Shown here in pieces: positions 1-64,000 of a stretch of 64,000 nt of DNA. The translations under genes were made by a program, and so were the position numbers. Position 1 is the first letter of the stretch. Each line of letters opens with the position of its first letter. The stretch is taken from positions 640 through 64,639 of the forward strand of contig JBLIMJ010000002.1 in NCBI GenBank assembly GCA_047638595.1. Reading direction: 5' to 3'. The DNA comes from Acidimicrobiales bacterium (GTDB lineage: Bacteria; Patescibacteriota; Minisyncoccia; Phycocordibacterales; UBA918). Below the pieces are notes generated by a model. The model was given only the letters and a program-made list of their open reading frames with translations, searched no databases and was not told the origin of the DNA.

Positions 1-2
1 AT

Positions 3-329
3 ATGGATGTCGCAACAGCTCGTATCTATAAAGATGCCATTAGCAACGAAGGTCGCGCGTATGGCGCCGGTATAGCGGGATCAATTGCTGAAGTGAAAAA
101 ACAAGTACAGGGTCGACTTGATGGAGAAACAAGGCGTTTTAAAGCAATGTACGGTGTTGACCCTTATCGCACATCAAATTTTGACCTTGTGATTAATACT
201 GCGCGCCATAGTCCTCAGACAGTCGCATTGACTGTGTTTGATACCTACAAAAAATGGTTAAAATCAGATGAATGGACACCGGTGCATTCGGAGGTGCCGA
301 TGGGCTTTTCCTACGACAACCGATATTAA
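3..329 (+). CDS. C-terminal fragment of a cytidylate (CMP) kinase-like protein (5-prime truncated by window edge) with a short extra C-terminal tail
   Basis: IAEVKKQ..RLDGETRR..DLVINTARHS..TV resembles Cmk C-terminus (LAEIKERD..ADALVLDSTTLSIEQV); ORF open to window start. Confidence 0.4.
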   Translation: MDVATARIYKDAISNEGRAYGAGIAGSIAEVKKQVQGRLDGETRRFKAMYGVDPYRTSNFDLVINTARHSPQTVALTVFDTYKKWLKSDEWTPVHSEVPMGFSYDNRY

Positions 330-581
330 TCTTCTGAATATACTCCATCTGCTTCGGCGAGCTTTCAGTTTTCTCGGTCATCGTATAGACATACGCCTCC
401 CTTCCAAACTTCACCTCTTCTCGTATCTCGAGCATCTCAACGCCTCTAACCCCGAGACATCTCAAAACCTAATATCATCTTGAAAGATAGGCTTTTAAAA
501 TCCTAGTTATCCTATACAAATGATAGTATCGCAAAGTCTCATAGCATCTAGAACTACAAAAAAGGTTACGCGACTAAGCTA

Positions 582-1028
582 TTAGGTAGTCTCTATGTTG
601 CTGGAATCAGTATCCTGCTTTACATATATATTGCTTGCAATAAAAAATACCAACACGTTCATTGCTATGGCGATAAGATTTAGAGACATTGCGGTGTCTA
701 TACTATTTCCATCTATAAAGAGATACGCCACAGCCCCAAAGGTAATTAATGGCAATACTAGGGCATACATCAATGACAACTTCACCACTTGAGCTGCATC
801 TTTCAGGGTATACTCCCTTTTTAAGAGATATACTGAACACATGACAGAGAGCCAGATACCCACAAATCCAACAATTCTCAAAAGAATAAGTTGCGATAAG
901 TTTTCAGGGTTATAATCAACAAAGTCCAAAAGAAACTCAATGCCTAAAGCAACAATAAAAGGCAGTGCCAAACCAGCTACAAAATAGTGCTGAACTGCAA
1001 TAAACCATGGAGCTGATTCTTTTTTCAT
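582..1028 (-). CDS. hypothetical polytopic membrane protein (148 aa)
   Basis: ORF with 4 hydrophobic helices; no recognisable family. Confidence 0.45.
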   Translation of the reverse strand: MKKESAPWFIAVQHYFVAGLALPFIVALGIEFLLDFVDYNPENLSQLILLRIVGFVGIWLSVMCSVYLLKREYTLKDAAQVVKLSLMYALVLPLITFGAVAYLFIDGNSIDTAMSLNLIAIAMNVLVFFIASNIYVKQDTDSSNIETT

Positions 1029-1090
1029 ACACGATTGATTACGTACCTAAAATAATACTCAATAATAACACCCTCCCTCAAAAATAAAAA

Positions 1091-1121
1091 CACGACACCT
1101 AAAGGGTGTCGTGTTTTTTCA
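1091..1121. terminator. intrinsic terminator hairpin ACACGACACC-TAAA-GGGTGTCGTGT followed by TTTTTT (A-run on other side, bidirectional)
   Basis: perfect 10-bp stem plus T-run read directly. Confidence 0.6.
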
Positions 1122-1129
1122 ATCTAATC

Positions 1130-1465
1130 CACCTAAGGTTCTAAAATCAATAGATGATTCTAGATACGAGGTGTGCAAGGAAGTGAGTGCGAGCCGTACT
1201 TGAGATACGGTGTGAGAAAGTGTTTAAACACTTTTGCAAGAGGTTGCCTGGTATTTTCTTTAGAAAATAATGACAACCTGTACAGCTTCTGTAAGAAGAG
1301 TTATTTCGCGAAACGTAACGAAGTTAATGAAGTGATGTTCAGAAATAAAAAGTGACTGTGGATACGAGGCGGGCAAGAAAAAAGGTCCAAGGCGTACTGA
1401 GTGGTACGGCGTCGGACCTTTTTTCGTAGCCTAACGAAGTAGACGTAGTGATTTTTTATTTCTGA
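1130..1465 (-). repeat. about 2.5 tandem copies of a terminator-associated structured module downstream of secY (hairpin-in-hairpin with GATACGAGG..GCAAG..CGTAC-loop-GTACGG core)
   Basis: repeated motifs gatacgagg(t/c)g(t/g)gcaag(g)aa and (g/c)cgtac..gtacgg at 1150-1213 and 1358-1420; repeated aacgaagt..agtgat at 1305-1335 and 1431-1458. Confidence 0.6.
1376..1426 (-). terminator. secY terminator: outer stem AAAAAAGGTCC/GGACCTTTTTT enclosing inner hairpin GGCGTAC-TGAGTG-GTACGGCG
   Basis: read from sequence immediately 3-prime of secY stop. Confidence 0.65.
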
Positions 1466-2740
1466 TTAGTACTCTCGTAGACTGACTTGTGCGTCGATCT
1501 TTCGGATTAGGTCAAGCACCACGTTCACCACAATAAGTAACGCAGTACCTCCAATAGCGAGCGAGGTTACTCCAGTGAACACTGTCATTCCTACTGGGAA
1601 TACTGCAATAAATCCAAGGAATCCAGCACCAACAAGTGTCAGACGTGTAATCACGTTACCAAGGTATTGTGCAGTGTGTGCTCCTGGTCGAATACCGGGA
1701 ACAAACGCTCCACTTCGTTGCAGGTTCTTCGAAATCTGTTCAGGATCGAACGTCACTGCTGTGTAGAAGAAGGTAAAGAGGAATACCAGTATAAAGTACG
1801 TAATTCCGTACATTACCTGATTGCTAATAAACCAATTTACTGCATCCAACGCCCCTGGTACCCAAGTAAAATTAAATGCTGAAAGAATATTCAGAATCAT
1901 CTGTGGGAATAGAAGGATTGAAAGTGCAAAAATGATTGGGATTACACCAGCTTGGTTCAAGCGCAATGGGAGGTATGACTGACTTCCGCCGTATGTCTTA
2001 GTCCCACGACTTTGTTTTGCGTAAGTAATCGGTATCGGACGCTCCGCTTCAGTCATCACTACAACGGCATAGATAATAGCGAGTCCTATAAAGACAAATC
2101 CTATATACAATGGAAGTTGTGATGGGTCAGTAAACGCAAATGCCAACTGACTCATGGTCTGAGGGATACTCGCAACAATTCCAGCAAAGATAATAATGGA
2201 TACACCATTACCAATACCAAATTCGGTGACCAATTCACCAACCCACATAAGAAGGAGTGACCCTGCAACAATCAGCATGACATTGACTCCAAATTCAAAT
2301 GAAGAAAGCCCTGAAATCACACCCTGGTTTTGCAAGAGTGAGAGAAATCCAAAACCTTGTAAAATTGCCAACGGTAATGTGAGCATACGCCCGTATTGTT
2401 GGAATTTTGCACGTCCTGATTCTCCGTCTTCTGAGTGCATCGCTTTCAGGCGTGGTGACATCACCGTTGAAAGCTGCATGATAATTGAGGCAGTAATGTA
2501 CGGCCCGACACCAAGCATTACAATCGAAAGGTTAGCCAATCCACCTCCAGAAAACATGTTCATCAAACCAAGGAATTCGTTATTTGAGAAGAACTGTTCC
2601 AAAACAGCTACGTCAACACCAGGAATTGGTATTGCGGCGAGTGCTCGAAAGATTATCAATGCACCGAGTACAAAAAAGATTCGGTTTCGAATTGTTTTCT
2701 CAGTGAAAGCTATCTTGAGCTTATGAATGAATTTCTGCAT
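1466..2740 (-). CDS. secY: preprotein translocase subunit SecY
   Basis: 424 aa, 10 TM helices, strong SecY similarity (GIGNGVSIIIFAGIV, plug and hinge regions). Confidence 0.95.
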   Translation of the reverse strand: MQKFIHKLKIAFTEKTIRNRIFFVLGALIIFRALAAIPIPGVDVAVLEQFFSNNEFLGLMNMFSGGGLANLSIVMLGVGPYITASIIMQLSTVMSPRLKAMHSEDGESGRAKFQQYGRMLTLPLAILQGFGFLSLLQNQGVISGLSSFEFGVNVMLIVAGSLLLMWVGELVTEFGIGNGVSIIIFAGIVASIPQTMSQLAFAFTDPSQLPLYIGFVFIGLAIIYAVVVMTEAERPIPITYAKQSRGTKTYGGSQSYLPLRLNQAGVIPIIFALSILLFPQMILNILSAFNFTWVPGALDAVNWFISNQVMYGITYFILVFLFTFFYTAVTFDPEQISKNLQRSGAFVPGIRPGAHTAQYLGNVITRLTLVGAGFLGFIAVFPVGMTVFTGVTSLAIGGTALLIVVNVVLDLIRKIDAQVSLREY

Positions 2741-2817
2741 TTTATAATTTCCGTATTAACTAATGTTTCGTATTTTAGCATGGAAAGAGCACCAGAGGTG
2801 CTCTTTACTCACTATTC

Positions 2818-3267
2818 TTACGCTACTGTTCCACCTGCTTTCTCAATCTTCGCTTTCGCTGAAGCAGATACTTCACATGCAGTAACAGTCAGTTTAAGAG
2901 AAAGTTCTCCTGTACCGAGTATTTTAACTGCAGGCGCTTTCTTGCGTCGTGATGAGATAAGACCTGAAGCAACAAGTGTTTTTGGATTTACCTCTGCACC
3001 TGCTTTAAATCCAGCTTCAAGTGCACTTACGTTAATCACTGTAGGCATTATCTTTTCAGCATTCACAGTCTTAGCACGGTTGATACCGTGACCTCGAAGC
3101 TTTGGAATCTTCTTGATAATCTCACGCATTTCTGGACGTGTACTGTTACCAGCACGAGCTGCTTGTCCTTTGTGCCCCCTTCCAGAGGTCTTACCACGCT
3201 TACCACCACGACCAATTCGTTTCTCAGTCTTTCGTGCGGTTGTTGGTTTTAATTCGTGTAATTGCAT
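2818..3267 (-). CDS. rplO: 50S ribosomal protein L15
   Basis: KRIGRGGKRGKTSGRGHKGQ motif; operon position before secY. Confidence 0.9.
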   Translation of the reverse strand: MQLHELKPTTARKTEKRIGRGGKRGKTSGRGHKGQAARAGNSTRPEMREIIKKIPKLRGHGINRAKTVNAEKIMPTVINVSALEAGFKAGAEVNPKTLVASGLISSRRKKAPAVKILGTGELSLKLTVTACEVSASAKAKIEKAGGTVA

Positions 3268-3268
3268 A

Positions 3269-3967
3269 TTATGAGCTTTTTAGTTGCTTAAGTGCTTCAA
3301 CAGCAGCCTTCGCGTTATTAAGCTTATTCTTCGACCGAGAAAAAATCTTTGCAGTAACGTCCTTTACTCCTGCGAGCTCAAGTACGGTACGTACTGATGA
3401 CCCCGCTACAAGTCCACGACCTGGTGCGGGCATCATCATCACTTCACTTGACGCATATTTTACATGTACATCATGAGGAATATGTTGATCTTTATTCATC
3501 GGTACGACAATCATATTCTTCTTCGCGTTACGTGCTGCTTTTTCAATAGCAAGTTGTGTATCTCCTGCTTTACCAACACCTACACCAACTTTTCCTTTCT
3601 TGTCACCAATAACCATTGAGACAGAGAATGAGAATCGTCGTCCACCAGCCATAACTCGAGTTACACGGCGGATACTTACAATTTTTTGTTCAAATTCTTG
3701 TCGAGGACGTTCAGTTCGTCGTCCACCACGTCGAGGACGTCGCGGATTACGCTGATTTCGTCGATCACCACTTGCGTGTGAGCTGCCAGAGCTTCGTCCA
3801 GGCGTAGCGCCTTTTGATTCTGTAGCATCAACAGCAGCGGGTGCATCGGTAGAAGCGGGTGTTTCCACAGGAGCAGATGCTTCTGTTTTCGTTTCTGTCG
3901 CTTCAGGTGCTGGGGTAGAGACTGTTGTCTCTTCCGTTGTAGCTTCCTGCTTTGTTTCTTCTGACAT
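3269..3967 (-). CDS. rpsE: 30S ribosomal protein S5 with about 90-aa N-terminal T/E/A/P- and Arg-rich extension
   Basis: C-terminal 150 aa match S5 (VTRVMAGGRRFSFSV..GDKKGKVGVGVGKA); N-terminal low complexity. Confidence 0.9.
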   Translation of the reverse strand: MSEETKQEATTEETTVSTPAPEATETKTEASAPVETPASTDAPAAVDATESKGATPGRSSGSSHASGDRRNQRNPRRPRRGGRRTERPRQEFEQKIVSIRRVTRVMAGGRRFSFSVSMVIGDKKGKVGVGVGKAGDTQLAIEKAARNAKKNMIVVPMNKDQHIPHDVHVKYASSEVMMMPAPGRGLVAGSSVRTVLELAGVKDVTAKIFSRSKNKLNNAKAAVEALKQLKSS

Positions 3968-3985
3968 ATATATTCAGATTAGTGA

Positions 3986-4336
3986 TTAAAATTTGAGACC
4001 AGCTTCACGGGCACCAGTTGCTAATGCAGCCACTGCTCCTTGATACTTGAAACCTCCTCGGTCAAATACTGCTGATTCTATACCTGCCTTCTTTGCTGCT
4101 TGCCCAAGGGTAGTTCCTACCTCTACTGCACGTTCTGAAAGTGTTCCCTTTCCTACCTTTCGTGAATCAGCTGATGCAAGTGTTGCATTAGTTTCATCAT
4201 TAATCAGTTGTGCATAGATGTATCGGTTACTACGAAATACCGCAAGACGAGGTGTAGTAGCAGATCCGATAACACGTGAACGAATGCGAGCATGTCGTCG
4301 TGTGCGTGTTTCTTTTTTGTGAATTGTTTTTTTCAT
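3986..4336 (-). CDS. rplR: 50S ribosomal protein L18
   Basis: RRHARIRSRV..PRLAVFRSNRYIYAQLIND typical L18. Confidence 0.9.
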   Translation of the reverse strand: MKKTIHKKETRTRRHARIRSRVIGSATTPRLAVFRSNRYIYAQLINDETNATLASADSRKVGKGTLSERAVEVGTTLGQAAKKAGIESAVFDRGGFKYQGAVAALATGAREAGLKF

Positions 4337-4371
4337 AATAGATCTTTAGATATGTAATGGTTTAAATTGCT

Positions 4372-4552
4372 TTAGATACGAGACGAGTGATGAAAATAAT
4401 TTGAGTCGTACACATGTTCCTTACAGGAACTGTACAGGTTGTCGATATTTCTAAAGAAATATCTGGCAACCTCTTGCGAAAGCCTCCCAGGCTTTCTCAC
4501 AACTAAAATTATTTTTTGAAACTCAACGACGTAGATGAAGTGATTTAAAGTA
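4372..4552 (-). repeat. structured intergenic module between rplR and rplF, same family as the secY/rpsG downstream modules
   Basis: contains agatacgag, gagtcgtaca..tgtacagg, and aacgacgtagatgaagtgat motifs shared with 1130-1465. Confidence 0.5.
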
Positions 4553-5086
4553 TTACACCGCTTTCTTACCTTGTTTACGGATGACATATTCCCCTTGATA
4601 CCGAATTCCTTTCCCTTTGTATGGTTCAGGTGGTTTAACCTTACGGATGTTTGCAGCAAACTGGCCGACTGCATGCTTATCAATACCTGAAACGGTAATG
4701 ACACTCTTTTCTACTGTTGTAGTCATGCCTTCTGGTACATCCATCAGTACAGGATGTGAGAATCCTACGCTGATAGTAAGTTTCTGTCCTTGTACTTCAG
4801 CACGGTACCCTACTCCTTCAATTTCAAGTACTTTACTGAACCCTTCAGTAACTCCTGTAACTAAGTTTCGTGCAAGTGCTGCGTAGGTACCCCAGAGAGC
4901 TTGTGCTGCCTTGGTTTCCTTTGCTGGTGCAAGAGTAATGACGCCATCTGCGACCACCACTGTTACATCTTCGCGCATATCTTGCGTCAACGTCCCTTTG
5001 GGACCTTTCACTGTAAGTACTCCGTCTGCAAATGTTACGTCAACACCTGCCGGAATAGTTACTGGAATTTTTCCTAATCGACTCAT
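4553..5086 (-). CDS. rplF: 50S ribosomal protein L6 (start taken at MSRLGKIPV; ORF extends 20 codons further upstream)
   Basis: MSRLGKIPVTIPAGVDV..; two repeated L6 domains. Confidence 0.9.
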   Translation of the reverse strand: MSRLGKIPVTIPAGVDVTFADGVLTVKGPKGTLTQDMREDVTVVVADGVITLAPAKETKAAQALWGTYAALARNLVTGVTEGFSKVLEIEGVGYRAEVQGQKLTISVGFSHPVLMDVPEGMTTTVEKSVITVSGIDKHAVGQFAANIRKVKPPEPYKGKGIRYQGEYVIRKQGKKAV

Positions 5087-5087
5087 A

Positions 5088-5483
5088 TTACCAGATGATA
5101 AAGAGTTGCTCTCCTCCAACGTTTGCCTTACGTGCATCTTCTCCATTGAGGATACCTACTGGCGTTGAAAGGATCATTTTCCCTTTACCGAACTTAACTG
5201 GATAAATTTCTGTAGCTTTTGTATAGACTCGACGACCTGGCTTTGAAACTCGTTTTACGCCACTGATTCGGTGTGAACCATTTGCGTCATACTGAAGCTT
5301 CATGTCCAAAGACTTAGCTACGCCTTCTCCTTTTGTTTCTGCTGTTACGAGATATCCTTCCTTTACAAGCTTATCTGCAATTGCATGCTTTAGCTTTGAA
5401 TACGGAAGTGATACTTCTTTGTTCCCTACCATTCCAGCGTTTTTCAACTGGATGATGAAATCTCCTACTGTATCGCCTACCAT
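5088..5483 (-). CDS. rpsH: 30S ribosomal protein S8
   Basis: MVGDTVGDFIIQLKNA..; conserved S8 C-terminus GGEQLFIIW. Confidence 0.9.
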   Translation of the reverse strand: MVGDTVGDFIIQLKNAGMVGNKEVSLPYSKLKHAIADKLVKEGYLVTAETKGEGVAKSLDMKLQYDANGSHRISGVKRVSKPGRRVYTKATEIYPVKFGKGKMILSTPVGILNGEDARKANVGGEQLFIIW

Positions 5484-5662
5484 GATGATTTCTTAATTCC
5501 TGGTATATGTCCTTCGTTTGCTTGCTCTCGGAAGCAGATTCGACAAAGGTCGAAGTCCCGCATGTATCCTCGTTTACGACCACACTGGTTGCAACGACGC
5601 ACTACACGAGATTTGAATTTCGGTACGCGTAGCGACCGAATAATTACTGACTTTCGTGCCAT
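5477..5662 (-). CDS. rpsZ: 30S ribosomal protein S14 type Z (zinc-binding)
   Basis: 61 aa, CNQCGRKRGYMRDFDLCRIC Cys4 motif. Confidence 0.9.
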   Translation of the reverse strand: MARKSVIIRSLRVPKFKSRVVRRCNQCGRKRGYMRDFDLCRICFREQANEGHIPGIKKSSW

Positions 5663-6333
5663 ATATTTATATTTTCTTAGGATAGTTTCATGAAGATGTC
5701 ATGACTTTCCTCTAATAATCCGGCTTGCTCACTTTCGCAAGTTCGCCTTCCACGTATACGTACTGCATGGTCACCCATAGCACAAAACACGCCTTCTGTT
5801 GCAAACTTTGAGAATCTTTCGATTATCCCGTTAGTTTGACTACAACAGAGCGGTCCTTCTTCACCTTCCTATTAAAGAATATGTGAGAGATGCGTATATC
5901 GCTTCGTGCACTAATATAGCAAAATACCCCATGAAGTCAATGGTAAAATCACTATTCTTACCCTTTTCAGGCGGTTGCTTTCTAAAGAAAACAACCGCCT
6001 GAAACACCTAGAAAGAGCTAAACACCCAAAATCAGGGCCATTTTGGGTGTTTATCTAAAATTCATATACAAAAACACGACAGCGAAGCTGTCGTGTTTTT
6101 GTATAGAGTTACCTCTTCGAACCGTTACGTTCTGTATCTGAGTTTTCAGTAATGTTTGACTTTCAACGGTACCGTCAAGTTTCTAAGTAAAATTTGTACT
6201 ACGTACAAATTCTACTAAGAACTTCCTGGCCGGACTCGACCGTTCTTTCTCTATGAAGAGAAAGAACATGTCTCCGACTTTTACCACTGAACGAAAGCAA
6301 AACTGTTTGCTTTCTAAAAACCAGAATCAGAAA
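5663..6333. other. 670-bp hairpin-rich noncoding spacer inside the spc cluster (between rplE and rpsZ); no ORF of 60 aa or more
   Basis: hairpins at 5964-6003, 6019-6051, 6070-6101, 6212-6236 and 6275-6375 (12-bp arms TTTACCACTGAA/TTCAGTGGTAAA enclosing the rplE 3-prime end). Confidence 0.6.
6070..6101. terminator. intrinsic terminator-like hairpin ACACGACAGC-GAAG-GCTGTCGTGT flanked by A-run/T-run, in the middle of the spc cluster
   Basis: perfect 10-bp stem; same ACACGACA stem motif as terminator at 1091. Confidence 0.55.
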
Positions 6334-6891
6334 CTATTTAGTTTCAGTTTCTGCTTTTTTCAGTGGTAAACCGATATGTCGTAAAAGCGCTTCAGCCTCC
6401 GCAGGAGTCTTTGCGGTTGTTACGATAGTTATCGCTAGACCAAACACATCTTTAATATCCTCGTTTACTGTTTCTGGGAAGATCGTATGGTCTTTCAGAC
6501 CAAGTGTGATGTTTCCCATTTCATCGATAGCTGTTGCATTTAACCCACGGAAGTCGCGAGTTTGTGGCAAAGCAACGTCGATAAGCTTATCGAGGAATGT
6601 TCGCATACGTTCGCCACGAAGTGTGACTTGGTATCCAACAATATCCCCTTCTCGTAGCTTGAAAGTCGCAATTGACATTCGAGCTGCTCGAGGTGACGCT
6701 TTCTGACCTGTAATCTGAGCAAGTCGATCTTGAATAAGAGCAATCTTATTTTTATCATCAATCTTACCAGTGCCCGTAGAAACGATAACCTTCTCAATAC
6801 GTGGTGCTTGCATTACGTTTGTGTATGCGAATGTATCCTTAAGAGAATCATACACGGCCGCAAGCTTTGTTTGCATATTTAATGTTGCCAT
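6334..6891 (-). CDS. rplE: 50S ribosomal protein L5
   Basis: 185 aa; KVIVSTGTG..; operon context. Confidence 0.9.
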   Translation of the reverse strand: MATLNMQTKLAAVYDSLKDTFAYTNVMQAPRIEKVIVSTGTGKIDDKNKIALIQDRLAQITGQKASPRAARMSIATFKLREGDIVGYQVTLRGERMRTFLDKLIDVALPQTRDFRGLNATAIDEMGNITLGLKDHTIFPETVNEDIKDVFGLAITIVTTAKTPAEAEALLRHIGLPLKKAETETK

Positions 6892-6893
6892 AA

Positions 6894-7205
6894 TTAGATT
6901 TTCTTACCTGAAGGTCGTGCAACACGAACCTTCGTAGTCTTATCACCATCTGTTTCGACCATGTATCCTACACGTACCGCCTTCTTACCTTCTAAGAGTG
7001 CTACGTTTGAAACATGAATGGGTGTACTTTTTTCAACAATTTGACCTGCTGATCGAGCACGTTTGTTCTTCTGGTGTCGTGTGACTACATTTACACCATC
7101 GATGAGTACTTTTTCAGTCTTTGGAAAAGCCTGTTCAACAATACCTGTCTTCCCTTTGCTTTTACCAGCGATCACGATGACGTTGTCTCCTTTTTTGATT
7201 TTCAT
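6894..7205 (-). CDS. rplX: 50S ribosomal protein L24
   Basis: MKIKKGDNVIVIAGKSKGKTG KOW motif. Confidence 0.9.
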   Translation of the reverse strand: MKIKKGDNVIVIAGKSKGKTGIVEQAFPKTEKVLIDGVNVVTRHQKNKRARSAGQIVEKSTPIHVSNVALLEGKKAVRVGYMVETDGDKTTKVRVARPSGKKI

Positions 7206-7222
7206 ACGAATTTCTATTTAGA

Positions 7223-7594
7223 TTAAACGACTTCGGGAGCCAGAGATACAATCTTCTGGAAACCAGCCTCTGATAATTCACGTGGGATAGGGCCAAACAC
7301 ACGGTTTGCCTTAGGTTCCTTCTTTTCTTTATCAATGAGGACAACAGCGTTGTCATCAAATGACACATACGAACCATCTTTTCGACGGTACGCTTTCCTC
7401 TGACGCACTACTACACCACACACGACGTCTTTCTTTTTAACGCCTTTACGTGGTTCAGCAGATTGTACTGAAAGAATTACCAACTCGCCTAGTTCAGCAT
7501 AACGCTTCTTAGAACCGCCAAGTACCTTAAATACTCGACCAATCTTACCTCCAGAGTTGTCAGTAATCTTTACAATTGTTTGTGGTTGTATCAT
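7223..7594 (-). CDS. rplN: 50S ribosomal protein L14
   Basis: MIQPQTIVKITDNSG typical L14 N-terminus. Confidence 0.92.
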   Translation of the reverse strand: MIQPQTIVKITDNSGGKIGRVFKVLGGSKKRYAELGELVILSVQSAEPRKGVKKKDVVCGVVVRQRKAYRRKDGSYVSFDDNAVVLIDKEKKEPKANRVFGPIPRELSEAGFQKIVSLAPEVV

Positions 7595-7598
7595 ACGC

Positions 7599-7874
7599 TT
7601 ATGCTTTTACGAGTTCAAAGTATTTTCGCTTTGAAACGGGACGAGTCTCCTTGATTTCGACCTTTTGACCTATAGTAGCTGTATTACCAGCATCATGCAC
7701 GAGATACTTCTTTGTACGTCGTTGATACTTCTTGTACTTTGGGTGCTTCACAAATCGTTCAACAGCCACTGTACAGGTATCTTGCATCTTCGCAGCAACA
7801 ACAGTTCCGCGTAGTACGCGTCCTCCTGTCTTTACTTCCGCTGTTGCTTCGGTTGTTTCTTTTTTACCAAACAT
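7599..7874 (-). CDS. rpsQ: 30S ribosomal protein S17
   Basis: GTVVAAKMQDTCTVAVERFVKHPKYKK typical S17. Confidence 0.9.
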   Translation of the reverse strand: MFGKKETTEATAEVKTGGRVLRGTVVAAKMQDTCTVAVERFVKHPKYKKYQRRTKKYLVHDAGNTATIGQKVEIKETRPVSKRKYFELVKA

Positions 7875-7879
7875 ACCAA

Positions 7880-8098
7880 TTATGCGTTTTTGTTAGACTG
7901 TTTTGCATTCCGTGCGTTGAGCTCCGTGAGGCTTCGTGCAACGTTTTTCTTGGCAGTACGAACTACCTTTACGTCACCCGTACCTGCACCAGCTGCACCA
8001 AAGCGAGATGAACGGAGTGCTTCTCGCTGTTCTTGAACAAAAGAAACAATCTCCGCATCACTCTTCTTTTGAATATCTTTATAGTTACTCATAGTCAC
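7880..8098 (-). CDS. rpmC: 50S ribosomal protein L29
   Basis: 72 aa, position between rplP and rpsQ. Confidence 0.85.
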   Translation of the reverse strand: MTMSNYKDIQKKSDAEIVSFVQEQREALRSSRFGAAGAGTGDVKVVRTAKKNVARSLTELNARNAKQSNKNA

Positions 8099-8103
8099 TT
8101 TGA

Positions 8104-8538
8104 TTACACACGAGTCTCTTCACGCTTCACAAACTTTGCTTTTACAGGGAGCTTACAAGCTGCCTTTCGCAATGCTTCTCGCGCGATTTCTTCAGAGACA
8201 CCGTCAATTTCGAATAATATACGACCGGGACGTACTTCAAACATGAAGTATTCAGGATCACCTTTACCTTTACCCATACCCATCTCGGCAGGTTTTTTGG
8301 TTACTGGCCGATCCGGAAAGATACGAATCCAAATCTTACCTGTTTTACCGAGTGTTCGTGAGATAACACGACGTGCAGCTTCAATCTGGTTTGATCGCAC
8401 ACGTGCTTGCGCAGTTGCTTTCAATCCGTATGAACCAAATGCTACGGTGACACCTCGTGTGTCAGGTCGCAATAGTTTTGCTGGACTTCTTCGCATCACT
8501 TGCCACTTACGGTGCTTTACCTTTTTTGGAAATAACAT
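8104..8538 (-). CDS. rplP: 50S ribosomal protein L16
   Basis: MLFPKKVKHRK..; GMGKGKGDPEY motif. Confidence 0.92.
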   Translation of the reverse strand: MLFPKKVKHRKWQVMRRSPAKLLRPDTRGVTVAFGSYGLKATAQARVRSNQIEAARRVISRTLGKTGKIWIRIFPDRPVTKKPAEMGMGKGKGDPEYFMFEVRPGRILFEIDGVSEEIAREALRKAACKLPVKAKFVKREETRV

Positions 8539-8549
8539 AACGTGGTTAC

Positions 8550-9263
8550 TTAAGCAGTACGATTAGTGTGTTGTGTCGCTTTCTTTTCCTCAGTACCTGT
8601 CTTGCGGTCTGCGAACACATCACCTCGATAAATCCAAACCTTAATACCAATCACACCATACGGTAGATTAGCGCGCTCTCGAGCATAGTCGATGTCAGCA
8701 CGAAGTGTTTGAAGCGGAATTCGACCTTTTTTAAGTTGTTCTTGTCGCGCCATGTCAGCACCACCAAGGCGGCCTGAAACACTGATACGAACTCCTTGAA
8801 CATCTCGGTTTGCCATAACTTTCTCAACAGTTTGTTTGAGTACACGTCGGAATGGCATTCGTTTTTCAAAACCTTCAACCACCATTTGAGCAACGATAGC
8901 TGCGCTTGTTTCAACAGAACGCACCTCTTCGATGTCAATTTTGATTTCTGGCTTTTCTGCAAGTTTCAATTTTCGTAAGAGCATATCGACATCATGTCGA
9001 AGTTTTGTTGCTCCTTCACCTGAACGACCGATGATAAGACCGGGACGTGCAGTTTTGATAAGAATACGTAGTGCCTTATCATCTCGCTCAATTTCAACAA
9101 CATCTACAGACATTCCCTTAAGCTTCTTTGCAAGAAGTTTACGGATTGCTGCATCAGTACGAAGATATTCGCGATACTTTGCTGGGTCAGTTGCGAACCA
9201 ACGACTCTTCCAGTCACGGTTGATACCCAGTCGTTGTACATATGGATGTGCTATGTGTGTCAT
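8550..9263 (-). CDS. rpsC: 30S ribosomal protein S3
   Basis: MTHIAHPYVQRLGINRDWKSRWFA; KH domain. Confidence 0.92.
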   Translation of the reverse strand: MTHIAHPYVQRLGINRDWKSRWFATDPAKYREYLRTDAAIRKLLAKKLKGMSVDVVEIERDDKALRILIKTARPGLIIGRSGEGATKLRHDVDMLLRKLKLAEKPEIKIDIEEVRSVETSAAIVAQMVVEGFEKRMPFRRVLKQTVEKVMANRDVQGVRISVSGRLGGADMARQEQLKKGRIPLQTLRADIDYARERANLPYGVIGIKVWIYRGDVFADRKTGTEEKKATQHTNRTA

Positions 9264-9275
9264 AGTATGTTCCTA

Positions 9276-9599
9276 TTACTTAGTACCGAGTTCAACGGCA
9301 ATGTGACTGTTTCGTTTGTTGATACGTGATGCACTTCCACGAGCTCGTGCTCGGAAACGCTTCAGTACAGTACCTTTGTTTACAGCCACCATTTTGATAA
9401 ATAGTGTATCTGCACTTTCGCCTGCTTGAATAGCATTTGCCTGTGCTGATTTGATAACCTTTGCAAATGGCTCTGCCGCTCGCTTTTCAGCAAACTTTAG
9501 TACTGCCAATGCTTCGTTAACTTTCTTCCCTCGAACAAGATCTGCGATAAGTCGAACCTTACGCGGAGACTGTCGGTAGTTTTTTAGAACTGCTTTCAT
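9276..9599 (-). CDS. rplV: 50S ribosomal protein L22
   Basis: MKAVLKNYRQSPRKVRLIADLVRGK. Confidence 0.9.
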   Translation of the reverse strand: MKAVLKNYRQSPRKVRLIADLVRGKKVNEALAVLKFAEKRAAEPFAKVIKSAQANAIQAGESADTLFIKMVAVNKGTVLKRFRARARGSASRINKRNSHIAVELGTK

Positions 9600-9615
9600 A
9601 GTTTCTTACGCAAGG

Positions 9616-9942
9616 TTATGAGGCTTTAGCAGCTTTAGCAGCTGCGATTTCAGCTTCTTTCTTCTTAACATCAAGTTCTTTCTGCATCTTTCCACCATGT
9701 CGGTAGAATTTTTTCGTGGGTGAGAATTCACCTAATCGATGACCTACCATATCTTCAGTTGCAAGAACTTCAATATGATCCTTTCCATTGTGTACTCCAA
9801 ATGTGAAGCCTACCATTTCAGGTGCAATCATCGAATCACGCGCCCATGTCTTGATTACTGCTGTTTCAACGCCTTTTTTACCAGCAATTTTTTTCAACAG
9901 TTTCTCGTCAACATAGGGACCTTTATATAGAGATCGTGACAT
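9616..9942 (-). CDS. rpsS: 30S ribosomal protein S19 (with Lys/Ala-rich C-terminal tail)
   Basis: [22 protein letters not shown].. Confidence 0.9.
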
Positions 9943-10448
9943 TGTATATATCTTAAAGAAGATGTTGCGAATATAGAAAACCGAACGGTTCGCTATATCC
10001 GCATACTTAATAATTATTCTGCCTCCCCTATCACATCGATAGGTTAGTGTAACGGTTTATTGTTAGGGATTGCCCTACCAGAGGCGAATCCAAAACGAGG
10101 TTAGAACGGGGCTATATTACGTGAAATATGTTGTAAAGTCAACACAATAATGGCCCCGGGAGGTCTCCCTGATCCATTGTACCAATTTGGTGTAAAATGC
10201 CGTTATCTCATAAGAAGTTAACAGATACAACTTGTATGAATGACTGATTCGCGGTACAAAGGGGTTAGGAGGTAAGAGATATGCCACAATTGTATGAAGA
10301 GTAGGCGATTTTGCCACCTGAACTACTTAAATCAGCCAAAAATGCGGAGCAGGAATTGAAAAACTTGCTAACTTGCTCTTAAAGGGCGTAACTGGCTTTG
10401 ATTCTGCGATTATAGCGCAATATCAAAGCACACAGGGAGAAACAAACG
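9943..10448. other. 500-bp structured noncoding region where rplB would normally abut rpsS; several nested hairpins
   Basis: hairpins at 9964-10010 (TGCGAATATAG..CTATATCCGCA with inner CGAACGGTTCG), 10030-10047, 10092-10141, 10142-10153. Confidence 0.5.
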
Positions 10449-10652
10449 ATGCCACACATGCTCACTGAACATGACCCGAAGCAAAGCGATGGGCAAGATG
10501 ACGGAAAAGCGATGGTCCTTAAGGTCCCACCGCTTGATTACGTCACAGAAGAAACAGATCCCCTGGGTAAGGCTAAAGGGCCTGCAGCAGAAGCAGTCGA
10601 CGTCGCAACAGAAGCTTTTGGGCCTGGGATTCTGGCTGGACTTAACCCCTAA
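10449..10652 (+). CDS. hypothetical small acidic protein (67 aa) encoded opposite to the ribosomal operon
   Basis: GGGAGA RBS 8 nt upstream; followed by hairpin plus T-run at 10672-10701. Confidence 0.4.
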   Translation: MPHMLTEHDPKQSDGQDDGKAMVLKVPPLDYVTEETDPLGKAKGPAAEAVDVATEAFGPGILAGLNP

Positions 10653-10671
10653 ACACCGCACACACTCAAAC

Positions 10672-10701
10672 TAAAGGCTGGGAAACCCGGCCTTTTCTTT
10701 T
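10672..10701 (+). terminator. hairpin GGCTGGG-AAA-CCCGGCC followed by TTTTCTTTTT
   Basis: read from sequence. Confidence 0.5.
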
Positions 10702-10722
10702 TATGTTATAGTCATTCTACAT

Positions 10723-11043
10723 ATGCCTAAACCCCGAGGAAAAGAACATACGACCCTTACGGAGACTGCTCAGGAGGTGGTTCGCATACTTAAAGGTATC
10801 TCCGGGGTAAAGATGATTGCTCCTGGCGAGATAAAAACTAACAGTCGTAAAGGTACAGGTGCACGCTTTGTGACCGCGGTATACACTACCGCGGGCATGG
10901 AACTCATTATCTCAGGACAAAGCGTACAGAAAGTAGCTATTCATACAGACGGAAATCCTAAAAATATATTTAAGCTACTTAAAGAACACAAGAAGATGAG
11001 AAATTTTGAGTTTAAACAGCGGGAGAGGAAGCCTGGAATTTAA
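10723..11043 (+). CDS. hypothetical protein (106 aa), basic C-terminus
   Basis: ORF; followed by perfect 13-bp-arm palindrome at 11042-11074. Confidence 0.4.
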   Translation: MPKPRGKEHTTLTETAQEVVRILKGISGVKMIAPGEIKTNSRKGTGARFVTAVYTTAGMELIISGQSVQKVAIHTDGNPKNIFKLLKEHKKMRNFEFKQRERKPGI

Positions 11044-11074
11044 ACAATACTACGTTTAACCGTAGTATTGTTTA
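11042..11074. terminator. perfect palindrome AAACAATACTACG-TTTAAAC-CGTAGTATTGTTT
   Basis: read from sequence. Confidence 0.45.
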
Positions 11075-11177
11075 AACTTCGATACAAAAGAATCTAATAT
11101 CTAACGAGCTTAGCTCCTTGCTTTTTTGTTTCTTTTGGGTATATTTCTTTAGGAAATCTTACACAAGGAAAAGAGCA

Positions 11178-11474
11178 ATGGCAAAAATTGGATTTAACGC
11201 TGTAAGTGAAGAACATAGCCACACTATCGATCAAGGCAACAAAATGAGGAAACTTTTTGCTGCCGTTGTACTCGCAGCATTTGATGATGCGATGGCTGAC
11301 GACAGGAAATACGGCAACGGTCCAGGAGTCATCGCACGCTGGGCTCGTTCACACGACGGTCGCGAAGTTCTGTTATGTGCAGGTATTGAACCAAGCGAAC
11401 GCGCTATAAGAGGAATGATGCAGTTTGTTGCTAATGGCGTGCCGACATCAAAAGCTCTGACAAGAAAAGAATAG
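11178..11474 (+). CDS. hypothetical protein (98 aa from MAKIGFNAV; ORF extends to 11118)
   Basis: AGGAAAAGAG RBS before ATG at 11178; convergent with rplB. Confidence 0.45.
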   Translation: MAKIGFNAVSEEHSHTIDQGNKMRKLFAAVVLAAFDDAMADDRKYGNGPGVIARWARSHDGREVLLCAGIEPSERAIRGMMQFVANGVPTSKALTRKE

Positions 11475-11579
11475 GTTGGGGGTATGTGAGTTACATACCC
11501 CTTTTTGTATTGTCTTTTTGACATTTACGGTGTTCGTCGCCAATCACTAAGTATATTTTTTTCGTCTTCGACTCCAAAC

Positions 11580-11734
11580 CTACTAAGTGTTCTCGACCCC
11601 ACCTCAACTGTCGCTAAAGCAACATGTTTCCGGCTTGGCAAGAGATCCGCAACTGCCTCAAGGCAGTTGTTAAAACAAAGAAAAACACTCCCTTTAAAGG
11701 GAGTGTTTTTCTTTGGTTTATCTCTTCCCACCCA
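11580..11734. repeat. tandem copy 1 of a 190-bp unit: degraded rplB 3-prime end (..IIIVSN-LGGKR*) plus three-stem structured bidirectional terminator
   Basis: P1 aagagat/atctctt, P2 caactgcc-tcaa-ggcagttg, P3 aaaacaaagaaaaac[ACTCCC-TTTAAA-GGGAGT]gtttttctttg. Confidence 0.75.
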
Positions 11735-11769
11735 AGTTACTAACTATAATTATTCGCTACCGCTCCAAT

Positions 11770-11925
11770 TCTAGTAAGTACTCGCGACCCCGACTCGTCT
11801 GTTGCTAAAGCAACATGACTCCGTCTTGGGAAGCGGTCACAACTGCCTCAAGGCAGTTGTTAAAACAAAGAAAAACCTCAGGCTTAAGCCTGGGGTTTTT
11901 CTTTGTTTTACCGCTTCCCACCCAT
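11770..11925. repeat. tandem copy 2 of the same unit, overlapping the true rplB stop
   Basis: P1 gaagcggt/accgcttc, identical P2, P3 apical stem CCTCAGGC-TTAA-GCCTGGGG: compensatory changes relative to copy 1. Confidence 0.75.
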
Positions 11926-12771
11926 CAGTGGTCCTGGCTTTCGTCTTGAAACAATCAATTTGTTTGAGTGTTTCTTCGGTGATCGAGTCTTTTGACCCTT
12001 TCCTGTTGGTCGACCTTGCTTTGTGCGAGATCGTTTGTGTCCTCGAGGAGATTTACCTTCACCACCTCCATGTGGGTGGTCAACTGCATTCTTCGCAGTA
12101 CCACGAGTCTTCGGTCGAAGTCCCATGTGTCGTGCGCGTCCTGCTTTACCGATTGATACCAGACGATGTTCTTCGTTTGATACTTCACCGACTGTTGCCC
12201 AACATGTTGAGAGTACCTTACGGATCTCAGTTGATGGCATTTTGAGTGTTGTGTATCCTGCATCGTGAGCGATCACTTCTGCGTGGATACCTGCAGCTCG
12301 AGCAATACGTGCTCCACCTTCAGGCTTCATCTCCACTGCATACACGAATGTACCAAGTGGGATGTTTGCGAGAGGAAGGCGGTTGGCTTTGGTTGGCTTT
12401 GCAGTTTCAGAAACTACAAATGTATCACCTTCCTTCATTCCTTGCTGTGAAAGAATGTACCGCCGTGCGCCGTCTGCATACAGAACTAAAGCAATGAAAC
12501 CAGTTCGGTACGGATCGTACTCGATAGTCTCTACTTTCGCAGGGACATCTTTCTTATCAAACTTAAAATCGATTTGTCGGTATTTTCGTTTATTACCAGC
12601 TCCTCGGTACCAGTTTGTGATACGTCCAGCGCTGTTACGTCCTCCTGTAGACTTCTTACCTTTTGTAAGTGCCTTTAGTGGTTTGCTTGCAGTTGAAGTA
12701 AGATACTTCTTGTACTCAATCACCGAGCCGTCACGACGGCCCGCTGATGTAGGTTTATATTTTTTTACCAT
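11908..12771 (-). CDS. rplB: 50S ribosomal protein L2 (start at MVKKYKPTSAGRR; ORF extends to 12834)
   Basis: KKYKPTSAGRR, VDHPHGGGEG motifs. Confidence 0.93.
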   Translation of the reverse strand: MVKKYKPTSAGRRDGSVIEYKKYLTSTASKPLKALTKGKKSTGGRNSAGRITNWYRGAGNKRKYRQIDFKFDKKDVPAKVETIEYDPYRTGFIALVLYADGARRYILSQQGMKEGDTFVVSETAKPTKANRLPLANIPLGTFVYAVEMKPEGGARIARAAGIHAEVIAHDAGYTTLKMPSTEIRKVLSTCWATVGEVSNEEHRLVSIGKAGRARHMGLRPKTRGTAKNAVDHPHGGGEGKSPRGHKRSRTKQGRPTGKGQKTRSPKKHSNKLIVSRRKPGPLMGGKR

Positions 12772-12840
12772 AATATCTGAGTGGTACCCAATAGTTAATT
12801 TCTGTGCTGTATGCTGCCACTGTATCAGTGACATTCATAC

Positions 12841-13242
12841 TTACACTAGGTTGATTGAATCTCCGTCTTTCAAATAGACGTATGCCTTCTTCACACCTTT
12901 TTCTGTTAATCGGCGTCCTTTTGTTTTCGACTTAAACTGTCGAGGAGTTTTGTTCACGATGTTGATTTTCACCGGCGTCACATTGTAGAGAGATTTAATT
13001 GCGTCGCGCACAAGGTACTTTGTAGCGTCAGGTCGAACGATAAATGTATGCACATTTCGTTCGCCCATACCTACTGCTTTTTCAGTAACGTGTGGCTTTA
13101 CAATTACACCCGCGAGATCGCGGTCAGTGGGAAATGAGTTACTTACTACAGGTTTTGTAGAGACTGTCTTTTCCGCTGTCTTCTCTCCAGTTTTTTTATC
13201 TGCTTTTGCAGATGTTTTTTTTGTTCGACTAAAGAGTGCCAT
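12841..13242 (-). CDS. rplW: 50S ribosomal protein L23 (N-terminal Lys/Thr-rich extension)
   Basis: C-terminal half matches L23; operon position. Confidence 0.85.
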   Translation of the reverse strand: MALFSRTKKTSAKADKKTGEKTAEKTVSTKPVVSNSFPTDRDLAGVIVKPHVTEKAVGMGERNVHTFIVRPDATKYLVRDAIKSLYNVTPVKINIVNKTPRQFKSKTKGRRLTEKGVKKAYVYLKDGDSINLV

Positions 13243-13264
13243 AATAATTTTTTATTGACTGTAA

Positions 13265-13957
13265 TTACGCTGTTGCCTTTTCATTCTTCTTAGCAGCTCG
13301 ATTTGCAAGTGCTTCGATAGAAACAGACGGGTCTGCGACAATCACATATTTGTAAGTAAGAAGATCAACAGTGTTGATGTCCTTAGCTTGTACAACTTCG
13401 ATATTACCGAAGTTTTGGAAACTTTTTTCAGTGTTCTCGTCACGCTTTGAAAGTACTACAAGTGCTGTATTCTTTCGCTTTGTTGCGAGTTCTTCAATAC
13501 CAGTTCCCTTTGCAAGTGCTACTACTGACGCTTTTGCTTCTGATGCTTTTGGAGCTTCAAATGCAAAGTTGTCGACGAAAATCATCTCACCATCAGCAAA
13601 TTTCTTTGAGAGTGTGATTGCGAAAGCTTTCGCTCGCAGATTTTTGTTAATTTTCTTTGAGTAGTCTTTTTCACTTCGAGGTCCGAAGGTAACACCACCA
13701 CCTGACCAGATCGGTGAACGTCGAGAACCGTGTCGCGCACGACCTGTTCCCTTTTGCTTCCATGGCTTTGCACCACCTCCGCGTACTTCACTTCGATCCT
13801 TTGTGTGTGCGGTACCTGCGCGTGCGTTGCTTTTCATTGACACAACAACCTCGTGTACAAGGTCAGCGTTCCAGTTTACACCGAATACTGATTCCGGAAG
13901 TGTTACCTTACCGTTTTCCTTTCCATCTTGAGTAAATATTTTTGTATCCATAAGCAT
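13265..13957 (-). CDS. rplD: 50S ribosomal protein L4
   Basis: KPWKQKGTGRARHGS motif. Confidence 0.9.
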   Translation of the reverse strand: MLMDTKIFTQDGKENGKVTLPESVFGVNWNADLVHEVVVSMKSNARAGTAHTKDRSEVRGGGAKPWKQKGTGRARHGSRRSPIWSGGGVTFGPRSEKDYSKKINKNLRAKAFAITLSKKFADGEMIFVDNFAFEAPKASEAKASVVALAKGTGIEELATKRKNTALVVLSKRDENTEKSFQNFGNIEVVQAKDINTVDLLTYKYVIVADPSVSIEALANRAAKKNEKATA

Positions 13958-14577
13958 TACACATTTCGTACCTCTACTAATGTTCCTTTTCGACCTGGTA
14001 CTGCTCCACTTACAAGAAGTAGATTTTCTGCAGCGTTTACTTGTAGTACGCGGAGATTTTTGACCGTTGTCTGGTCAGATCCCATACGTCCTGCCATTCG
14101 TGTTCCTTTAAATACACGTGCTGGCCCTGTAGCTCCAATTGAACCAGGTGCTCGCAACGTGTGTTTCTGTCCGTGAGTAGCTTTATTACCTTTAAAGTTA
14201 TATCGCTTTACTACACCTTGGAATCCTTTCCCTTTCGAGATTGCTGCAACAACAATGCTGTCTCCTGCTTCAAAAGTTGAAGCTTCAACTATTTGACCTT
14301 TTTCAAGACCATCCACTGATTCGTCGTAGTTTACTCGTGTTCGGAATTCCTTCACATGTCGGAAGTTTCCACCAGTGTGTCCACGTTCGGCCTTAGGCAC
14401 AAGACTCTCTCGTCGAGATCCTGTTGCTACCTGTACCGCACTATATCCGTCTTTCTCTTGCGTCTTCACTTGCGTGATGGTCGCTGGAGATACTCGGAGG
14501 ATAGTTGCTGCGTGACAAGTTCCGTCAGCGTCAAACACCTGCGTCATCCCTTCCTTCGTCCCTAAAATAAATTTCAT
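13957..14577 (-). CDS. rplC: 50S ribosomal protein L3
   Basis: MKFILGTKEGMTQVFD..; GKGFQGVVKR. Confidence 0.92.
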   Translation of the reverse strand: MKFILGTKEGMTQVFDADGTCHAATILRVSPATITQVKTQEKDGYSAVQVATGSRRESLVPKAERGHTGGNFRHVKEFRTRVNYDESVDGLEKGQIVEASTFEAGDSIVVAAISKGKGFQGVVKRYNFKGNKATHGQKHTLRAPGSIGATGPARVFKGTRMAGRMGSDQTTVKNLRVLQVNAAENLLLVSGAVPGRKGTLVEVRNV

Positions 14578-14627
14578 TTATTTAATTGAACTAGTCTAAT
14601 AATAGTAGCTTTGTTAGACCAACAAAT

Positions 14628-14697
14628 GAGAAATCGCACCGTTTTGGCGCGAGCAGAATGCTCACACAAAAACGGTGCGATTTCTGCCCATTGGTTC
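14628..14697. promoter_or_regulatory. 70-nt hairpin with perfect 17-bp outer stem (AGAAATCGCACCGTTTT/AAAACGGTGCGATTTCT) and inner hairpin GAGCA-GAA-TGCTC, upstream of rplC
   Basis: read from sequence; architecture like the other hairpin-in-hairpin modules. Confidence 0.5.
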
Positions 14698-15140
14698 TCA
14701 TGTCTGCAAGCAAACAATCATCGAACATAGGTCTTTTAAAGCTGGGAGTAGTATACGTATTTATACAATAATTGCAAGACATTCATGGTTACTTTTATTG
14801 GTACAAATTAACAAGCGCAGCGTTTAAAAAGGCGTGATGATTGCACATTTCGTAGTAATAACAATAGTGACGGTACCGCGACCACTCCAAAAGGTATAAG
14901 TTTTGCTACCTGCATCATTAATGAAGACAGAACGCCTCTTAAAGGTTACGAGGGTCATATCTGCCTGATGGATCATCCAGAACATTCAGAAGATTCCGAA
15001 CATTCAGGGACGTGGTGGTATCTATAAGAGGAGGAAAGGTAAGCATACCCCATCTCGGCGATATCTCTTCAAGATGTTGCGTTTGGCTAAAAGTGTAGTA
15101 CTGTTGCACTAAATTAGTACATCAACCATGGGAGATACCG

Positions 15141-15572
15141 ATGAGCAATTCAGATGGAAAAATAATAGTTGCAACAGCTGATGTTGGTGCTGTTCTTGCT
15201 CTGTTGAAACAGCTTGAGCTAGACACAAGTCTTATATTCACAACATCAGGTGAACCACTTGATGAAGGGGCGTTCGAGCGCCTCGGAGCAGAAGTCCGAG
15301 AAATATTAGCGACGCGTAACCTTCCTGTAGCAGATGTTTTGAGGCTTATGGAAAAGGTTGTGAGTGAAGAACCTCCAGTCCTTGCATTGCTGGATGAACT
15401 GTTCAGACCGCAGAAAGGACTCGAACTATTTGCTCCAATGGAAGCACATATGTTGTCAGACATTCCCATAATTCATCTGATTGAAGAGAAGCCGCACCGG
15501 GCATTCGACAATGGCGCAGAAATTCGTTCTGCAAAAGGAGCACGGAAAAAACAAACTCGTTTCAACACCTAG
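15141..15572 (+). CDS. hypothetical protein (143 aa) inserted between rpsJ and rplC on the opposite strand
   Basis: GGAGA RBS 6 nt before ATG; own terminator at 15627-15660; antisense ORF 15122-15469 is low complexity. Confidence 0.55.
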   Translation: MSNSDGKIIVATADVGAVLALLKQLELDTSLIFTTSGEPLDEGAFERLGAEVREILATRNLPVADVLRLMEKVVSEEPPVLALLDELFRPQKGLELFAPMEAHMLSDIPIIHLIEEKPHRAFDNGAEIRSAKGARKKQTRFNT

Positions 15573-15626
15573 CGCGGAAAGTACCCGAAGGCCACCTTGG
15601 TCTTCGGGAATTTTTATACATATAAC

Positions 15627-15660
15627 AAAAGACCGACAGCTTAGCTGTCGGTCTTTTGTT
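15627..15660 (+). terminator. AAAAGACCGACAGC-TTAG-GCTGTCGGTCTTTTGTT intrinsic terminator
   Basis: perfect 14-bp stem with T-run. Confidence 0.65.
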
Positions 15661-15795
15661 ATCCTCACGGACTATCAAATTTTCTTAAAATTGATGAGCT
15701 GCAAGGCGAGATGAAGTTTTATCGGGAGCGGTACATAGGTACCGTGACTGATAAAACTGAAATCTCAACGCCGCAGATCGCTCATTTAAGGAAAT

Positions 15796-16149
15796 TTAGA
15801 TCATTTTCACGTCGATGTTCACACCTGAGGGTAGTGACAAGTTCGTGAGTGCTTCAACCACTTTCGCATTCGGTTCCATGATGTCGATTACACGTTTGTG
15901 CATTCGCATTTCGAATTGTTCTCGCGCATCCTTGTGGACAAATGACGAACGGTTGACTGTGTATTTCTTGATTTCCGTTGGAAGCGGGATTGGTCCTACC
16001 ACTTTTGCGTCGAAACGCATTGCAGTATCGATAATCTGCTTTACAGATGCATCAAGAATCTTGTGCTCATATGCACGGACACGGATTCGAAGCTTTGGAG
16101 TTGCGTCCTTTGCTTCTTTCTTTGTGTCTTTTTTAGATGTTGTAGCCAT
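15796..16149 (-). CDS. rpsJ: 30S ribosomal protein S10 (ATG at MATTSK; ORF track start is TTG 7 codons upstream)
   Basis: RIRVRAYEHKILD..GPIPLPT.. Confidence 0.9.
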   Translation of the reverse strand: MATTSKKDTKKEAKDATPKLRIRVRAYEHKILDASVKQIIDTAMRFDAKVVGPIPLPTEIKKYTVNRSSFVHKDAREQFEMRMHKRVIDIMEPNAKVVEALTNLSLPSGVNIDVKMI

Positions 16150-16205
16150 AATAATTAATTGCTTTCGCAAACTTGCTAGATTGCTTTATATGCAAGACGT
16201 GTGAG

Positions 16206-16250
16206 GAATGAAACGCGAGGCGTACGTAAGGTACGATGAGCGTTTCATTA
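16206..16250 (-). terminator. tuf-rpsJ intergenic hairpin-in-hairpin: outer AATGAAACGC/GCGTTTCATT, inner GGCGTAC-GTAAG-GTACGATGA
   Basis: read from sequence; member of CGTAC..GTACG module family. Confidence 0.55.
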
Positions 16251-16290
16251 CCGAAACACAACGCAGCAGATGAAGTAATATGCGAGTTTG

Positions 16291-17481
16291 TTAGGCTACG
16301 ATTTTAGTAACTACGCCGGCTCCTACTGTCTTACCACCCTCACGGATAGCAAAGTTTGTCTGTTCTTCCATAGCTACAGGAGCTACAAGCTTCACTTTGA
16401 AAGTTGCAGTTTGTCCAGGCATAACCATTTCAGTACCTTCAGCAAGTGTTACGTCACCAGTTACGTCCGTTGTTCGGATGTAAAACTGTGGTTTGTAACC
16501 TGAGAAAAATGGAGTGTGACGCCCACCTTCTTCCTTACCAAGTACGTATACTTCAGCTTCGAACTCAGTGTGAGGAGTTACAGACCCCTTAGCAGCAAGC
16601 ACTTGACCTCGGTGTACCTCTTCTTTCTTAGTACCTCGTAGAAGGATACCTGCATTGTCTCCAGCTTGTGCTCGATCCAGTTGCTTGTTGAACATCTCAA
16701 CACCTGTAACAGTAGTTGTTGCAGTGTCTTTCATTCCAACAATTTCAATTTCCTCTCCAACCTTTACAGCTCCTCGTTCTACACGACCAGTTACCACAGT
16801 ACCACGTCCTTCAATTGAGAAAATGTCCTCAACTGGCATAAGGAATGGCTTATCAAGATCTCGTTCTGGAATCGGGAAGAAGTCATCCATTGCTTGCGTA
16901 AGCTCAAGAACTTTCTTACCCCATTCTCCAGCAGGATCTTCAAGAGCCTTAAGTGCTGAACCTTTAATGATAGGTGCGTTTTCGCCATCAAATCCGTTTT
17001 TTGTAAGCATTTCTCGAAGCTCTTCTTCAACGAGCTCAAGCATTTCTTCATCATCAACCATATCGCACTTGTTCATAAATACGATCATGTTTGGTACACC
17101 AACTTGCTTTGCAAGAAGTACGTGCTCACGAGTTTGTGGCATCGCACCATCCGTTGCAGCAACTACAAGTACCGCACCGTCCATCTGCGCTGCACCAGTA
17201 ATCATGTTCTTAATGTAGTCCGCGTGACCTGGCGCATCAATGTGTGCGTAGTGTCGATTTGGAGTCTCATACTCAGAGTGAGAAAGAGAAATAGTGATAC
17301 CTCGCGCCTTTTCCTCTGGCGCTTTGTCAATATCCTCTACAGCTTTAAGGTTTGCTGTGTAACCTTCACCAGCTTGTGCTAGTACGTTTAGAATTGCAGC
17401 TGTAAGTGTAGTCTTACCGTGGTCTACGTGACCAATAGTTCCTACGTTTACGTGCGGCTTAGTTCGATCGAAATCTGCCAT
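16291..17481 (-). CDS. tuf: elongation factor Tu
   Basis: 396 aa; [22 protein letters not shown] motifs. Confidence 0.97.
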
Positions 17482-17717
17482 AATAATAGCTTAACTTTAA
17501 TAAATATATACCGCACACGGCTGCTTCCTAATTTTAATATAAAAATAAAAAGCTTCTCCAGTGCAAATGTAGGGCCGCGAGAACATCGCGCCACATTTCC
17601 ACTGCAGGTATGACAATGAGCAGTATAGTTTCCCCGACACAGTATAAGTCGTATCGGTGCGGCAATAGTACCAGAATCGACCTTTTTTGCAAGCGATATT
17701 CTGGACCAGAATACAAA

Positions 17718-17757
17718 CAAACCGCACAATCTCGCGCATGCGATTTGATTGTGCGGT
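17718..17757 (-). terminator. AACCGCACAATC..ATTGTGCGGTT 12-bp stem with palindromic CGCATGCG loop, 3-prime of hypothetical gene
   Basis: read from sequence. Confidence 0.5.
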
Positions 17758-17764
17758 TATTACT

Positions 17765-18364
17765 TTATGGCGGTTTTCTATTTGAATTTGCTGCCAACGC
17801 CTGGCCCGGGTGAGTCACAATCTGACCATAGGTTTCGGGCACAGAGGCCCACACACTATCATCCGGTTGTGTTAACACTTCAGTCAGCTTGCTTTCAATG
17901 CGTTTCAGAAAAGCATGTTGCGCGTAACAAGCTTTATCAGCTGAAGCTACATATAGTTCATAAGGGCTACAGAGCATGTAGGTATGACCAACCCAAATGT
18001 TACTCACTGAAATCTGGGCTAGTTTATTTTCTTTGAACCAAAACGTTGACATTTTTTTAATCAACGGTTCATCACGAAAAAAATCAACTGAGCATTCCTC
18101 GAGCAAACCAAGCCGACTCAGAATAGTTTCGTCTGAGGCACTAGTTTCTAGTTGTAACACTAGAGACGCAGCTGTAGAGACCCACAAATCATCTGCTTCA
18201 GTCATGCCTCCTCTAACTTCACAACCAAAGGAGCAGTCATCGTACTCTTTCAAAAAGACTAACTTATCATCAGTATGTCCAGCTTCCCAGTCATAAGCTT
18301 CAAATATTGGGTTTAAAGGATCAAACATTTGCGTAACTCCATGGTTGCAAAATTTCTTCTTCAC
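17765..18364 (-). CDS. hypothetical cytoplasmic protein (199 aa) located between tuf and fusA
   Basis: ORF, no recognisable family. Confidence 0.5.
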   Translation of the reverse strand: MKKKFCNHGVTQMFDPLNPIFEAYDWEAGHTDDKLVFLKEYDDCSFGCEVRGGMTEADDLWVSTAASLVLQLETSASDETILSRLGLLEECSVDFFRDEPLIKKMSTFWFKENKLAQISVSNIWVGHTYMLCSPYELYVASADKACYAQHAFLKRIESKLTEVLTQPDDSVWASVPETYGQIVTHPGQALAANSNRKPP

Positions 18365-18585
18365 GGTCGAGTATGCATAATTTTAATGAATATGTAAAGC
18401 AAAAGACCAGCCAGTGCCGGTCCTTTGCTTTATTGGTCTTCAGTCATTAGGGTCAAGTTTCTAATTAGCTAATCGGTATATAGAGAGAGTAAATCATCAA
18501 CTTTTAATCCTTACTTTCACAAACGAATGATATCGTAAAAGTTTACTTTTATGATTCATGAGTGCAGGGAAAGAAAATTTATTTA

Positions 18586-18662
18586 CAGGATCTGTTCAGG
18601 TTATCGCTATTTTTACTAAGGTAAAAATAGCTGGTAACCTTCATTAAGACCTCACGAAGAAT
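18586..18662. repeat. copy A of 77-bp structured element (contains GCTATTTTTAC-TAAG-GTAAAAATAGC hairpin) downstream of fusA
   Basis: identical to 18694-18771. Confidence 0.8.
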
Positions 18663-18693
18663 ACTCCTCTGTTTCTTCGGTCTTTTAATCCTT
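18663..18693 (-). pseudogene. duplicated, frameshifted remnant of the fusA 3-prime end
   Basis: ctcctctgtttcttcggtcttttaatcc versus the true 3-prime end at 18807-18833 (cttctgtttcttcggtcttaatgcc). Confidence 0.6.
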
Positions 18694-18771
18694 ACAGGAT
18701 CTGTTCAGGTTATCGCTATTTTTACTAAGGTAAAAATAGCTGGTAACCTTCATTAAGACCTCACGAAGAAT
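18694..18771. repeat. copy B of the 77-bp element
   Basis: identical to copy A. Confidence 0.8.
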
Positions 18772-18806
18772 AAAAATAAGGCACCCTGCGGGGTGCCTTA
18801 TTTTTA
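18772..18806 (-). terminator. fusA intrinsic terminator AAGGCACCC-TGCG-GGGTGCCTT with flanking A/T runs (bidirectional)
   Basis: abuts fusA stop codon. Confidence 0.7.
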
Positions 18807-20993
18807 TTCTTCTGTTTCTTCGGTCTTAATGCCTCTCGCTGCTTTAATTTCGGCAGCGACATTTGGTGGTACTACTTCGTAGTGGTCAAATTCCATAGTC
18901 ATTGAGGCGCGTCCTTGTGTCATAGATCGTAGTGAGTTTGTGTATCCGAACATTTCAGAGAGTGGTACTTTCGCATTTACGATAGTCTTTCCTCCGAGTT
19001 CTTCAGAACCTTCAACCTGTCCACGCTTAGAAGAAATGTTTCCATTTACGTCTCCTAAGTATTCTTCTGGTGTTCGTACTTCAACCTTCATCACCGGTTC
19101 AAGGAGTACTGCGCTTGCACGCTTGGAAGCTTCTTTAAATGCATTGATTCCTGCAAGTTTGAAGGCGATTTCACTTGAGTCCACGTCATGGTATGAACCA
19201 TCGTAAAGCTCAATTGATACATCTTCCATCTTGTATCCAGCAACCTGCCCTCTCGCCATAGCTTCCTTACACCCTTTCATTACTGGAACAATGTATTCCT
19301 GTGGAATCACACCTCCCTTAATACTATTGATGAATTCGAAATGGTCTTCTCGCGTTACATTCTTTGCAAGCTTCTTTGGTTCACCATCCTCATCTAACTC
19401 TAGTGCTTCAAGCGGCTTGATTCGAATCTTCACGTGACCGTATTGCCCACGTCCACCTGACTGCTTGATGTACTTGTGTTCTGCTTCGGCCTCTCGTTGG
19501 ATTGTTTCTCGGTATGCTACTTGTGGCTTACCAATATCCGCTTCAACACCAAACTCTCGTTTCATTCGGTCAACAAGAATGTCGAGGTGAAGCTCACCCA
19601 TACCAGCAATAATAGTTTCAAGTGTTTCAGGATCAGAAGATACCTTAAATGTAGGGTCTTCATCAGAAAGTCGTTTAAGTGCCATTCCCATTTTTTCCTG
19701 GTCTTGCTTTGTTTTAGGCTCTACACGCACTGCAACCACTGGTTCAGGGAACGTAATAGTTTCAAGGAGCATCGGTGCATCCACATCACAAAGTGTATGT
19801 GAAGTTTTTACTTCTTTAATTCCTACCGCTGCAGCAATCTCTCCTGCGTACACTTCATCCACCTCTTCTCGTTTGTCTGCCATAAGTCGTACGATTCGTC
19901 CTACTCGTTCTTTGTTTCCAGTAGATGAGTTCATGATGTATGTCCCAGACTTCATCGTACCTGAATACACACGGAAGAATGCAAGTTGCCCCACAAACTT
20001 ATCGTCTTGTAGTTTGAACACAAGAGCGCTCAATGGTTCATCATCAGAAGGTTTCCGTGTGATGACAGTTTCTTCATCTTTGATGTCAGTTCCTTGAATA
20101 TCAGGAAGATCAAGTGGAGACGGGAGGTAGTCAACCACAGCATCAAGTACAAGTTGTACACCGATGTTCTGCAATGCAGTACCGGCCATAACAGGGAAGA
20201 TTTCATTTGCGAGCACCGCAACACGAAGTACTCGTTTCAAGTCTTCGTTTGAAGGTTCATTTCCTTCAAGAAAAGCTTCCATAAGCGCATCATCATGCTC
20301 CACAACTCGTTCAACAAGTTCCGCTCGACGTGCTACTGCTTCTGCAACAAACTCTTCAGGAATGTCCGCTTCAGTAACATCTGTTCCCATTTCTCCTGAA
20401 AAAGAGTACGATTTCATAGTGATAAGGTCTACCACTCCACGCATGTCATTTTCTGCCCCCATAGGAATCTGGATTCGGCACGCTTTCTTTGAAAGACGTT
20501 CTTCGATAGATTTAACCGCAGCATCGTAGTCAGCTCCCATTTTGTCCATCTTGTTTACAAAACAGATTCGTGGCACTGCAGCTTCGTCAGCATACCCCCA
20601 GTTTGTTTCAGTCTGTGGCTCTACACCAGCAGCACCATCAAATACCACAACCGCACCATCAAGTACACGCATAGAACGCTTTACCTCTGCAGTAAAGTCG
20701 ATGTGACCTGGAGTATCAATAATGTTAAAGGTGAACTTTTTATCGTTATTGTCTCGATCTGTTTCTAGTGTTTTTGACCAGTTACAAGAAATAGCAGCAG
20801 AAGTAATAGTAATACCACGCTCTCGTTCTTGGTCCATCCAGTCAGTGACTGTTTCACCGTCGTGAACTTCACCAATCTTATGACTCATTCCTGTATAGAA
20901 AAGAATTCGTTCAGATGTAGTTGTTTTACCAGCATCAACGTGCGCAACAATACCGAAGTTACGTAGTCGATCTAGTGGAAATGCTCGTGCCAT
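18804..20993 (-). CDS. fusA: elongation factor G
   Basis: 729 aa; AHVDAGKTTT, DTPGHIDF, NKMD. Confidence 0.97.
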   Translation of the reverse strand: MARAFPLDRLRNFGIVAHVDAGKTTTSERILFYTGMSHKIGEVHDGETVTDWMDQERERGITITSAAISCNWSKTLETDRDNNDKKFTFNIIDTPGHIDFTAEVKRSMRVLDGAVVVFDGAAGVEPQTETNWGYADEAAVPRICFVNKMDKMGADYDAAVKSIEERLSKKACRIQIPMGAENDMRGVVDLITMKSYSFSGEMGTDVTEADIPEEFVAEAVARRAELVERVVEHDDALMEAFLEGNEPSNEDLKRVLRVAVLANEIFPVMAGTALQNIGVQLVLDAVVDYLPSPLDLPDIQGTDIKDEETVITRKPSDDEPLSALVFKLQDDKFVGQLAFFRVYSGTMKSGTYIMNSSTGNKERVGRIVRLMADKREEVDEVYAGEIAAAVGIKEVKTSHTLCDVDAPMLLETITFPEPVVAVRVEPKTKQDQEKMGMALKRLSDEDPTFKVSSDPETLETIIAGMGELHLDILVDRMKREFGVEADIGKPQVAYRETIQREAEAEHKYIKQSGGRGQYGHVKIRIKPLEALELDEDGEPKKLAKNVTREDHFEFINSIKGGVIPQEYIVPVMKGCKEAMARGQVAGYKMEDVSIELYDGSYHDVDSSEIAFKLAGINAFKEASKRASAVLLEPVMKVEVRTPEEYLGDVNGNISSKRGQVEGSEELGGKTIVNAKVPLSEMFGYTNSLRSMTQGRASMTMEFDHYEVVPPNVAAEIKAARGIKTEETEE

Positions 20994-21338
20994 AATAATG
21001 TTAAATATGTGTGTAAATAATAAATCACGTAAAAAATAACTCTTACGCGCCTCCCTTCACCTTTTCATATACATATATATGTATTTCGTCGGAGAAAGTA
21101 ATTGTCCAAGGACAAAGTGCGAGTACTATACGGCATTTATCCCATTTAAGCAACGAAATAATACCCTTAAATGACCACTTAAAGCGAAGCTTTTAAGTGG
21201 TCAATTATGTGCAACATACATCCCAATACCTTTGGTTTAGGATGAATATTGACTTTTATACTAAAATATGATATAATACAAATAGGTTAAGGGAACGAAT
21301 ATTCACTTCGTTTTCACCCCGAGCAACAGGAGATCATC

Positions 21339-21779
21339 ATGATTCGCTCAATTGTACTTTCTATCACTATCTTCCTTGGCCTGTCTGGCCAGACTTACGC
21401 ACAGAGCATATCTGAAGCAGACATGGAAACGTCTTTCAACACCGGAAAGATGGTCGACAGCCGTATCGTCGATCAAGAATTTACTCGCATTGGTGGCACG
21501 GTGCCGCTCATGCTGGTCATGTTCGAAGATCCGAACGTAGCAGAACTCGAAAAGCTTTGTCTCGATGTCTGCATTTTTGAATTCACTGCCGTTGAGGGCG
21601 ATATGATGCTATCAGGCATCAAGGCAAATCCCGACGACATGCTGGATCTTCACATCTACAAAGCGTACATGGCCCTGCGTCACGTCGAGGCTCATGACAC
21701 AGGTAGTTTTTTCCACCAAGTGAGGAAGATTGCGAGGGGAAACCCTAGCATCCTTGTCGTGCGAGAGCCAAACAGCTAA
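21339..21779 (+). CDS. hypothetical secreted protein (signal peptide)
   Basis: MIRSIVLSITIFLGLSGQTYAQ. Confidence 0.5.
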   Translation: MIRSIVLSITIFLGLSGQTYAQSISEADMETSFNTGKMVDSRIVDQEFTRIGGTVPLMLVMFEDPNVAELEKLCLDVCIFEFTAVEGDMMLSGIKANPDDMLDLHIYKAYMALRHVEAHDTGSFFHQVRKIARGNPSILVVREPNS

Positions 21780-21933
21780 ATAATTGACAGGGCGGCCAGC
21801 GGCCGTTCTGTCACAACACGCGCTGTGTTTTCTAAAAAGAAAACCTCTGCGTGTTTTCTTTTAGATATGACATCGCATACCTTGACTTTATATAAAAATA
21901 TGTTATTGTATTCTTCTCAAATAGAGAAACGTT

Positions 21934-22512
21934 ATGAAACACATCATCAATCCCTTCACTTATTTACGTGAGGCATACACAGCTGCCCTCCAATCCTTTG
22001 AGTCAGAAGTTTCTCGAAGTTTTGCAGTGACTGCAACAGTGCTTATCCCTGTTTTTGTCGTACTCTTATTCTCTTCAACACTCACTAGTGCCGCACTCTA
22101 TGTATTCCCTGCGAAAACCGTAGACATCCAAGCGATACAAATTGATGTAAATACAGTTGAAATTACCCTCCAAGGTAATCAAACACTTTTAAATGCTGCA
22201 GAAGTAGAGTTTTATTTTGACCCGACATACGTACATGTATATGACGTGAGGCTATCGGAAAGCCTTTGCGAAGAACAATTTATCATTACAAAAGAAGTCG
22301 ACAACATTACTGGTCGTATCTTCTACCAGTGTGGGACAGTGACTCCATTTGCGGGACAAGATACAACCATTGCAACACTGAAAGTTATTCCGCTAAAAGT
22401 TGGTACTTCACCACTTTCATTTGGAAGCAATACAAACGTACTTGCACATGACGGATATGGCTCAAACGTCACCAAAGATCGTCTTGCAAGCATCTTCCAG
22501 TTCTCTGACTAA
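21934..22512 (+). CDS. hypothetical membrane-anchored protein
   Basis: N-terminal TM helix; ORF. Confidence 0.5.
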   Translation: MKHIINPFTYLREAYTAALQSFESEVSRSFAVTATVLIPVFVVLLFSSTLTSAALYVFPAKTVDIQAIQIDVNTVEITLQGNQTLLNAAEVEFYFDPTYVHVYDVRLSESLCEEQFIITKEVDNITGRIFYQCGTVTPFAGQDTTIATLKVIPLKVGTSPLSFGSNTNVLAHDGYGSNVTKDRLASIFQFSD

Positions 22513-22686
22513 AGAAAGCATGCAAAAACTTAAACACGTAACGGATTGCTCCGTTACGTGTTTTTTGACATCAGAAGCTTTTATTACTAGTCACAGCAAT
22601 CATCCATTCTCTGAAGTAACCAAGGTAAGATATATAAATGAGGAGTTGATGCTCCAATAAGTTCATCAAACCTGGGAGGTTTTATA

Positions 22687-23073
22687 ATGCGACATATACT
22701 TACTGCCCTTTGCTTAATGACATTTTCGTTTAGCCAGGCACACGCTGGCTCTGTGGATGAAGAATACATTTGGCTGCCAAAGGAACATACTGTGTGCATG
22801 ACACTCACTGGTCTTGAAGACACAGTCACGGAAGTGAGTTTTGCTGATTGCGGTACCATACCGTACGAAATGCGATTTAGGGTTGCGAACAAAACTGATG
22901 GGAATAATGGATTCAAACTTCTGAGTCTGGAATATATTTTTGTCGCCATTACCGAAGATGGCACAAGTATCGCATCAACAGAGATTCAAGTTCTGTACAG
23001 CATGGATCCACAACCAACTGATGATACAAGCGTATCAAAAGTATTTGTTGGTACCAAAAATATAAATCCTTAA
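22687..23073 (+). CDS. hypothetical secreted protein
   Basis: signal peptide MRHILTALCLMTFSFSQAHA. Confidence 0.5.
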   Translation: MRHILTALCLMTFSFSQAHAGSVDEEYIWLPKEHTVCMTLTGLEDTVTEVSFADCGTIPYEMRFRVANKTDGNNGFKLLSLEYIFVAITEDGTSIASTEIQVLYSMDPQPTDDTSVSKVFVGTKNINP

Positions 23074-23077
23074 ACAC

Positions 23078-23150
23078 GGAAGTGACCAAAGTAAAAATGA
23101 ATTTTTACTTTGGTCACTTCCCCTCCGCGCTTAAGCGCGGTTTTTGTTTG
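23078..23150 (+). terminator. two consecutive hairpins (21-bp stem GGAAGTGACCAAAGTAAAAAT.., then CGCGCTTAAGCGCG plus T-run)
   Basis: read from sequence. Confidence 0.65.
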
Positions 23151-23206
23151 AAAGAAATATCCCTCTCCTCCCGTATAATGAAAGTAATACTTAGTAACAA
23201 TTCTTT

Positions 23207-25288
23207 ATGAAGCAGAGCTTATACGACATAGTAGTAATCGGCGCAGGCTCAGGAGGTCTTACTACCGCAGTTGGTTTTTCCAAAGTTGGAAAGAAAGTTC
23301 TTCTTGTGGAACGTGAACATATCGGTGGAGAGTGCACTAACTCAGGGTGTATTCCAAGTAAAGCGCTTCTGCATCATGCGAAGAGTTATCATGCTGCCAA
23401 ACAGATTTCAGGACAGAGTAAAGAAGGTGAAACCTACCGTACAGAAGCATTCAACTACGTGCGAGACAAAGTAAATAGTATCCTTGAAGAAGAAACGCCT
23501 GAAACATTTGAAAAACTGGGTATTGATGTAGTCATGGGGGAAGCCGTGTTTCATACAAAGTGTTCAATCAAGGTAAATGGCACAACCTACGGGTATAAAA
23601 AAGCTATCATCGCCACCGGCTCCTCCCCACAAATGATCAAAGTCGAAGGACTTAAGACATCGGATGTCTTAAGTAATCAAAATATCTTTGAGTTGGACGA
23701 TGTGCCGAAGAAACTCCTTATCATCGGTTCAGGACCAATCGGAATGGAGATGGGGCAAGCTTTTGCAATGCTCGGAAGTAAGGTGACTATTGCAAGTATC
23801 GATAGTCGTTTCGCACGACTTGAAGATGATTCTATTTCACCAATCATTCAAGCTGAGTTTGAAAAACTTGGTATAGATATTCATCTTAATGCATTTATTC
23901 AAAAGGTGGAAAGTGACGAGGCTGTTTTCGAGCTGAAAGAGAACGATGAAGTAACTGGTGAAGTTACAGTGCCATTCGATAAAGTACTTATCGCCATCGG
24001 CCGAGTGCCGAACCTCCCAGAAGGCTTGGAGATTGCTGGAATCAAGTCAGAGTCGTACGGTATAGTCGTCGACAAGCAACACCGTACCAGCAATAAACAT
24101 GTCTATGCGGTAGGTGACGTCGCGCAGAAACTGAAATTCACTCACACTGCTGACGACATTGGGAGACAGGTGGTCATGCATGTCCTTAGTAAAGGATGGG
24201 TACGTTTAAATACTAAAAAAGCAGTACCTAAAGTTACCTACACAAAACCCGAGATGGCCCAAGTCGGTCTTTCTCACACAGCAGCGTTAGAAAAATATTC
24301 TGCGCAAGAAATAATGCGTATCGAAGTACCGTACACAGCAAACCATCGCGCAAACACCGACAATGAGACTGATGGTCTAATGATTGTCATCGCACGGCGA
24401 TTGAATGGTGCCGTACTTGGAGCACATATCATCGGCGTATCTTCCGGAGAAATGATTTCTGTTTTTACACTCGCTATCGACCGCAAGATTTCCATGTGGC
24501 AACTACGGCGAATTATCTTCGCCTACCCTACCTACTGCCTTCTGATTAAAAAAGCAGGTGACTATTTCTTTGCACAACAAATTGCATCACTGAAAAATGA
24601 TTTATTATATCAATTCAAAAAACATGCACCAAAAATAATTGCACTCATCTTTTGGGGAACTATCCTCTATACATTCCAACAGTATCGAATCGATAACAAT
24701 CTTTCATATCAAGCCATACTATTGCAAGGGCTTCACTTCTTTACGAGCACCATGTACGGACCGTTGGTATACATGGGACTCTACGCCATTCGTCCAATCA
24801 TCCTCTTCCCTGCAACACTTCTCACCGCACTCTCTGGGGCACTGTTTGGTTTCTGGTGGGGTATCGCGTACACCATCTTGGGAGAAAATGCTTCCGCAAA
24901 CTTCGCATACTGGATTGGTCGTTTCTTCGGCAAAGACTTACGCCTTGAAGACTCACTCATTGGCAACTGGGTAGAAGCACTACGAAAAAATGGTTTTGGG
25001 ACAGTGCTCCTTATGCGTCTTTTTTATGTGCCATTTGATCTGACTAACTATGGTTCTGGTATTGTGAAAGTGAAATGGAGTAAATATGCATTAGCAACTG
25101 TCATCGGCATCATGCCAGGACTCACAACCTTTGTTGCACTTGGTGCTGCTGTCGATATAGAAGAGTTTCAAATGAATGGTCTCACCTTCGATGCCCTTGA
25201 CCCAAAATTCCTCGCTCTTTCAGCAACAATATTCATCGTTTCGTTGCTACTTTCAAAATTCTTAAAGTATTGGAGAGCAAAACTATAA
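23207..25288 (+). CDS. bifunctional protein: N-terminal class-I FAD-dependent pyridine nucleotide-disulfide oxidoreductase (about 450 aa, CTNSGC redox disulfide, dihydrolipoamide dehydrogenase/mercuric-reductase-like) fused to C-terminal DedA/TVP38-TMEM64 membrane domain
   Basis: GAGSGGLT, GGECTNSGCIPSK, NADH-binding GSGPIGME, dimerisation domain; C-terminal 6 TM with DedA-like signature. Confidence 0.8.
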   Translation: MKQSLYDIVVIGAGSGGLTTAVGFSKVGKKVLLVEREHIGGECTNSGCIPSKALLHHAKSYHAAKQISGQSKEGETYRTEAFNYVRDKVNSILEEETPETFEKLGIDVVMGEAVFHTKCSIKVNGTTYGYKKAIIATGSSPQMIKVEGLKTSDVLSNQNIFELDDVPKKLLIIGSGPIGMEMGQAFAMLGSKVTIASIDSRFARLEDDSISPIIQAEFEKLGIDIHLNAFIQKVESDEAVFELKENDEVTGEVTVPFDKVLIAIGRVPNLPEGLEIAGIKSESYGIVVDKQHRTSNKHVYAVGDVAQKLKFTHTADDIGRQVVMHVLSKGWVRLNTKKAVPKVTYTKPEMAQVGLSHTAALEKYSAQEIMRIEVPYTANHRANTDNETDGLMIVIARRLNGAVLGAHIIGVSSGEMISVFTLAIDRKISMWQLRRIIFAYPTYCLLIKKAGDYFFAQQIASLKNDLLYQFKKHAPKIIALIFWGTILYTFQQYRIDNNLSYQAILLQGLHFFTSTMYGPLVYMGLYAIRPIILFPATLLTALSGALFGFWWGIAYTILGENASANFAYWIGRFFGKDLRLEDSLIGNWVEALRKNGFGTVLLMRLFYVPFDLTNYGSGIVKVKWSKYALATVIGIMPGLTTFVALGAAVDIEEFQMNGLTFDALDPKFLALSATIFIVSLLLSKFLKYWRAKL

Positions 25289-25352
25289 ACACAACATATA
25301 CCATAAAGGACGGAGAACACATCTCCGTCCTTTATTTTCAGAAACTGCTCAA

Positions 25353-25715
25353 TTAAGCAACTGGCCAGACTTTCCCTGAAATAACCCAAAAAGTACCTCC
25401 GATAATTCCTAGGATTAATATAAAACCTATAACTGCAAGTGTTATTCCTAAAACACTATGCTTTCTTTTTTTAGGTTCAGACTGTGCACTTTTAATGTCA
25501 CCTCCCTCAACAGTTTTTTCTGCTTCATTTTCTGTCTGTGCAGGTGCAGAGGTATCGGCCTCTACAGCAAAATCGTTACACGCTGTATACACGAGTTTAA
25601 TTTCTTCATCGGAATAGCCGGCTTCATGAAGTTCAGCTTGTATTTTTTCGTACGGGTATCCTATTTCGATACGTTCACGTACAGCATTTAATAATTGTGG
25701 ATCCAAGTCATTCAT
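25353..25715 (-). CDS. hypothetical protein with C-terminal TM anchor
   Basis: ORF. Confidence 0.45.
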   Translation of the reverse strand: MNDLDPQLLNAVRERIEIGYPYEKIQAELHEAGYSDEEIKLVYTACNDFAVEADTSAPAQTENEAEKTVEGGDIKSAQSEPKKRKHSVLGITLAVIGFILILGIIGGTFWVISGKVWPVA

Positions 25716-25784
25716 ATCTAATATTATGCCACACTAATGTACTGAGCTTCTATTTTATAAACAGAAACATAACCATCTAATCCT

Positions 25785-25816
25785 CAATGACAATTCTTTC
25801 TCGTTTTTCATCGACA
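25785..25816 (-). repeat. remote duplicate of the 3-prime end (last 12 codons and stop) of the AbrB-like gene at 26703-26888
   Basis: tcaatgacaattctttCtcgtttttcatcgac versus tcaatgacaattctttTtcgtttttcatcgac at 26719-26750; encodes VDEKRERIVIED*. Confidence 0.75.
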
Positions 25817-25924
25817 CTCTATTATTCTTCATAGCACTCAAGCCTGGGCAGACAGGCTATAATCCTTGACAATATTCATTTTGATTATATATTAGATTTG
25901 GAAGTATCATAGAAAGGAACTCCG

Positions 25925-26524
25925 ATGGGAACAGATCACAGCAACAGACCAAACATTCTCGACAACTTGATGGATCGCAGGACAATTGTGCTTGCCGATA
26001 AGATTACAAGTAAATCAATCGGCGAGATCTGCAATCAAATTCTGACTTTGCAGACAATCTCAAATGATGAAATATTTCTAATCATCCAAAGTGGTGGTGG
26101 TAATACGCACTCAGCACTGACCATGTGCGATATGATGACACATCTCATCACTGCACCGATTACTGGTATTGCACTTGGTGATTGCCACTCGGCTGCAACT
26201 TTCATCATGTTACATTGCGATACACGTATCGCTTTACCGCATGCAAAATTCATTATCCATTCTGGCACAATTAGTGGCGTCTCAACCCGCATGGATGATG
26301 CCGCGGAAGAAGAAGTGAAACATCTTCTTCAAGACATCCAGAGAACCTCAAAGGAGGTTGTGAAGGTTTATATGGATAGGCTTGGCAAAAGTAAGGCCCA
26401 AGTCGAAGCAATCATTGCTCGAGGTGACCAATCCTTCGACAACGCCCTTTCTGCAGAAGATGCCATGAAAATTGGTCTTGTTCAAAAAATCCAGACGGGG
26501 AAACTTCCCATATTTGGTAAATGA
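25925..26524 (+). CDS. ClpP-family serine protease paralog (divergent; Ser/His/Asp positions appear conserved)
   Basis: aligns with canonical ClpP at 60571: GDCHSAATF versus [15 protein letters not shown] versus MIHQPS; RTIVLAD..I..QIL..L. Confidence 0.65.
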   Translation: MGTDHSNRPNILDNLMDRRTIVLADKITSKSIGEICNQILTLQTISNDEIFLIIQSGGGNTHSALTMCDMMTHLITAPITGIALGDCHSAATFIMLHCDTRIALPHAKFIIHSGTISGVSTRMDDAAEEEVKHLLQDIQRTSKEVVKVYMDRLGKSKAQVEAIIARGDQSFDNALSAEDAMKIGLVQKIQTGKLPIFGK

Positions 26525-26544
26525 TTCTACCGAGGATTGAGAAT

Positions 26545-26570
26545 CCCGCGTTAAAGGCGGGGTTTTTTCT
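26545..26570 (+). terminator. CCCGCG-TTAAAG-GCGGGG plus TTTTTTCTTTT
   Basis: read from sequence. Confidence 0.65.
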
Positions 26571-26650
26571 TTTCCCTATCAAAGATACTAAAAGGATTGG
26601 GATTTATGCATACGTTTAGAAAATCATATAAGCACAATACATAATATCTC

Positions 26651-26688
26651 AAATACCTATCATACGATTAATCGTATGATAGGTATTT
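26651..26688. promoter_or_regulatory. perfect 17-bp-arm palindrome AAATACCTATCATACGA-TTAA-TCGTATGATAGGTATTT just 3-prime of the AbrB-like gene
   Basis: read from sequence; terminator or operator. Confidence 0.5.
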
Positions 26689-26702
26689 GTCTTTAAATAT
26701 CT

Positions 26703-26888
26703 TTACCCTACCCAATCTTCAATGACAATTCTTTTTCGTTTTTCATCGACGGTAATCTGCAGCTTTTGTTTTGACTGCCAGCGAAATAGACGCACTGCTT
26801 CTAAGGGGAGTGTGACGCTATAACTTTTTCCATTTGAAATTTTATTTAAAGACCGCACATTCTCTTCCCCTACCTTTCTTCGCGCCAT
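26703..26888 (-). CDS. AbrB/MazE/SpoVT-family swapped-hairpin DNA-binding protein (antitoxin-like, 61 aa)
   Basis: KSYSVTLPLEAVRLF..KLQITVDEKRKRIVIE pattern. Confidence 0.55.
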   Translation of the reverse strand: MARRKVGEENVRSLNKISNGKSYSVTLPLEAVRLFRWQSKQKLQITVDEKRKRIVIEDWVG

Positions 26889-27091
26889 AATAGTTTCATT
26901 ACACTTAATACATACATAGTATACCGTATCTTATAGAGAATCCTTGCTTTTATCCTTGTATTAAAGCAAGGATTCTTCTTAATATGATGACACATGTAGT
27001 TGTAAAAATATCAAGAGTGCTCTTTTGGCTATCACCAGGAGCTTGCTGAATACAAACCAAATACAAGAAACTGACCAACGGACCAGACAAA

Positions 27092-27119
27092 AAGGCGCGC
27101 AAGGAATCTTGCGCGCCTT
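27092..27119 (-). terminator. AAGGCGCGCAAG-GAAT-CTTGCGCGCCTT, T-run on minus strand
   Basis: perfect 12-bp stem. Confidence 0.55.
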
Positions 27120-27716
27120 ATCTATATCTACACCTGTGCCTTCTTGTCTTTCTTCGGTTTTTTTACTTCTTTTTTCCGGTCGTTGCCTTTTGCCATATTT
27201 AATTAATTATTTTTTACTTTGATAAGTATACTGCATCGGTGTTTCCAACAATTTCTCCTAGGAAAGGGAGGAATTGGGAAGAAAATTCACAATATGTCTT
27301 CCAGACATTTGCTCATTTCTCTTTTGTCATAACGTTGTACTTAGTACTAATAATGTATTCCCACTATTCTACTATAAATTTTTACATTATAAAATTAAGT
27401 TGTTTTCAGAAGTTCTTCAGACACCACATCCACTTCTCCAACACAGGTCTGAATCAGATATCCTGTTCTTTATCAAAAGTAATAACCTTCGCACAAAATC
27501 TATATTCTGTGCATTTAAAAACTGTAGTGTACGATAAGCATTACCTGAGTCTCAACCGCTATCCCTATCTCCACGACCGAGATGTGCTATGTATTTTTAT
27601 ATCTTCATTTTCTATAAGATACACATCGTGATTATGACCATGTTTAATAAGCGTTATTTTAAGTTTAAGAAATATCCCGCCTGGGATATAAAAGTATTGA
27701 GTTTATTCTCCGCAAT

Positions 27717-28136
27717 CTATAGCTTACATTCTCCTCGTGTATATGAAACGACACTACCTTGCGCACATGCACTACATGCATTGCCAAAAGTTTTTGGTAT
27801 CGGGTCACAGGGGGTGTTAACACATTGAACCTCCAGAAAACCACACACAGGTGCATACTCCATAGTGCACATCTCTGCACGTTTTTGTTTATCCGTGCAA
27901 ACAACCCCAAAAGTATCTGTCTTTACAGGAGGAATCTTATCATCGGTAACAATATCAATATCCTCAACGAGTGTTGAGGTTGAGTTGGGTGCTGATGCCG
28001 GGGTTGAAGTTGAAATTGGTTCCAGTATGGAATCTGGGGATGGCATCGAGGCTGGAGATGGTGCGAAAAAGATGACTGCCAATAGTGTCAGAAAAATACC
28101 TAACACAACAATTTTCTGTAGATTTTCCATATGCAC
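27717..28136 (-). CDS. secreted/anchored small protein with C-terminal Kazal-type serine protease inhibitor-like domain
   Basis: N-terminal TM; CTMEYAPVCG..C.NTPC....TFGNACSACAQGSVVSYTRGEC cysteine spacing. Confidence 0.55.
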   Translation of the reverse strand: MHMENLQKIVVLGIFLTLLAVIFFAPSPASMPSPDSILEPISTSTPASAPNSTSTLVEDIDIVTDDKIPPVKTDTFGVVCTDKQKRAEMCTMEYAPVCGFLEVQCVNTPCDPIPKTFGNACSACAQGSVVSYTRGECKL

Positions 28137-28544
28137 AAATTATCCTCTTTTATTTTAAAAAAGCAACATGCAAAAAGGCCACAGAAATTCCGTGACCTTC
28201 TACCTAAATCGCAAATTATTAAAATTTAAAATTTAATGTGACGCAAAATAGCATCATTTATCGATAGCCTACCTCAGCTTCAATACAAGCTGTTCTGGTG
28301 AAATACACCATACCGTAACTATCTACATAATATACTTTTTGGTTAATAATCCTTGTGGTCATCTTGACTCCTTATATAGTTTGAATTATAGAAAGCCAAG
28401 GGAATCATTCCCCTATAATGAACTTTCTACTTCCTACATTACCTCTATTATTTATTTTTATCAAGCAAAACTCGTGTCAAGGGGAACCCGTGACACTCTG
28501 ATAGACAACTCAGGATGCTCTCTAGATGGATCTTGTACAGGGTG

Positions 28545-30032
28545 TTACTTCTTATCTAAATCAAGAGTCTCATCAACATGAATCTGATCTACAAAGTCTG
28601 GCACATGGGATACAAGCATCATCGCTCCTTCATAGTCATGAAGTGCTTTTGCGATTACGGGAATATGGCGGAAGTTAATATGGTTGGTTGGCTCATCAAG
28701 AATCAACAGTCCAGGTTTCAGTAGCACTAAACGTGCAAATGCTACCAATCCTTTTTGCCCTTCAGAAAGAAGTCCGATGCGTGTTTTGATAATATCTCGA
28801 TTGATTAAAAAACCAGCAGCAACTGAACGCATGTCTTCTTCAATCTTCTTGTCCATAACCTCCATCAAACAGTCAAACACCGTCTGGTCAAAGTCGAGGT
28901 TTGAGAAGTCTTGACGGTAGTACCCGATAGTAACTCCAGGGGTTACTTCCTCACCAGTTGCATGCCCTGACGCTAGTGACTCAAGTAGTGTTGTTTTTCC
29001 AATACCATTGGGACCGACTATTTGTAAGTGACGCCCGCGCTTAAGCACGAGGTCACAGGGTACATCTTTAGGGTTGTGATTACGGATTACTTTATATGAA
29101 GTAAGTTTGAGTATATCCGTAGGGATATCTGTTTGTACAGGAATAGTAAAAGAACGAATAGTTTTATCTTCTTTTCGGACGTCTACTTTATTCTCTTCAA
29201 AGTCATCAACCTTTTCACGCATACGCTTTGCGACCATACGCATACCTCCCCCCTTGTTTGCAAAGAAGTTTGCCTTGTCTTTGTTTGCCTGAATCTCTTT
29301 TTCAAGTTGTGCATTTTTTCGTTTTTCCTTGTCCACCCGTAGCGCAATCTCTTTGATTACGTCATTGTAGTTTCCATCATACTGTTCAACCGTTCTATTT
29401 TGTGTATTTAAGTACAACACTCCCTGTGTGAAAGCATTAAGGAAAGCGGAATCGTGAGAAATAACAATAACGGTCTTCCTATATTCTCGAAGGAATTCTG
29501 TAAGGTGCTCAATCCCCTCTGTATCAAGGTTGTTGGTCGGCTCATCAAGAAGAAGTACGTCTGGATTTTGAATAAGTGCAGATGCCAGGAGGAGTCGTGC
29601 TTGCTGACCGCCGGAAAAACTTCCGATGATACGCTCCTTAAATGGCGCAACCATTTCAGGGTTCTTTGGAGCAAGATTTACCACCTCAAGAATATCGTCA
29701 ATCTTTGGGTCGATATCGTACACCTTTTCCTCAAAACACTTTTCAAAAAAAGCTCGGAGTGTTAACTCTAACTCGTCACGGGGGATTGTCTGACGTGAGA
29801 TAGCAATACTTGTTCGCGGCATGATGTTGATGTCTCCCAAGTCAGGCTTAAGAACGCCGGTGATAAGCGCAAAGAGTGTACTCTTCCCTGCACCGTTTTG
29901 GCCCATGAGTGTAAATTTCGCTCCTCGGCGAACAGAAAAACTCGACTCGATAAGAATCGGCTTTGTAGCATCGTGTTCATACGATACGTCATTGAATGAT
30001 ATGAGTCCTGCAGCTTTTGACATAGTGGGCAT
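28545..30032 (-). CDS. ABC-F family ATPase (two tandem ABC domains, no TMD)
   Basis: two Walker A (GQNGAGKST, GPNGIGKTT), two LSGGQ-type signatures (FSGGQQ, LSEGQK). Confidence 0.85.
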   Translation of the reverse strand: MPTMSKAAGLISFNDVSYEHDATKPILIESSFSVRRGAKFTLMGQNGAGKSTLFALITGVLKPDLGDINIMPRTSIAISRQTIPRDELELTLRAFFEKCFEEKVYDIDPKIDDILEVVNLAPKNPEMVAPFKERIIGSFSGGQQARLLLASALIQNPDVLLLDEPTNNLDTEGIEHLTEFLREYRKTVIVISHDSAFLNAFTQGVLYLNTQNRTVEQYDGNYNDVIKEIALRVDKEKRKNAQLEKEIQANKDKANFFANKGGGMRMVAKRMREKVDDFEENKVDVRKEDKTIRSFTIPVQTDIPTDILKLTSYKVIRNHNPKDVPCDLVLKRGRHLQIVGPNGIGKTTLLESLASGHATGEEVTPGVTIGYYRQDFSNLDFDQTVFDCLMEVMDKKIEEDMRSVAAGFLINRDIIKTRIGLLSEGQKGLVAFARLVLLKPGLLILDEPTNHINFRHIPVIAKALHDYEGAMMLVSHVPDFVDQIHVDETLDLDKK

Positions 30033-30114
30033 TATCCTACCTTATTCTGATAGAAAAGAAAGGTGGCCCGCCGGAAATGTCCGGACGGGCCACAAATGTG
30101 CATGCACGCAATAA

Positions 30115-30480
30115 TTATAGTTCGGCATACGAATCTTTTTCAAGTCGTATGTAGCTACCTGTCTGATGATCAAAATCAGAAATCTCTTTATCTGAAATCC
30201 TCTCATCGGGACTGAGATCGCGCAATGCACGTATCAACAACCCTTTTGCGACAGCGACATCATCATCACCCCAGACATAGTCGATTGCATGTTGTTGAAC
30301 CTCATTTTTATCCAAGATACGGACTTCAGAGCCAACCAATGCATCGCCAACAACGCTCGAGAGACCTTCTGGTGCGGCCACAATACGGGCGTGTCTGAAA
30401 CAGACATCTACCTGAGATTCTTCAGTAGACCTAACCGCTAAGTCATCATTGGTACTGTTCGGAACTTCGGTAAAATTCAT
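30115..30480 (-). CDS. hypothetical protein
   Basis: ORF only. Confidence 0.4.
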   Translation of the reverse strand: MNFTEVPNSTNDDLAVRSTEESQVDVCFRHARIVAAPEGLSSVVGDALVGSEVRILDKNEVQQHAIDYVWGDDDVAVAKGLLIRALRDLSPDERISDKEISDFDHQTGSYIRLEKDSYAEL

Positions 30481-30542
30481 CTTACTTCCTCCCTGTGCAA
30501 ATCAGTCTGACTATACCACATATATGTCTAAAGAAAAGAGTT

Positions 30543-31010
30543 TTAACCTTCTGAAGTAATCGCGTTGATAATATCAGTAATGGTTCCGTCGGTTGATAAA
30601 TCAACGCCAATACGTTTTGAGGTATTTAGTAAGAGTGTTTCAATGCCTGCTCGAGTCACTGCACCTGCTGCACTGTGAATCAACTTTGTCTCATCGAGTT
30701 TGTGTTCAAGCTGACCTTCGATGACTATATATTCCCCAATACTTGCTTCCACTCCATCAAAGTCAGTTTCGACTAACCCCGGCAATACTTTCAGGAACAT
30801 TGCAGGCTCATACCCTTCAATAGGCATACCGATTTTTTTACGTACCTCATCTTCAAGTGTGAAGCGAAATACATCTACAACATCAGCGTTAATTCTTTCA
30901 GGCGCTTCAGCCTGCTGTTCGGTCTTCACGAGCAAATCTAACCCACCAGAAAATACAAAAATTGCATTAAAAACAATAACAAGCGCTACGACAATGAGAA
31001 CATTCTTCAT
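30543..31010 (-). CDS. hypothetical membrane-anchored/secreted protein
   Basis: N-terminal hydrophobic segment. Confidence 0.45.
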   Translation of the reverse strand: MKNVLIVVALVIVFNAIFVFSGGLDLLVKTEQQAEAPERINADVVDVFRFTLEDEVRKKIGMPIEGYEPAMFLKVLPGLVETDFDGVEASIGEYIVIEGQLEHKLDETKLIHSAAGAVTRAGIETLLLNTSKRIGVDLSTDGTITDIINAITSEG

Positions 31011-31074
31011 GCCAAAAGTATACCACTTTATAAAAAGTCACCACAGAGCGCGCCTGACAGTATATAATGTAGGT

Positions 31075-32079
31075 ATGAAATGGATGTTTTCTATTTTTTT
31101 ATTTGGTGCTTTCATATTACCTGTTTTTGCGCAGGAGTTTAATGCTGGGTTTGTCCAAGGGCTATGGTACTCAGAGGAAAACGTTTTTGCAGATAAGACA
31201 GTCCGTGTGTACGTTGCTATACGAAACAATACTGGAAGTGATCTAACAGGAACTGTTAACTTCTATGATAATGACAAAAAAATTGGGAGTTCTGAAGTAT
31301 CGGCACTTGACGGCCGTATTATTGAAAGTTGGATTGACTGGACACCAACCGCAGGAGAACATACTGTATCAGCCTCTCTTTCTCGAACAAAACTTCATGC
31401 AGTGGGCGAGAGCGCTGAAGTAGTAACGGTCACTGACTCTCTTGCTAAAGATGCGCTTATTGTAGACTTTGATACTGATGACGATGGTGTCGGGAACGAA
31501 GAAGATGTTGACGATGACGGTGACGGCATTAGTGACGCAGTAGAAAAAAGAAACGGCACTGACCCTCTTGAGTTTAATGCACCAGAGCCCGAAGCTGTTT
31601 CCACTACCGAAGAAGCTGGTTCTACTGAAGATACACAAACTAGCACAAGTACCACAGTAGCTGAGGGTATCGAACATTATCTCACCCCTTCACGAGCAGA
31701 CTCAATGCTTGGAGGAATCACCCAGTTTGTAAATACAAAGAAAAAAGACTTAGACGAATACCGTCAGTCACGCGCGGTAGCAAGAGGAACTCAAACAGAA
31801 CCAGTCCCCGAAATAACTGTAAATGAAGATGGTTTTGGTGAAATCGTCCGCTCTACTGAACAGCTTGAAAAAGAACCCCCAAAAGTCGAAAAGCCCGGAG
31901 GATTTCTCGGTGATATCATCACCTTCATCGGCACTATCTTAGGAGGTATCTACACTGGTGTCCTTGCAGCCCTCTCCTTCTACCTCGGCCACCCCGTAAT
32001 CGTCCAACTCTCTCTCCTTTTCCTTATTCTTTTCGCAATGTTCAAAGTGGCCCAAAAACTCAGCGCTCGACCACAGTAA
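31075..32079 (+). CDS. secreted, C-terminally membrane-anchored protein with thrombospondin-type-3-like Asp-rich calcium-binding repeats
   Basis: signal peptide MKWMFSIFLFGAFILPVFAQE; DTDDDGVGNEEDVDDDGDGISD; C-terminal TM. Confidence 0.6.
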   Translation: MKWMFSIFLFGAFILPVFAQEFNAGFVQGLWYSEENVFADKTVRVYVAIRNNTGSDLTGTVNFYDNDKKIGSSEVSALDGRIIESWIDWTPTAGEHTVSASLSRTKLHAVGESAEVVTVTDSLAKDALIVDFDTDDDGVGNEEDVDDDGDGISDAVEKRNGTDPLEFNAPEPEAVSTTEEAGSTEDTQTSTSTTVAEGIEHYLTPSRADSMLGGITQFVNTKKKDLDEYRQSRAVARGTQTEPVPEITVNEDGFGEIVRSTEQLEKEPPKVEKPGGFLGDIITFIGTILGGIYTGVLAALSFYLGHPVIVQLSLLFLILFAMFKVAQKLSARPQ

Positions 32080-32088
32080 TATCTAATT

Positions 32089-32691
32089 ATGAACAAATCA
32101 TTGATACAATTTATTGTAAATTTGCTGATTGTTTTTTCATTAATATTCTCCAGTGAAAATAATCTTGCTTGGATACTATATGCACTGTTTGCTGAATGGC
32201 TAGTCTTAGTTGCGATAAGTCTCCATAAAGTATATTACGTAAATGCAAACAGGCACTCATTCTTATCAGCAGACGACCATGCAAGAGTATTTTGGGCAGC
32301 AGTGGGACTTGTTAACCTATTTAGTCTTTATGCCTTCATGATTCTTTCTGCACAGTTTGCACCGTTTAATATAGGTTATCTAACATATTTGTTACCCATC
32401 AGTATCTATCTGAGACAATACTGGACATACAAAAAATATTTTATAAAGGAAGGAAAGTGGCAAGACATAACCACAGGTAGTCTCATAAAAACATTTTACC
32501 TAAACATGTTTCCATTCTGTCTGCTAGGTGTATATACAATGTTATCAGAAATGACCACGTTACCCATATTAAATATTGAACTACTCTACTTTTTGATATT
32601 TATATACTTACTGAAGTTACTAATTGAGTTACTGGAAATAAACACCACTAGCAAACCAGGACCAGTGATCATGAATAGTAAGTTACATTAA
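32089..32691 (+). CDS. hypothetical polytopic membrane protein
   Basis: 5-6 TM helices. Confidence 0.5.
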   Translation: MNKSLIQFIVNLLIVFSLIFSSENNLAWILYALFAEWLVLVAISLHKVYYVNANRHSFLSADDHARVFWAAVGLVNLFSLYAFMILSAQFAPFNIGYLTYLLPISIYLRQYWTYKKYFIKEGKWQDITTGSLIKTFYLNMFPFCLLGVYTMLSEMTTLPILNIELLYFLIFIYLLKLLIELLEINTTSKPGPVIMNSKLH

Positions 32692-32771
32692 AATAATAGT
32701 GTCGGATTTTAGTACCACAACCGCCCCTTGCAAAAGTTTTATTTCCTAAGAGAGGCTTATATTTCCACCAA

Positions 32772-33302
32772 TTATAGCGGCTGCAGAGCAGCAAATATAG
32801 TAACTGCAAACGTTCCCATAAAAATTGCCAGATATATCCATTTCCAGCTTTTCTTTGAGAACTGCTCAGGTGAGTCTTTCAAGCTTTCGTACTCACCTTC
32901 CACCTGGATACCTTGGGCAATAAGTTTTTTAAGAAATTGCACTGCAAGATAACGCTCGTTTGACACAGTCTTAAGTGCAGAAAACTGATATCTATTGTCG
33001 CTGTATTTAATAGCCAGCAACTTAGGATTAGGGTTCCACGTTGTCATCTTCCGATCAAAATCAATTTTTTTATCATAAAATGCAGAATTTCTTTTAAGAT
33101 TCTTATAGTCTTCATATACTTCAGAAAATTCTGAAGTATTAAGTAGCTTAGTTTGACCACCAATAAAAGCTGCCTTTATCTCATGAGTATCACTGCTATC
33201 AATAATTGATTCAATAGTAGTAAGTGCTGGCTGTACATATTTTTGTGGATCAGGCTTATTGTTCATCATGTCTATTCTTACAGAACTTACACAAATTGTC
33301 AC
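32772..33302 (-). CDS. hypothetical protein with C-terminal TM
   Basis: ORF. Confidence 0.45.
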   Translation of the reverse strand: MTICVSSVRIDMMNNKPDPQKYVQPALTTIESIIDSSDTHEIKAAFIGGQTKLLNTSEFSEVYEDYKNLKRNSAFYDKKIDFDRKMTTWNPNPKLLAIKYSDNRYQFSALKTVSNERYLAVQFLKKLIAQGIQVEGEYESLKDSPEQFSKKSWKWIYLAIFMGTFAVTIFAALQPL

Positions 33303-33438
33303 TATCTACCCAGACTGTCTCACTCCACCCAAACAGCTTCCTCTTAAACCAATACCCTTCAGGTTGTCTTTAAGATACTTTATATAATTAGTGAACCATT
33401 TTTTCATATTTATAGTCTGTCGAAAATTAAAAGTTTTA

Positions 33439-33657
33439 CTGGGAACTGAGATTTTTTAAACGGGACAAGGTGAGCTGGACACAGCTCAAGACCTTTTGAG
33501 GTATTTTGAAGAATGAAAAATATCCAAAATATGTACAGTTTCTGTAAGAAAAAGGCCTAGAAATTTGTGAGTCGTACTTTGGGTACGGTGAACAAATTTT
33601 TGGACCTTTTAACGTCGTCTGGTGCAGAAAATGTCTGTTACCAATGGTAAATTTCAT
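33439..33657 (-). repeat. distal copy of rpsG-downstream module (includes degraded rpsG 3-prime end HW* and hairpin-in-hairpin with GAGTCGTAC..GTACGGTGAAC)
   Basis: aligns with 33763-33900 with a 90-bp insertion. Confidence 0.7.
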
Positions 33658-33762
33658 TTTGAAATGCACCCCAGGAGTATTTCCATTTTTATAGTCACCT
33701 CGTTCCTTAAAAATTGGGCAAATAAGAGGTAGCGAACAAAAAAAACATACAGTCAAATAGTA

Positions 33763-33900
33763 AGAATGCAACCTGGGAACTGAGATTTTCAAAAGCAGAC
33801 AAGGCAAAAGGCCCAAAAATTTGCGAGCCGTACATTGGTACGGTGAACAAATTTTTGGGCCTTTTAACGCCGTCTGGTGCAGAAAATGTCTGTTACCAGG
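33763..33900 (-). repeat. proximal copy of rpsG-downstream module overlapping true rpsG stop; contains perfect 18-bp outer stem AAAAGGCCCAAAAATTTG/CAAATTTTTGGGCCTTTT (33806-33865) with inner CCGTAC-ATTG-GTACGG
   Basis: read from sequence. Confidence 0.7.
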
Positions 33901-34366
33901 CGAAGTGGGCAAATGCTCGGTTAGCCTCTGCCATCTTGTGCGTATCCTCCTTCTTCTTCACTGCAGCTCCTTCTTCTTTAGCTGCAAGCATGAGTTCTGA
34001 AGCGAGTGCCTTGAACATTGGTACGCCCTTCTGACTTCGAGAAGCCTTGATGAGTGCACGTAGTGCAAGTGCGAGTCGTCGTTCGAGACGAACTTCGCGA
34101 GGTACTTGGTAGTTTGCACCACCAACACGTCGTGACCGTACTTCCATCTGCGGACCAGCGTTTCGAACTGCTGTATCAAAGATTTCAATTGGATCACCAC
34201 CACCTTCTTTTGCATCCTTTATTACATCGAATGCTCCATACACGATTTTTCGTGCAGTTTCTTTTTGACCGTTAAGCATCACGTAGTTGATGAGTCGTTC
34301 AACATCTACTGAACCAAACTTCATGTCTGGCTTGACGATTGGTCGTTTCTTTATTGGTCGTCGCAT
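33893..34366 (-). CDS. rpsG: 30S ribosomal protein S7
   Basis: [14 protein letters not shown].. Confidence 0.93.
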
Positions 34367-34552
34367 ATTGTTATTAATTAATGCGAATGAGAAATTGGCA
34401 TAAACCTATTTTCATTCTTCGCATAGTTTGGCTCCGAACCCTTGGGAGGTTGAACCGCGTCTACTATCTGTAGCGAATATAAACTATTTGTAATTGGCCC
34501 CGGGGACACCGTCCCCCTTCTAAATCTGAAAGAAATTGTTTTCTAGCGCGGC

Positions 34553-34632
34553 AGGCAAGAAATTTTTCATGAGTCGTACGTATAGTACGGTGAATGAAAA
34601 ATTATCGAAGCCTAACAAAGCTAGGAAGCAAT
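34553..34632 (-). promoter_or_regulatory. rpsL-rpsG intercistronic structured module (ggcaggcaagaaa plus AATTTTTCAT[GAGTCGTAC-GTATA-GTACGGTGA]ATGAAAAATT)
   Basis: same family as secY/rpsG terminator modules; position matches the known S7 autoregulatory site of str operons. Confidence 0.5.
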
Positions 34633-35046
34633 TTATTCAGATTTAGGCATTTTAGCTCCGTATCGTGACCGCCCTCGTCTCCGCGCATCCACACCTGTAG
34701 CGTCGTACTTTCCTCGTACAACAGTGTAGTTCACACCAATGTCCTTCACACGTCCACCTCGTACAAGTACCACAGAGTGTTCTTGTAGAGTGTGACCAAT
34801 ACCTGGGATGTACGCTGTAATTTCCTGACCGTTTGAAAGTCGTACTCGAGCAATCTTTCGAATCGCAGAGTTCGGCTTACGCGGAGTCTTTGTAGTTACA
34901 CGTGTACACACCCCTCGCTTAAATGGCGAGTTGTATGCGGTTGGTTTGTTCTCAATTGAGTTAAAACCAGACTGAAGAGCACCAGTTTTTGACTTGGTTG
35001 CTTTATCACGTCGTCGCTTTCTTGTTAATTGATTTATTGTTGCCAT
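34633..35046 (-). CDS. rpsL: 30S ribosomal protein S12
   Basis: [10 protein letters not shown]..; PKKPNSA-like region. Confidence 0.95.
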
Positions 35047-35189
35047 ATTAGCCCCGATACAATACTACATATACAATAATTTGCAACGAAAAAACCCGCA
35101 CGCACGCACAGGTTTTCCTTTTCTTGATCGTGATAAGCTTTCTTACTTCAACATTCGCTATAACAACATGTCTTGTTTCCTTATATGTA

Positions 35190-35828
35190 CTAAAAGGCTC
35201 GTACTCCTGTAAAGAGTTCGAGTAACATACCTACTAACGTTGAAAATGGCCCCCAAAGTACTTGAATGAAGATAAAAATGAAGATAAATGTCACAAAAAA
35301 GCCAAATTTTTCAATATAAGCAGTCATTTGACGATATTTCTGTTGAGCGTGAAATGGAAGTACTGCAAGAAGTATTTTTGATCCATCAAGTGGTGGTAAA
35401 GGAAGCATATTGAAACAGGCAAGCAGGAGGTTTATATAGACAATGGTCAGAGATAAATCAATGAACGCTGGGGAGAGTTCAAGGTATCCTGACATGCGTA
35501 TAATTATCGAGAAAATAAAAGCCAGGAGTATGTTCACCGCAGGTCCTGCCGCAGCAACTAGTGCCTCTCCCCACTTTTGATTACTCAGGTTATAAGGATT
35601 ATACGGAACTGGCTTTGCCCATCCAAATAAGATTCCGGCGTTACTAAAAAACAACAATGCGGGGATAATAATTGACCCTAAAGGATCCAAGTGTACCAAC
35701 GGATTACCTGAAAGGCGCCCCTGCAGGCGCGCAGTTGGGTCACCAAGAGCGTTCGCTGCATACGCGTGGGCCATCTCGTGTAAGACAATTGAAAGTATAA
35801 GTGCTGCAATAATTGCTATCTGTTCCAT
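35190..35828 (-). CDS. M50-family (site-2 protease-like) membrane metalloprotease
   Basis: LHEMAHAY HExxH in TM helix; 212 aa polytopic. Confidence 0.75.
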   Translation of the reverse strand: MEQIAIIAALILSIVLHEMAHAYAANALGDPTARLQGRLSGNPLVHLDPLGSIIIPALLFFSNAGILFGWAKPVPYNPYNLSNQKWGEALVAAAGPAVNILLAFIFSIIIRMSGYLELSPAFIDLSLTIVYINLLLACFNMLPLPPLDGSKILLAVLPFHAQQKYRQMTAYIEKFGFFVTFIFIFIFIQVLWGPFSTLVGMLLELFTGVRAF

Positions 35829-35919
35829 ATATATGTAGTTATGTGTGCCTTATACTACGTATTTATGCTTGCAATATCAAGTTGACATGGTAGTATAGCG
35901 CCACTAAACAACGATTTAT

Positions 35920-36162
35920 ATGGCAAAAGTATGCGCAATCACAGGGAAAAAAACCCAAATAGGGGGACGATATAGTAACCGCACTCGTGCGACGCAATTT
36001 AACCCTTGCGGGAAAGTAGCTCGACAACCAAACCTCCAGAAGAAACGAATCTTCGTACCAGAACTTGATACACACGTAGTGGTCAAAGTATCTACCAAAG
36101 CTTTACGAACTATCGCAAAGAACGGAGCGTACGTTACACTCAAGAAAGCAAAGCTTATCTAA
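35920..36162 (+). CDS. rpmB: 50S ribosomal protein L28
   Basis: MAKVCAITGKKTQIGGRYSNRTRATQ. Confidence 0.85.
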   Translation: MAKVCAITGKKTQIGGRYSNRTRATQFNPCGKVARQPNLQKKRIFVPELDTHVVVKVSTKALRTIAKNGAYVTLKKAKLI

Positions 36163-36198
36163 ACCTCTAAAATCAAAGTATCTACTTTGGCACAGAGT

Positions 36199-36240
36199 AA
36201 AAAACTCTCATCTTACCTGCAGGTAAGATGAGAGTTTTTT
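36199..36240 (+). terminator. 19-bp perfect stem AAAAAACTCTCATCTTACC-TGCA-GGTAAGATGAGAGTTTTTT
   Basis: read from sequence. Confidence 0.7.
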
Positions 36241-36274
36241 CATTATGGAATAATTCTGATGTAACATGCTGAAT

Positions 36275-37138
36275 TTATTGCTTCCAAATCTGCGTTCCGT
36301 CACTCTCAAGTGTAACTGTTCCCTCCTCTGCCGTGCTGTATGTCTCAACTCCATGATTAAACAACATGTCAGTAACCTCTACATGTGGATGTCCATAGCG
36401 ACTATCTTTTTCGGCAGAGACTATCGCAAGCTGTGGATCAACGGTTGTGAGGAATAACTCTGATGTAGAGGTGCGAGAGCCATGATGCCCCACTTTCAGA
36501 ACATCACTTTGCAGTGAACTTCCGATACTCTCCACTAAGTATTCTTCAATATTTTTAGGTGAATCACCTGTAAGAAGTACTGCAGTATCTCCGTAGATCA
36601 ATTGTAGAACAATAGACGATGTATTACTCTCCATATTTGACGCATCATTCACCGGAAAAAGAACCTGTAGTGTGACAGAGTCTCCCAATGTGAACATTTG
36701 CCCACTTCTGGCAAAAATAATCTCAGCCCCCTCTTCATCAATTGCAGTTCTATATACCGCAGCGGTTCCGCTATTACCTTCATTTTCAGTAGTCAGAACT
36801 GTGTCTACTTCGTACCTCTCTAATACGTCTATCAAACCGCCAATATGATCGGTGTCTGGATGAGTACCAATAACCATATCTATATTTCTATCGAAAAATG
36901 ACATCCGCTGTGATAATGCGCGCAAAACACTACTATTGGAACCACCATCAATGAGCACCTCTACCCCATCAGGAGTTTGTATAAAAATTGCATCCCCTTG
37001 TCCAACATCCAGAAAGTGAACTTTGAGATTCTGCCCGGTATGAGCTTCGCTCATACCGGGCAGAATCCATACTACCGGTACACACAAACCCAGAATTAAA
37101 AGTACCATTATTCGTATGCGCACAACCGTATCATTCAT
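36275..37138 (-). CDS. metallo-beta-lactamase-fold protein corresponding to the ComEC C-terminal domain, with N-terminal TM/signal
   Basis: HFLDVGQGDAIFI..IDMVIGTHPDTDHIGGL. Confidence 0.75.
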   Translation of the reverse strand: MNDTVVRIRIMVLLILGLCVPVVWILPGMSEAHTGQNLKVHFLDVGQGDAIFIQTPDGVEVLIDGGSNSSVLRALSQRMSFFDRNIDMVIGTHPDTDHIGGLIDVLERYEVDTVLTTENEGNSGTAAVYRTAIDEEGAEIIFARSGQMFTLGDSVTLQVLFPVNDASNMESNTSSIVLQLIYGDTAVLLTGDSPKNIEEYLVESIGSSLQSDVLKVGHHGSRTSTSELFLTTVDPQLAIVSAEKDSRYGHPHVEVTDMLFNHGVETYSTAEEGTVTLESDGTQIWKQ

Positions 37139-37188
37139 TATCTGCCATGATACACTACAAGGTAATTACACATTACAATTTATATATC

Positions 37189-37761
37189 ATGTACGAAGCA
37201 AAAACATTTACCATTCCCGTCATGGACGGGATTTCAGAAAGAACAATCAAAGAGCACCTTGGTCTCTACGCAGGGTACGTGAAACACGTCAATCTTATCC
37301 ATGAAAAAATTGCTGTATACAAGAACGAAGCGGAGGCAAATGGCTATGCAATAGCAGAAATGCAGCGACGCCTTGGATTTGAGTTTGGAGGAATGCGTAA
37401 CCATGAATACTACTTCACACAGTTTGAAGGAGGTGCCCAGGAAATCCCTGAAGGTGATTTTAGAACACTTGTTGAAACTCAATTTGATTCAACTGATGCA
37501 TTCGTTGAACACTTTAGAAATATCGCAATGACACGTGGTGTCGGATGGGCAATGGCATACGTTGACCGTCAAACTAACCAGTTGGTATGTACCTGGGTTG
37601 ATGAGCAGCACCTTGGACAGCTCGCAGACCTCGACATTGTCCTTGCTCTAGATATGTGGGAGCACTCATACATGCTTGACTATGCACCATCAGAAAAGAA
37701 ATCATATGTAGATGCATTCTTTGCAAACCTCAACTGGGAAGTTGTCGCTAATCGAGTTTAA
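37189..37761 (+). CDS. Fe/Mn superoxide dismutase family protein (divergent N-terminal His motif); start at MYEAKTF, ORF opens at 37147
   Basis: NHEYYF, GVGWAMAY, DMWEHSYMLDY match SOD ligand regions; HHxKHH motif degenerate (EHLGLY). Confidence 0.6.
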   Translation: MYEAKTFTIPVMDGISERTIKEHLGLYAGYVKHVNLIHEKIAVYKNEAEANGYAIAEMQRRLGFEFGGMRNHEYYFTQFEGGAQEIPEGDFRTLVETQFDSTDAFVEHFRNIAMTRGVGWAMAYVDRQTNQLVCTWVDEQHLGQLADLDIVLALDMWEHSYMLDYAPSEKKSYVDAFFANLNWEVVANRV

Positions 37762-39398
37762 CGAAAAGATATAGATGTATGATTGGCTGCAGAAGAGCTT
37801 TGCTCTTCTGCAGCCAATCTTTTTTCTACCTCCTGCTCTTCTTCAATCACCCATCCTGAAACTACAGGAGACGAACTAGAAGTTGTTTTTGGCTTCTTCT
37901 GCAATCGATACAACACATACCCTAGAAAAGCATACCCAATTATCACCACCCAAAATGGAAAGGTTGGCACAGCAAACGATGCAAACGGTACCCCTGCAAA
38001 GAAAGTTGCCACAATCAAAATATACGAAAGAGATATATGTGTCACAAACCCTATGAGCACTGCCACTGGTACTGAGACAAGTCCAACGAGTCCGGTGATG
38101 AATGTCAGTAACATAGCAATGGGTACCATCGGTAACACCAATACATTTACAATGACCGACACTATAGATAGTTCACCAATCTGATACAACAAAATAGGCA
38201 TTACGAAAATCTGCGTTGCGAGCGTTGCAGTAAGAAACTCTCGCATGCCTAATAAGGTTGGCATAAATTGCAAACGCTGTTCAATGTGAGTCGCTAGAAA
38301 AATAAGGCCTAAGGTCGCAAGGAATGACAATTGGAACCCGACGTCATACACCAGCAAATACGGATTGATGAGAATCATAATAATCCCTGCAAAGCACAGA
38401 GCACGCATGACTGCATAGGTACGCCCGGTAGATCGCGCAAAGAGTATCAGTGCAGCCATAATACTTGCTCGTACAACAGTCGCCGACAAACCAACAAGTA
38501 CTGCGAAACAGATTATTGAAGCAATACCAAATGGAACCCGAGCTTTATACGGAAGGATGTATGAAAGGACATAGGTAATGAAGATCACCACCAACATCAC
38601 GTTGTACCCCGAGAGCACCACAATATGAATAATGCCTGTCTTACGAAAGACTTCCTCAAGTTCGTCGCCGAGCGCTTGCTTGACTCCAAGAAGTAATCCT
38701 TCAGCAAGTCCTACCTGCGGTTCAGGTAATACTTCTTCAATGCTTTGCATAAACAGTTGTTTCACTTTAAGGATTTTTGATATGAAAATGTTACCTGCAT
38801 CTTTTTCTAAAGTCGCCACCTCTGCAAAAGAGACAACGTAGGAAACACCTCGAGCATGTAAGTAACCAGGATAATTGAACGTACGACTAAGATCAGTTTC
38901 AAACACACCCGGTTTTTTAAGATGTCCTTCAATAATAATTCTGTCTCCGTAAGAGACGTCTGTATAACGGTGTGTGGTAACTAGAAGTAGTTCATCTTCA
39001 ACTCGCACATACAAATGAATGGTCTTTTCACGAATATCGGGCTCACGTACAACCACCCCTTCAAGAATCACTTCTTGGTCAATCTGTGTTTCATATATCT
39101 GACTGATTTCATCAATAGCAGCAAATTCGAAACGAATCATCCCTAACACGCACGTAACAAGAAAAATTGAGACGAACGCAAGATTGCCCGAGCAAGGGGC
39201 TTCGCCCCTTGCTCGGGCAATTAACCCAAACGCCCCCGCAAACATCACCATCCAGGCAACATACGCAAATCCAATGTCAAACAACGATGCGGCAGCAACA
39301 CCTACTGCAAAACCAATGATTCCTATATAAAAACAAAAACTGCTCACTTTTTTAGTGTAGCAGAAACGATGCTGGTGTGATTCCGAAAATGGAAACAC
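37758..39398 (-). CDS. comEC: ComEC/Rec2-family DNA uptake channel protein (DUF4131 plus competence domain), lacking the MBL domain
   Basis: 546 aa polytopic; competence-domain helices; MBL domain encoded separately at 36275-37138. Confidence 0.75.
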   Translation of the reverse strand: MFPFSESHQHRFCYTKKVSSFCFYIGIIGFAVGVAAASLFDIGFAYVAWMVMFAGAFGLIARARGEAPCSGNLAFVSIFLVTCVLGMIRFEFAAIDEISQIYETQIDQEVILEGVVVREPDIREKTIHLYVRVEDELLLVTTHRYTDVSYGDRIIIEGHLKKPGVFETDLSRTFNYPGYLHARGVSYVVSFAEVATLEKDAGNIFISKILKVKQLFMQSIEEVLPEPQVGLAEGLLLGVKQALGDELEEVFRKTGIIHIVVLSGYNVMLVVIFITYVLSYILPYKARVPFGIASIICFAVLVGLSATVVRASIMAALILFARSTGRTYAVMRALCFAGIIMILINPYLLVYDVGFQLSFLATLGLIFLATHIEQRLQFMPTLLGMREFLTATLATQIFVMPILLYQIGELSIVSVIVNVLVLPMVPIAMLLTFITGLVGLVSVPVAVLIGFVTHISLSYILIVATFFAGVPFASFAVPTFPFWVVIIGYAFLGYVLYRLQKKPKTTSSSSPVVSGWVIEEEQEVEKRLAAEEQSSSAANHTSISFR

Positions 39399-39919
39399 AC
39401 CGGATTGAATGAGACTTGTATCACCCCAGTTCCTCCGACGCCTCAGGCTAGACTATAGGGTGACCGTTTTCGACACAAAGAAACAAGGCAATGGAAGCAA
39501 ATGAAATTATTAATCCGAAACCCAAAGTTTTCAGGAGGTTAAAAAACCAAAAAGTTATGGCTATATCCCTATTTTTGTACCGAGTTTTAGGAATTCAGCA
39601 AATCCCCTCGGGAAGAACGTGCTAATCTCAAAATACCCTCAAGGTAGTGAGTGGTCAATCTGTCTAGTGCATAAATAAAAAACCGTCCACAACATTTGTT
39701 GCGACGGTGACAAAGGGTAGTAATCTACCCTTTGTCTTTGAAGTCAGCGACCGCCCTGCGGGGATTTGGTAGATGACGGTTTTGGGGAACCATACTGACC
39801 CATGATAGGACCAAGACCCAGCGGCAAACTATTTTTTGATTTCAATGTTATTACTCCCTTTTCTGTGTCAAATTACAAATTTGTAACACAAGCAAATATA
39901 CTACTTGTCATAAAAATAA
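39399..39919. other. 520-bp noncoding region with several strong hairpins; ncRNA candidate or promoter region
   Basis: GACAAAGGGTAG-TAAT-CTACCCTTTGTC (39707-39736), CCGTCCACAACATTTGTTGCGACGG (39683-39705). Confidence 0.3.
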
Positions 39920-40336
39920 TCAAGCCTGTGCGTCTAGTGCTTCGTTTACCAAACGATCTGCTTCTTTGTTCTCAGCACGTAACACGTGGGTGTAAGATAC
40001 TGAAGCAAATTGGTTTTCTAATGCTTTAATGGCATCAACGTACGTTTTCAGGTTTGTATCCTTTACCTTATACGCTTCATTAAGTTGTCTCTCTACAAGT
40101 TGACTATCAAGTTTAAAATCTACCTGTAGTGCCTTTGAGTCAGGGAAAAATGTCTGCATGTGTTCAAGCGCTCGTTTGACCGCAGTATATTCAGCAACAT
40201 TGTTCGTAGCCTCACCAATATATTCGGAAAGTTCACATAAAACTGCATTTTTTTCGTCAAGTATCTGTACTCCAATACCAGAAGGTCCCGGATTTCCTCG
40301 GGCTCCCCCATCTGTAAATACTGTTACCTTTTTCAT
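39920..40336 (-). CDS. rnhA: ribonuclease HI
   Basis: TDGGARGNPGPSG..; DEDD-type catalytic residues. Confidence 0.85.
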   Translation of the reverse strand: MKKVTVFTDGGARGNPGPSGIGVQILDEKNAVLCELSEYIGEATNNVAEYTAVKRALEHMQTFFPDSKALQVDFKLDSQLVERQLNEAYKVKDTNLKTYVDAIKALENQFASVSYTHVLRAENKEADRLVNEALDAQA

Positions 40337-40485
40337 ATGTCATGTGTATTACTTAAAAAATAAATCTCCTTTTTAAAATCTGAAGCGCCAACTATACCAC
40401 ACCCACGTCACAACAGCGCATTGTATTATAAATACTACGGATAACCGTAGTACATCATACGTAATAAATGTTGATAGTGTGATGG

Positions 40486-42204
40486 TTACTCAACGATATC
40501 AACTATGCGCAGACGGGTTTGAAGGCGACCCATGAAGTATGACTGTTCAAGGTGAGCTAATAGTGTAAGCTCTGCCCCTACCTCGGGAACTACGGTGAAG
40601 TCTTCTGGTTTTTTAAAGAATGCGATCGCTTCACGTGCATACCCTTTAGTATCAAACTGTAACTTCGTATGCTCTTTTGTTTTTCCAAAAATAGCGACTT
40701 CTCTAGCTTTCACGTTTGTAAATTTATACAATGGCTTTGGATTATCCATACCAAACGGTGCTAGAGACTTCTGTTCTTCTATGACTTTGCTTGTAATATC
40801 ATCAAGGGTTAGCTCCGCATCGACCACTAATTGTGTATCAATATCAGCTGCATTTCCGAGCTTCTTGAAGACATCATTCATTGCCTGTGGCAGTGTGTGA
40901 ATATGTTCTTCTTGAACACCGAAACCTCCTGCCATATGGTGCCCTCCAAATTCATGAAGTAAGTCCGAGACACCCTCCATTATAGCAATAACACTACTGG
41001 CTCCATTTGACCGGCATGATCCCTTAATCTTCCCATTACCATCACGTCCCCAGACAAATGCGGGGCAGTTGTATTCTTCAGCAAGTTTATTTGCAGTTAA
41101 CCCTACAAGGGATGGTCTCCAATCTGGATTACCTAACACCAACACATCAGGAATTTCAACCATTGCTTTCATGCGTTTATGGACCTCTTTGGTCATCATC
41201 GATACCTTTCCTTTTCGTTCGTTGTTTAGTTTTTCAAGATGTTCCACAGCCGCTCCCGCTTCACCTTCATCAGTGGTTGCAAGCATACTAAACGCATCTT
41301 CGGGAGTATCCATACGGGACGCTGCATTGATACGCGGACCAATAGTAAATCCAATATCGTCTTCCGTGAGATACCGTTGATCTGCTTTTTGTTTTCTTAG
41401 TAACATTTGCAGACCAGGACGTCGTGACTTACGTAGAACCTGTAAACCATAATGCGCAAGAGCACGATTTTCATCACGCAGTGGCACCATATCGGCAATA
41501 GTGGCGATAGCGACCATATCCAACCACCATTTCTCCCATCCTACAGTTAAATTAAAGTCGCCCTTGGCAATCAATGCTTGCACTACTTTAAAAATCACTC
41601 CCGCCCCGCACAATCCTTTAAACGGATACGTATCACCTAGTTGTGGATTTACTATCGCGACTGCCTCAGGTAATAATTCCTTTGCTTGGTGATGGTCAGT
41701 AATGATGACGTCGACTCCCAACTCATTTGCTCTTGCAACCGACTCTATATCAGTGGTTCCACAGTCGATAGTAATAATCAACTCTGCGCCTTCTGTGGCA
41801 AGCTTTTCTACAGCAGAAACATTTAAACCAAATCCATCATAGTGCCGATGAGGAATGTGATTTTTAAAATTTTTATATGTGATTGCCTTAAAAAAATCGT
41901 GCAGTACGACCGCACCAGGAATACCGTCACAGTCATAATCACTATAAATAACAATCTGTTCATTGTTTGTCACTGCTTTCAAGATACGTTCCACTGCCAC
42001 ATCCATATCATGCAGGAGAAACGGGTCATGCAAGTCATCAACATATGAGGGGTTGAGAAAAGATTGTGCTGCTGCCTGTGTTTTTATACCTCGAGTATAA
42101 AGAAGCTGTTGTAAAAAGGGAGAATAGGACTGTAATTCTTTCTTTACAGTATCATCGTGTGTATCTGCCATACGGTAGGAAGTCATAATTCCGTATGATA
42201 CCAT
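40486..42204 (-). CDS. recJ: single-stranded-DNA-specific exonuclease RecJ
   Basis: DHH (DYDCDG, DHH) and DHHA1 motifs; 572 aa. Confidence 0.85.
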   Translation of the reverse strand: MVSYGIMTSYRMADTHDDTVKKELQSYSPFLQQLLYTRGIKTQAAAQSFLNPSYVDDLHDPFLLHDMDVAVERILKAVTNNEQIVIYSDYDCDGIPGAVVLHDFFKAITYKNFKNHIPHRHYDGFGLNVSAVEKLATEGAELIITIDCGTTDIESVARANELGVDVIITDHHQAKELLPEAVAIVNPQLGDTYPFKGLCGAGVIFKVVQALIAKGDFNLTVGWEKWWLDMVAIATIADMVPLRDENRALAHYGLQVLRKSRRPGLQMLLRKQKADQRYLTEDDIGFTIGPRINAASRMDTPEDAFSMLATTDEGEAGAAVEHLEKLNNERKGKVSMMTKEVHKRMKAMVEIPDVLVLGNPDWRPSLVGLTANKLAEEYNCPAFVWGRDGNGKIKGSCRSNGASSVIAIMEGVSDLLHEFGGHHMAGGFGVQEEHIHTLPQAMNDVFKKLGNAADIDTQLVVDAELTLDDITSKVIEEQKSLAPFGMDNPKPLYKFTNVKAREVAIFGKTKEHTKLQFDTKGYAREAIAFFKKPEDFTVVPEVGAELTLLAHLEQSYFMGRLQTRLRIVDIVE

Positions 42205-42233
42205 TACCCGGAAGATAATAATATTTCCGAACT

Positions 42234-42650
42234 ATGTCGACATCAATTTTCACCAAAATAATTAATCGAGAAATTCCGGCACACTTTATATACGAAGATG
42301 AACACTGTGTGGTAATTCTAGATAAATTCCCTGCAGTAAGGGGACAATCCTTGGTAATTCCAAAGAAACACGTCGACTACGCATTTGACTTAGACGATGA
42401 CACTTACATTCATTTATTCAAAGCAGCAAAGATGATTGCCAAAGCTTCGGACAAAGCACTTGCAGCTGAGCGTACCTGTTTAGTAGTGGAAGGATTTGAT
42501 GTGCCACATGTGCATATTAAAATTTACCCAATGCAGAGTACAAAGAAAGCACTTGGGTCTATTATGCCTGAAGGAAATGAAGCTACTGAAGAAGACTTGG
42601 CAATAGTTGCTACACAACTTATTGCAGCAATAGACCAGAAGATTGAATAA
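42234..42650 (+). CDS. HIT-family (histidine triad) hydrolase
   Basis: HVHIKIYP His-triad motif. Confidence 0.8.
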   Translation: MSTSIFTKIINREIPAHFIYEDEHCVVILDKFPAVRGQSLVIPKKHVDYAFDLDDDTYIHLFKAAKMIAKASDKALAAERTCLVVEGFDVPHVHIKIYPMQSTKKALGSIMPEGNEATEEDLAIVATQLIAAIDQKIE

Positions 42651-42655
42651 AACTT

Positions 42656-42690
42656 GGCCGGTAACAATATAATTGTTACCGGCCTTTTTT
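42656..42690 (+). terminator. GGCCGGTAACAAT-ATA-ATTGTTACCGGCC plus TTTTTT
   Basis: read from sequence. Confidence 0.7.
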
Positions 42691-42920
42691 CTATTTTGGT
42701 TGTAGGCGTCTAAGCACTGTTCCATGTATAGGACCACATGCCAGACTGCCTATAAGCCGAACGAAATTAGCTTTTGCGACACCTTGGGAATCTGACGGTT
42801 CACCAATTGGATTCCTGCGCCTAGGTTTTTCTTGAAACCGTTTCAGTGTGTTGGATTTTGGTTTTTTTAACATTCTGCACCTCCTTTATTACGGTACCAT
42901 ACAGAGTATCTGATGCAACT

Positions 42921-42964
42921 AGAAAGAATCACTGCTTTAATAACGTTATTAAAGCAGTGATTCT
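42921..42964. terminator. perfect 20-bp-arm palindrome AAAGAATCACTGCTTTAATAACG/CGTTATTAAAGCAGTGATTCTTT downstream of ybaK
   Basis: read from sequence. Confidence 0.5.
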
Positions 42965-43141
42965 TTATTGAATGATCTCAACTATATTTGGCTCTACTGC
43001 TCTTACATAATCTGACGACAACATAGCGATGCAATACTCGCTGTCGCCAGCACTGAAAATTAAATGAAGAAAGGAACGTAGTGTCTATTCTGAATTTACG
43101 TCTCAATTCCTTCCTTCCCTAGAAGGAATTGCTAGACGCAA

Positions 43142-43645
43142 TTACACGATGGATACGACGTTTGGTTTTACTACTTTAAGATAGTCTTCCGACTTCATCG
43201 CTATGGAACAACTCCGATCACCTGCATTAAATATTATCTCCTGATTTTCTAGAAGAGTTTTATCAACATATACTTCCAAACCAAATATATTTCCAAAAGG
43301 TGGAACACCTCCTGGTTGCACACCATCTGTAACTCTTTCAACTTCCTCAGGTAATGCGAAACGAATATCTGTAGCATGAAGAGCATGTCGTGCCTTTTTT
43401 GGGTCAAACTTTGCATCCCCTGGGACCACAATCTGAACAAATTGTTTTTGTTCTTCTTTGGGAACCTCCTTCTTTTTTATGCGTAAAATGAGTGCTTTGG
43501 CTCCTTGTGAGATAGAGTACTCAGGGCGTAGTGAGGCCGCCTCTTCACTAGTACGCACTGGGTCATGCTCAAAGCACTTATACTCCAGACTTGACTGGGT
43601 AAGTAGATCCTTGATTTGTTGTACTACGGGATGATAGCTAGACAT
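43142..43645 (-). CDS. YbaK/ProX-type aminoacyl-tRNA deacylase (trans-editing domain protein)
   Basis: FEHDPVRTSEEAA..GAKALIL pattern. Confidence 0.65.
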   Translation of the reverse strand: MSSYHPVVQQIKDLLTQSSLEYKCFEHDPVRTSEEAASLRPEYSISQGAKALILRIKKKEVPKEEQKQFVQIVVPGDAKFDPKKARHALHATDIRFALPEEVERVTDGVQPGGVPPFGNIFGLEVYVDKTLLENQEIIFNAGDRSCSIAMKSEDYLKVVKPNVVSIV

Positions 43646-43895
43646 ACAGGTGCTTTTGCTTCTTACAGTAGCTGTTCAGGTTATCAATATTTCTTTTCGG
43701 TACCTCAAGAAATATCTGGTCACCTCTTGTGACAGTCCCCCGGACTGTCTCACCTTGTGCGAGGGAGTATTCGGAACGTAATGCTGCTGCTTCCTCACTG
43801 ATACGGACTGCTTCATGTTCAAAGCATTGATAGTGACAATTCGCACTATCTAAAAGTTGCTTAATTTTCTGTACTGTTTGATTATACTCAGACAT
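43638..43895 (-). pseudogene. truncated/frameshifted tandem paralog of the YbaK-like gene (first 45 aa conserved, then frameshift)
   Basis: MSEYNQTVQKIKQLLDSANCHYQCFEHEAVRISEEAAALRSEYSLAQG versus MSSYHPVVQQIKDLLTQSSLEYKCFEHDPVRTSEEAASLRPEYSISQG; alternative frame gives RYFLRYRKE versus LILRIKKKE. Confidence 0.55.
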
Positions 43896-43899
43896 ACAT

Positions 43900-45051
43900 T
43901 TATTTCTTCAACGCTGGTGATTTTTGCAATGCATCAATTGCAGGTAATGTGCCATGTTCAAGAAACGTTAACATTGCGCCACCAGCAGTTGAAAGGAAAT
44001 TATATTTCTCCTGACAACACAATGCTTCTATAGATGCAACTGTATCTCCACCTCCAATAACTGAATACCCTTTCGCATCAGCAATAAACTTTGCTGTAGC
44101 AACAGTCTGTTCATCAAATCCATTTTCGTAATCTCCAAAAGGACCATTCCAGAGAACCATTTGTGCGTTTTTAATGTATTCTTTAAGCATGGCAGATGTG
44201 TCCGGACCCGCATCCATAATACGTTCGTCCTTGCGTACATCTTCAGGGATAGTGATACGTGTAACACCATCTTTTTGAACAATCACATCTATCGGGAGTA
44301 AAATTTTTGTATGGGTGAGCAATGGGCTGTCTACAAGACTTGCATCTGAAACAAGTGACGCACCCGTTTCAAAACCCTTAGCTTTAAAAAAATCATTTGC
44401 CAATGCGCCACCAATAAACAGATGATCATACACATCTAAAAACTTTTCAACTAACGGCATCTTTGTATCAAACTTGGCACCACCAATTAAAAAAAGTGAG
44501 GGTGATTTAGGTTGTAGTGCCTTAGAGAGTTCTTGGTACTCATGTACGAAGTTCAAGCCAGCGAACGAAGGGAGGAACTGTGTGATTGCTGAAAGTGATG
44601 CATGTTCTCTATGTGAAGCTGAAAATGCATCGTTTACATATATATCAACTAAGTCCGCGAGTTCTTTTGCATACTCAATATCATTTTCCTTTTCTCTTTC
44701 ATCACTACGAAGATTCTCGAGCATCAACACCTCTCCATCTTTCATTTCATCACGTAATTGTGTAGTAGTGTCACCTATAACTTCTTTAGAGAAAGAAACA
44801 GGAATGTAATGGGAAAGCACCTTTGCAATCGGTGCTACCGAAACGGTAGCATCGCGTCCTAAGTGACCTGCCATAATCACACGTGCACCACGCGAGGAGA
44901 GATACTGGATGGTTGCAATGCCACGAGTAATTCGAAATTGATTTTTCACTTCCCCGTCAACAATCGGTACGTTAATAGAGGCACGTAAAAAAACATACTT
45001 CCCCTGTAAGTTAGTACAGGTGGTAATACTTTTAAACAACTTTTTTTGCAT
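43900..45051 (-). CDS. pgk: phosphoglycerate kinase
   Basis: GKYVFLRASINVP; hinge and nucleotide-binding motifs. Confidence 0.9.
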   Translation of the reverse strand: MQKKLFKSITTCTNLQGKYVFLRASINVPIVDGEVKNQFRITRGIATIQYLSSRGARVIMAGHLGRDATVSVAPIAKVLSHYIPVSFSKEVIGDTTTQLRDEMKDGEVLMLENLRSDEREKENDIEYAKELADLVDIYVNDAFSASHREHASLSAITQFLPSFAGLNFVHEYQELSKALQPKSPSLFLIGGAKFDTKMPLVEKFLDVYDHLFIGGALANDFFKAKGFETGASLVSDASLVDSPLLTHTKILLPIDVIVQKDGVTRITIPEDVRKDERIMDAGPDTSAMLKEYIKNAQMVLWNGPFGDYENGFDEQTVATAKFIADAKGYSVIGGGDTVASIEALCCQEKYNFLSTAGGAMLTFLEHGTLPAIDALQKSPALKK

Positions 45052-45814
45052 ATGTTTCGGCAATATGTATAATCTCTGCGAATTCTTTTGGCTTTAAACT
45101 TGCTCCTCCAATCAAAAATCCGTCAACTTGTCCCACCTCGAATAATTCCTGTGCATTTTTACTCTTCACTGAACCACCATACAGTACCCGTACTTTTTTA
45201 ATTGCTTTACGTCCAAATTGGTCCGCAATAATTTTTTGAATAAAGAGTTTCATTTCATGCACATCTTCTGGTGTTGCGTGATTACCAGTGCCAATAGCCC
45301 ATACCGGTTCATATGCAATAACTAATTGTGCAAGTTTTGTTTTTGGGACATCGCGTAATGCTGAACGCATCTGCGCTTCAACAATACCAAAGTAATTTCC
45401 ATGTTCATCACGTGCTTTTTCACCCACACATACAATTGCGGTGATACCACTTTTGAAAACAGCCTGTACATCTTTATAGATTTCTTCATCAGTCTCTCCG
45501 GCAGCACGGCGCTCGGAATGTCCAATGATGACTGAGGTAACCCCAACACTTTTAAGCATTGGTAATGATACCTCTCCAGTATGTGCGCCGATACTTTCAA
45601 AAAAGACATCTTGTGCTGAAAGACCAATACGCTGTGAAGGTGAAAGTCGTTCCATCTCTGAAAGAAATGGAAAAGGGGGAGCAACTGCCACTAGACTCAC
45701 CAATTTCTTCCGACCAATAGCCTTACGAGTATCTAAAAATAACTTCCGTGCGTTACCAAGTGTCGCTGGATTCATTTTCCAGTTACCTATAATCAGTGGT
45801 GTATGTACTTTCAT
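45032..45814 (-). CDS. tpiA: triosephosphate isomerase (start at MKVHTPLIIGNWKMN)
   Basis: IGNWKMN, IGHSERR, AYEPVWAIGTG. Confidence 0.92.
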   Translation of the reverse strand: MKVHTPLIIGNWKMNPATLGNARKLFLDTRKAIGRKKLVSLVAVAPPFPFLSEMERLSPSQRIGLSAQDVFFESIGAHTGEVSLPMLKSVGVTSVIIGHSERRAAGETDEEIYKDVQAVFKSGITAIVCVGEKARDEHGNYFGIVEAQMRSALRDVPKTKLAQLVIAYEPVWAIGTGNHATPEDVHEMKLFIQKIIADQFGRKAIKKVRVLYGGSVKSKNAQELFEVGQVDGFLIGGASLKPKEFAEIIHIAETYAKKVV

Positions 45815-45948
45815 AATAAGGAAATTGTAGCACATGAAAATGTGTTTATTAGTCCAGGGAAATTTTAAGAGCACTGGAGTTCGTCCCACCTATTGTCTGG
45901 TAAACATCGGCCATTCCCTATGGTGCAAGAACCGGAGGGAAGTGGGCA

Positions 45949-47367
45949 TTAGTCCTCTTCCCTCCACTCTACAAACTTAAAGTCATCTGAAGTTTCAGGG
46001 GCGAGCGGCGGAGGATTATTTACCAAATCTCTATCATACGAATTATATCGAGTTTCAAACCCAGAACAATATGACCCGCCACAGCTCCATTTAGTACCAA
46101 CACGTCCATTAGAAACAATGGTGCCATTTATGGTTAATGAATTTCTTTTTGTGTATGAATCATGTATAGAAAATACACCTGATGTACTGTAATAGTTCCT
46201 TCCAAAATGGCCATTTTGAGCTACAAAAATACCGTTGAGTTCCATATCGTCAGGAACTACCAGCCCTACAAGCACTTCCTCTTCTGCAACAGCAAGTAAC
46301 CCAGAAGAAGCATTCGCATAGGTGATGTTATCATTAATGATTATAGAAGGGTCCACGCCGGGTGAGTCAGTATCAGCAGCTGCAAGAGTCACCTTAGTAT
46401 CGACAACACCTTCAAGCCACACTTTATCTTCTACAAAAATAAGGGGGCATTCTTCATTAATGGTATAGGTCGCATATGGATCATCATTATAAATTACATG
46501 TCGCTCAGTCTGCCAACCATTTTGGCTTGAGTACCCCCAATAATTATAGGTACTATCAACTACACGTACTTGCACATCCCCATTCCCCAAGAAAGTCACT
46601 CTATACCCATAATCGCCTGACGGTGGTATGTAGATACCTCCACTGTTCTCAGCTTTATCACGCATAATTGCTAAGTCAACAGTCAGGCCAGTAAAGTTAA
46701 TAGGCGTTGAGGGGAACGTCCATAAATCACCATTAGGGCCATCGCCATACACTGCATCTAAAGTAGTCCCGTTAGAATCTGGTGCACAAGATAGTGAACC
46801 GTCACATACCCAGTCTTCTTGACCACTTGTTACCGTAGAGTTATTTGTCCCATCCATACGAATAATACCATTGGAGTGATAGGGACCAATGATAGTTCGG
46901 TCACTGCCTGCCCATACGTTTGAATTAATAATATATGCGAACTCGGCAACTGTCGGACGAGCATAGCGAGCATAGACAGTTCGTTGTAAGGTAGGTTCTT
47001 CATAGGTTGAACCTGTAGAAGTAATATCTATTGATGAAACATCCCCACAAAAAGTATTACTGGCAATTTCAAGTGAATACTCTCCAATAGTTCCCAATTC
47101 TGGGTCATCGTACGTAAATACATATGGCCCTGGAAGCCCTGTTCCGTTAGTGACATCATCTGGGTTGTGCGCAAGATACCATTTATAATAATTGATTCCC
47201 GCTTCAGCAATTTGTCGTGCTTGTTCTTGTTGGTATTTAGATTCTTGAACACGTACTTGAGTGACTACAAACCCCATAAAACTTGCCATCATCGTAAAAA
47301 ATATTGCACCGAAGACAAGTACTAAGACAAGTAACGCACCCTTTTGCTGTAATGATGTGTGTTTCAT
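45949..47367 (-). CDS. pilus-associated protein with PilX-like N-terminal hydrophobic domain (472 aa)
   Basis: QQKGALLVLVLVFGAIFF N-terminus; cluster context. Confidence 0.5.
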   Translation of the reverse strand: MKHTSLQQKGALLVLVLVFGAIFFTMMASFMGFVVTQVRVQESKYQQEQARQIAEAGINYYKWYLAHNPDDVTNGTGLPGPYVFTYDDPELGTIGEYSLEIASNTFCGDVSSIDITSTGSTYEEPTLQRTVYARYARPTVAEFAYIINSNVWAGSDRTIIGPYHSNGIIRMDGTNNSTVTSGQEDWVCDGSLSCAPDSNGTTLDAVYGDGPNGDLWTFPSTPINFTGLTVDLAIMRDKAENSGGIYIPPSGDYGYRVTFLGNGDVQVRVVDSTYNYWGYSSQNGWQTERHVIYNDDPYATYTINEECPLIFVEDKVWLEGVVDTKVTLAAADTDSPGVDPSIIINDNITYANASSGLLAVAEEEVLVGLVVPDDMELNGIFVAQNGHFGRNYYSTSGVFSIHDSYTKRNSLTINGTIVSNGRVGTKWSCGGSYCSGFETRYNSYDRDLVNNPPPLAPETSDDFKFVEWREED

Positions 47368-47972
47368 ATGTTATCAATGACGTTACGTAATGCGGCGCTG
47401 GACCGTAACATAAACTGACCAGGTTCACGCACAGGGTCAATGTTCACAATGGACTTCATTTGTACGTACCGTATGTCTGTAACAGAACTCGTTGCAGTTG
47501 CAAGGACACCATTAGTATCGAAGTATGAAAATGTTGATGTCCCTTGAATAAGGTTCTGTACATATTCTGAAAGGATGTGCGTTTCGTCAGGTAACGAGGT
47601 GTCATATATCGGACTAGTAGCATTTGCATTATATATTCGTTTTGTGAGGACTGTTGAAGTCGCCAGTTCATACTCGACATACTCGACACTATCATCTCTA
47701 TCGATATCACTATAGAAACCAATGATATGATCTTCCATACGTGCAAGGGGAAAAGTACCATCATCCGCAAACGTCATTTCTCGCACATCTTGTGTCAGCT
47801 GTTGTACACCTATACGTGCATTATACACTTGATACGATTGTGCAATCGTATATGCATTAACTTTATAAAAAGAAGCAATGCTATTACTCACTGCTAACAT
47901 CAATATCGTATACAAAGAAACTACCACTATCATTTCTACAAACGTCATTCCTTTTTTGGTATGAGTATACAT
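47364..47972 (-). CDS. type IV pilin-like protein (prepilin N-terminal methylation motif)
   Basis: KKGMTFVEMIVVVSL. Confidence 0.65.
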   Translation of the reverse strand: MYTHTKKGMTFVEMIVVVSLYTILMLAVSNSIASFYKVNAYTIAQSYQVYNARIGVQQLTQDVREMTFADDGTFPLARMEDHIIGFYSDIDRDDSVEYVEYELATSTVLTKRIYNANATSPIYDTSLPDETHILSEYVQNLIQGTSTFSYFDTNGVLATATSSVTDIRYVQMKSIVNIDPVREPGQFMLRSSAALRNVIDNI

Positions 47973-47973
47973 A

Positions 47974-49764
47974 TTAATTAAGAATCACTGTCACTGTACT
48001 ACTACTGTTTATCGTAGTGCTTGCAGTTACTTCTGTAGTGTAACCAGTAGCATCAACGGTTAGAGTGTAGTCGTCAGCGTCATACAAGCCACTACTAAAG
48101 TACGTTTGGCCACATAACGAAGTGGTATCTGTTTGATCAACACTAGTATTTTCTAACCGCACGGTTGCATCTGGGATAGGTGTCCCATCTATTTCCTGTA
48201 CTAAAACACGTAATAATTGTGGAGTCGCTGCGCTGAGTGTGAACTGTACCGTCTCTGATGTATCAGGATTGAGATATAATGGCGAAGGAGCGCATACCTC
48301 CAGTACGTTATATCCTTCAGTAAGTACCTCAATATCATAGATGTCCCATTCAATATCAGAAACATTCCATTCTCCATCACCATCAGTTACACCTGTATTT
48401 TGATATTTTAAAATAGGTTTTGCAGTAGCATCAGTTCCGATAATTTTATCTCCAGCAATACTCAGTTGTATGTCACTGATTGAAGACTGTGCTTGCACAT
48501 ACGACAATGCCCACTGATGAAGCTGGGGTGTGTATGCAGTATCTGTTGTACTCAAAGTAGTCTGTAATGCAAGCGTATTGTAGGTCGCTACTGAAAGACC
48601 AGTCAGGTCCACAGGCGAATATGTGAAACCAATACTATTACCTGGCAAGTCCACATCAGGAACAAATGCTAAGCCACCTCCATTGTCATACAGGAGTGAT
48701 ACAGTTGCTGTAGTGGATGCTGAAGTGCTTGCTTGGAATGTGGCTGCGTACCATGATGTAATAGCGCCGGGAGCTGTACTGGTGCTCACTGCAGTCCCTG
48801 GTGTCCGATAGACACCTACATCATCACTCAATACTAATGAACCTCCAGAGACGGTGGTGCTTGGTACACTTGTTAAAAGTGAGGCGTCAGTAAAAATATC
48901 AATAAACGAACCATATGTAGGGAGCCCTACGGTCGTCACCAGTATGTCACTCAACTCATCAATCTGAAAGTTCATCGTTGATATCTGACTTTCAAGTACT
49001 GCAACAGGTAATGTGACAGGATTTGGGTTTGATGTTGTCGCTACATAAGTTCCATCTGTTGAATACCCACTATCAGTAACGGTGATTTGGTAGTTTGCAG
49101 CGGCAGGTGCTCCTGATAAATATGTGATGCCATTCAGATCCGTATAACGAAGCGTATCTATGGTAGACGTAGTAGTATCATTAAAAAATCGAACTTCCGC
49201 TCCTGACAGTGGCAATACGTTTGCATTAAACACATTCACACGAATGGTTCCTCCACCTGCAGTGGTCTCAATACTGGGAGGAACAATATTTGACACTAAT
49301 GCAGCAGTATCATTTTTCCCACGAAGGTCCCATGAATATTCAACTTTAATTTGTTTATAGTCAGCTAAAATACCGTTGCTATCAGCACCACCTATACCAT
49401 CAGCAACATCGTCAACATATTGAATCAAGATACGTTCGTTATACACGATACCATTGAGTGTTGTGGTGCTCGTTTGTGCAATATTCCCATTTGGCACCCC
49501 AGCAATGGTCCCGACATTGTTGTACGGCAAAGAACGAATATATTCCATCTTTTCAGACATAAGTGCCAATGCCCCAGCCTGCGCCTTCGACTTCCCAATC
49601 AGCTGCAGCATAAGTTGAAAACCTCCAAACAGCCCTCCAAACACAAGGGTAAAGATTGCAATAGTGACCAGTATTTCTACAAATGTGAAGCCTCTGTGTT
49701 GTGCACGTCCATAAAGAGAAAAATATCCCTTTTTTTCCTTACTAAAATACCCAACATTTTTCAT
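47974..49764 (-). CDS. large (596 aa) Thr/Ser-rich pilin-like protein with prepilin-type N-terminus
   Basis: RGFTFVEILVTIAIF; long T/S-rich repetitive body. Confidence 0.65.
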   Translation of the reverse strand: MKNVGYFSKEKKGYFSLYGRAQHRGFTFVEILVTIAIFTLVFGGLFGGFQLMLQLIGKSKAQAGALALMSEKMEYIRSLPYNNVGTIAGVPNGNIAQTSTTTLNGIVYNERILIQYVDDVADGIGGADSNGILADYKQIKVEYSWDLRGKNDTAALVSNIVPPSIETTAGGGTIRVNVFNANVLPLSGAEVRFFNDTTTSTIDTLRYTDLNGITYLSGAPAAANYQITVTDSGYSTDGTYVATTSNPNPVTLPVAVLESQISTMNFQIDELSDILVTTVGLPTYGSFIDIFTDASLLTSVPSTTVSGGSLVLSDDVGVYRTPGTAVSTSTAPGAITSWYAATFQASTSASTTATVSLLYDNGGGLAFVPDVDLPGNSIGFTYSPVDLTGLSVATYNTLALQTTLSTTDTAYTPQLHQWALSYVQAQSSISDIQLSIAGDKIIGTDATAKPILKYQNTGVTDGDGEWNVSDIEWDIYDIEVLTEGYNVLEVCAPSPLYLNPDTSETVQFTLSAATPQLLRVLVQEIDGTPIPDATVRLENTSVDQTDTTSLCGQTYFSSGLYDADDYTLTVDATGYTTEVTASTTINSSSTVTVILN

Positions 49765-49768
49765 GATG

Positions 49769-50995
49769 TTAAATACTGTCTCCTATTGAATAAATTGGTG
49801 CAATCATCGCCAATGCAAAGAAACCAACTGAGGCTCCAATAAACACCATTAGGACTGGTTCAATAATAGTTGAGAGATCTTTTGTTTTTTGTTCGACCTC
49901 TGTCTCATAAAAAATCGCAAGTTCCTTGAGCATTTTTGAAATACCTCCCGTTTCTTCTCCAACTAAAATCATCTCGCCCATAAGTACCGGGTATAAATCA
50001 TCTCGTTCGATAAACACTTCCGAAAGTGCGGTACCTTTTTCAACTCGCTTCGCAGCTTCAGCGATAATCTGTTTGTAAAAATGATTCTGTACGACTTCTT
50101 GCGTAATAGTTAACGCTCGAATTACATCAACCCCTGCGGATAAAAGTGAGGAGAGTGTACGCGCAGTACGTGCAGCATTTGTTTCTTTTGCCATAGTCCC
50201 AATAATCGGCAAACGCGGTATTATCCACGAGGTAGTAATCCTCCCGTAGCGAGTTCGTAGTGCATATATAAAGCCAACAATAAACGACACCATACCCACG
50301 AGTACAAGTACTGTATGGGCCACCATAAATTTACTTATAGCCATCAACGCCTGAGTAGTCGCCGGTAAATCCGTCTCTAGACTTTCGAAGGTTCCCGTAA
50401 TTGAAGGCATAACATAAATCATCATCAGGATTCCAATGATAACCAGAATGGTAATCACTATAATTGGATAAATCATTGCCCCTTTGATTCTTTTCCGTAA
50501 AGAGGATGATCGTTCCATTTGCACACTCAATGTCTGCAATGCTTCTGACATACCGCCACTCTCTTCACCTGCGCGAATCATCGCAACATATAGGTTATTA
50601 AATATTTTCGGATGTCGTGCGAGCGCAGCGTTAAACTGTTCCCCCTTATTGATCTGAGCAGACACATCTTTCATAACACCTTTCAAACGAGGGTTCTTAC
50701 TTTGTCGTTCTATCACAGATAACGATCGCGACAGGGGGAGACCTGCCACGAGCATCGAACCGAGATTACGTGTCACCATAACCAGTTCATCATCTTTTAC
50801 TCGACTGATTGCGTACTCAATTTTCTCGATATTAAGTAACGTCTTAATATCGAATTTTTTTGTTTCACCAATAGATGCAACGGTATGTCCCGCGACACGT
50901 GCTACCTCGTACACTGAAAACCTATCTGCCGCGTCAACAGTCTTGGTGACTTTTGTTCCATCTTTATCTTCTGCTGTGTAAGTAAACTTTGGCAT
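49769..50995 (-). CDS. pilC: type IV pilus assembly platform protein PilC/GspF family (start at MPKFTYTAEDKDG)
   Basis: two GspF domains, 3 TM. Confidence 0.85.
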   Translation of the reverse strand: MPKFTYTAEDKDGTKVTKTVDAADRFSVYEVARVAGHTVASIGETKKFDIKTLLNIEKIEYAISRVKDDELVMVTRNLGSMLVAGLPLSRSLSVIERQSKNPRLKGVMKDVSAQINKGEQFNAALARHPKIFNNLYVAMIRAGEESGGMSEALQTLSVQMERSSSLRKRIKGAMIYPIIVITILVIIGILMMIYVMPSITGTFESLETDLPATTQALMAISKFMVAHTVLVLVGMVSFIVGFIYALRTRYGRITTSWIIPRLPIIGTMAKETNAARTARTLSSLLSAGVDVIRALTITQEVVQNHFYKQIIAEAAKRVEKGTALSEVFIERDDLYPVLMGEMILVGEETGGISKMLKELAIFYETEVEQKTKDLSTIIEPVLMVFIGASVGFFALAMIAPIYSIGDSI

Positions 50996-50996
50996 A

Positions 50997-52751
50997 TTAT
51001 TCATTAATGACACGTAAGACTTCCTCGATGGTTGTGATACCCAAAGCTGCTTTATAGATACCATCTTCCAACATCGTCAACATTCCCTCTTTCTTTGCTT
51101 GTTCCTCGATTTGATCAGAGGTTCCTTTTGCCATAACAAGCTCTTTTATAGTTGGGGTAAAGGGAAGTATTTCATGAATACCCACACGCCCTTTATATCC
51201 TTCCTCCGCACCTACACTTTCCCCTGCATGATAAAATGGCACACTGTTCCAAGTCGAACGTGATTTAATAATCTTTTCTTCTTTCAATACATCTAAAATT
51301 TTATCGAGATCTACATGTTTGGATAGTTCAGCTTTTTCATTGGAGGAAAGGGTATAAGGTTCCTTGAGATTATCATTTACCTTTCGTACAAGTCGTTGTC
51401 CTACTGCAACACGAAGTGTGGAAACCATAAGAAATGATTCCACCCCCATATCCACTAAGCGAGCGACTGTTCCTGAAGCGGAGTTCGTATGCACTGTTGC
51501 TAAAACCAAGTGTCCTGTGAGTGCAGCGTTAATCGCAAGACTCGCGGTTTCTTGATCACGAATTTCCCCCACCATAATAATGTCGGGGTCTTGCCGCATC
51601 AGCGATCGTAAACCAGAAGAGAAGGTAAATCCTATTTCAGACTTTACCTGTGTTTGGTTAATTCGCGGCATCTGATACTCAATCGGGTCCTCAATAGTTG
51701 AAATATTTACCTCAGGAGTATTAAGGAGATCAAGAACGGTATACAAAGTAGTAGTCTTACCTGACCCTGTTGGTCCGGTAACCAGAATAATTCCTGTGGT
51801 TTGTCGCATTGTGTCTTGCAGTCGCTCTAGTGTCGAACCGTGAAAACCAACACCTTCAAGTGAGTACCCCGAACGATTCTCTCGCAACAGACGAGTCACA
51901 ATCTTTTCTCCATAGAAAATAGGAAGTACCGAAACTCGGAATGATACTTTCTGACCATCCATTTCCATTTTAAAACGTCCATCTTGCGGAAGACGTTTCT
52001 CGTCAAGCTTCAAGTTTGAAAGTACTTTGATACGTGCAGCAATCGTCGGCGCTGCATGCTTTGGTAATGTCATTGCATCGTGCAAAATACCATCGATACG
52101 ATACCGGACCAGCACTTGTTCCTCCATCGGCTCAATATGGATATCCGATGCTCCTTGAATTATGGCATGTCGTAAAAGTGTATCCACAATACGCACTACA
52201 GGAAGATCTTCTGCCATCTTTTTGAGATCCTCCTCACTGACGTCATCACCTCCTTCATCAGCAATGACCTTCAATGATGAAGACTCTTTGGCAATAATAT
52301 CGCCAAATTCATCTTTGAGTGTTTTCTGGTACTGGAGCAACGCATGACGCATTGAGTCTGTGTCAGTCAGACGAGGAAGAATTTTTAATCCTACTTTTTT
52401 CTTTATAAAATCAATAGCAGGGAGATCGGCAGTATCAAGCATTGCGACCTCAAGAGAAGTCTCGCTTTTCTTAAAAGCAATGATGTTGTGGTTGCGGGCA
52501 ACAGGTTCAGGGATAAGCGAAAGAATATCAAAGTTAATTTTTGTGTCTTTAAGAGACACAAAAGGTATACCAAGTACATACGACTCGACTCGACGTAGGT
52601 CGTCTTCAGTCATGTATCCTCCAGCAATAAGAGCCTCAGCAAGAGTTCGTTTTTCTTCAACCGCAATCTTTGAAGCTGCCACAAGGTCCTTTTTAGGCAC
52701 CAAGCCAGCATCAGTCACGAATCGTTTTAATTGATCATCTTGTATGCGCAT
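50997..52751 (-). CDS. pilB: type IV pilus assembly ATPase PilB/GspE family
   Basis: GPTGSGKTTTLY Walker A, Asp box, His box; N-terminal GSPII domain. Confidence 0.9.
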   Translation of the reverse strand: MRIQDDQLKRFVTDAGLVPKKDLVAASKIAVEEKRTLAEALIAGGYMTEDDLRRVESYVLGIPFVSLKDTKINFDILSLIPEPVARNHNIIAFKKSETSLEVAMLDTADLPAIDFIKKKVGLKILPRLTDTDSMRHALLQYQKTLKDEFGDIIAKESSSLKVIADEGGDDVSEEDLKKMAEDLPVVRIVDTLLRHAIIQGASDIHIEPMEEQVLVRYRIDGILHDAMTLPKHAAPTIAARIKVLSNLKLDEKRLPQDGRFKMEMDGQKVSFRVSVLPIFYGEKIVTRLLRENRSGYSLEGVGFHGSTLERLQDTMRQTTGIILVTGPTGSGKTTTLYTVLDLLNTPEVNISTIEDPIEYQMPRINQTQVKSEIGFTFSSGLRSLMRQDPDIIMVGEIRDQETASLAINAALTGHLVLATVHTNSASGTVARLVDMGVESFLMVSTLRVAVGQRLVRKVNDNLKEPYTLSSNEKAELSKHVDLDKILDVLKEEKIIKSRSTWNSVPFYHAGESVGAEEGYKGRVGIHEILPFTPTIKELVMAKGTSDQIEEQAKKEGMLTMLEDGIYKAALGITTIEEVLRVINE

Positions 52752-53022
52752 ATCTAGACGTGATTACATAAAACACACTGATAAAAAGAAGAATACCCAT
52801 CCCGACCCGTCGATAACCAAAATCCATCAAAAAAACTGCTAAAATTCTTTACCATACTAATGTACAGATCATAATTTATATCAGTTTTTTTACTCATATT
52901 TTGCATATCTTTATGTGTCGGGTTTTTGTAACCACATCTAAAAAGAACCTCCAAACATATCCCGTTCTTGCTATTTATTATACCGCACGCCCCTCGAGAA
53001 ATACCTCTCACCAATACACATA

Positions 53023-53052
53023 ATAAAACCCCCGGGAATAGTTCCGGGGGTT
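53023..53052 (-). terminator. AAAACCCCCGG-GAATAGTT-CCGGGGGTTTTT
   Basis: read from sequence. Confidence 0.65.
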
Positions 53053-53069
53053 TTTGCGCATACGGCGCT

Positions 53070-53963
53070 TTATTGTTCGGCGACGGCTTGTGCAACAAGC
53101 CGATCAATCTGCTGTTCAACCTGCTCGGTGAGAACAATAGATTGTCTGAAGTGTGCAGGTCGTGCCCGTGGGCGAGGTGACTGCTTTAGTGCAGATTCTG
53201 TACCTCTTGAAGGACGAGCCTTCGGACGAGGTGAAACATACACCGCAGTCATGTTTTTGGTTGATACAACAACACGTTGTGCATGATGATCACCATAGAA
53301 TACATGGTTGCCAATTTTCCCAATTTGTGTCAAACGTCCAAAATATCCTTTTTGACGTTCGCATGCTTCGGGAACACAGTATGAATGAGCGCCTCGTGCT
53401 TCTTTAGGAGCACGGAAGATACCCATCTGGTACTGCGCGTACCACCACGTAGTGCGCCACAGAATTGCTTGACCTCCTTCTGTTGAGAGGTCTTCAACAT
53501 ACTCATCCCCCATTGCGTTGTATTGGAACAACTTTGGGTTTTTAGGGTATGGCTGCCATGCAACTGCATGAATGGTCGAAGGAAAGCGCTTGTCTGCAAT
53601 TCTCTGCAAGAGCGTTGCAAACACTGCTTTTTGTCCCTGTACCGATTCACCTCGTGACTCGCCATCGATAAGCTTTGCAACAGAGTATACGTTGTGCACA
53701 TGTGGCATAACCATATACATAGTCGCAAGCGCAATGGCGATTGTTGCGAACACCGCAAACGTCCATGCCCGAATATCAACACTCCACTTCGCCAAATTGA
53801 CAAAGAGTCGAACGATTTCATGACCAAGCGGGATAAGAATCCCTTTGATTATAAATCGTCCAAGACGATATCCAGCAATTCCGATACCGCGGAGCGATAT
53901 ATGATTTGCCGTAGTTTGAAGTGTGTGACGGCTCACCGTCATCATTTTTTGAACCAATTTCAT
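53070..53963 (-). CDS. membrane-anchored cell-wall hydrolase (SleB/CwlJ Hydrolase_2-like domain) with C-terminal SPRPxARP repeats
   Basis: GESRGESVQGQKAVFATLLQRIADKRFPSTIHAVAWQPYP..QYNAM. Confidence 0.55.
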   Translation of the reverse strand: MKLVQKMMTVSRHTLQTTANHISLRGIGIAGYRLGRFIIKGILIPLGHEIVRLFVNLAKWSVDIRAWTFAVFATIAIALATMYMVMPHVHNVYSVAKLIDGESRGESVQGQKAVFATLLQRIADKRFPSTIHAVAWQPYPKNPKLFQYNAMGDEYVEDLSTEGGQAILWRTTWWYAQYQMGIFRAPKEARGAHSYCVPEACERQKGYFGRLTQIGKIGNHVFYGDHHAQRVVVSTKNMTAVYVSPRPKARPSRGTESALKQSPRPRARPAHFRQSIVLTEQVEQQIDRLVAQAVAEQ

Positions 53964-54222
53964 CGGTTTCTTCCTTTTTCTGCCTCAGGTTTAATTTTCT
54001 TAGAACATTACCTCTTTGGGTAACTCTTTATATAATAGCATAAATATACACTTTTGTCAATGTATTTACACCAAAATACGGCTTATTTACTGTGTTTAGT
54101 GCTTAAAATATCTATTAATTTACTGGAATTCTCCACATTACATTATTCGATGATAGCTAATAGTGTGCGTCTGGTATCCTACTTCATACAGTTCATTTCA
54201 GAAAAAATAATCTATACACTCT

Positions 54223-54293
54223 TTGACATCGCCTATATATAGGTATAAAGTAAGAGCATTGACTGATACGCGTGGTTCGAAAGAACCGCGCGT
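54223..54293 (+). promoter_or_regulatory. candidate promoter (TTGACA, 15 nt, TATAAA) and leader hairpin upstream of nusA
   Basis: read from sequence; spacing short. Confidence 0.35.
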
Positions 54294-54351
54294 TCTCCGT
54301 CTACATTAAAAATAACAGGGCTTGTCCTGTTCATAAATACAATTAAATAAT

Positions 54352-55848
54352 ATGTTTGACCTTAAAGTAATCCACTCCGTGTTAGGAGAGATGGAAGAAG
54401 AGCGTGGTGTTTCACGCGAAAAGATGATGGAGGCCATTGAACAGGCGCTTGCAACTGCATACAAGAAAGAATACGGAAAACGTGGACAAATCATCCGCGC
54501 TGCATTTGACCTAGATTCTGGTACAACAAATTTTGAACAATTGAAAACAGTGCTAGACGAGAGCATGTTGAAGCCTGATCTGGAAGATGGTGAAGAACCT
54601 GATCCAGAAGAAGAAGAGGCCCCTTCATTAGAGGATGGCGAGGTGCGTAAAGTACGATTTGACGCGGAAAAACACATCATGATCGACAATGCACGACTTA
54701 TTAAAAAAGATGTGGAACTTGCTGAGGAACTTATCTTCCCCCTAGAAGGAAAGGATGATTTCGGACGAATTGCAGCTCAAACTGCAAAGCAGGTAATCAT
54801 CCAGAAAATTCGTGAAGCTGAAAAGGAATCAGCAATGACTGAATTTGGACAAAAGGAGGGAGAAATCATCATGGGCCACACACAGCGATTCGAACGAGGT
54901 AATCTCTATGTTGATCTTGGTCGAGTAACTGCTGTAATGCCGTACGACGAACAAATTCCTGGAGAACGATTTCGACCAGGAGAACGAGTGCGTGCGACAC
55001 TTTTAAAAGTAGACGAAACTTCACGTGGTATTTTCCTTAAACTCTCACGAGCACATCCTGACTTTCTTGAAGGACTCTTTGCAGTAGAGACGCCTGAACT
55101 CCAAACGGGGGTAGTGGAAATCAAGGCAATTGCACGAGAAGCCGGAGCACGATCTAAGGTTGCAGTATACGCACATGATGACCACATTGATCCCGTTGGA
55201 TCACTTGTAGGACAGCGTGGTGTTCGTGTTTCAACTGTTATGAGTGAACTCGGGGGTGAAAAAATTGACATCATCGAATGGTCAGAGGACCCTATTTCAT
55301 TTATTGAAGATGCACTCTCACCAGCACAAGTACTTTCAGTAACTATTGAAAAAGAACCAACTGATGATGCTGACTTAGAGGATAATCGAGGGCACGCTAT
55401 TGTAGAAGTACAGCCTGACCAGCAATCTCTTGCTATCGGACGCGGCGGACAAAACGTACGTCTTGCAGCAAAACTTACTGGATGGAAGCTCGACATCATC
55501 TCTAACGCAGGTGAAGAACTAGCTGAAGCTGATGCTAGTGGAAAGGTGGATATTAAAGCTCCAGTGACTACAGAAGTCGGGGCCGACATCGATGCACTGG
55601 AAAGTGAAGACGCGACGACGACAAAACCAGAACTTCCGGAAGAAGATGAGGCTACAAACGACCGAGACCTTACCGATGAGAATCAAACAGAAGAAATCAA
55701 CGAAATTGATACTCCAGAGGAAGCTGAGGAACTAGTGGCGGAAGAAGCTAAAGCTGCTGAAGAAGAAATTGAGGCTGAAGTAGAGACAGGTGAAAAGAAA
55801 GAAGACGAAGAAGCTTCTGACGAAACTGTAGAAGAGACGAAGGAATAA
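54352..55848 (+). CDS. nusA: transcription termination/antitermination factor NusA with acidic insertion and long acidic C-terminal tail
   Basis: N-terminal domain, S1, two KH (GRGGQNVRLAAKLTGWKLDI). Confidence 0.9.
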   Translation: MFDLKVIHSVLGEMEEERGVSREKMMEAIEQALATAYKKEYGKRGQIIRAAFDLDSGTTNFEQLKTVLDESMLKPDLEDGEEPDPEEEEAPSLEDGEVRKVRFDAEKHIMIDNARLIKKDVELAEELIFPLEGKDDFGRIAAQTAKQVIIQKIREAEKESAMTEFGQKEGEIIMGHTQRFERGNLYVDLGRVTAVMPYDEQIPGERFRPGERVRATLLKVDETSRGIFLKLSRAHPDFLEGLFAVETPELQTGVVEIKAIAREAGARSKVAVYAHDDHIDPVGSLVGQRGVRVSTVMSELGGEKIDIIEWSEDPISFIEDALSPAQVLSVTIEKEPTDDADLEDNRGHAIVEVQPDQQSLAIGRGGQNVRLAAKLTGWKLDIISNAGEELAEADASGKVDIKAPVTTEVGADIDALESEDATTTKPELPEEDEATNDRDLTDENQTEEINEIDTPEEAEELVAEEAKAAEEEIEAEVETGEKKEDEEASDETVEETKE

Positions 55849-55913
55849 TACTTATCATCCTAATGCATAAAACACGTCATCCTTTAGGTGCCGTGTTTTA
55901 TGTCATGTGAATT

Positions 55914-55960
55914 AAACAGGTATATACCATAGTATATACTATGGTATATACCTGTTTTTA
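55914..55960 (+). terminator. perfect 21-bp-arm palindrome AAACAGGTATATACCATAGTATA/TACTATGGTATATACCTGTTT plus TTTT
   Basis: read from sequence. Confidence 0.7.
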
Positions 55961-56077
55961 AACTCTGTAATACAGAAAAGGCGCTCTATACTATCGCACA
56001 CAGTGCCTTTATTATGCGACTTCACGCACACGCGAAAATACGTTACGATATGCTCACTATAAGTATATACATTCACT

Positions 56078-56998
56078 ATGACTAAAGTTTTTGGACATCT
56101 ATCACCTGATACTGACGCAACATGCTCTGCGATTATTTGGACATGGTACTTAAACGAACACACCTCACAAGATGCAACAGCATATGTGCTGGGTGAACTC
56201 AATACTGAGACAGCATTTGTGCTCAATCACTGGAACGTAGCCGCTCCAGGAATCCTTGAAGATCTGACTGAAGGTGACGAAGTGGTAGTGGTAGATACAA
56301 ACAATCCGCAAGAACTTCCTGAAAATATTGCAGATGCTCAGATTGTGCAGATTATCGATCACCACAAACTCGTCGGGGGTCTTGCCACTTCCGGACCAGT
56401 AGATATTACGATGCGACCACTAGCATGTACCGCAACTGTCATGTACGACCTTATGGGAGAACATGCACAAACTATGCCAAAAGAAATTGTTGGTCTGATG
56501 CTCTCATGTATTCTTTCTGACACACTTGAATTCCGATCACCGACAACCACCCCTCATGATAAAGACGTGGCAGAAAAACTTGCAACAACTCTTGAAATAG
56601 ACCTTAGCTCATACGCAAGTGAGATGTTTGCAGCAAAATCTGATGTGTCTGAATTCTCTGATATTGGATTGGTTAAAATGGACAGCAAGAAATACGACGT
56701 CGGTGACAAAAATTTCCGAGTATCAGTGCTTGAAACAACAACTCCTGAAACTATCCTTACTCGAAAAGAAGGACTCATTGCTGCAATACAAGAATGTATC
56801 GCCACTGAAAACGATGTAGATGAAGTACTTCTCTTTGTAATTGACATCCTTAAAGAAGAAGCAACGGTGCTTACATACAATGATGTAACCAAGCAGGTCA
56901 TCGAAGCATCTTTCGGAGTTACCGTTGAAGGCGATACTGAGGTACTGCCAGGTATCATGTCTCGAAAGAAACAGATTCTCCCTTCTTTGAAAATGTAA
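56078..56998 (+). CDS. ppaC: manganese-dependent inorganic pyrophosphatase (family II, DHH-DHHA2)
   Basis: SPDTDATCSAI, DTNN, IIDHHK motifs; 306 aa. Confidence 0.8.
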   Translation: MTKVFGHLSPDTDATCSAIIWTWYLNEHTSQDATAYVLGELNTETAFVLNHWNVAAPGILEDLTEGDEVVVVDTNNPQELPENIADAQIVQIIDHHKLVGGLATSGPVDITMRPLACTATVMYDLMGEHAQTMPKEIVGLMLSCILSDTLEFRSPTTTPHDKDVAEKLATTLEIDLSSYASEMFAAKSDVSEFSDIGLVKMDSKKYDVGDKNFRVSVLETTTPETILTRKEGLIAAIQECIATENDVDEVLLFVIDILKEEATVLTYNDVTKQVIEASFGVTVEGDTEVLPGIMSRKKQILPSLKM

Positions 56999-57101
56999 TC
57001 TATCAACCTGCTGTGTATAGCCCGTCTTCCCCGAGGGAGGACGGGCTATACTATATATATGTAGGCGATGCCTCCACAATAAAATTTTTAACTAAAAAAG
57101 T

Positions 57102-57878
57102 ATGAATAATATAGGTACATCATTTTCAATTGTCAGTCTTGCTCTTTTGCTCACTTTCACAGGCTTTATCTTTGTTGCGCAAGCGCAAGAGACAGATACT
57201 GGCACAACACCGCAACAGCGTTACCAAGAACTCCGCGGTGGTGCAGAAGAAAAAAAAGCTAGTTTTGAAGCAAAACAAGTGGAACGAAAAGAAGAATTCC
57301 AAGCGAAAAAAGAGGAGAAACGCGCTGAGTTTGCCTCAAGCAGTGAGGATCGTAAAGAAGAAATGAAAGCTAAGAAAGAGGAGCGAAGAGCTGCCCTGAA
57401 TGAACGAGCTCAAGAACGAATTACAAAACTAGCAGCGAATGTTTCAAATAGAATGGAGGCTGCAGTGGCACGGATTCGTCAAATTATCACCAGGTTTGAA
57501 TCACGGGTTGATTCACTTTCTGAAAAGGGCATTGATACTGCCGCAGCACAAGCGGAGATAGACTCAGCTTCTGCATACCTAAATGCCGCAGAAGCTGCGC
57601 TTGCGGATATTGATAGTATGGTAGCTGAAGTTACTTCTTCAGAATCACCACGTGAAGCATGGGGAACTGCTCGAGAAACATACAAAGCAATCAAAGAAGA
57701 CTTAAAGGCAGCTCACCAAGCATTACGAAACTCAGTTACTCTACTGAAAGAAGCGGTGAGAGCAGCAGGTCTAGAACGAGGGTCAGGTGGTGCAGTACGA
57801 AACGAACGTAGTGACCGAAATGACAGTACGGAAGATTCAGACATCGATACTGTAGACGATGACACAACCACAGAATAA
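57102..57878 (+). CDS. secreted coiled-coil protein with KEE/RAE repeats
   Basis: signal peptide; repeated K(K/E)EE(K/R)RA motifs. Confidence 0.5.
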   Translation: MNNIGTSFSIVSLALLLTFTGFIFVAQAQETDTGTTPQQRYQELRGGAEEKKASFEAKQVERKEEFQAKKEEKRAEFASSSEDRKEEMKAKKEERRAALNERAQERITKLAANVSNRMEAAVARIRQIITRFESRVDSLSEKGIDTAAAQAEIDSASAYLNAAEAALADIDSMVAEVTSSESPREAWGTARETYKAIKEDLKAAHQALRNSVTLLKEAVRAAGLERGSGGAVRNERSDRNDSTEDSDIDTVDDDTTTE

Positions 57879-57904
57879 TTAATTAAAAATATAATAATAT
57901 AATT

Positions 57905-58330
57905 ATGGAACAAGAAAACCAAAACTCACAAGAACCAGTTGTAACTCCTAATGAGATGAAGATGCCGGAGGAGGCATTTGGAGGTTCATCTATCACTACA
58001 GAAGAGCCGACGACGCATCTTGGTATTATATTGGGAGTGCTCATTGTATTGCTTATCCTTATTCTGAGTGGTCTGTACCTCTGGACGACAACACTCACTT
58101 CAGAAGCCCCCATTGTGAATACTCCTGTAGTTGAACGACCAACTGCGGAAGAAAACAACGAACCAGAGAGCACTAAAGCTGAAGCTGAGGTGGAAACACT
58201 CCAAGCAGTCAGTACTTCAGACGAAATCGATGCAATAGAAGCTGACATTGAAAGCACCAACTTTGATGAGCTTGATGCTGAAATGGAAGCGATTACCGCT
58301 GAGCTTGATGCAGCACTTGAAGAATTTTAA
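57905..58330 (+). CDS. hypothetical single-pass membrane protein with acidic C-terminus
   Basis: ORF plus TM helix. Confidence 0.5.
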   Translation: MEQENQNSQEPVVTPNEMKMPEEAFGGSSITTEEPTTHLGIILGVLIVLLILILSGLYLWTTTLTSEAPIVNTPVVERPTAEENNEPESTKAEAEVETLQAVSTSDEIDAIEADIESTNFDELDAEMEAITAELDAALEEF

Positions 58331-58335
58331 TTGAC

Positions 58336-58387
58336 AACAAGGAACTAAAAAACGGCAGCTATAGCTGCCGTTTTTTAGTTCCTTGTT
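58336..58387 (+). terminator. perfect 24-bp-arm palindrome AACAAGGAACTAAAAAACGGCAGC-TATA-GCTGCCGTTTTTTAGTTCCTTGTT
   Basis: read from sequence. Confidence 0.7.
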
Positions 58388-58524
58388 ACTATACAATGTG
58401 AAACCTCGAATCTTCTCTGCACATTTAGTGGAAAAAAGTATCTCAATATGGTTTAATGCCCGAACTTTGAAGTGAGACGTTTATAAGAACTTTCTCTCCT
58501 CATTATTAATTTTGTATTTATATT

Positions 58525-59772
58525 ATGGATTTTGTTAAAGATTTTACAGTCACCAAAGAAGAGAATTCCCAAGTTAAAATTGAAGGAGAAATTCCTTTTG
58601 ACGTACTTGAAAAGCACCGAGCGAAGGCTATTAAAAACTACGGGAAGGACATGGAGATCGATGGTTTTAGAAAGGGTCACGTACCTGAAGCTGAAGTGGT
58701 AAAAAGAGTAGGAGAAATGGGTATTCTTACAGAAATGGCTGAACGAGCAATCGCCGAAGCATATCCTGAGGCATGTAAGCATCACGAAATAGATGCTATT
58801 GGGTACCCACAATTACAAATCACAAAAATTGCAGAAGGTAACCCACTTGGGTTCACTGCAACGGTTGCAGTTATGCCTGAAATTACTCTTCCGGACTATA
58901 AAGAAATTGCTGCAGAGGTAAATAAAGAAAAAGCTTCTATTGAAGTAACTGACGAAGAAATTGAAACACAAGTAAAAGACATCCTCCGGCAAAAAACTGC
59001 ATACGAGCGAATGCAGTCAGCCGCAGCAAAGAAAGATGAGTCTGAAACAACAACTGAAGATATGGGAGACACAACTGAGCTCCCTACCCCAGAGACTGTC
59101 GAGGCAGATACACATACCCATGATGATGGTACTGTTCATGAAGGTGCTGAACATGATGAAACACAGACACACACGCATGAAGACGGTACTGTGCACGAAG
59201 GTCCAGCACACGACGATGAAGAATTAAAAGCGGTGACTGATGATGAACTTCCAGAGCTTACCGATGAGTATGTAAAAACTCTTGGAGAGCCAGGACAGTT
59301 TGAAACAGTCAAAGGTTTCAAAGATAAAATAAAGGAGCATCTTGCTATTGAAAAAGAGAAAGAGGTGCACGCGGCACATCGTGCAAAAATCACTGATAAA
59401 ATTGTCGATGAAACAGTCATGAACCTTCCGCGTATACTCATTGACTCAGAGATTGAACAAATGTTTGCTCAAATGAATGAAGACCTCAAACGAGCAAATC
59501 TTGAAATGGACGACTACCTTGGACATATCAAGAAAACCAAAGAGGACCTCATCACCGAATGGGAGCCTGCTGCAGAAAAACGAGCAAAGCTTCAATTGGT
59601 ACTAAATGAAGTTGCTAAGAAAGAAGAAACAAAGCCTGACCAAGCACAAGTTGACACACAAGTTGACCAACTTCTCGAACAGTATAAAGACGCAGACGAA
59701 ACACGCGTGCGTGTATATGTTGCGTCTGTCATGACTAACGAAGCAGTCATGAAGATGCTTGAGGAAGCGTAA
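58525..59772 (+). CDS. tig: trigger factor with inserted His/Thr/Asp-rich tandem repeat
   Basis: N-terminal ribosome-binding GFRKGHVP motif; repeat THTHDDGTVHEG(A/P)xHD(E/D) x2 at about 59095-59215. Confidence 0.85.
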   Translation: MDFVKDFTVTKEENSQVKIEGEIPFDVLEKHRAKAIKNYGKDMEIDGFRKGHVPEAEVVKRVGEMGILTEMAERAIAEAYPEACKHHEIDAIGYPQLQITKIAEGNPLGFTATVAVMPEITLPDYKEIAAEVNKEKASIEVTDEEIETQVKDILRQKTAYERMQSAAAKKDESETTTEDMGDTTELPTPETVEADTHTHDDGTVHEGAEHDETQTHTHEDGTVHEGPAHDDEELKAVTDDELPELTDEYVKTLGEPGQFETVKGFKDKIKEHLAIEKEKEVHAAHRAKITDKIVDETVMNLPRILIDSEIEQMFAQMNEDLKRANLEMDDYLGHIKKTKEDLITEWEPAAEKRAKLQLVLNEVAKKEETKPDQAQVDTQVDQLLEQYKDADETRVRVYVASVMTNEAVMKMLEEA

Positions 59773-59795
59773 GCCTTCTCGCAGAGAGACAATCA

Positions 59796-59865
59796 AAACC
59801 CACTATCACATATGTTAGTGGGTTTTGTTTATGTATCAAAAAAGCCCGGCGTGCAGCCGGGCTTT
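59796..59865 (+). terminator. two consecutive hairpins after tig (AAAACCCACTA..TAGTGGGTTTT; AGCCCGGC-GTGCA-GCCGGGCT)
   Basis: read from sequence. Confidence 0.65.
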
Positions 59866-60183
59866 CCGTATTATTATGTGGCTTGAAGAGCACTATTAAC
59901 TGCAAATGAAAGAGATAAAACAAGACCGACAATAGACCTCCTCAACCGTCCATCATCCTTTACCAACATCCACAAGCGTTTCGTGATAGTTGCATGTAAA
60001 TACTGAAGTGGCGGATGTTGCATTACTTTTTCATGATGAGTAACCACTCGTAAGTATACAAGCACTGCCGCAAACACGCTTAGGATTGTAAAATTCCACA
60101 TTTGCCTATCCTCCAAAATGTATATATCCAAAAGCACTGTACACTTCATGAGTACGTAAGTAAAGATGACTTCCTTTTTTTAA

Positions 60184-60219
60184 TCTATCTTCATATCATT
60201 AATGATATGAAGATAGATA
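60184..60219. promoter_or_regulatory. perfect 16-bp-arm palindrome ATCTATCTTCATATCA-TTAA-TGATATGAAGATAGAT, 70 bp upstream of a small ORF (operator candidate)
   Basis: read from sequence. Confidence 0.45.
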
Positions 60220-60290
60220 CGTTTGTCGGTTGACAGAAAATTAATATATATATCATAAAAATATCCAAAATATTTCTGAAAGGAAAATGA

Positions 60291-60440
60291 TATGTTTAGG
60301 ATTAACCTGCAGAAACCTATCTGCATCGAAGGTGACGGTGGTACTGCAATAATTTCCAGAACCGGTTGCATCACTGACGGAGCGCCGGTGCATAAACCTG
60401 AAGGTGACGGCATCAACAATTTGGTCGACACCACAATTTA
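60291..60440 (+). CDS. small ORF, 49 aa (MFRINLQKPICIEGDGGTAIISRTGCITDGAPVHKPEGDGINNLVDTTI), below ORF-track cutoff
   Basis: AGGAAA RBS 7 nt upstream; own terminator at 60463-60492. Confidence 0.35.
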
Positions 60441-60462
60441 GGATCATCATCCTGATCCGACC

Positions 60463-60492
60463 ACGACGCTTCTTACTTGAAGCGTCGTTTTT
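60463..60492 (+). terminator. ACGACGCTTC-TTACTT-GAAGCGTCGT plus TTTTTC
   Basis: read from sequence. Confidence 0.65.
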
Positions 60493-60570
60493 CATTTCCA
60501 ACCCGCCCACTTTCTGGTACAGTACCACCATACTGATACGAAATATTAATTGAAATTATTGAAACCTTAT

Positions 60571-61170
60571 ATGAATGAACATACACAAGAAACGGGACAG
60601 TTGGTCCCAATGGTGATTGAAAAAACTCCTGGTGGAGAACGGGCGTTTGATATTTACTCACGGCTTTTAAAAGAAAGGATTATCTTTATTACTGGTGGTA
60701 TAGAAGACCATATGGCCAATCTAGTAGTAGCACAACTTCTATTCCTCGAAGCAGAAGATCCTAAGAAAGACATCTTCATATATGTAAACTCTCCTGGAGG
60801 AAGTGTGACTGCTGGACTGTCTATTATAGACACAATGAACCACATTAAGCCTGACATCGCCACTGTGTGTGTAGGGATGGCAGCGTCAATGGGATCACTC
60901 ATTCTTTCACAGGGAACCAAAGGTAAACGGGCAGTACTGCCAAACGCAGAAGTAATGATTCATCAGCCCAGTGGTGGTGCATACGGACAAGCTTCCGATA
61001 TCGATATAACTGCAAAGCACATCCTAAAGACTCGAGACCGTCTGAATAAAATGCTTGCAAAAGCGACAGGAAAACCACTTGCTCAGGTTGAAAAAGACGT
61101 AGACCGAGATTTCTTCATGGATGCACAAGAAGCAAAAAAATATGGCATCATTGATTCAATTTATAAATAA
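60571..61170 (+). CDS. clpP: ATP-dependent Clp protease proteolytic subunit (ATG at MNEHT; ORF track start is TTG)
   Basis: [11 protein letters not shown] Ser, MIHQPSGG His; 199 aa. Confidence 0.92.
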
Positions 61171-61284
61171 ATTAATCAATGATGAGCCGGAGCGTGAAAA
61201 GTGACTCAATGTCACTTTGCAAGACTCATTGAGACCTTAGTCCAATGAGTGGACAGTTCCTGTAAGGAATTAGAAACCTGACGC
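61171..61284. mobile_element. 115-bp insert-like structured segment between the clpP stop and a duplicated copy of the clpP 3-prime end
   Basis: flanked by catcattgattcaatttataaataa (clpP end, 61144-61170) and gctcattgattcaatttataaatag (61285-61309); internal CAATGA/TCATTG inverted repeats and GTGAC-TCAAT-GTCAC hairpin. Confidence 0.45.
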
Positions 61285-61311
61285 TCATTGATTCAATTTA
61301 TAAATAGAGTT

Positions 61312-61338
61312 AAAAGCGCACCCGTAGGGTGCGCTTTT
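61312..61338 (+). terminator. AAAAGCGCACCC-GTA-GGGTGCGCTTTT
   Basis: read from sequence. Confidence 0.7.
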
Positions 61339-61430
61339 ATCGACAATACCTACTAATTCTGCTATGTTTTGTAGTATCGGTAAACTACAGAGATGTCAGA
61401 AACGACTGATTATTAATTTATACATACCCT

Positions 61431-62960
61431 ATGCCCCCAGTAATACTACTGTCTGCAGTTGCTGCAGCACTCGCATTCGGCATAGCTTCTGGATACTATC
61501 TTCGACACCTGCACGCATTGTCAAAGAAATCTTCATTTGAACTCAATCTAAAAGAGAGAGAGCTTAATGCTGAAGAGAAAGCACTCAAAGTTCTTGAAAG
61601 AGCTGAGGAGAAAGCTGGAAAGATAGAAGCTGAAGCTAAAGCCGAAATTAAAGAAAAGGAAGAAGCAATCAAACATAAAGAAACCCGCCTTGAAAAAAAA
61701 GAGGAGCTTCTTGATGATAGACAAATAACTCTCGACTCTGAAAAAGAAGCAGTCCGTGCAAAAATTGATGAAGTAAAGGAAATCAAAGGACGTCTCGACG
61801 ACCGTAAAGGCGAGCTCGACACAAAGCTTGAAGAAGTTGCAAGTCTTACCCAAGAAGATGCATTTGAACAAGTGGTAACGCGAATGGAGAAAGAACGTGC
61901 TGAAGACCTCAGCGGACGAATAGTAAAACTTGAACGTGCCGGTGACGAGGCGTACGAAACTCAAGCACAAAACCTACTTCTGGCAGCTATTCATCGCATG
62001 GGTAACAACATGCATACCAGTGTAATGACTTCTAACGTGGAAATCCCAAGTGATGACATGAAGGGTAAGGTCATTGGAAGAGAAGGTCGGAATGTCCGCA
62101 CCTTTGAACGCCTCACTGGAGTTGATGTTCTTATCGATGATACTCCTGGCTACATTACACTCTCTTCATTCGATCCTATTCGAAGAGAAATTGCCCGAGT
62201 AGCACTTGAGGCACTTATGAAAGATGGTCGCATTCAACCTGCAAAAATTGAAGAAATAGTAGACGTATCACGAAAGGAGGTAGCTACAATGGTCCGAAAA
62301 ATGGGTGACAAAGCTGCATTTGAAGCAGGTGTGCCAAATCTTCATCCTGATCTGCTTACTATTCTCGGTCGTCTCCACTTCCGTACCAGTTACGGGCAAA
62401 ATGTACTCTGGCACTCCGTAGAAATGGCACAGATGGCCGGTGTCATTGCTGAAGAAATCGGAGCAGATGTTGCAGTTGCCCAAGCAGGTGCACTCTTACA
62501 CGATATCGGTAAGACCGTCAGTCATGAAGTGCAAGGAACACATGTCGAGATTGGTATTCGTATACTCCAGAAGTATGAAGTGGACGAGAAAGTAATTCTC
62601 GCAATGCGCGCGCACCATGAAGAATATCCATACGAAACACCTGAATCTATTATCGTACAAGTGGTTGATTCTCTTTCAGGAGCACGCCCTGGTGCACGTC
62701 GTGATTCTATTGAGAACTACATTAAGCGCTTAACCGAACTCGAAGCAATTGCTACTGAACTCGAAGGAGTAGATAAAGCATTTGCCATCTCTGCAGGGCG
62801 AGAGATACGCGTTATTGTAAACCCTGAAAAACTTTCTGACCTTGAGAGTAATACGCTTGCTCGCACTATCGCTACAACTATTGAAGCACAACTTCGATAC
62901 CCTGGTGAGATTAAGGTGCATGTTATACGTGAGACTCGCGTCATCTCCTACGCTCGTTAG
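61431..62960 (+). CDS. rny: ribonuclease Y (N-terminal TM, coiled-coil, KH, HD domains)
   Basis: GKVIGREGRNVRTFERLTGVDVLIDDTPG KH; LLHDIGK HD. Confidence 0.88.
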   Translation: MPPVILLSAVAAALAFGIASGYYLRHLHALSKKSSFELNLKERELNAEEKALKVLERAEEKAGKIEAEAKAEIKEKEEAIKHKETRLEKKEELLDDRQITLDSEKEAVRAKIDEVKEIKGRLDDRKGELDTKLEEVASLTQEDAFEQVVTRMEKERAEDLSGRIVKLERAGDEAYETQAQNLLLAAIHRMGNNMHTSVMTSNVEIPSDDMKGKVIGREGRNVRTFERLTGVDVLIDDTPGYITLSSFDPIRREIARVALEALMKDGRIQPAKIEEIVDVSRKEVATMVRKMGDKAAFEAGVPNLHPDLLTILGRLHFRTSYGQNVLWHSVEMAQMAGVIAEEIGADVAVAQAGALLHDIGKTVSHEVQGTHVEIGIRILQKYEVDEKVILAMRAHHEEYPYETPESIIVQVVDSLSGARPGARRDSIENYIKRLTELEAIATELEGVDKAFAISAGREIRVIVNPEKLSDLESNTLARTIATTIEAQLRYPGEIKVHVIRETRVISYAR

Positions 62961-63097
62961 TATTATTTTAATACCTAGCTTTGTTGAGCTTCAAAAAATA
63001 TTATTCACCGTATGTTCATACGACTCATGATATTTTTATCACTCGCCTCGCTATGTATTAAAAATAATACTAACGACATACAGATACGTAATAAAAC

Positions 63098-63132
63098 AAA
63101 ACACCGCGGACCATTTGAGTCCGCGGTGTTTT
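63098..63132. terminator. AAAACACCGCGGAC-CATTTGA-GTCCGCGGTGTTTT bidirectional terminator between rny and the PDT gene
   Basis: read from sequence. Confidence 0.7.
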
Positions 63133-63139
63133 ATGTTCC

Positions 63140-63706
63140 TTACTCCTCAAGCTTCACTGCAACCACAAACGCCGTATAGTTAAACTTTAAATCTTGAATT
63201 GATTCTTCCAATATCTCTAAGTCATAGAGTTCGGCACAACGTCGTGGAGCGATAACTGCAGTCGTGTCAGCCAATGTACCGTTACCTAAATCTTCTGCCG
63301 CTTTAGCAGTATCAGCATACTGAGAAATCTCCGCGTCAGGCCATACGCGTTGCAAATACATACGACACTGTTTGATTGCTTGATCATGTGAAGTAACGGC
63401 AGTAATGTGTGAAGAAGTCATGCCTGGCTTCACTAAAAGCATGTGGTGTACATCAATCTCAAACATCCGTTCTACGGAAAAGCGATGTTTCGCCATGGCA
63501 TGTACTGCTTCTATTACGATGCCACCATTACTATTTTCAATCGGGAAAATTCCTCGATCAATTTCACCTGCTTCAAGTGCTGTCAGTACTGTTTCAGCAC
63601 TAATAAGTGGGAGTATTACTGCGTTTTTTATAAAATGCTGTGCGACATAATCTTCACCTGCTTTTTCAGAGAAACTCCCTTTGGCTCCCATAATTCCAAT
63701 TTTCAT
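63140..63706 (-). CDS. prephenate dehydratase domain protein (no ACT domain; start at MKIGIMGAKGSF)
   Basis: PDT-domain N-terminus KIGIMGAKGSFSE, TAVIAP.. Confidence 0.65.
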   Translation of the reverse strand: MKIGIMGAKGSFSEKAGEDYVAQHFIKNAVILPLISAETVLTALEAGEIDRGIFPIENSNGGIVIEAVHAMAKHRFSVERMFEIDVHHMLLVKPGMTSSHITAVTSHDQAIKQCRMYLQRVWPDAEISQYADTAKAAEDLGNGTLADTTAVIAPRRCAELYDLEILEESIQDLKFNYTAFVVAVKLEE

Positions 63707-63887
63707 CACGACAGAATACCACAGTGTAAAAATGTGGAAAACATTACAACACACAAAATGCTCATTACTAGACGTTGCAGGGAAATAACCTTGCTATATA
63801 ATGTTTTACAAGCCATTAGGGCACCGTGTCAGGGTTATAAGCCGACACACAAATGTTTTACTCGCCATTAGTTAATATTCAGACAAT

Positions 63888-64000
63888 ATGAATAAGGCAG
63901 ACATCATTAATAGAGTACACGAAGAGCTTGGTATCACTAAAGCTGATGCAGAACGAGCAATCGAGACAGTAATGTCTAGCATCGTGGAAACATTAGCAGC
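63888..64000 (+). CDS. HU/IHF-family DNA-binding protein, 3-prime truncated by window edge
   Basis: MNKADIINRVHEELGITKADAERAIETVMSSIVETLA. Confidence 0.7.
   Translation, partial: MNKADIINRVHEELGITKADAERAIETVMSSIVETLA

Follow-up and report, generated by a model that had tools for sequence, protein, structure and literature searches.

ERIC, REP/BIME and the Correia elements of Neisseria are dispersed palindromes of Proteobacteria which reside in transcribed spacers and 3′ untranslated regions and affect the stability and processing of mRNAs. ERIC elements are imperfect palindromes of ca. 127 nt which form hairpins in mRNA and tolerate internal insertions; REP/BIME elements are palindromes of 20–40 nt with a GTAG or CGTC head and a RAYT transposase. 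The RNase III hairpins of the early and late mRNAs of T7 share a common architecture with conserved internal loops, and the cut leaves a stabilising 3′ hairpin. An intrinsic terminator consists of a G+C-rich stem-loop followed by a U-tract at the end of a transcription unit. L17DE is a conserved structure located after a ribosomal-protein gene, the function of which is not established. The attC sites of integrons are imperfect palindromes of 60–140 nt, functional as a folded single strand, with RYYYAAC/GTTRRRY boxes at the base and a variable apex.

In a patescibacterial DNA stretch of 64,000 nt, hereafter the window, a repeat follows rpsG, the gene for ribosomal protein S7. Both copies belong to a conserved family of imperfect hairpins of ca. 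125–130 nt, which we term stop-anchored long hairpins (SLH). As imperfect palindromes of about 127 nt that tolerate internal insertions, SLH are reminiscent of ERIC elements. They differ from ERIC, REP and Correia elements in that no sequence is shared, in that the apex and the internal loops rather than the termini are conserved, in their invariable orientation with the upstream gene and anchoring at its stop codon, and in their occurrence, within the DNA examined, only beside translation-related or other housekeeping genes. An intercistronic position, a uniform size and conserved loops at fixed positions are also features of the T7 RNase III hairpins; SLH stems are, however, about twice as long, and SLH cleavage is putative. 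SLH resemble L17DE as structures located 3′ of a ribosomal-protein gene, but sequence, fold and phylum are different, copies occur after many genes, and there is no Rfam match. Finally, SLH and attC sites are both imperfect palindromes with conserved unpaired bases, but the variable and the conserved parts are exchanged, SLH having a conserved apex above a variable base.

Results

Architecture of the rpsG 3′ flank

In the window rpsG occupies positions 33893–34366 of the minus strand, and the rpsL ORF extends over 34633–35046. The S7 translation ends with ..AFAHFAW*; among its homologues one is identical and thousands carry PF00177. The initial annotation described the end of rpsG plus a terminator as a module duplicated downstream, and it correctly placed the proximal copy over the true rpsG stop, as is seen in the ORF and its translation. 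The repeat itself is real. The proximal element E2p (33772–33900, minus strand), an intact long hairpin of 129 nt, and the distal element E2d (33439–33644, minus strand) share three collinear blocks of 62, 33 and 32 nt with 97, 85 and 84% identity, respectively, and the 64 kb contain exactly two occurrences each of a 28-mer and a 22-mer of the module (none expected from shuffled sequences). The offsets between the blocks are 255 and 256 nt in the 5′ part and 334 nt in the 3′ part, and therefore the distal copy contains an insertion of 78 nt (33471–33548) in its 3′ arm. An insertion in this copy had already been noted, albeit with a size of 90 nt. Its similarity to a dispersed repeat of ca. 65 nt is limited to the first 19 nt (E ~0.01).

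The 127 nt separating E2p from E2d comprise two parts on the same minus strand. A linker of 26 nt (33746–33771; GTTGCATTC...) follows E2p directly, and its GTTGCA flank is also found 3′ of E2 in three related loci (L003, L008 and L011). The adjoining 101 nt (33645–33745) were assigned, by alignment with the hairpin E1 of L003, L007, L015 and L017, to an E1 remnant. Only its 3′ half, spanning U-tract through 3′ arm (..CATTTCAAAATGAAATTTACCA), has survived, and this half carries a 53-nt insertion (33667–33719) in common with L017.

The whole of E2p is predicted to fold into one single imperfect hairpin (−63.6 kcal/mol, z = −9.35), which does not agree with a division into gene end and terminator. 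The outer stem P1 is formed by CCUGGUAAC..GUUCCCAGG; the interior contains a perfect 18-bp stem (AAAAGGCCCAAAAATTTG / CAAATTTTTGGGCCTTTT), a 3 × 3 internal loop (UCA/CUC) and the apical CCGUAC-loop-GUACGG. The 18-bp stem and the inner hairpin CCGTAC-ATTG-GTACGG of the initial annotation are thus both present. E2d folds like E2p with the insertion as a side branch and several pairs broken (−50.8 kcal/mol, z = −4.6).

A duplication of the rpsG 3′ end is not borne out either. From rpsG the two copies share no more than TGGTAA, its last codon with the stop (33893–33898 in the proximal copy); these are at the same time the first bases of the 5′ arm and form the hairpin base of E2p. The module is, moreover, a member of a conserved family with dispersed copies (see below). 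The sequence ..HW*, previously read as a degraded gene end, arises where the E1 3′ arm, with its terminal ..TTTACCA that can pair with TGGTAAA, meets the first bases of E2.

A 158-codon ORF (33436–33912, minus strand) reads through the hairpin copies and had already been suspected to be spurious. A Pfam search with it returned no family, and its counterparts are broken by stops or a frame shift between the two arms in every relative compared; it is a mere translation of two hairpin copies and spurious. Elsewhere the elements cause an ORF call of 67 codons (L018) and an ORF that is extended too far (L008). Recognising the hairpins thus has a practical benefit, as they give rise to spurious ORF calls and in addition flag a probable recombination hot spot beside rpsG.

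Conservation of the element behind rpsG

An exact 20-mer from the 5′ arm of E2 served as search pattern. In 185,579 species-representative genomes it occurs once, in a Patescibacteria MAG (L001), and no match was obtained in the viral contigs scanned. Ten of its 13 matches in metagenomes are true loci, corresponding to five further distinct sequences; the remaining three (L004, L006 and L009) are chance matches in coding DNA. The loci L002, L005 and L012 originate from groundwater of the Hainich. In all true 20-mer loci but one the element is located 3′ of rpsG, and overall at least ten further contigs of Patescibacteria carry the same element in this position, with base changes that compensate each other. 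Eight distinct copies of E2 yield a consensus structure of 47 pairs, nine of which are altered on both sides, e.g. GGCCCAAAAAUUUG/CAAAUUUUUGGGCC to GGCCGGAAAAUUCG/CGAAUUUUCCGGCC. Since these copies were found with the 20-mer, an invariant 5′ arm is imposed by the search pattern and is given no weight.

Two arrangements are observed. In L001, L008, L011 and the window (E2p), E2 begins at the rpsG stop; in L003 and L007 a diverged hairpin, E1, is placed at the stop and E2 is directly attached to it. Tandem pairs 3′ of rpsG are present in L003, L007 and L015, and E1 followed by E2 is the usual state after this gene.

Between L011 and the window the identity is 97% for E2, compared with 85% for rpsG and 66% for the rpsG third codon positions; the E2 value reflects in part ascertainment by the search pattern. 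In L015, which was not selected for the element, the corresponding identities are 81% for E2, 88% for rpsG and 72% for third positions, and in L001 they amount to 84.5% for E2 and 73% for rpsG. The members after rpsL are only 56–71% identical between genomes and maintain fold and loop motifs, as is commonly the case when selection acts on a structure.

The SLH family

Two covariance models were used, R1 built from E2 and R2 as a model of the family. R1 gives 154 bits for E2p and also matches after rpsL, tuf, rpsJ, secY and rny in the window, as well as E1 in relatives. R2 detects nine members in the window, namely both rpsG copies and seven further ones. E2p (33773–33898) scores 108 bits and E2d 53.5 bits, the latter for its 5′ two thirds only (33524–33643). 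The minus strand further harbours the members after secY (1338–1465, 88.5 bits; Pfam SecY), rplF coding for L6 (4352–4557, 55.1 bits, the apex broken by an insertion of ca. 80 nt), rpsJ (15675–15799, 101.9 bits), tuf (16166–16292, 104.5 bits; Pfam EF-Tu and S10) and rpsL (34520–34646, 110.5 bits). Located on the plus strand are the member after rny, the gene for RNase Y (62953–63077, 99.6 bits; Pfam RNase_Y_N, KH and HD domains), and a weak, degenerate one (326–450, 34 bits) after an unnamed ORF cut by the window start. A second, weaker and degenerate copy is seen behind secY near 1135–1275.

Together with 19 members in relatives the family comprises 28 members. Loci fetched by means of S7, and hence not chosen for the element, also carry members (L015–L018, after rpsL, rpsG and rpmB), as do L019 and L020, which are labelled Candidatus Kaiserbacteria (83% S7 identity); the family thus reaches at least as far as genomes with this label. 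The genes upstream of members are rpsL, rpsG, rpmB, rpsJ, rplF, tuf, secY and rny, an association with housekeeping genes that is drawn from a biased sample because the DNA examined (ca. 240 kb) lies mostly around ribosomal-protein genes.

An alignment of twelve members of 125–130 nt, taken from different genes and genomes, is almost free of gaps. In their common core, P2–P5, 24 of 27 pairs show compensatory changes, and 92.3% of the cells are paired compared with 35–46% when the partners are slid against each other; none of 500 shuffles reached the observed values. With all 28 members included, 91.6% of the core cells are paired and double changes affect 25 of the 27 pairs (209 cells), a covariation which by its nature reports on pairing in RNA and in single-stranded DNA alike. 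The scores of R2 are 53–115 bits on the sense strand and ca. 30 bits on the antisense strand at the same places. Besides the core helices, the unpaired motifs ..CUUCGUU.., ..UCAC-CGUAC-loop-GUACG-RCUC.. and ..GCCUCG... are conserved throughout the family, the apical one reading UCACCGUAC-loop-GUACGRCUC, and the rpsL and rny members of the window have a long identical stretch in common (CCTAGCTTTGTT..). Rfam 15 contains no family that matches either strand of the whole window at the gathering threshold; with a permissive E-value, the matches were confined to chance similarities with miRNA hairpins, which scored far below threshold. Literature searches retrieved no description of such an element.

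Anchoring at the stop codon

All 28 members are oriented with the upstream gene. In each of the 23 members directly following a gene, the stop codon is found −3 to +11 nt from the model start. The outer helix P1 differs at every locus, its 5′ arm containing the upstream stop and sometimes the last 3–4 codons. The rpsL member of the window provides an example, where CCT AAA TCT GAA TAA pairs with a 3′ arm ca. 110 nt downstream, ..GATTTAGACTT in 3′ to 5′ direction. Among the rpsL orthologues of L010, L011, L017 and L018, the 3′ arm shifts with synonymous as well as amino-acid codon changes: CCT AAG AGC GAC TAA of L017 is opposed by ..GATTCTC-CT and CCT AAG GGA GAA TAG of L018 by ..GGATTCCC-CTTA (both 3′ to 5′, with - for an unpaired position). 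Since the 3′ arm changes with the rpsL codons, the pairing of the stop region is kept by selection and is not the leftover of an insertion.

Asymmetry between the two strands

In 13 of 13 members the mRNA complement has the more favourable predicted fold, by 3–19 kcal/mol. On the mRNA strand 74% of the unpaired core positions are pyrimidines, and the non-Watson-Crick cells of the helices include 21 A.C and 32 C.U, compared with 7 G.U (plus 18 at one conserved U.G pair) and 2 G.A, the opposite of what is usual for helices selected in that RNA. With C at 25% and G at 15%, the sense strand of SLH differs from coding sequence and from other spacers. On the complementary strand the apical loop reads GAG/UGA, a possible tandem G.A. 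This asymmetry is as expected for selection on the complementary strand, but purines may instead be avoided in exposed parts of the mRNA. Hexamers resembling a promoter, either antisense or for the gene downstream of E2, are weak resemblances only, e.g. TTGCAA..CATAAT after E2 in L008 and L011.

Discussion

History of the rpsG locus

E2p and E2d are 88% identical to each other. E2p is closer to the L011 copy (96%), and therefore the duplication is not recent; E2d is ca. 89% identical to the L007 and L011 copies each. The spacer between the two copies (33645–33745) aligns with the E1 3′ half of L003, L007, L015 and L017, and the genes downstream of E2d are syntenic with L003. The locus is thus an old rearranged tandem and not a fresh duplication. 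In the simplest reading, an ancestral order rpsG–E1–E2 would have been altered when an L011-type E2 with its GTTGCA flank replaced the 5′ half of E1, and the old E2 would then have gained its 78-nt insertion. Rearrangements in this region are also visible elsewhere: L018 contains a fossil rpsG end (CACTTCGCTTGGTAA, then E1) 205 nt past the real stop, L013 a fossil rpsG end with E1-like and E2 elements beside an unrelated gene, and L017 a truncated E2, and the rpsG–fusA interval varies among relatives between one gene and 13 kb. We infer a recombination hot spot in the rpsG 3′ flank, by which the extra copy would be explained.

Position of SLH relative to terminators

Several members are operon-internal. 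The end of the tuf member and the rpsJ start codon are 17 nt apart, and the rplF member is followed after 15 nt by the start of the next ORF, which is L18-like (rplR) by reading of its sequence. Others precede a terminator of their own. An inverted-repeat scan of the window revealed a separate canonical hairpin with a T-tract (15622–15662) after the rpsJ member, and separate hairpins with A-tract, stem and T-tract likewise follow the rny member, those after rpsG and rpmB of L016 and the E2 of L001. The 3′ arms of P1–P3, moreover, lie beyond the U-tract of the core and could pair in read-through transcripts only, yet they co-vary. On the basis of the operon-internal members and the separate terminators, SLH are probably not the main transcription terminator and probably occupy the interval that separates the stop codon from the real terminator or from the next gene; a main role as terminator, as assigned to the rpsG module in the initial annotation, is unlikely.

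A resemblance to intrinsic terminators nevertheless exists, as in E2, E1 and the secY member the P4–P5 core is a stem between an A-tract and a U-tract. SLH differ from terminators in ca. 40 further paired positions outside the U-tract, in the A/U-rich stems of the rpsL and rny members, and in that members are found within operons or precede a canonical terminator of their own. In several members the P4–P5 core, with its A-tract, stem and U-tract, resembles a bidirectional intrinsic terminator.

Alternative explanations

The view that the rpsG copies are two tandem Rho-independent terminators of the rpsL–rpsG transcript, produced by a local duplication which copied the rpsG end, could account for the 18 + 6-bp stem of the E2 core between AAAA and UUUU, for the terminator-like site flagged by a consensus scan at 33829–33810, and for the E1 of L003 and L007 with AAAAAAACCGC..GCGGUUUUUUU. 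Terminator-like sites are, however, not enriched here (2 compared with 1.8 expected), the P1–P3 3′ arms past the U-tract still co-vary, and the paralogues lie 15–17 nt before the next start codon or have a canonical terminator of their own next to them. As TGGTAA is the sole rpsG part common to the copies and E2p is less similar to E2d (88%) than to the L011 copy (96%), the postulated local duplication is not supported either, and we regard this explanation as quite improbable. Better matched to the strand asymmetry would be a function of the mRNA complement, either as antisense RNA or as single-stranded template DNA, perhaps in the form of a polar block which stops antisense transcription from entering highly expressed genes and lets sense transcription pass. 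On this strand the fold is better in 13 of 13 members (by 3–19 kcal/mol), the non-canonical cells become G.U and G.A, the loops are 74% purine with a possible tandem G.A (GAG/UGA), and the C-rich, G-poor composition of the sense strand (C 25%, G 15%) would find an explanation. Against it, inspection of the flanks disclosed no recognisable antisense promoter or U-tract, the one conserved U.G pair favours the sense strand, and members in co-directional operons are without an obvious source of antisense transcription. It is, in addition, the sense strand which replication and transcription expose as single-stranded DNA. We keep a functional complementary strand as a rival explanation, although an unlikely one.

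Mobility has to be weighed in two forms. A selfish MITE- or ERIC-like palindrome that spreads at stop codons and is merely tolerated, with the extra copy and the insertions as traces of its movement, is suggested by the dispersed copies of uniform length, by long identical stretches between paralogues of the same genome (rpsL/rny, CCTAGCTTTGTT..), by the occurrence of E2 away from rpsG beside the fossil rpsG end of L013 and by the fossil end of L018, by an E2 of L001 that is more similar to the window (84.5%) than is rpsG (73%), and by the hypervariable gene content after rpsG. The paralogues, on the other hand, have no terminal inverted repeat in common and a locus-specific P1 which co-evolves in place with the coding sequence. 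All 28 members share their orientation to the upstream gene, neither a target-site duplication nor a nearby transposase was found, and the E2 20-mer occurs only once in the 185,579 species-representative genomes, so that this proposal, too, receives a low probability. Copies resembling attL and attR, left by an integrative element which targets the rpsG 3′ end, might leave fossil rpsG ends as in L013 and L018 and a rpsG–fusA region variable in content and size. Considering that the two copies are just 127 nt apart, that the 13 kb downstream are syntenic with relatives and free of a detectable integrase, and that the same element follows many other genes, we attach hardly any credence to this possibility.

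Classes of known elements considered

An integrative island between rpsG and fusA was discarded for the window, as the 13 kb downstream of rpsG are syntenic with relatives and no integrase or transposase was found in them. REP/BIME elements do not apply, since SLH have a length of 125–130 nt and no conserved head. An assignment to MITEs is incompatible with paralogues that share the core alone and no terminal inverted repeats, with the absence of a flanking direct repeat at the ends of E2p, E2d or the paralogues, and with copies that are dispersed but have one orientation in 28 of 28 cases instead of either. The ends of E2, TGGTAAC / GTTCCCA, misfit the attC boxes, and neither a cassette array nor an integrase is present. 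Box-C/D-like GA motifs on the complementary strand had also suggested a TIGR-Tas array. TIGR stem-loop arrays consist of tandem units of two spacers flanked by box C/D motifs and lie beside a tas gene (PMC12045711); here there is no array and no spacer pattern, no tas or Nop-domain gene was found among the neighbours scanned, and SLH occur singly or in pairs after housekeeping genes.

Proposed role of SLH

We lean, with some reservation, towards the reading that the rpsG copies are SLH members which act post-transcriptionally, are not main terminators, and reside in a recombination-prone flank. According to this proposal, an SLH would be co-transcribed with the gene that precedes it and, as a structured module at the 3′ end or between cistrons, act at the post-transcriptional level. 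It might block 3′-exonucleases, be processed in a double-strand-specific manner, or be bound by a shared protein via the conserved loops; a role in mRNA processing or stability would be the most likely one. With the stop codon placed in the hairpin base, ribosomes terminating there would have to open P1.

More speculatively, and as a doubtful extension which we put forward only tentatively, SLH might represent an undescribed class of cis-acting RNAs of Patescibacteria which marks the 3′ ends of translation-apparatus or other highly expressed genes and is read by one dedicated factor via its pyrimidine-rich loops. If so, these reduced genomes would control their ribosome-related genes jointly at the post-transcriptional level, and SLH would be linked to terminating ribosomes by way of the stop codon at the foot of the hairpin. 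What makes the family noteworthy is the combination of the stop anchor, the heavy covariation, the ribosomal-protein, elongation-factor, secY and RNase Y genes beside it in the DNA examined, and the lack of an Rfam family. To our knowledge, almost nothing is known about gene regulation in the Patescibacteria (Candidate Phyla Radiation), most of which do not grow in pure culture. SLH provide a tangible starting point for studying how these bacteria process their mRNAs or control expression.

Source of the sequence

The public protein record P0001, which is identical to the S7 protein encoded by rpsG in the window, carries the source name 'Acidimicrobiales bacterium'. The closest named relatives belong to Candidatus Kaiserbacteria, and the compared locus L001 is labelled 'Patescibacteria group bacterium'. 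The source name of P0001 is probably a binning or labelling error.

Further hairpins and a second dispersed repeat

The window also contains many perfect hairpins of 19–26 bp accompanied by A- and T-tracts, found at positions 6065–6105, 11671–11720, 11861–11910, 15622–15662, 18765–18812 and 58336–58387. The stop codon of fusA falls inside the hairpin at 18765–18812, and the two hairpins at 11.7–11.9 kb form a near-identical pair spaced by 190 nt. One hairpin of the window, AAAAGACCGACAGC..GCTGTCGGTCTTTT, recurs 3' of the rpsG element in L016, a locus from another genome.

A second, short dispersed repeat of ca. 65 nt (CTTACAGAAGCTGTACAGGTTGTC..GGCAACCTCTTGC) is present in the window at 1231–1295, 4420–4482, 18583–18721 and 43659–43729, and in the compared locus L003 at 2376–2425. 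One inverted copy is located in the apex of the long hairpin that follows rplF. With the 78-nt insertion of the distal rpsG copy this repeat has only the first 19 nt in common.

Surroundings of rpsG

Short fossil rpsG 3' ends (..CACTTCGCTTGGTAA and ..GCCCACTTTGCTTGGTAA) adjoin the hairpin elements in L018 and L013; that of L018 (about 10660–10684) is positioned 205 nt downstream of the real stop codon, and that of L013 (about 3775–3800) adjoins an unrelated gene. The immediate neighbour genes 3' of rpsG differ among the genomes compared (window and L015–L020). Between rpsL-rpsG and fusA-tuf-rpsJ lie 13 kb in the window (region 21000–33400), and from one gene to at least 9 kb in the relatives (L015–L020). 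In L020, from a Kaiserbacteria genome, the variable region harbours an RVT_1 reverse-transcriptase gene (12022–12759; 245 aa) about 1.5 kb 3' of rpsG.

Downstream of each rpsG copy in the window, at unequal distances, a 17-nt similarity is found on the minus strand (33401–33417, GACTATAAATATGAAAA; 33680–33696, GACTATAAAAATGGAAA), and both sites hold an ATG opening a short ORF. This similarity may be due to chance in A/T-rich DNA.

The rpsG 5' leader

A conserved 5' leader of rpsG (window 34370–34480, minus strand) lies downstream of the rpsL hairpin and ahead of the rpsG start; it is composed of ATTCGCTACAGATAGTAGAC, a variable hairpin and AAACTATGCGAAGAATGAAAA..TTTCTCATTCGC, in this order. 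It is found in the window and in L002, L007, L011, L017 and L018; of these, L002 is devoid of the rpsL hairpin. Two helices, UUCGC/GCGAA and AUAGU/ACUAU, are predicted, with one compensatory pair. The leader may be a site of autoregulation by S7, or else a promoter region.

Follow-up and report, generated by a model that had tools for sequence, protein, structure and literature searches.

A family of small folded repeats at gene ends in Patescibacteria, with a copy behind clpP

This analysis concerns a 115-nt segment of folded DNA that separates the clpP stop codon from the clpP terminator in a 64,000-nucleotide stretch of DNA (analyzed whole and referred to here as the window). On balance, we read the insert as one copy of a family of modules from CPR bacteria (Paceibacteria/Kaiserbacteria-like) that became inserted within the final 22 bp of clpP, with a folded single-stranded DNA (ssDNA) route as the likeliest means of entry. 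The components of this reading carry different weights. We are confident that the modules form a multicopy, noncoding, strongly folded family of mobile repeats, and integration in a manner that rebuilds the interrupted gene end is likely. The folded-ssDNA route, with its putative circle, single-strand exchange, and enzyme, is the most probable mechanism that we can offer and is put forward tentatively.

Organization of the clpP locus

The initial annotation described a 115-bp insert at the clpP stop codon, flanked by a duplication of the last 25 bp of the gene. Inspection of the sequence reproduced the coordinates, the sequences, and the length of the intervening segment. The duplication is likewise present, but only 22 bases are identical (TCATTGATTCAATTTATAAATA), after which one copy reads TAA and the other TAG. 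The two copies of this perfect direct repeat start 137 nt apart and are separated by 115 nt; 0.02 chance matches to the repeat are expected in the window, and two matches occurred in 0 of 100 shuffles. The gene end is referred to here as S, its inverted copy as S', and the second direct copy as S2. The features of the locus are as follows:

60571-61170, + strand: clpP coding sequence, from the open reading frame (ORF) list; 199 amino acids, intact, ending ..ATCATTGATTCAATTTATAAATAA (IIDSIYK*, TAA stop)
61148-61169, + strand: S, repeat copy 1, the final seven codons of clpP
61169-61184, + strand: S', inverted gene-end copy AAATTAATCAATGATG, from inverted repeats and the MFE fold
61185-61195, + strand: leader motif GAGCCGGAGCG
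61192-61273, + strand: three-hairpin core, copy A (clpP), 70.5 bits with covariance model R1
61271-61284, + strand: element tail TAGAAACCTGAC(GC), unchanged in the near-identical copy L127:916-997
61285-61306, + strand: S2, repeat copy 2, reading LIDSIYK-TAG, outside any gene
61311-61339, + strand: clpP intrinsic-terminator hairpin, 13 bp and G+C-rich, starting 4 nt past repeat copy 2

The encoded ClpP is 82 to 89% identical to ClpP proteins from Kaiserbacteria/Paceibacteria MAGs, and an identical copy (Pfam CLP_protease) was called on Logan contig L012. Inverted-repeat and fold analysis recovered the internal hairpins that had been proposed for the insert, including one with a TCAAT loop (P1). 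The core runs from a GUGA through P1 (61198-61218, AAAGTGAC-TCAAT-GTCACTTT), GCAAG (61219-61223), P2 (61224-61250, ACTCATTG..CAATGAGT), and GGACA (61251-61255) to P3 (61256-61270, GTTCCT-GTA-AGGAAT), and the ACGCTC of the tail pairs with GAGCGT at 61190-61195. S' pairs with 61146-61161 across the stop codon, and its alternative partner is repeat copy 2 (AATCAATGA / TCATTGATT). Fold z-scores of the insert are -7.4 (as RNA) and -6.9 (as DNA); the 137-nt unit, folded as ssDNA, forms four hairpins with a z-score of -6.9. The leader motif is common to the clpP-linked copies in L013, L021, and L134 and to a second module family, M2.

As the initial annotation had noted, the gene-end copy recurs just before the terminator, the hairpin of which begins 4 nt past the second copy; the distance from the clpP stop codon to the terminator is now 137 nt greater. 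Among relatives, the close ones L015, L016, and L017 have an empty clpP site (stop codon, plain terminator, and rny), L021 and L134 have a filled one, and the site of L013 has decayed. Because the spacing of stop codon, 4 nt, and terminator on the S2 side is that of the empty sites in L015 and L017, S2 is probably the original gene end, displaced with its old terminator still attached. The relative L016, empty at clpP, has the family elsewhere on that contig.

Copies of the module and their conserved fold

The insert has numerous further copies, as would be expected of the small nonautonomous element suggested in the initial annotation. Model R1 finds 7 copies in the window (one per ∼9 kb) and about 7 more in related MAGs, and a motif scan of metagenomes gave at least 120 loci. 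The covariance model yields >170 copies in related genomes and metagenomes among the matches listed (146 + 27 model matches, counted over the window plus the metagenome loci listed). The elements are about 90 to 250 nt long and contain no ORF. In addition to copy A, the window holds the following copies:

1210-1302, + strand: copy E, 90.7 bits, antisense, downstream of secY
4413-4502, - strand: copy B, 98.9 bits, located between rplF and rplR; an imperfect inverted repeat of ∼45 nt closes it
18575-18766, - strand: copies C (51.9 bits) and C2 (35.8 bits), arranged in tandem behind fusA
33468-33555, + strand: copy D, 73.8 bits, antisense, inside the second of two copies of the rpsG 3' region
43655-43755, - strand: copy F, 87 bits, with a complete YbaK-like gene on one side and a diverged duplicate of its first 48 codons on the other

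Copies of the family occur in both orientations relative to genes, in tandem arrays (L167, L140, and L044), and nested in one another. Near C and C2, the 3' end of fusA is duplicated (18805-18827 and 18662-18684) and is also present in inverted form. The first copy of the rpsG 3' region represents an empty site, so that the window itself contains a paralogous empty/filled pair, and the core of copy D has no long duplication at its own insertion point. Copies B and E and the core of D lack a flanking repeat, while copy F and those in L183, L148, and L164 lack S' and are flanked just by a partial 5' gene copy; since some copies lack S' or a flanking repeat, more than one route of insertion probably exists. 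Two weak model matches (60154-60240 and 36176-36258) proved to be plain palindromes and were not counted as family members. The AbrB-like gene, to which the initial annotation had extended the same reasoning, was not located among the window ORFs scanned.

Fragments of genes, diverged and apparently of foreign origin, are found next to resident genes: the YbaK-like fragment in the window and, elsewhere, a tRNA-Arg and a gene whose N terminus resembles DNA-3-methyladenine glycosylase. The adjacency of such fragments to resident genes suggests that the modules either mediate the exchange of alleles between lineages or mark it.

The fold of the core is strongly conserved. In a MAFFT seed alignment, 17 of 30 pairs show compensatory changes; in the large alignment (146 copies, 143 distinct sequences), which was fitted to the model and therefore leans toward the structure, double (compensatory) changes occur in 29 of 30 pairs. 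Across the 143 distinct sequences, 94.2% of cells pair, compared to 72% in shuffles and 36 to 49% in slid controls. G-U pairs outnumber A-C pairs by 134 to 33, which assigns the fold to one strand; a one-strand fold with G-U pairs would suit an RNA just as well. Selection acts on intrastrand pairing rather than on end sequences.

Searches of Rfam 15 gave no match at the gathering score across the whole window, and permissive searches with the clpP copy, copies B and E, and four tRNA-linked loci returned, besides tRNAs, only chance-level matches. Several motifs spotted by eye (hammerhead-like UGAUGAG..GAAA, C/D-box-like AUGAUGA..CUGA, hairpin-ribozyme-like ACAGUCCUGU, 5'-splice-site-like AG|GUGAG, and sarcin-ricin-like GGAGCG) were dropped because covariation supports other pairings and because Rfam models of those classes gave no match. 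Our search of the literature found no description of such elements. The modules apparently constitute a widespread, undescribed structured nucleic-acid family in CPR bacteria (Patescibacteria), one with very strong covariation and no Rfam entry.

Probable integration at gene ends and competing explanations

The order gene end (S), hairpin, inverted copy (S'), structured core, and S again recurs at fusA (window and L104), rplB (window), clpP (three species), and tRNA genes. A same-strand tRNA gene lies ≤200 nt upstream of 42 of 153 copies, with 17 isotypes represented. A flanking direct repeat was found in 50 of 125 copies and a closing inverted repeat in 38 of 125, with 0 in shuffled controls. 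The direct repeats are 14 to 59 nt long and start at defined positions of the target gene; in tRNA copies, S begins in the T-loop and reaches the 3' end (20 to 28 nt, up to 59 nt), and the repeat of the tRNA 3' end leaves the gene intact. The inverted arms are the reverse complement of the local gene end and thus differ at every locus. In most tRNA copies, an intrinsic terminator sits between S and S'.

The initial annotation had offered a small nonautonomous element with a long target duplication, or else a site-specific recombination footprint. The first of these is supported. The two checks suggested with it, for further copies and for empty clpP sites in close relatives, both gave favorable results, and the outcome named as refuting it, a lack of other copies together with an ancestral arrangement shared by relatives, did not occur. 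The duplication is not the fixed-length target site duplication (TSD) of a transposase. Given that it is a 14- to 59-nt copy of the gene end, accompanied by an inverted copy of the same end, integration that is site specific or homology based and restores the gene end fits better than a miniature inverted-repeat transposable element (MITE) with a TSD. The layout points to rebuilding of the target end from a copy carried by the element, with no linked enzyme gene. S' reaches 70 to 82% of the perfect complement, while S2 is mostly perfect; this much greater degeneracy of S' fits an S' that travels with the element and an S2 that is made fresh at each integration. S' is usually split at a fixed place by the conserved hairpin P1. 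Selection on S:S' pairing was rejected, as the S' mismatches show no wobble bias (12 versus 11).

Two loci complicate this picture. In L126, identical cores adjoin two different tRNAs with different S' sequences, from which templating of S' by the target at each insertion was first deduced; that idea is weakened by the degeneracy of S' and by L167, where two array units share the same hairpin and the same S' deviations but have different cores. To accommodate these patterns, something further has to be assumed, such as gene conversion or core swapping. A tRNA-like reading of the segment from S' to S was also rejected, since S' holds the complement of the T-loop and not a copy of it.

Candidate enzymes and origins were sought around the copies. 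When 519 neighboring ORFs were clustered, only housekeeping families emerged (e.g., EF-G, NusB, RNase Y, and RNase III). Near 150 copies, no transposase, integrase, or reverse transcriptase (RT) recurs, and none was seen among the window ORFs scanned; an integron integrase was found neither in the window nor close to the copies, and Cas1 was not found either. Inspection by eye for GTTRRRY boxes, carried out around the clpP copy alone, revealed no matching core site that stands out. The targets (clpP, fusA, rplB, and many tRNAs) have no obvious common sequence, and a classical sequence-specific recombinase therefore cannot explain all of them. A phage origin was set aside, as 11 motif matches in IMG/VR are at chance level by a rough estimate and none is recognized by the model. 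A diversity-generating retroelement target was likewise rejected: the clpP repeat pair is identical and so lacks the adenine-biased differences of the VR/TR type, and no RT occurs among the window ORFs scanned. For introns of either group I or group II, there was no Rfam intron match, and the whole of clpP lies upstream of the insert; Patescibacteria are reported to lack group II introns (PMC13011429).

We tentatively propose integration of a folded single-stranded circle because the order S-S'-core-S is what such integration produces, as in CTXphi and attC. The mobile form would be a small single-stranded circle in which S and S' pair into a stem that mimics the double-stranded target in the chromosome, the core forming the loop. 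One strand would be exchanged with chromosomal S, and replication would complete the insertion; such an exchange would necessarily yield S-(rest of circle)-S'-loop-S. As the insertion would regenerate the target, further insertions could follow and build tandem arrays. At clpP, the integrated unit would be the 137 nt comprising S, S', the short leader, the three-hairpin core, and the tail, giving the order clpP..S-S'-core-S2-terminator, and the left S would complete the reading frame and leave ClpP unchanged. Since the module codes for no protein, the mobilizing enzyme would act in trans. Under this proposal, the empty clpP site would read ..TATAAATA(A/G)AGTTAAAAGCGC, and a circular or tandem form would join tail plus S to S' (..GAAACCTGACGCTCATTGATTCAATTTATAAATAAATTAATCAATGATGAGCC..) with no clpP upstream.

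A more far-reaching version, which we regard as speculative and rather unlikely to hold in full, treats the modules as homology-guided integrative minicircles, in which a trans-acting factor would recognize the core only and the S/S' stem would serve as a DNA guide to the matching duplex wherever it lies, be it in a tRNA T-arm, clpP, fusA, or rplB. If true, it would amount to programmable DNA insertion into essential gene ends, free of protein genes and without damage, and it would explain the partial foreign-allele copies beside resident CPR genes.

Template switching during replication, with no dedicated enzyme, could also generate the layout, as a miniature inverted triplication of the DUP-TRP/INV-DUP type. 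Here, the nascent strand would fold back at the palindrome or terminator of the gene end and copy S into S', jump by microhomology onto a core copy elsewhere, and rejoin the original template upstream, thereby duplicating S. S' always extends a natural palindrome or hairpin (ATTTATAAAT at clpP; the terminator at fusA, rplB, and tRNAs), and microhomology is found at the junctions: the palindromic T-loop TTCGAA flanks the tRNA-type core on both sides, GATTAAAGA appears at fusA in two lineages, and joints of the AAGG|TGAG type occur at 5' junctions. The failure to find an enzyme gene near the copies is also as this account would have it. However, the same three-part product is seen dozens of times, at 17 tRNA isotypes and with the same polarity, which speaks for a systematic process rather than a rare accident. 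A single copying event would give neither an S' that is degenerate relative to S2 nor the fixed P1 split, and for the core fold to be so strongly conserved over the long term, the element itself must be under selection. We thus consider template switching unlikely as the source of the family.

We judge it improbable that the modules act as a cis-acting RNA switch in the clpP 3' untranslated region and behind tRNAs. Such a switch would pair S' either with S, masking the stop codon or the 3' half of the tRNA, or with the decoy S2, closing the core, which would sense a protein or ligand and thereby control mRNA or tRNA stability, processing, or termination. Both alternative pairings are indeed present at clpP, the window, L021, and L134 all retain the S:S' hairpin over the stop codon, the G-U-containing core fold is conserved on one strand, and copies A, B, C, and F point the same way as their genes. 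Copies D and E, however, are antisense to their neighbors, and the terminator between S and S' in most tRNA copies means that the two would seldom be on one transcript. Moreover, S' and S2 decay freely (being kept in the 38 and 50 of 125 copies given above) with no wobble bias, close relatives manage without the element at clpP, and copies are arrayed in tandem and nested.

An ordinary MITE, with terminal inverted repeats (TIRs), a flanking TSD, and a DDE transposase encoded elsewhere, would account for small, noncoding, multicopy elements bracketed by an inverted and a direct repeat, but it is a very improbable description of this family: the locus-specific inverted arms, in place of constant ends, already contradict it, the direct repeats vary in length from fixed start points in the target gene, no related autonomous insertion sequence was seen, and it is intrastrand pairing that is under selection. 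Finally, an assembly artifact, in which strain variants were joined into a chimera with a duplicated clpP end, has a negligible chance of being correct, even though the source is of metagenome type and the independent Logan contigs from run SRR28416755 break inside the element (L012 stops at ..GTCACTTTGCAAG, and L213 begins AGTGGACAGTTCC.. and continues through repeat 2, the terminator, and rny), because both junctions are reproduced in that independent assembly and the layout recurs at many genes in many unrelated assemblies.

Relation to known mobile elements

CPR bacteria have tiny genomes with few recognized mobile elements. The modules described here lie in or near the most essential genes, namely, ribosomal protein operons, fusA, secY, and clpP in the window and tRNAs of 17 isotypes in relatives. 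When CPR genomes are annotated, the family accounts for long "intergenic" spacers, for spurious ORFs, and for partial duplicates of genes.

In being small, multicopy, hairpin-forming, noncoding, intergenic, and sometimes located at gene ends, the modules resemble MITEs, Correia elements, RPE, REP/BIME, and mitochondrial double-hairpin elements. In MITEs, the TIRs are constant and the TSD length is fixed; REPs are single hairpins linked to RAYT transposases. The modules share with MITEs the many noncoding copies but have neither constant TIRs nor a fixed TSD length, and we know of no element in any of these groups that builds its outer stem from the neighboring gene.

Casposons prefer the 3' ends of tRNA and EF-2/EF-G genes and make unusually long duplications. 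Similarly, the targets of the modules include fusA and tRNAs; in contrast to casposons, which have a fixed 14- to 15-bp TSD, constant TIRs, and Cas1 plus a polymerase, the modules have repeats of variable length (14 to 59 nt). Islands and prophages that integrate into tRNA genes supply a replacement gene end, which keeps the gene intact and leaves the displaced copy on the far side; their direct repeats reportedly consist of the tRNA 3' end and start in either the T-loop or the anticodon loop (Williams, 2002). The repeats of the modules likewise start in the T-loop and leave the tRNA intact. Unlike these islands, which span kilobases and encode their own tyrosine integrase, the modules have no ORF, contain the additional S', and also occupy the ends of protein-coding genes.

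The attC sites of integrons are recognized as folded single strands, with bulges on one strand and a structure conserved far more than sequence, and attC cassettes are nonautonomous and mobilized in trans. The modules share the conservation of structure over sequence, whereas their stems are copies of host gene ends and no integron integrase or attI was found nearby. Among the loci that were read, no array of integron cassettes was noticed.

A close parallel in layout is that of CTXphi-type integrative mobile elements exploiting Xer (IMEX). On the (+) strand of CTXphi, two inverted dif-like sites ∼90 nt apart form a forked hairpin that mimics the duplex target, and the integrated phage has three site copies (direct, inverted, and direct), which regenerates a usable target and makes arrays possible (PMC3089051). 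The modules correspond to this arrangement in their order of S, hairpin, S', core, and S, in their loop of ∼90 to 115 nt, and in their arrays. They differ in having no genes, in a total length of about 140 to 250 nt, in a loop that is a conserved three-hairpin structure, and in targets that are not dif but the 3' ends of many genes and tRNAs, without an obvious sequence in common; the modules are not known to depend on Xer. If the folded single-strand route is correct, the modules would extend the principle of CTXphi and attC from one fixed site to arbitrary gene ends.

The structured insert at the end of clpP

In the window, clpP (60571-61170) ends in ..GGCATCATTGATTCAATTTATAAATAA. The initial annotation had described a structured insert with a duplicated gene end at its stop codon, and this was borne out: the perfect 22-nt direct repeat TCATTGATTCAATTTATAAATA occurs at 61148-61169 and 61285-61306, with 115 nt between the copies and a chance expectation of 0.02 matches per whole window (shuffles), and both junctions are reproduced in independent Logan contigs of run SRR28416755 (the left in L012, the right in L213). 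Immediately after the stop, 16 nt (61169-61184) repeat the gene end (S) in inverted orientation; this inverted copy (S') can pair with either the gene end or the downstream repeat copy. Three hairpins lie within the insert:

61198-61218, hairpin P1
61224-61250, hairpin P2
61256-61270, hairpin P3

The 115-nt insert folds with z = -7.4 as RNA, and the 137-nt unit as DNA with z = -6.9. A 13-bp G+C-rich hairpin (61311-61339) starts 4 nt past the second repeat copy; because it is the only hairpin flagged as terminator-like at the clpP end, the 137-nt structured unit is probably transcribed as part of the clpP 3' UTR. A promoter-like site for rny (61340-61368) comes next. The ClpP protein is unaltered by the insert, and its C terminus resembles those of relatives.

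Among contigs from related genomes and metagenomes (L-numbers), the clpP site is empty in L015, L016, and L017, where the stop codon is followed by a plain terminator and rny; L016 carries a family copy elsewhere on the same contig. The site is filled in L021 and L134 on the plan seen in the window: each has its own gene end (e.g., CCTCATTGATGAGG), its own inverted copy (CCTCATCAATGAGG), a ..CGGAGCG.. leader, structured modules, and a direct gene-end copy decayed to varying degrees. In L013, only a remnant (ATCGATGATGAGGCGGAGCG..) is found. The initial annotation had named further copies and empty clpP sites in relatives as its test; both exist, so the test was passed.

The tig-clpP spacer (59773-60570) is itself unusually long (~800 nt) and holds terminator-like hairpins, a long A+T-rich palindrome (60180-60215), two occurrences of GAAGGTGACGG, and a 49-residue open reading frame (ORF) rich in Gly, Asp, and Cys (60292-60441). 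A second, divergent ClpP-family gene (25925-26524; Pfam CLP_protease, E = 2.8e-26) lies far from the tig-clpP-rny cluster, and no clpX was seen adjoining either ClpP-family gene of the window.

A family of structured modules

A 17-nt identity to the clpP insert led to a second structured insert in the rplF/rplR spacer and then to more copies. The window inserts have a common motif order (GUGAG, P1, GCAAGA, P2, G(U/A)ACAG, and P3 with a GUA loop), and a MAFFT alignment of five of them gave compensatory changes in 17 of the 30 pairs of the consensus fold. R1, a covariance model of the three-hairpin core built from this alignment, matches seven copies in the 64-kb window, with surrounding genes assigned by Pfam:

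1210-1302, plus strand, copy E, antisense, downstream of secY
4413-4502, minus strand, copy B, in the rplF/rplR spacer
18575-18657, minus strand, copy C2, after fusA
18684-18766, minus strand, copy C, after fusA
33468-33555, plus strand, copy D, antisense, after rpsG
43655-43755, minus strand, copy F, before a YbaK-like gene
61192-61273, plus strand, copy A, at clpP

No Rfam family matched any copy searched. Across the whole 64 kb, nothing reached an Rfam gathering score, ribosomal-protein leaders and tRNA genes included; the S10/spc/str ribosomal operons are mostly present in the window, without an Rfam-scoring leader.

ClpP is 82 to 89% identical to proteins from Kaiserbacteria/Paceibacteria-type MAGs, which identifies the organism as a CPR member, and several of these MAGs contain R1 copies. 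The exact motif occurs at 120 or more loci in metagenome contigs, and R1 matches in the window and the listed metagenome loci number at least 146 + 27. A viral origin of the motif was rejected, as matches in viral contigs were at chance level. Pairing is kept in 94.2% of cells across 143 distinct sequences, versus 72% in shuffled and 36 to 49% in slid controls, and both partners have changed in 29 of the 30 pairs, in an alignment that leans towards structure because it was fitted to R1. Since G-U pairs exceed A-C pairs in the family alignment (134 versus 33), it is the modelled strand that folds, whether as RNA or as single-stranded DNA.

Module layout, nesting, and insertion modes

Among the copies listed, 42 of 153 lie within 200 nt downstream of a tRNA gene on the same strand, representing 17 isotypes. 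Their order is always S, a hairpin (H, usually the terminator), S', the series AAGG, P2, UGUACUG, P3, and a second S. Here, S runs from the tRNA T-loop through the 3' end, and S' is its reverse complement, usually split by P1 at the acceptor/T-stem boundary. The second S (S2) spans 20 to 28 nt and is mostly perfect, extending to 59/60 nt where the terminator is included. Family-wide, a flanking direct repeat is present in 50 and a closing inverted repeat in 38 of 125 listed copies, versus none in shuffled controls for either. The S-H-S'-core-S order recurs at the protein genes fusA, rplB, and clpP: at fusA both in the window and, at the same codons, as a double array in L104; at rplB in the window, where the core is of another type. 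L167, L140, and L044 contain arrays built as (S-H-S'-core)n-S.

The clpP insert is a composite, with an R1 core set between the leader CGGAGCG and the tail TTAGAAACCTGAC, as both of these belong to a second module type. This type occurs twice after rplB and also in L094, L141, L107, and L140, in some cases enclosing an R1 core; L127 has a core and tail nearly identical to those of the clpP copy. Directly after rplB (11908-12834), two second-type units stand in tandem (11480-11920, minus strand; ..GACGGAGUCAUG..GGGGUCGCGAGUACUUACUAGAAUUGGAGCG..UAUAGUUAGUAACUUG), their repeats comprising 76 nt at 78% and 37 nt at 100% identity. Ahead of each lie two terminator-like hairpins together with the rplB end (GGGAAGCGGTAA) in inverted form (GACCGCTTCCC), and a degenerate direct copy (GGGAAGAGATAA) comes after them. 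The tail motif AATTAGAAACTTGACC, common to the clpP copy and L127, recurs at 18440-18475 (minus strand), ~110 nt downstream of C2, the truncated copy at fusA, suggesting a further degraded module. A third module type may be represented by the repeated pair GAUACGAGG(U/C)G(U/G)GCAAG .. (G)CCGUACU(U/G)AG..UACGG flanking copy E (1140-1210 and 1360-1425, plus strand); the related GUGAGUCGUACUUUGGGUACGGUGA adjoins copy D (33560-33590), and similar sequences lie between clpP and rny in L023.

At rpsG, the last 6 nt of the gene and ~120 nt downstream are duplicated (33439-33898; 62 nt at 97% and 32 nt at 84% identity), with the copies ~129 nt apart and unique sequence between them. Core D interrupts the second copy in antisense, and the first copy lacks it (empty site ..ACAAGG|C|AAAAGGCC versus filled ..ACAAGG|TGAGC..CTGTAAG|AAAAAGGCC), so that the ~86-nt core is a discrete insertion unit in itself. 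An ORF of 158 residues spanning the whole duplication (33436-33912, minus strand) has no Pfam match and is probably spurious.

In some copies, a partial duplicate of the following gene, from its 5' part, stands in front of the module. Before copy F stand 48 codons of the YbaK-like gene, ~65% identical to the resident gene by eye. This diverged duplicate (43745-43895, minus strand) corresponds to the YbaK/tRNA_edit gene (43142-43645) from the 5' UTR through codon 48, keeps conserved residues, and reads into element F as an 85-residue ORF; it looks like a foreign-allele fragment rather than a decayed local copy. In L183, the first ~22 codons of the following gene precede the copy, with an N terminus that we take to be that of DNA-3-methyladenine glycosylase (Tag). 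In L148, L159, L164, L113, and L102, the preceding fragments are 5' portions of tRNAs with their breakpoint in the anticodon or D loop, and in L164 the fragment and the full tRNA are set apart by a compensatory change in a stem, as expected of a foreign allele. In L148 (metagenome contig LLBY010387604.1, ~1080-1530), three modules box in one tRNA-Arg(CCT) gene: a 5'-type copy that comes after a tRNA fragment (positions 1-33), then a 3'-type copy with S' and S2, and an antisense core inside a further tRNA 3'-end copy.

Proposed integration route and precedents

The modules very probably form a mobile family, and integration that rebuilds the gene end is likely. The specific route is proposed tentatively: a single-stranded circle would fold by pairing S with S' into a stem that mimics the duplex target, and one strand of the circle would then be exchanged with the chromosomal S, yielding the order S, rest, S', loop, S. 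The same folded single-stranded route is established for CTXphi (PMC3089051). It would explain the intact gene, the formation of arrays, the conservation of the fold on one strand, and the contrast between a fresh S2 and an old, imperfect S' (70 to 82% of a perfect complement, with mismatches free of wobble bias). The route leaves the origin of new S/S' pairs unaccounted for, names no enzyme for targets without common sequence, and does not cover copies lacking S'. No transposase, integrase, or reverse transcriptase is encoded by the scanned window ORFs, which include ComEC, RecJ, and type IV pilus genes, and the 519 ORFs within 2.5 kb of copies cluster into housekeeping families only.

Among the rival readings, replication template switching at gene-end palindromes is rather unlikely, and a cis-acting RNA switch, for which the fold on the modelled strand could equally be RNA, is more doubtful still. 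An ordinary MITE is very improbable, and an assembly artefact is scarcely credible given the two independently recovered clpP junctions.

In full-text literature searches, we found no description of gene-free 140- to 250-nt modules that draw their outer stem from the adjacent gene end at many essential CPR genes, and such modules are absent from Rfam 15. A truly new, homology-guided integration system is unlikely. The modules have precedents part by part: integration at tRNA ends that restores the gene, attachment sites formed by folded single strands, and structured miniature repeats.
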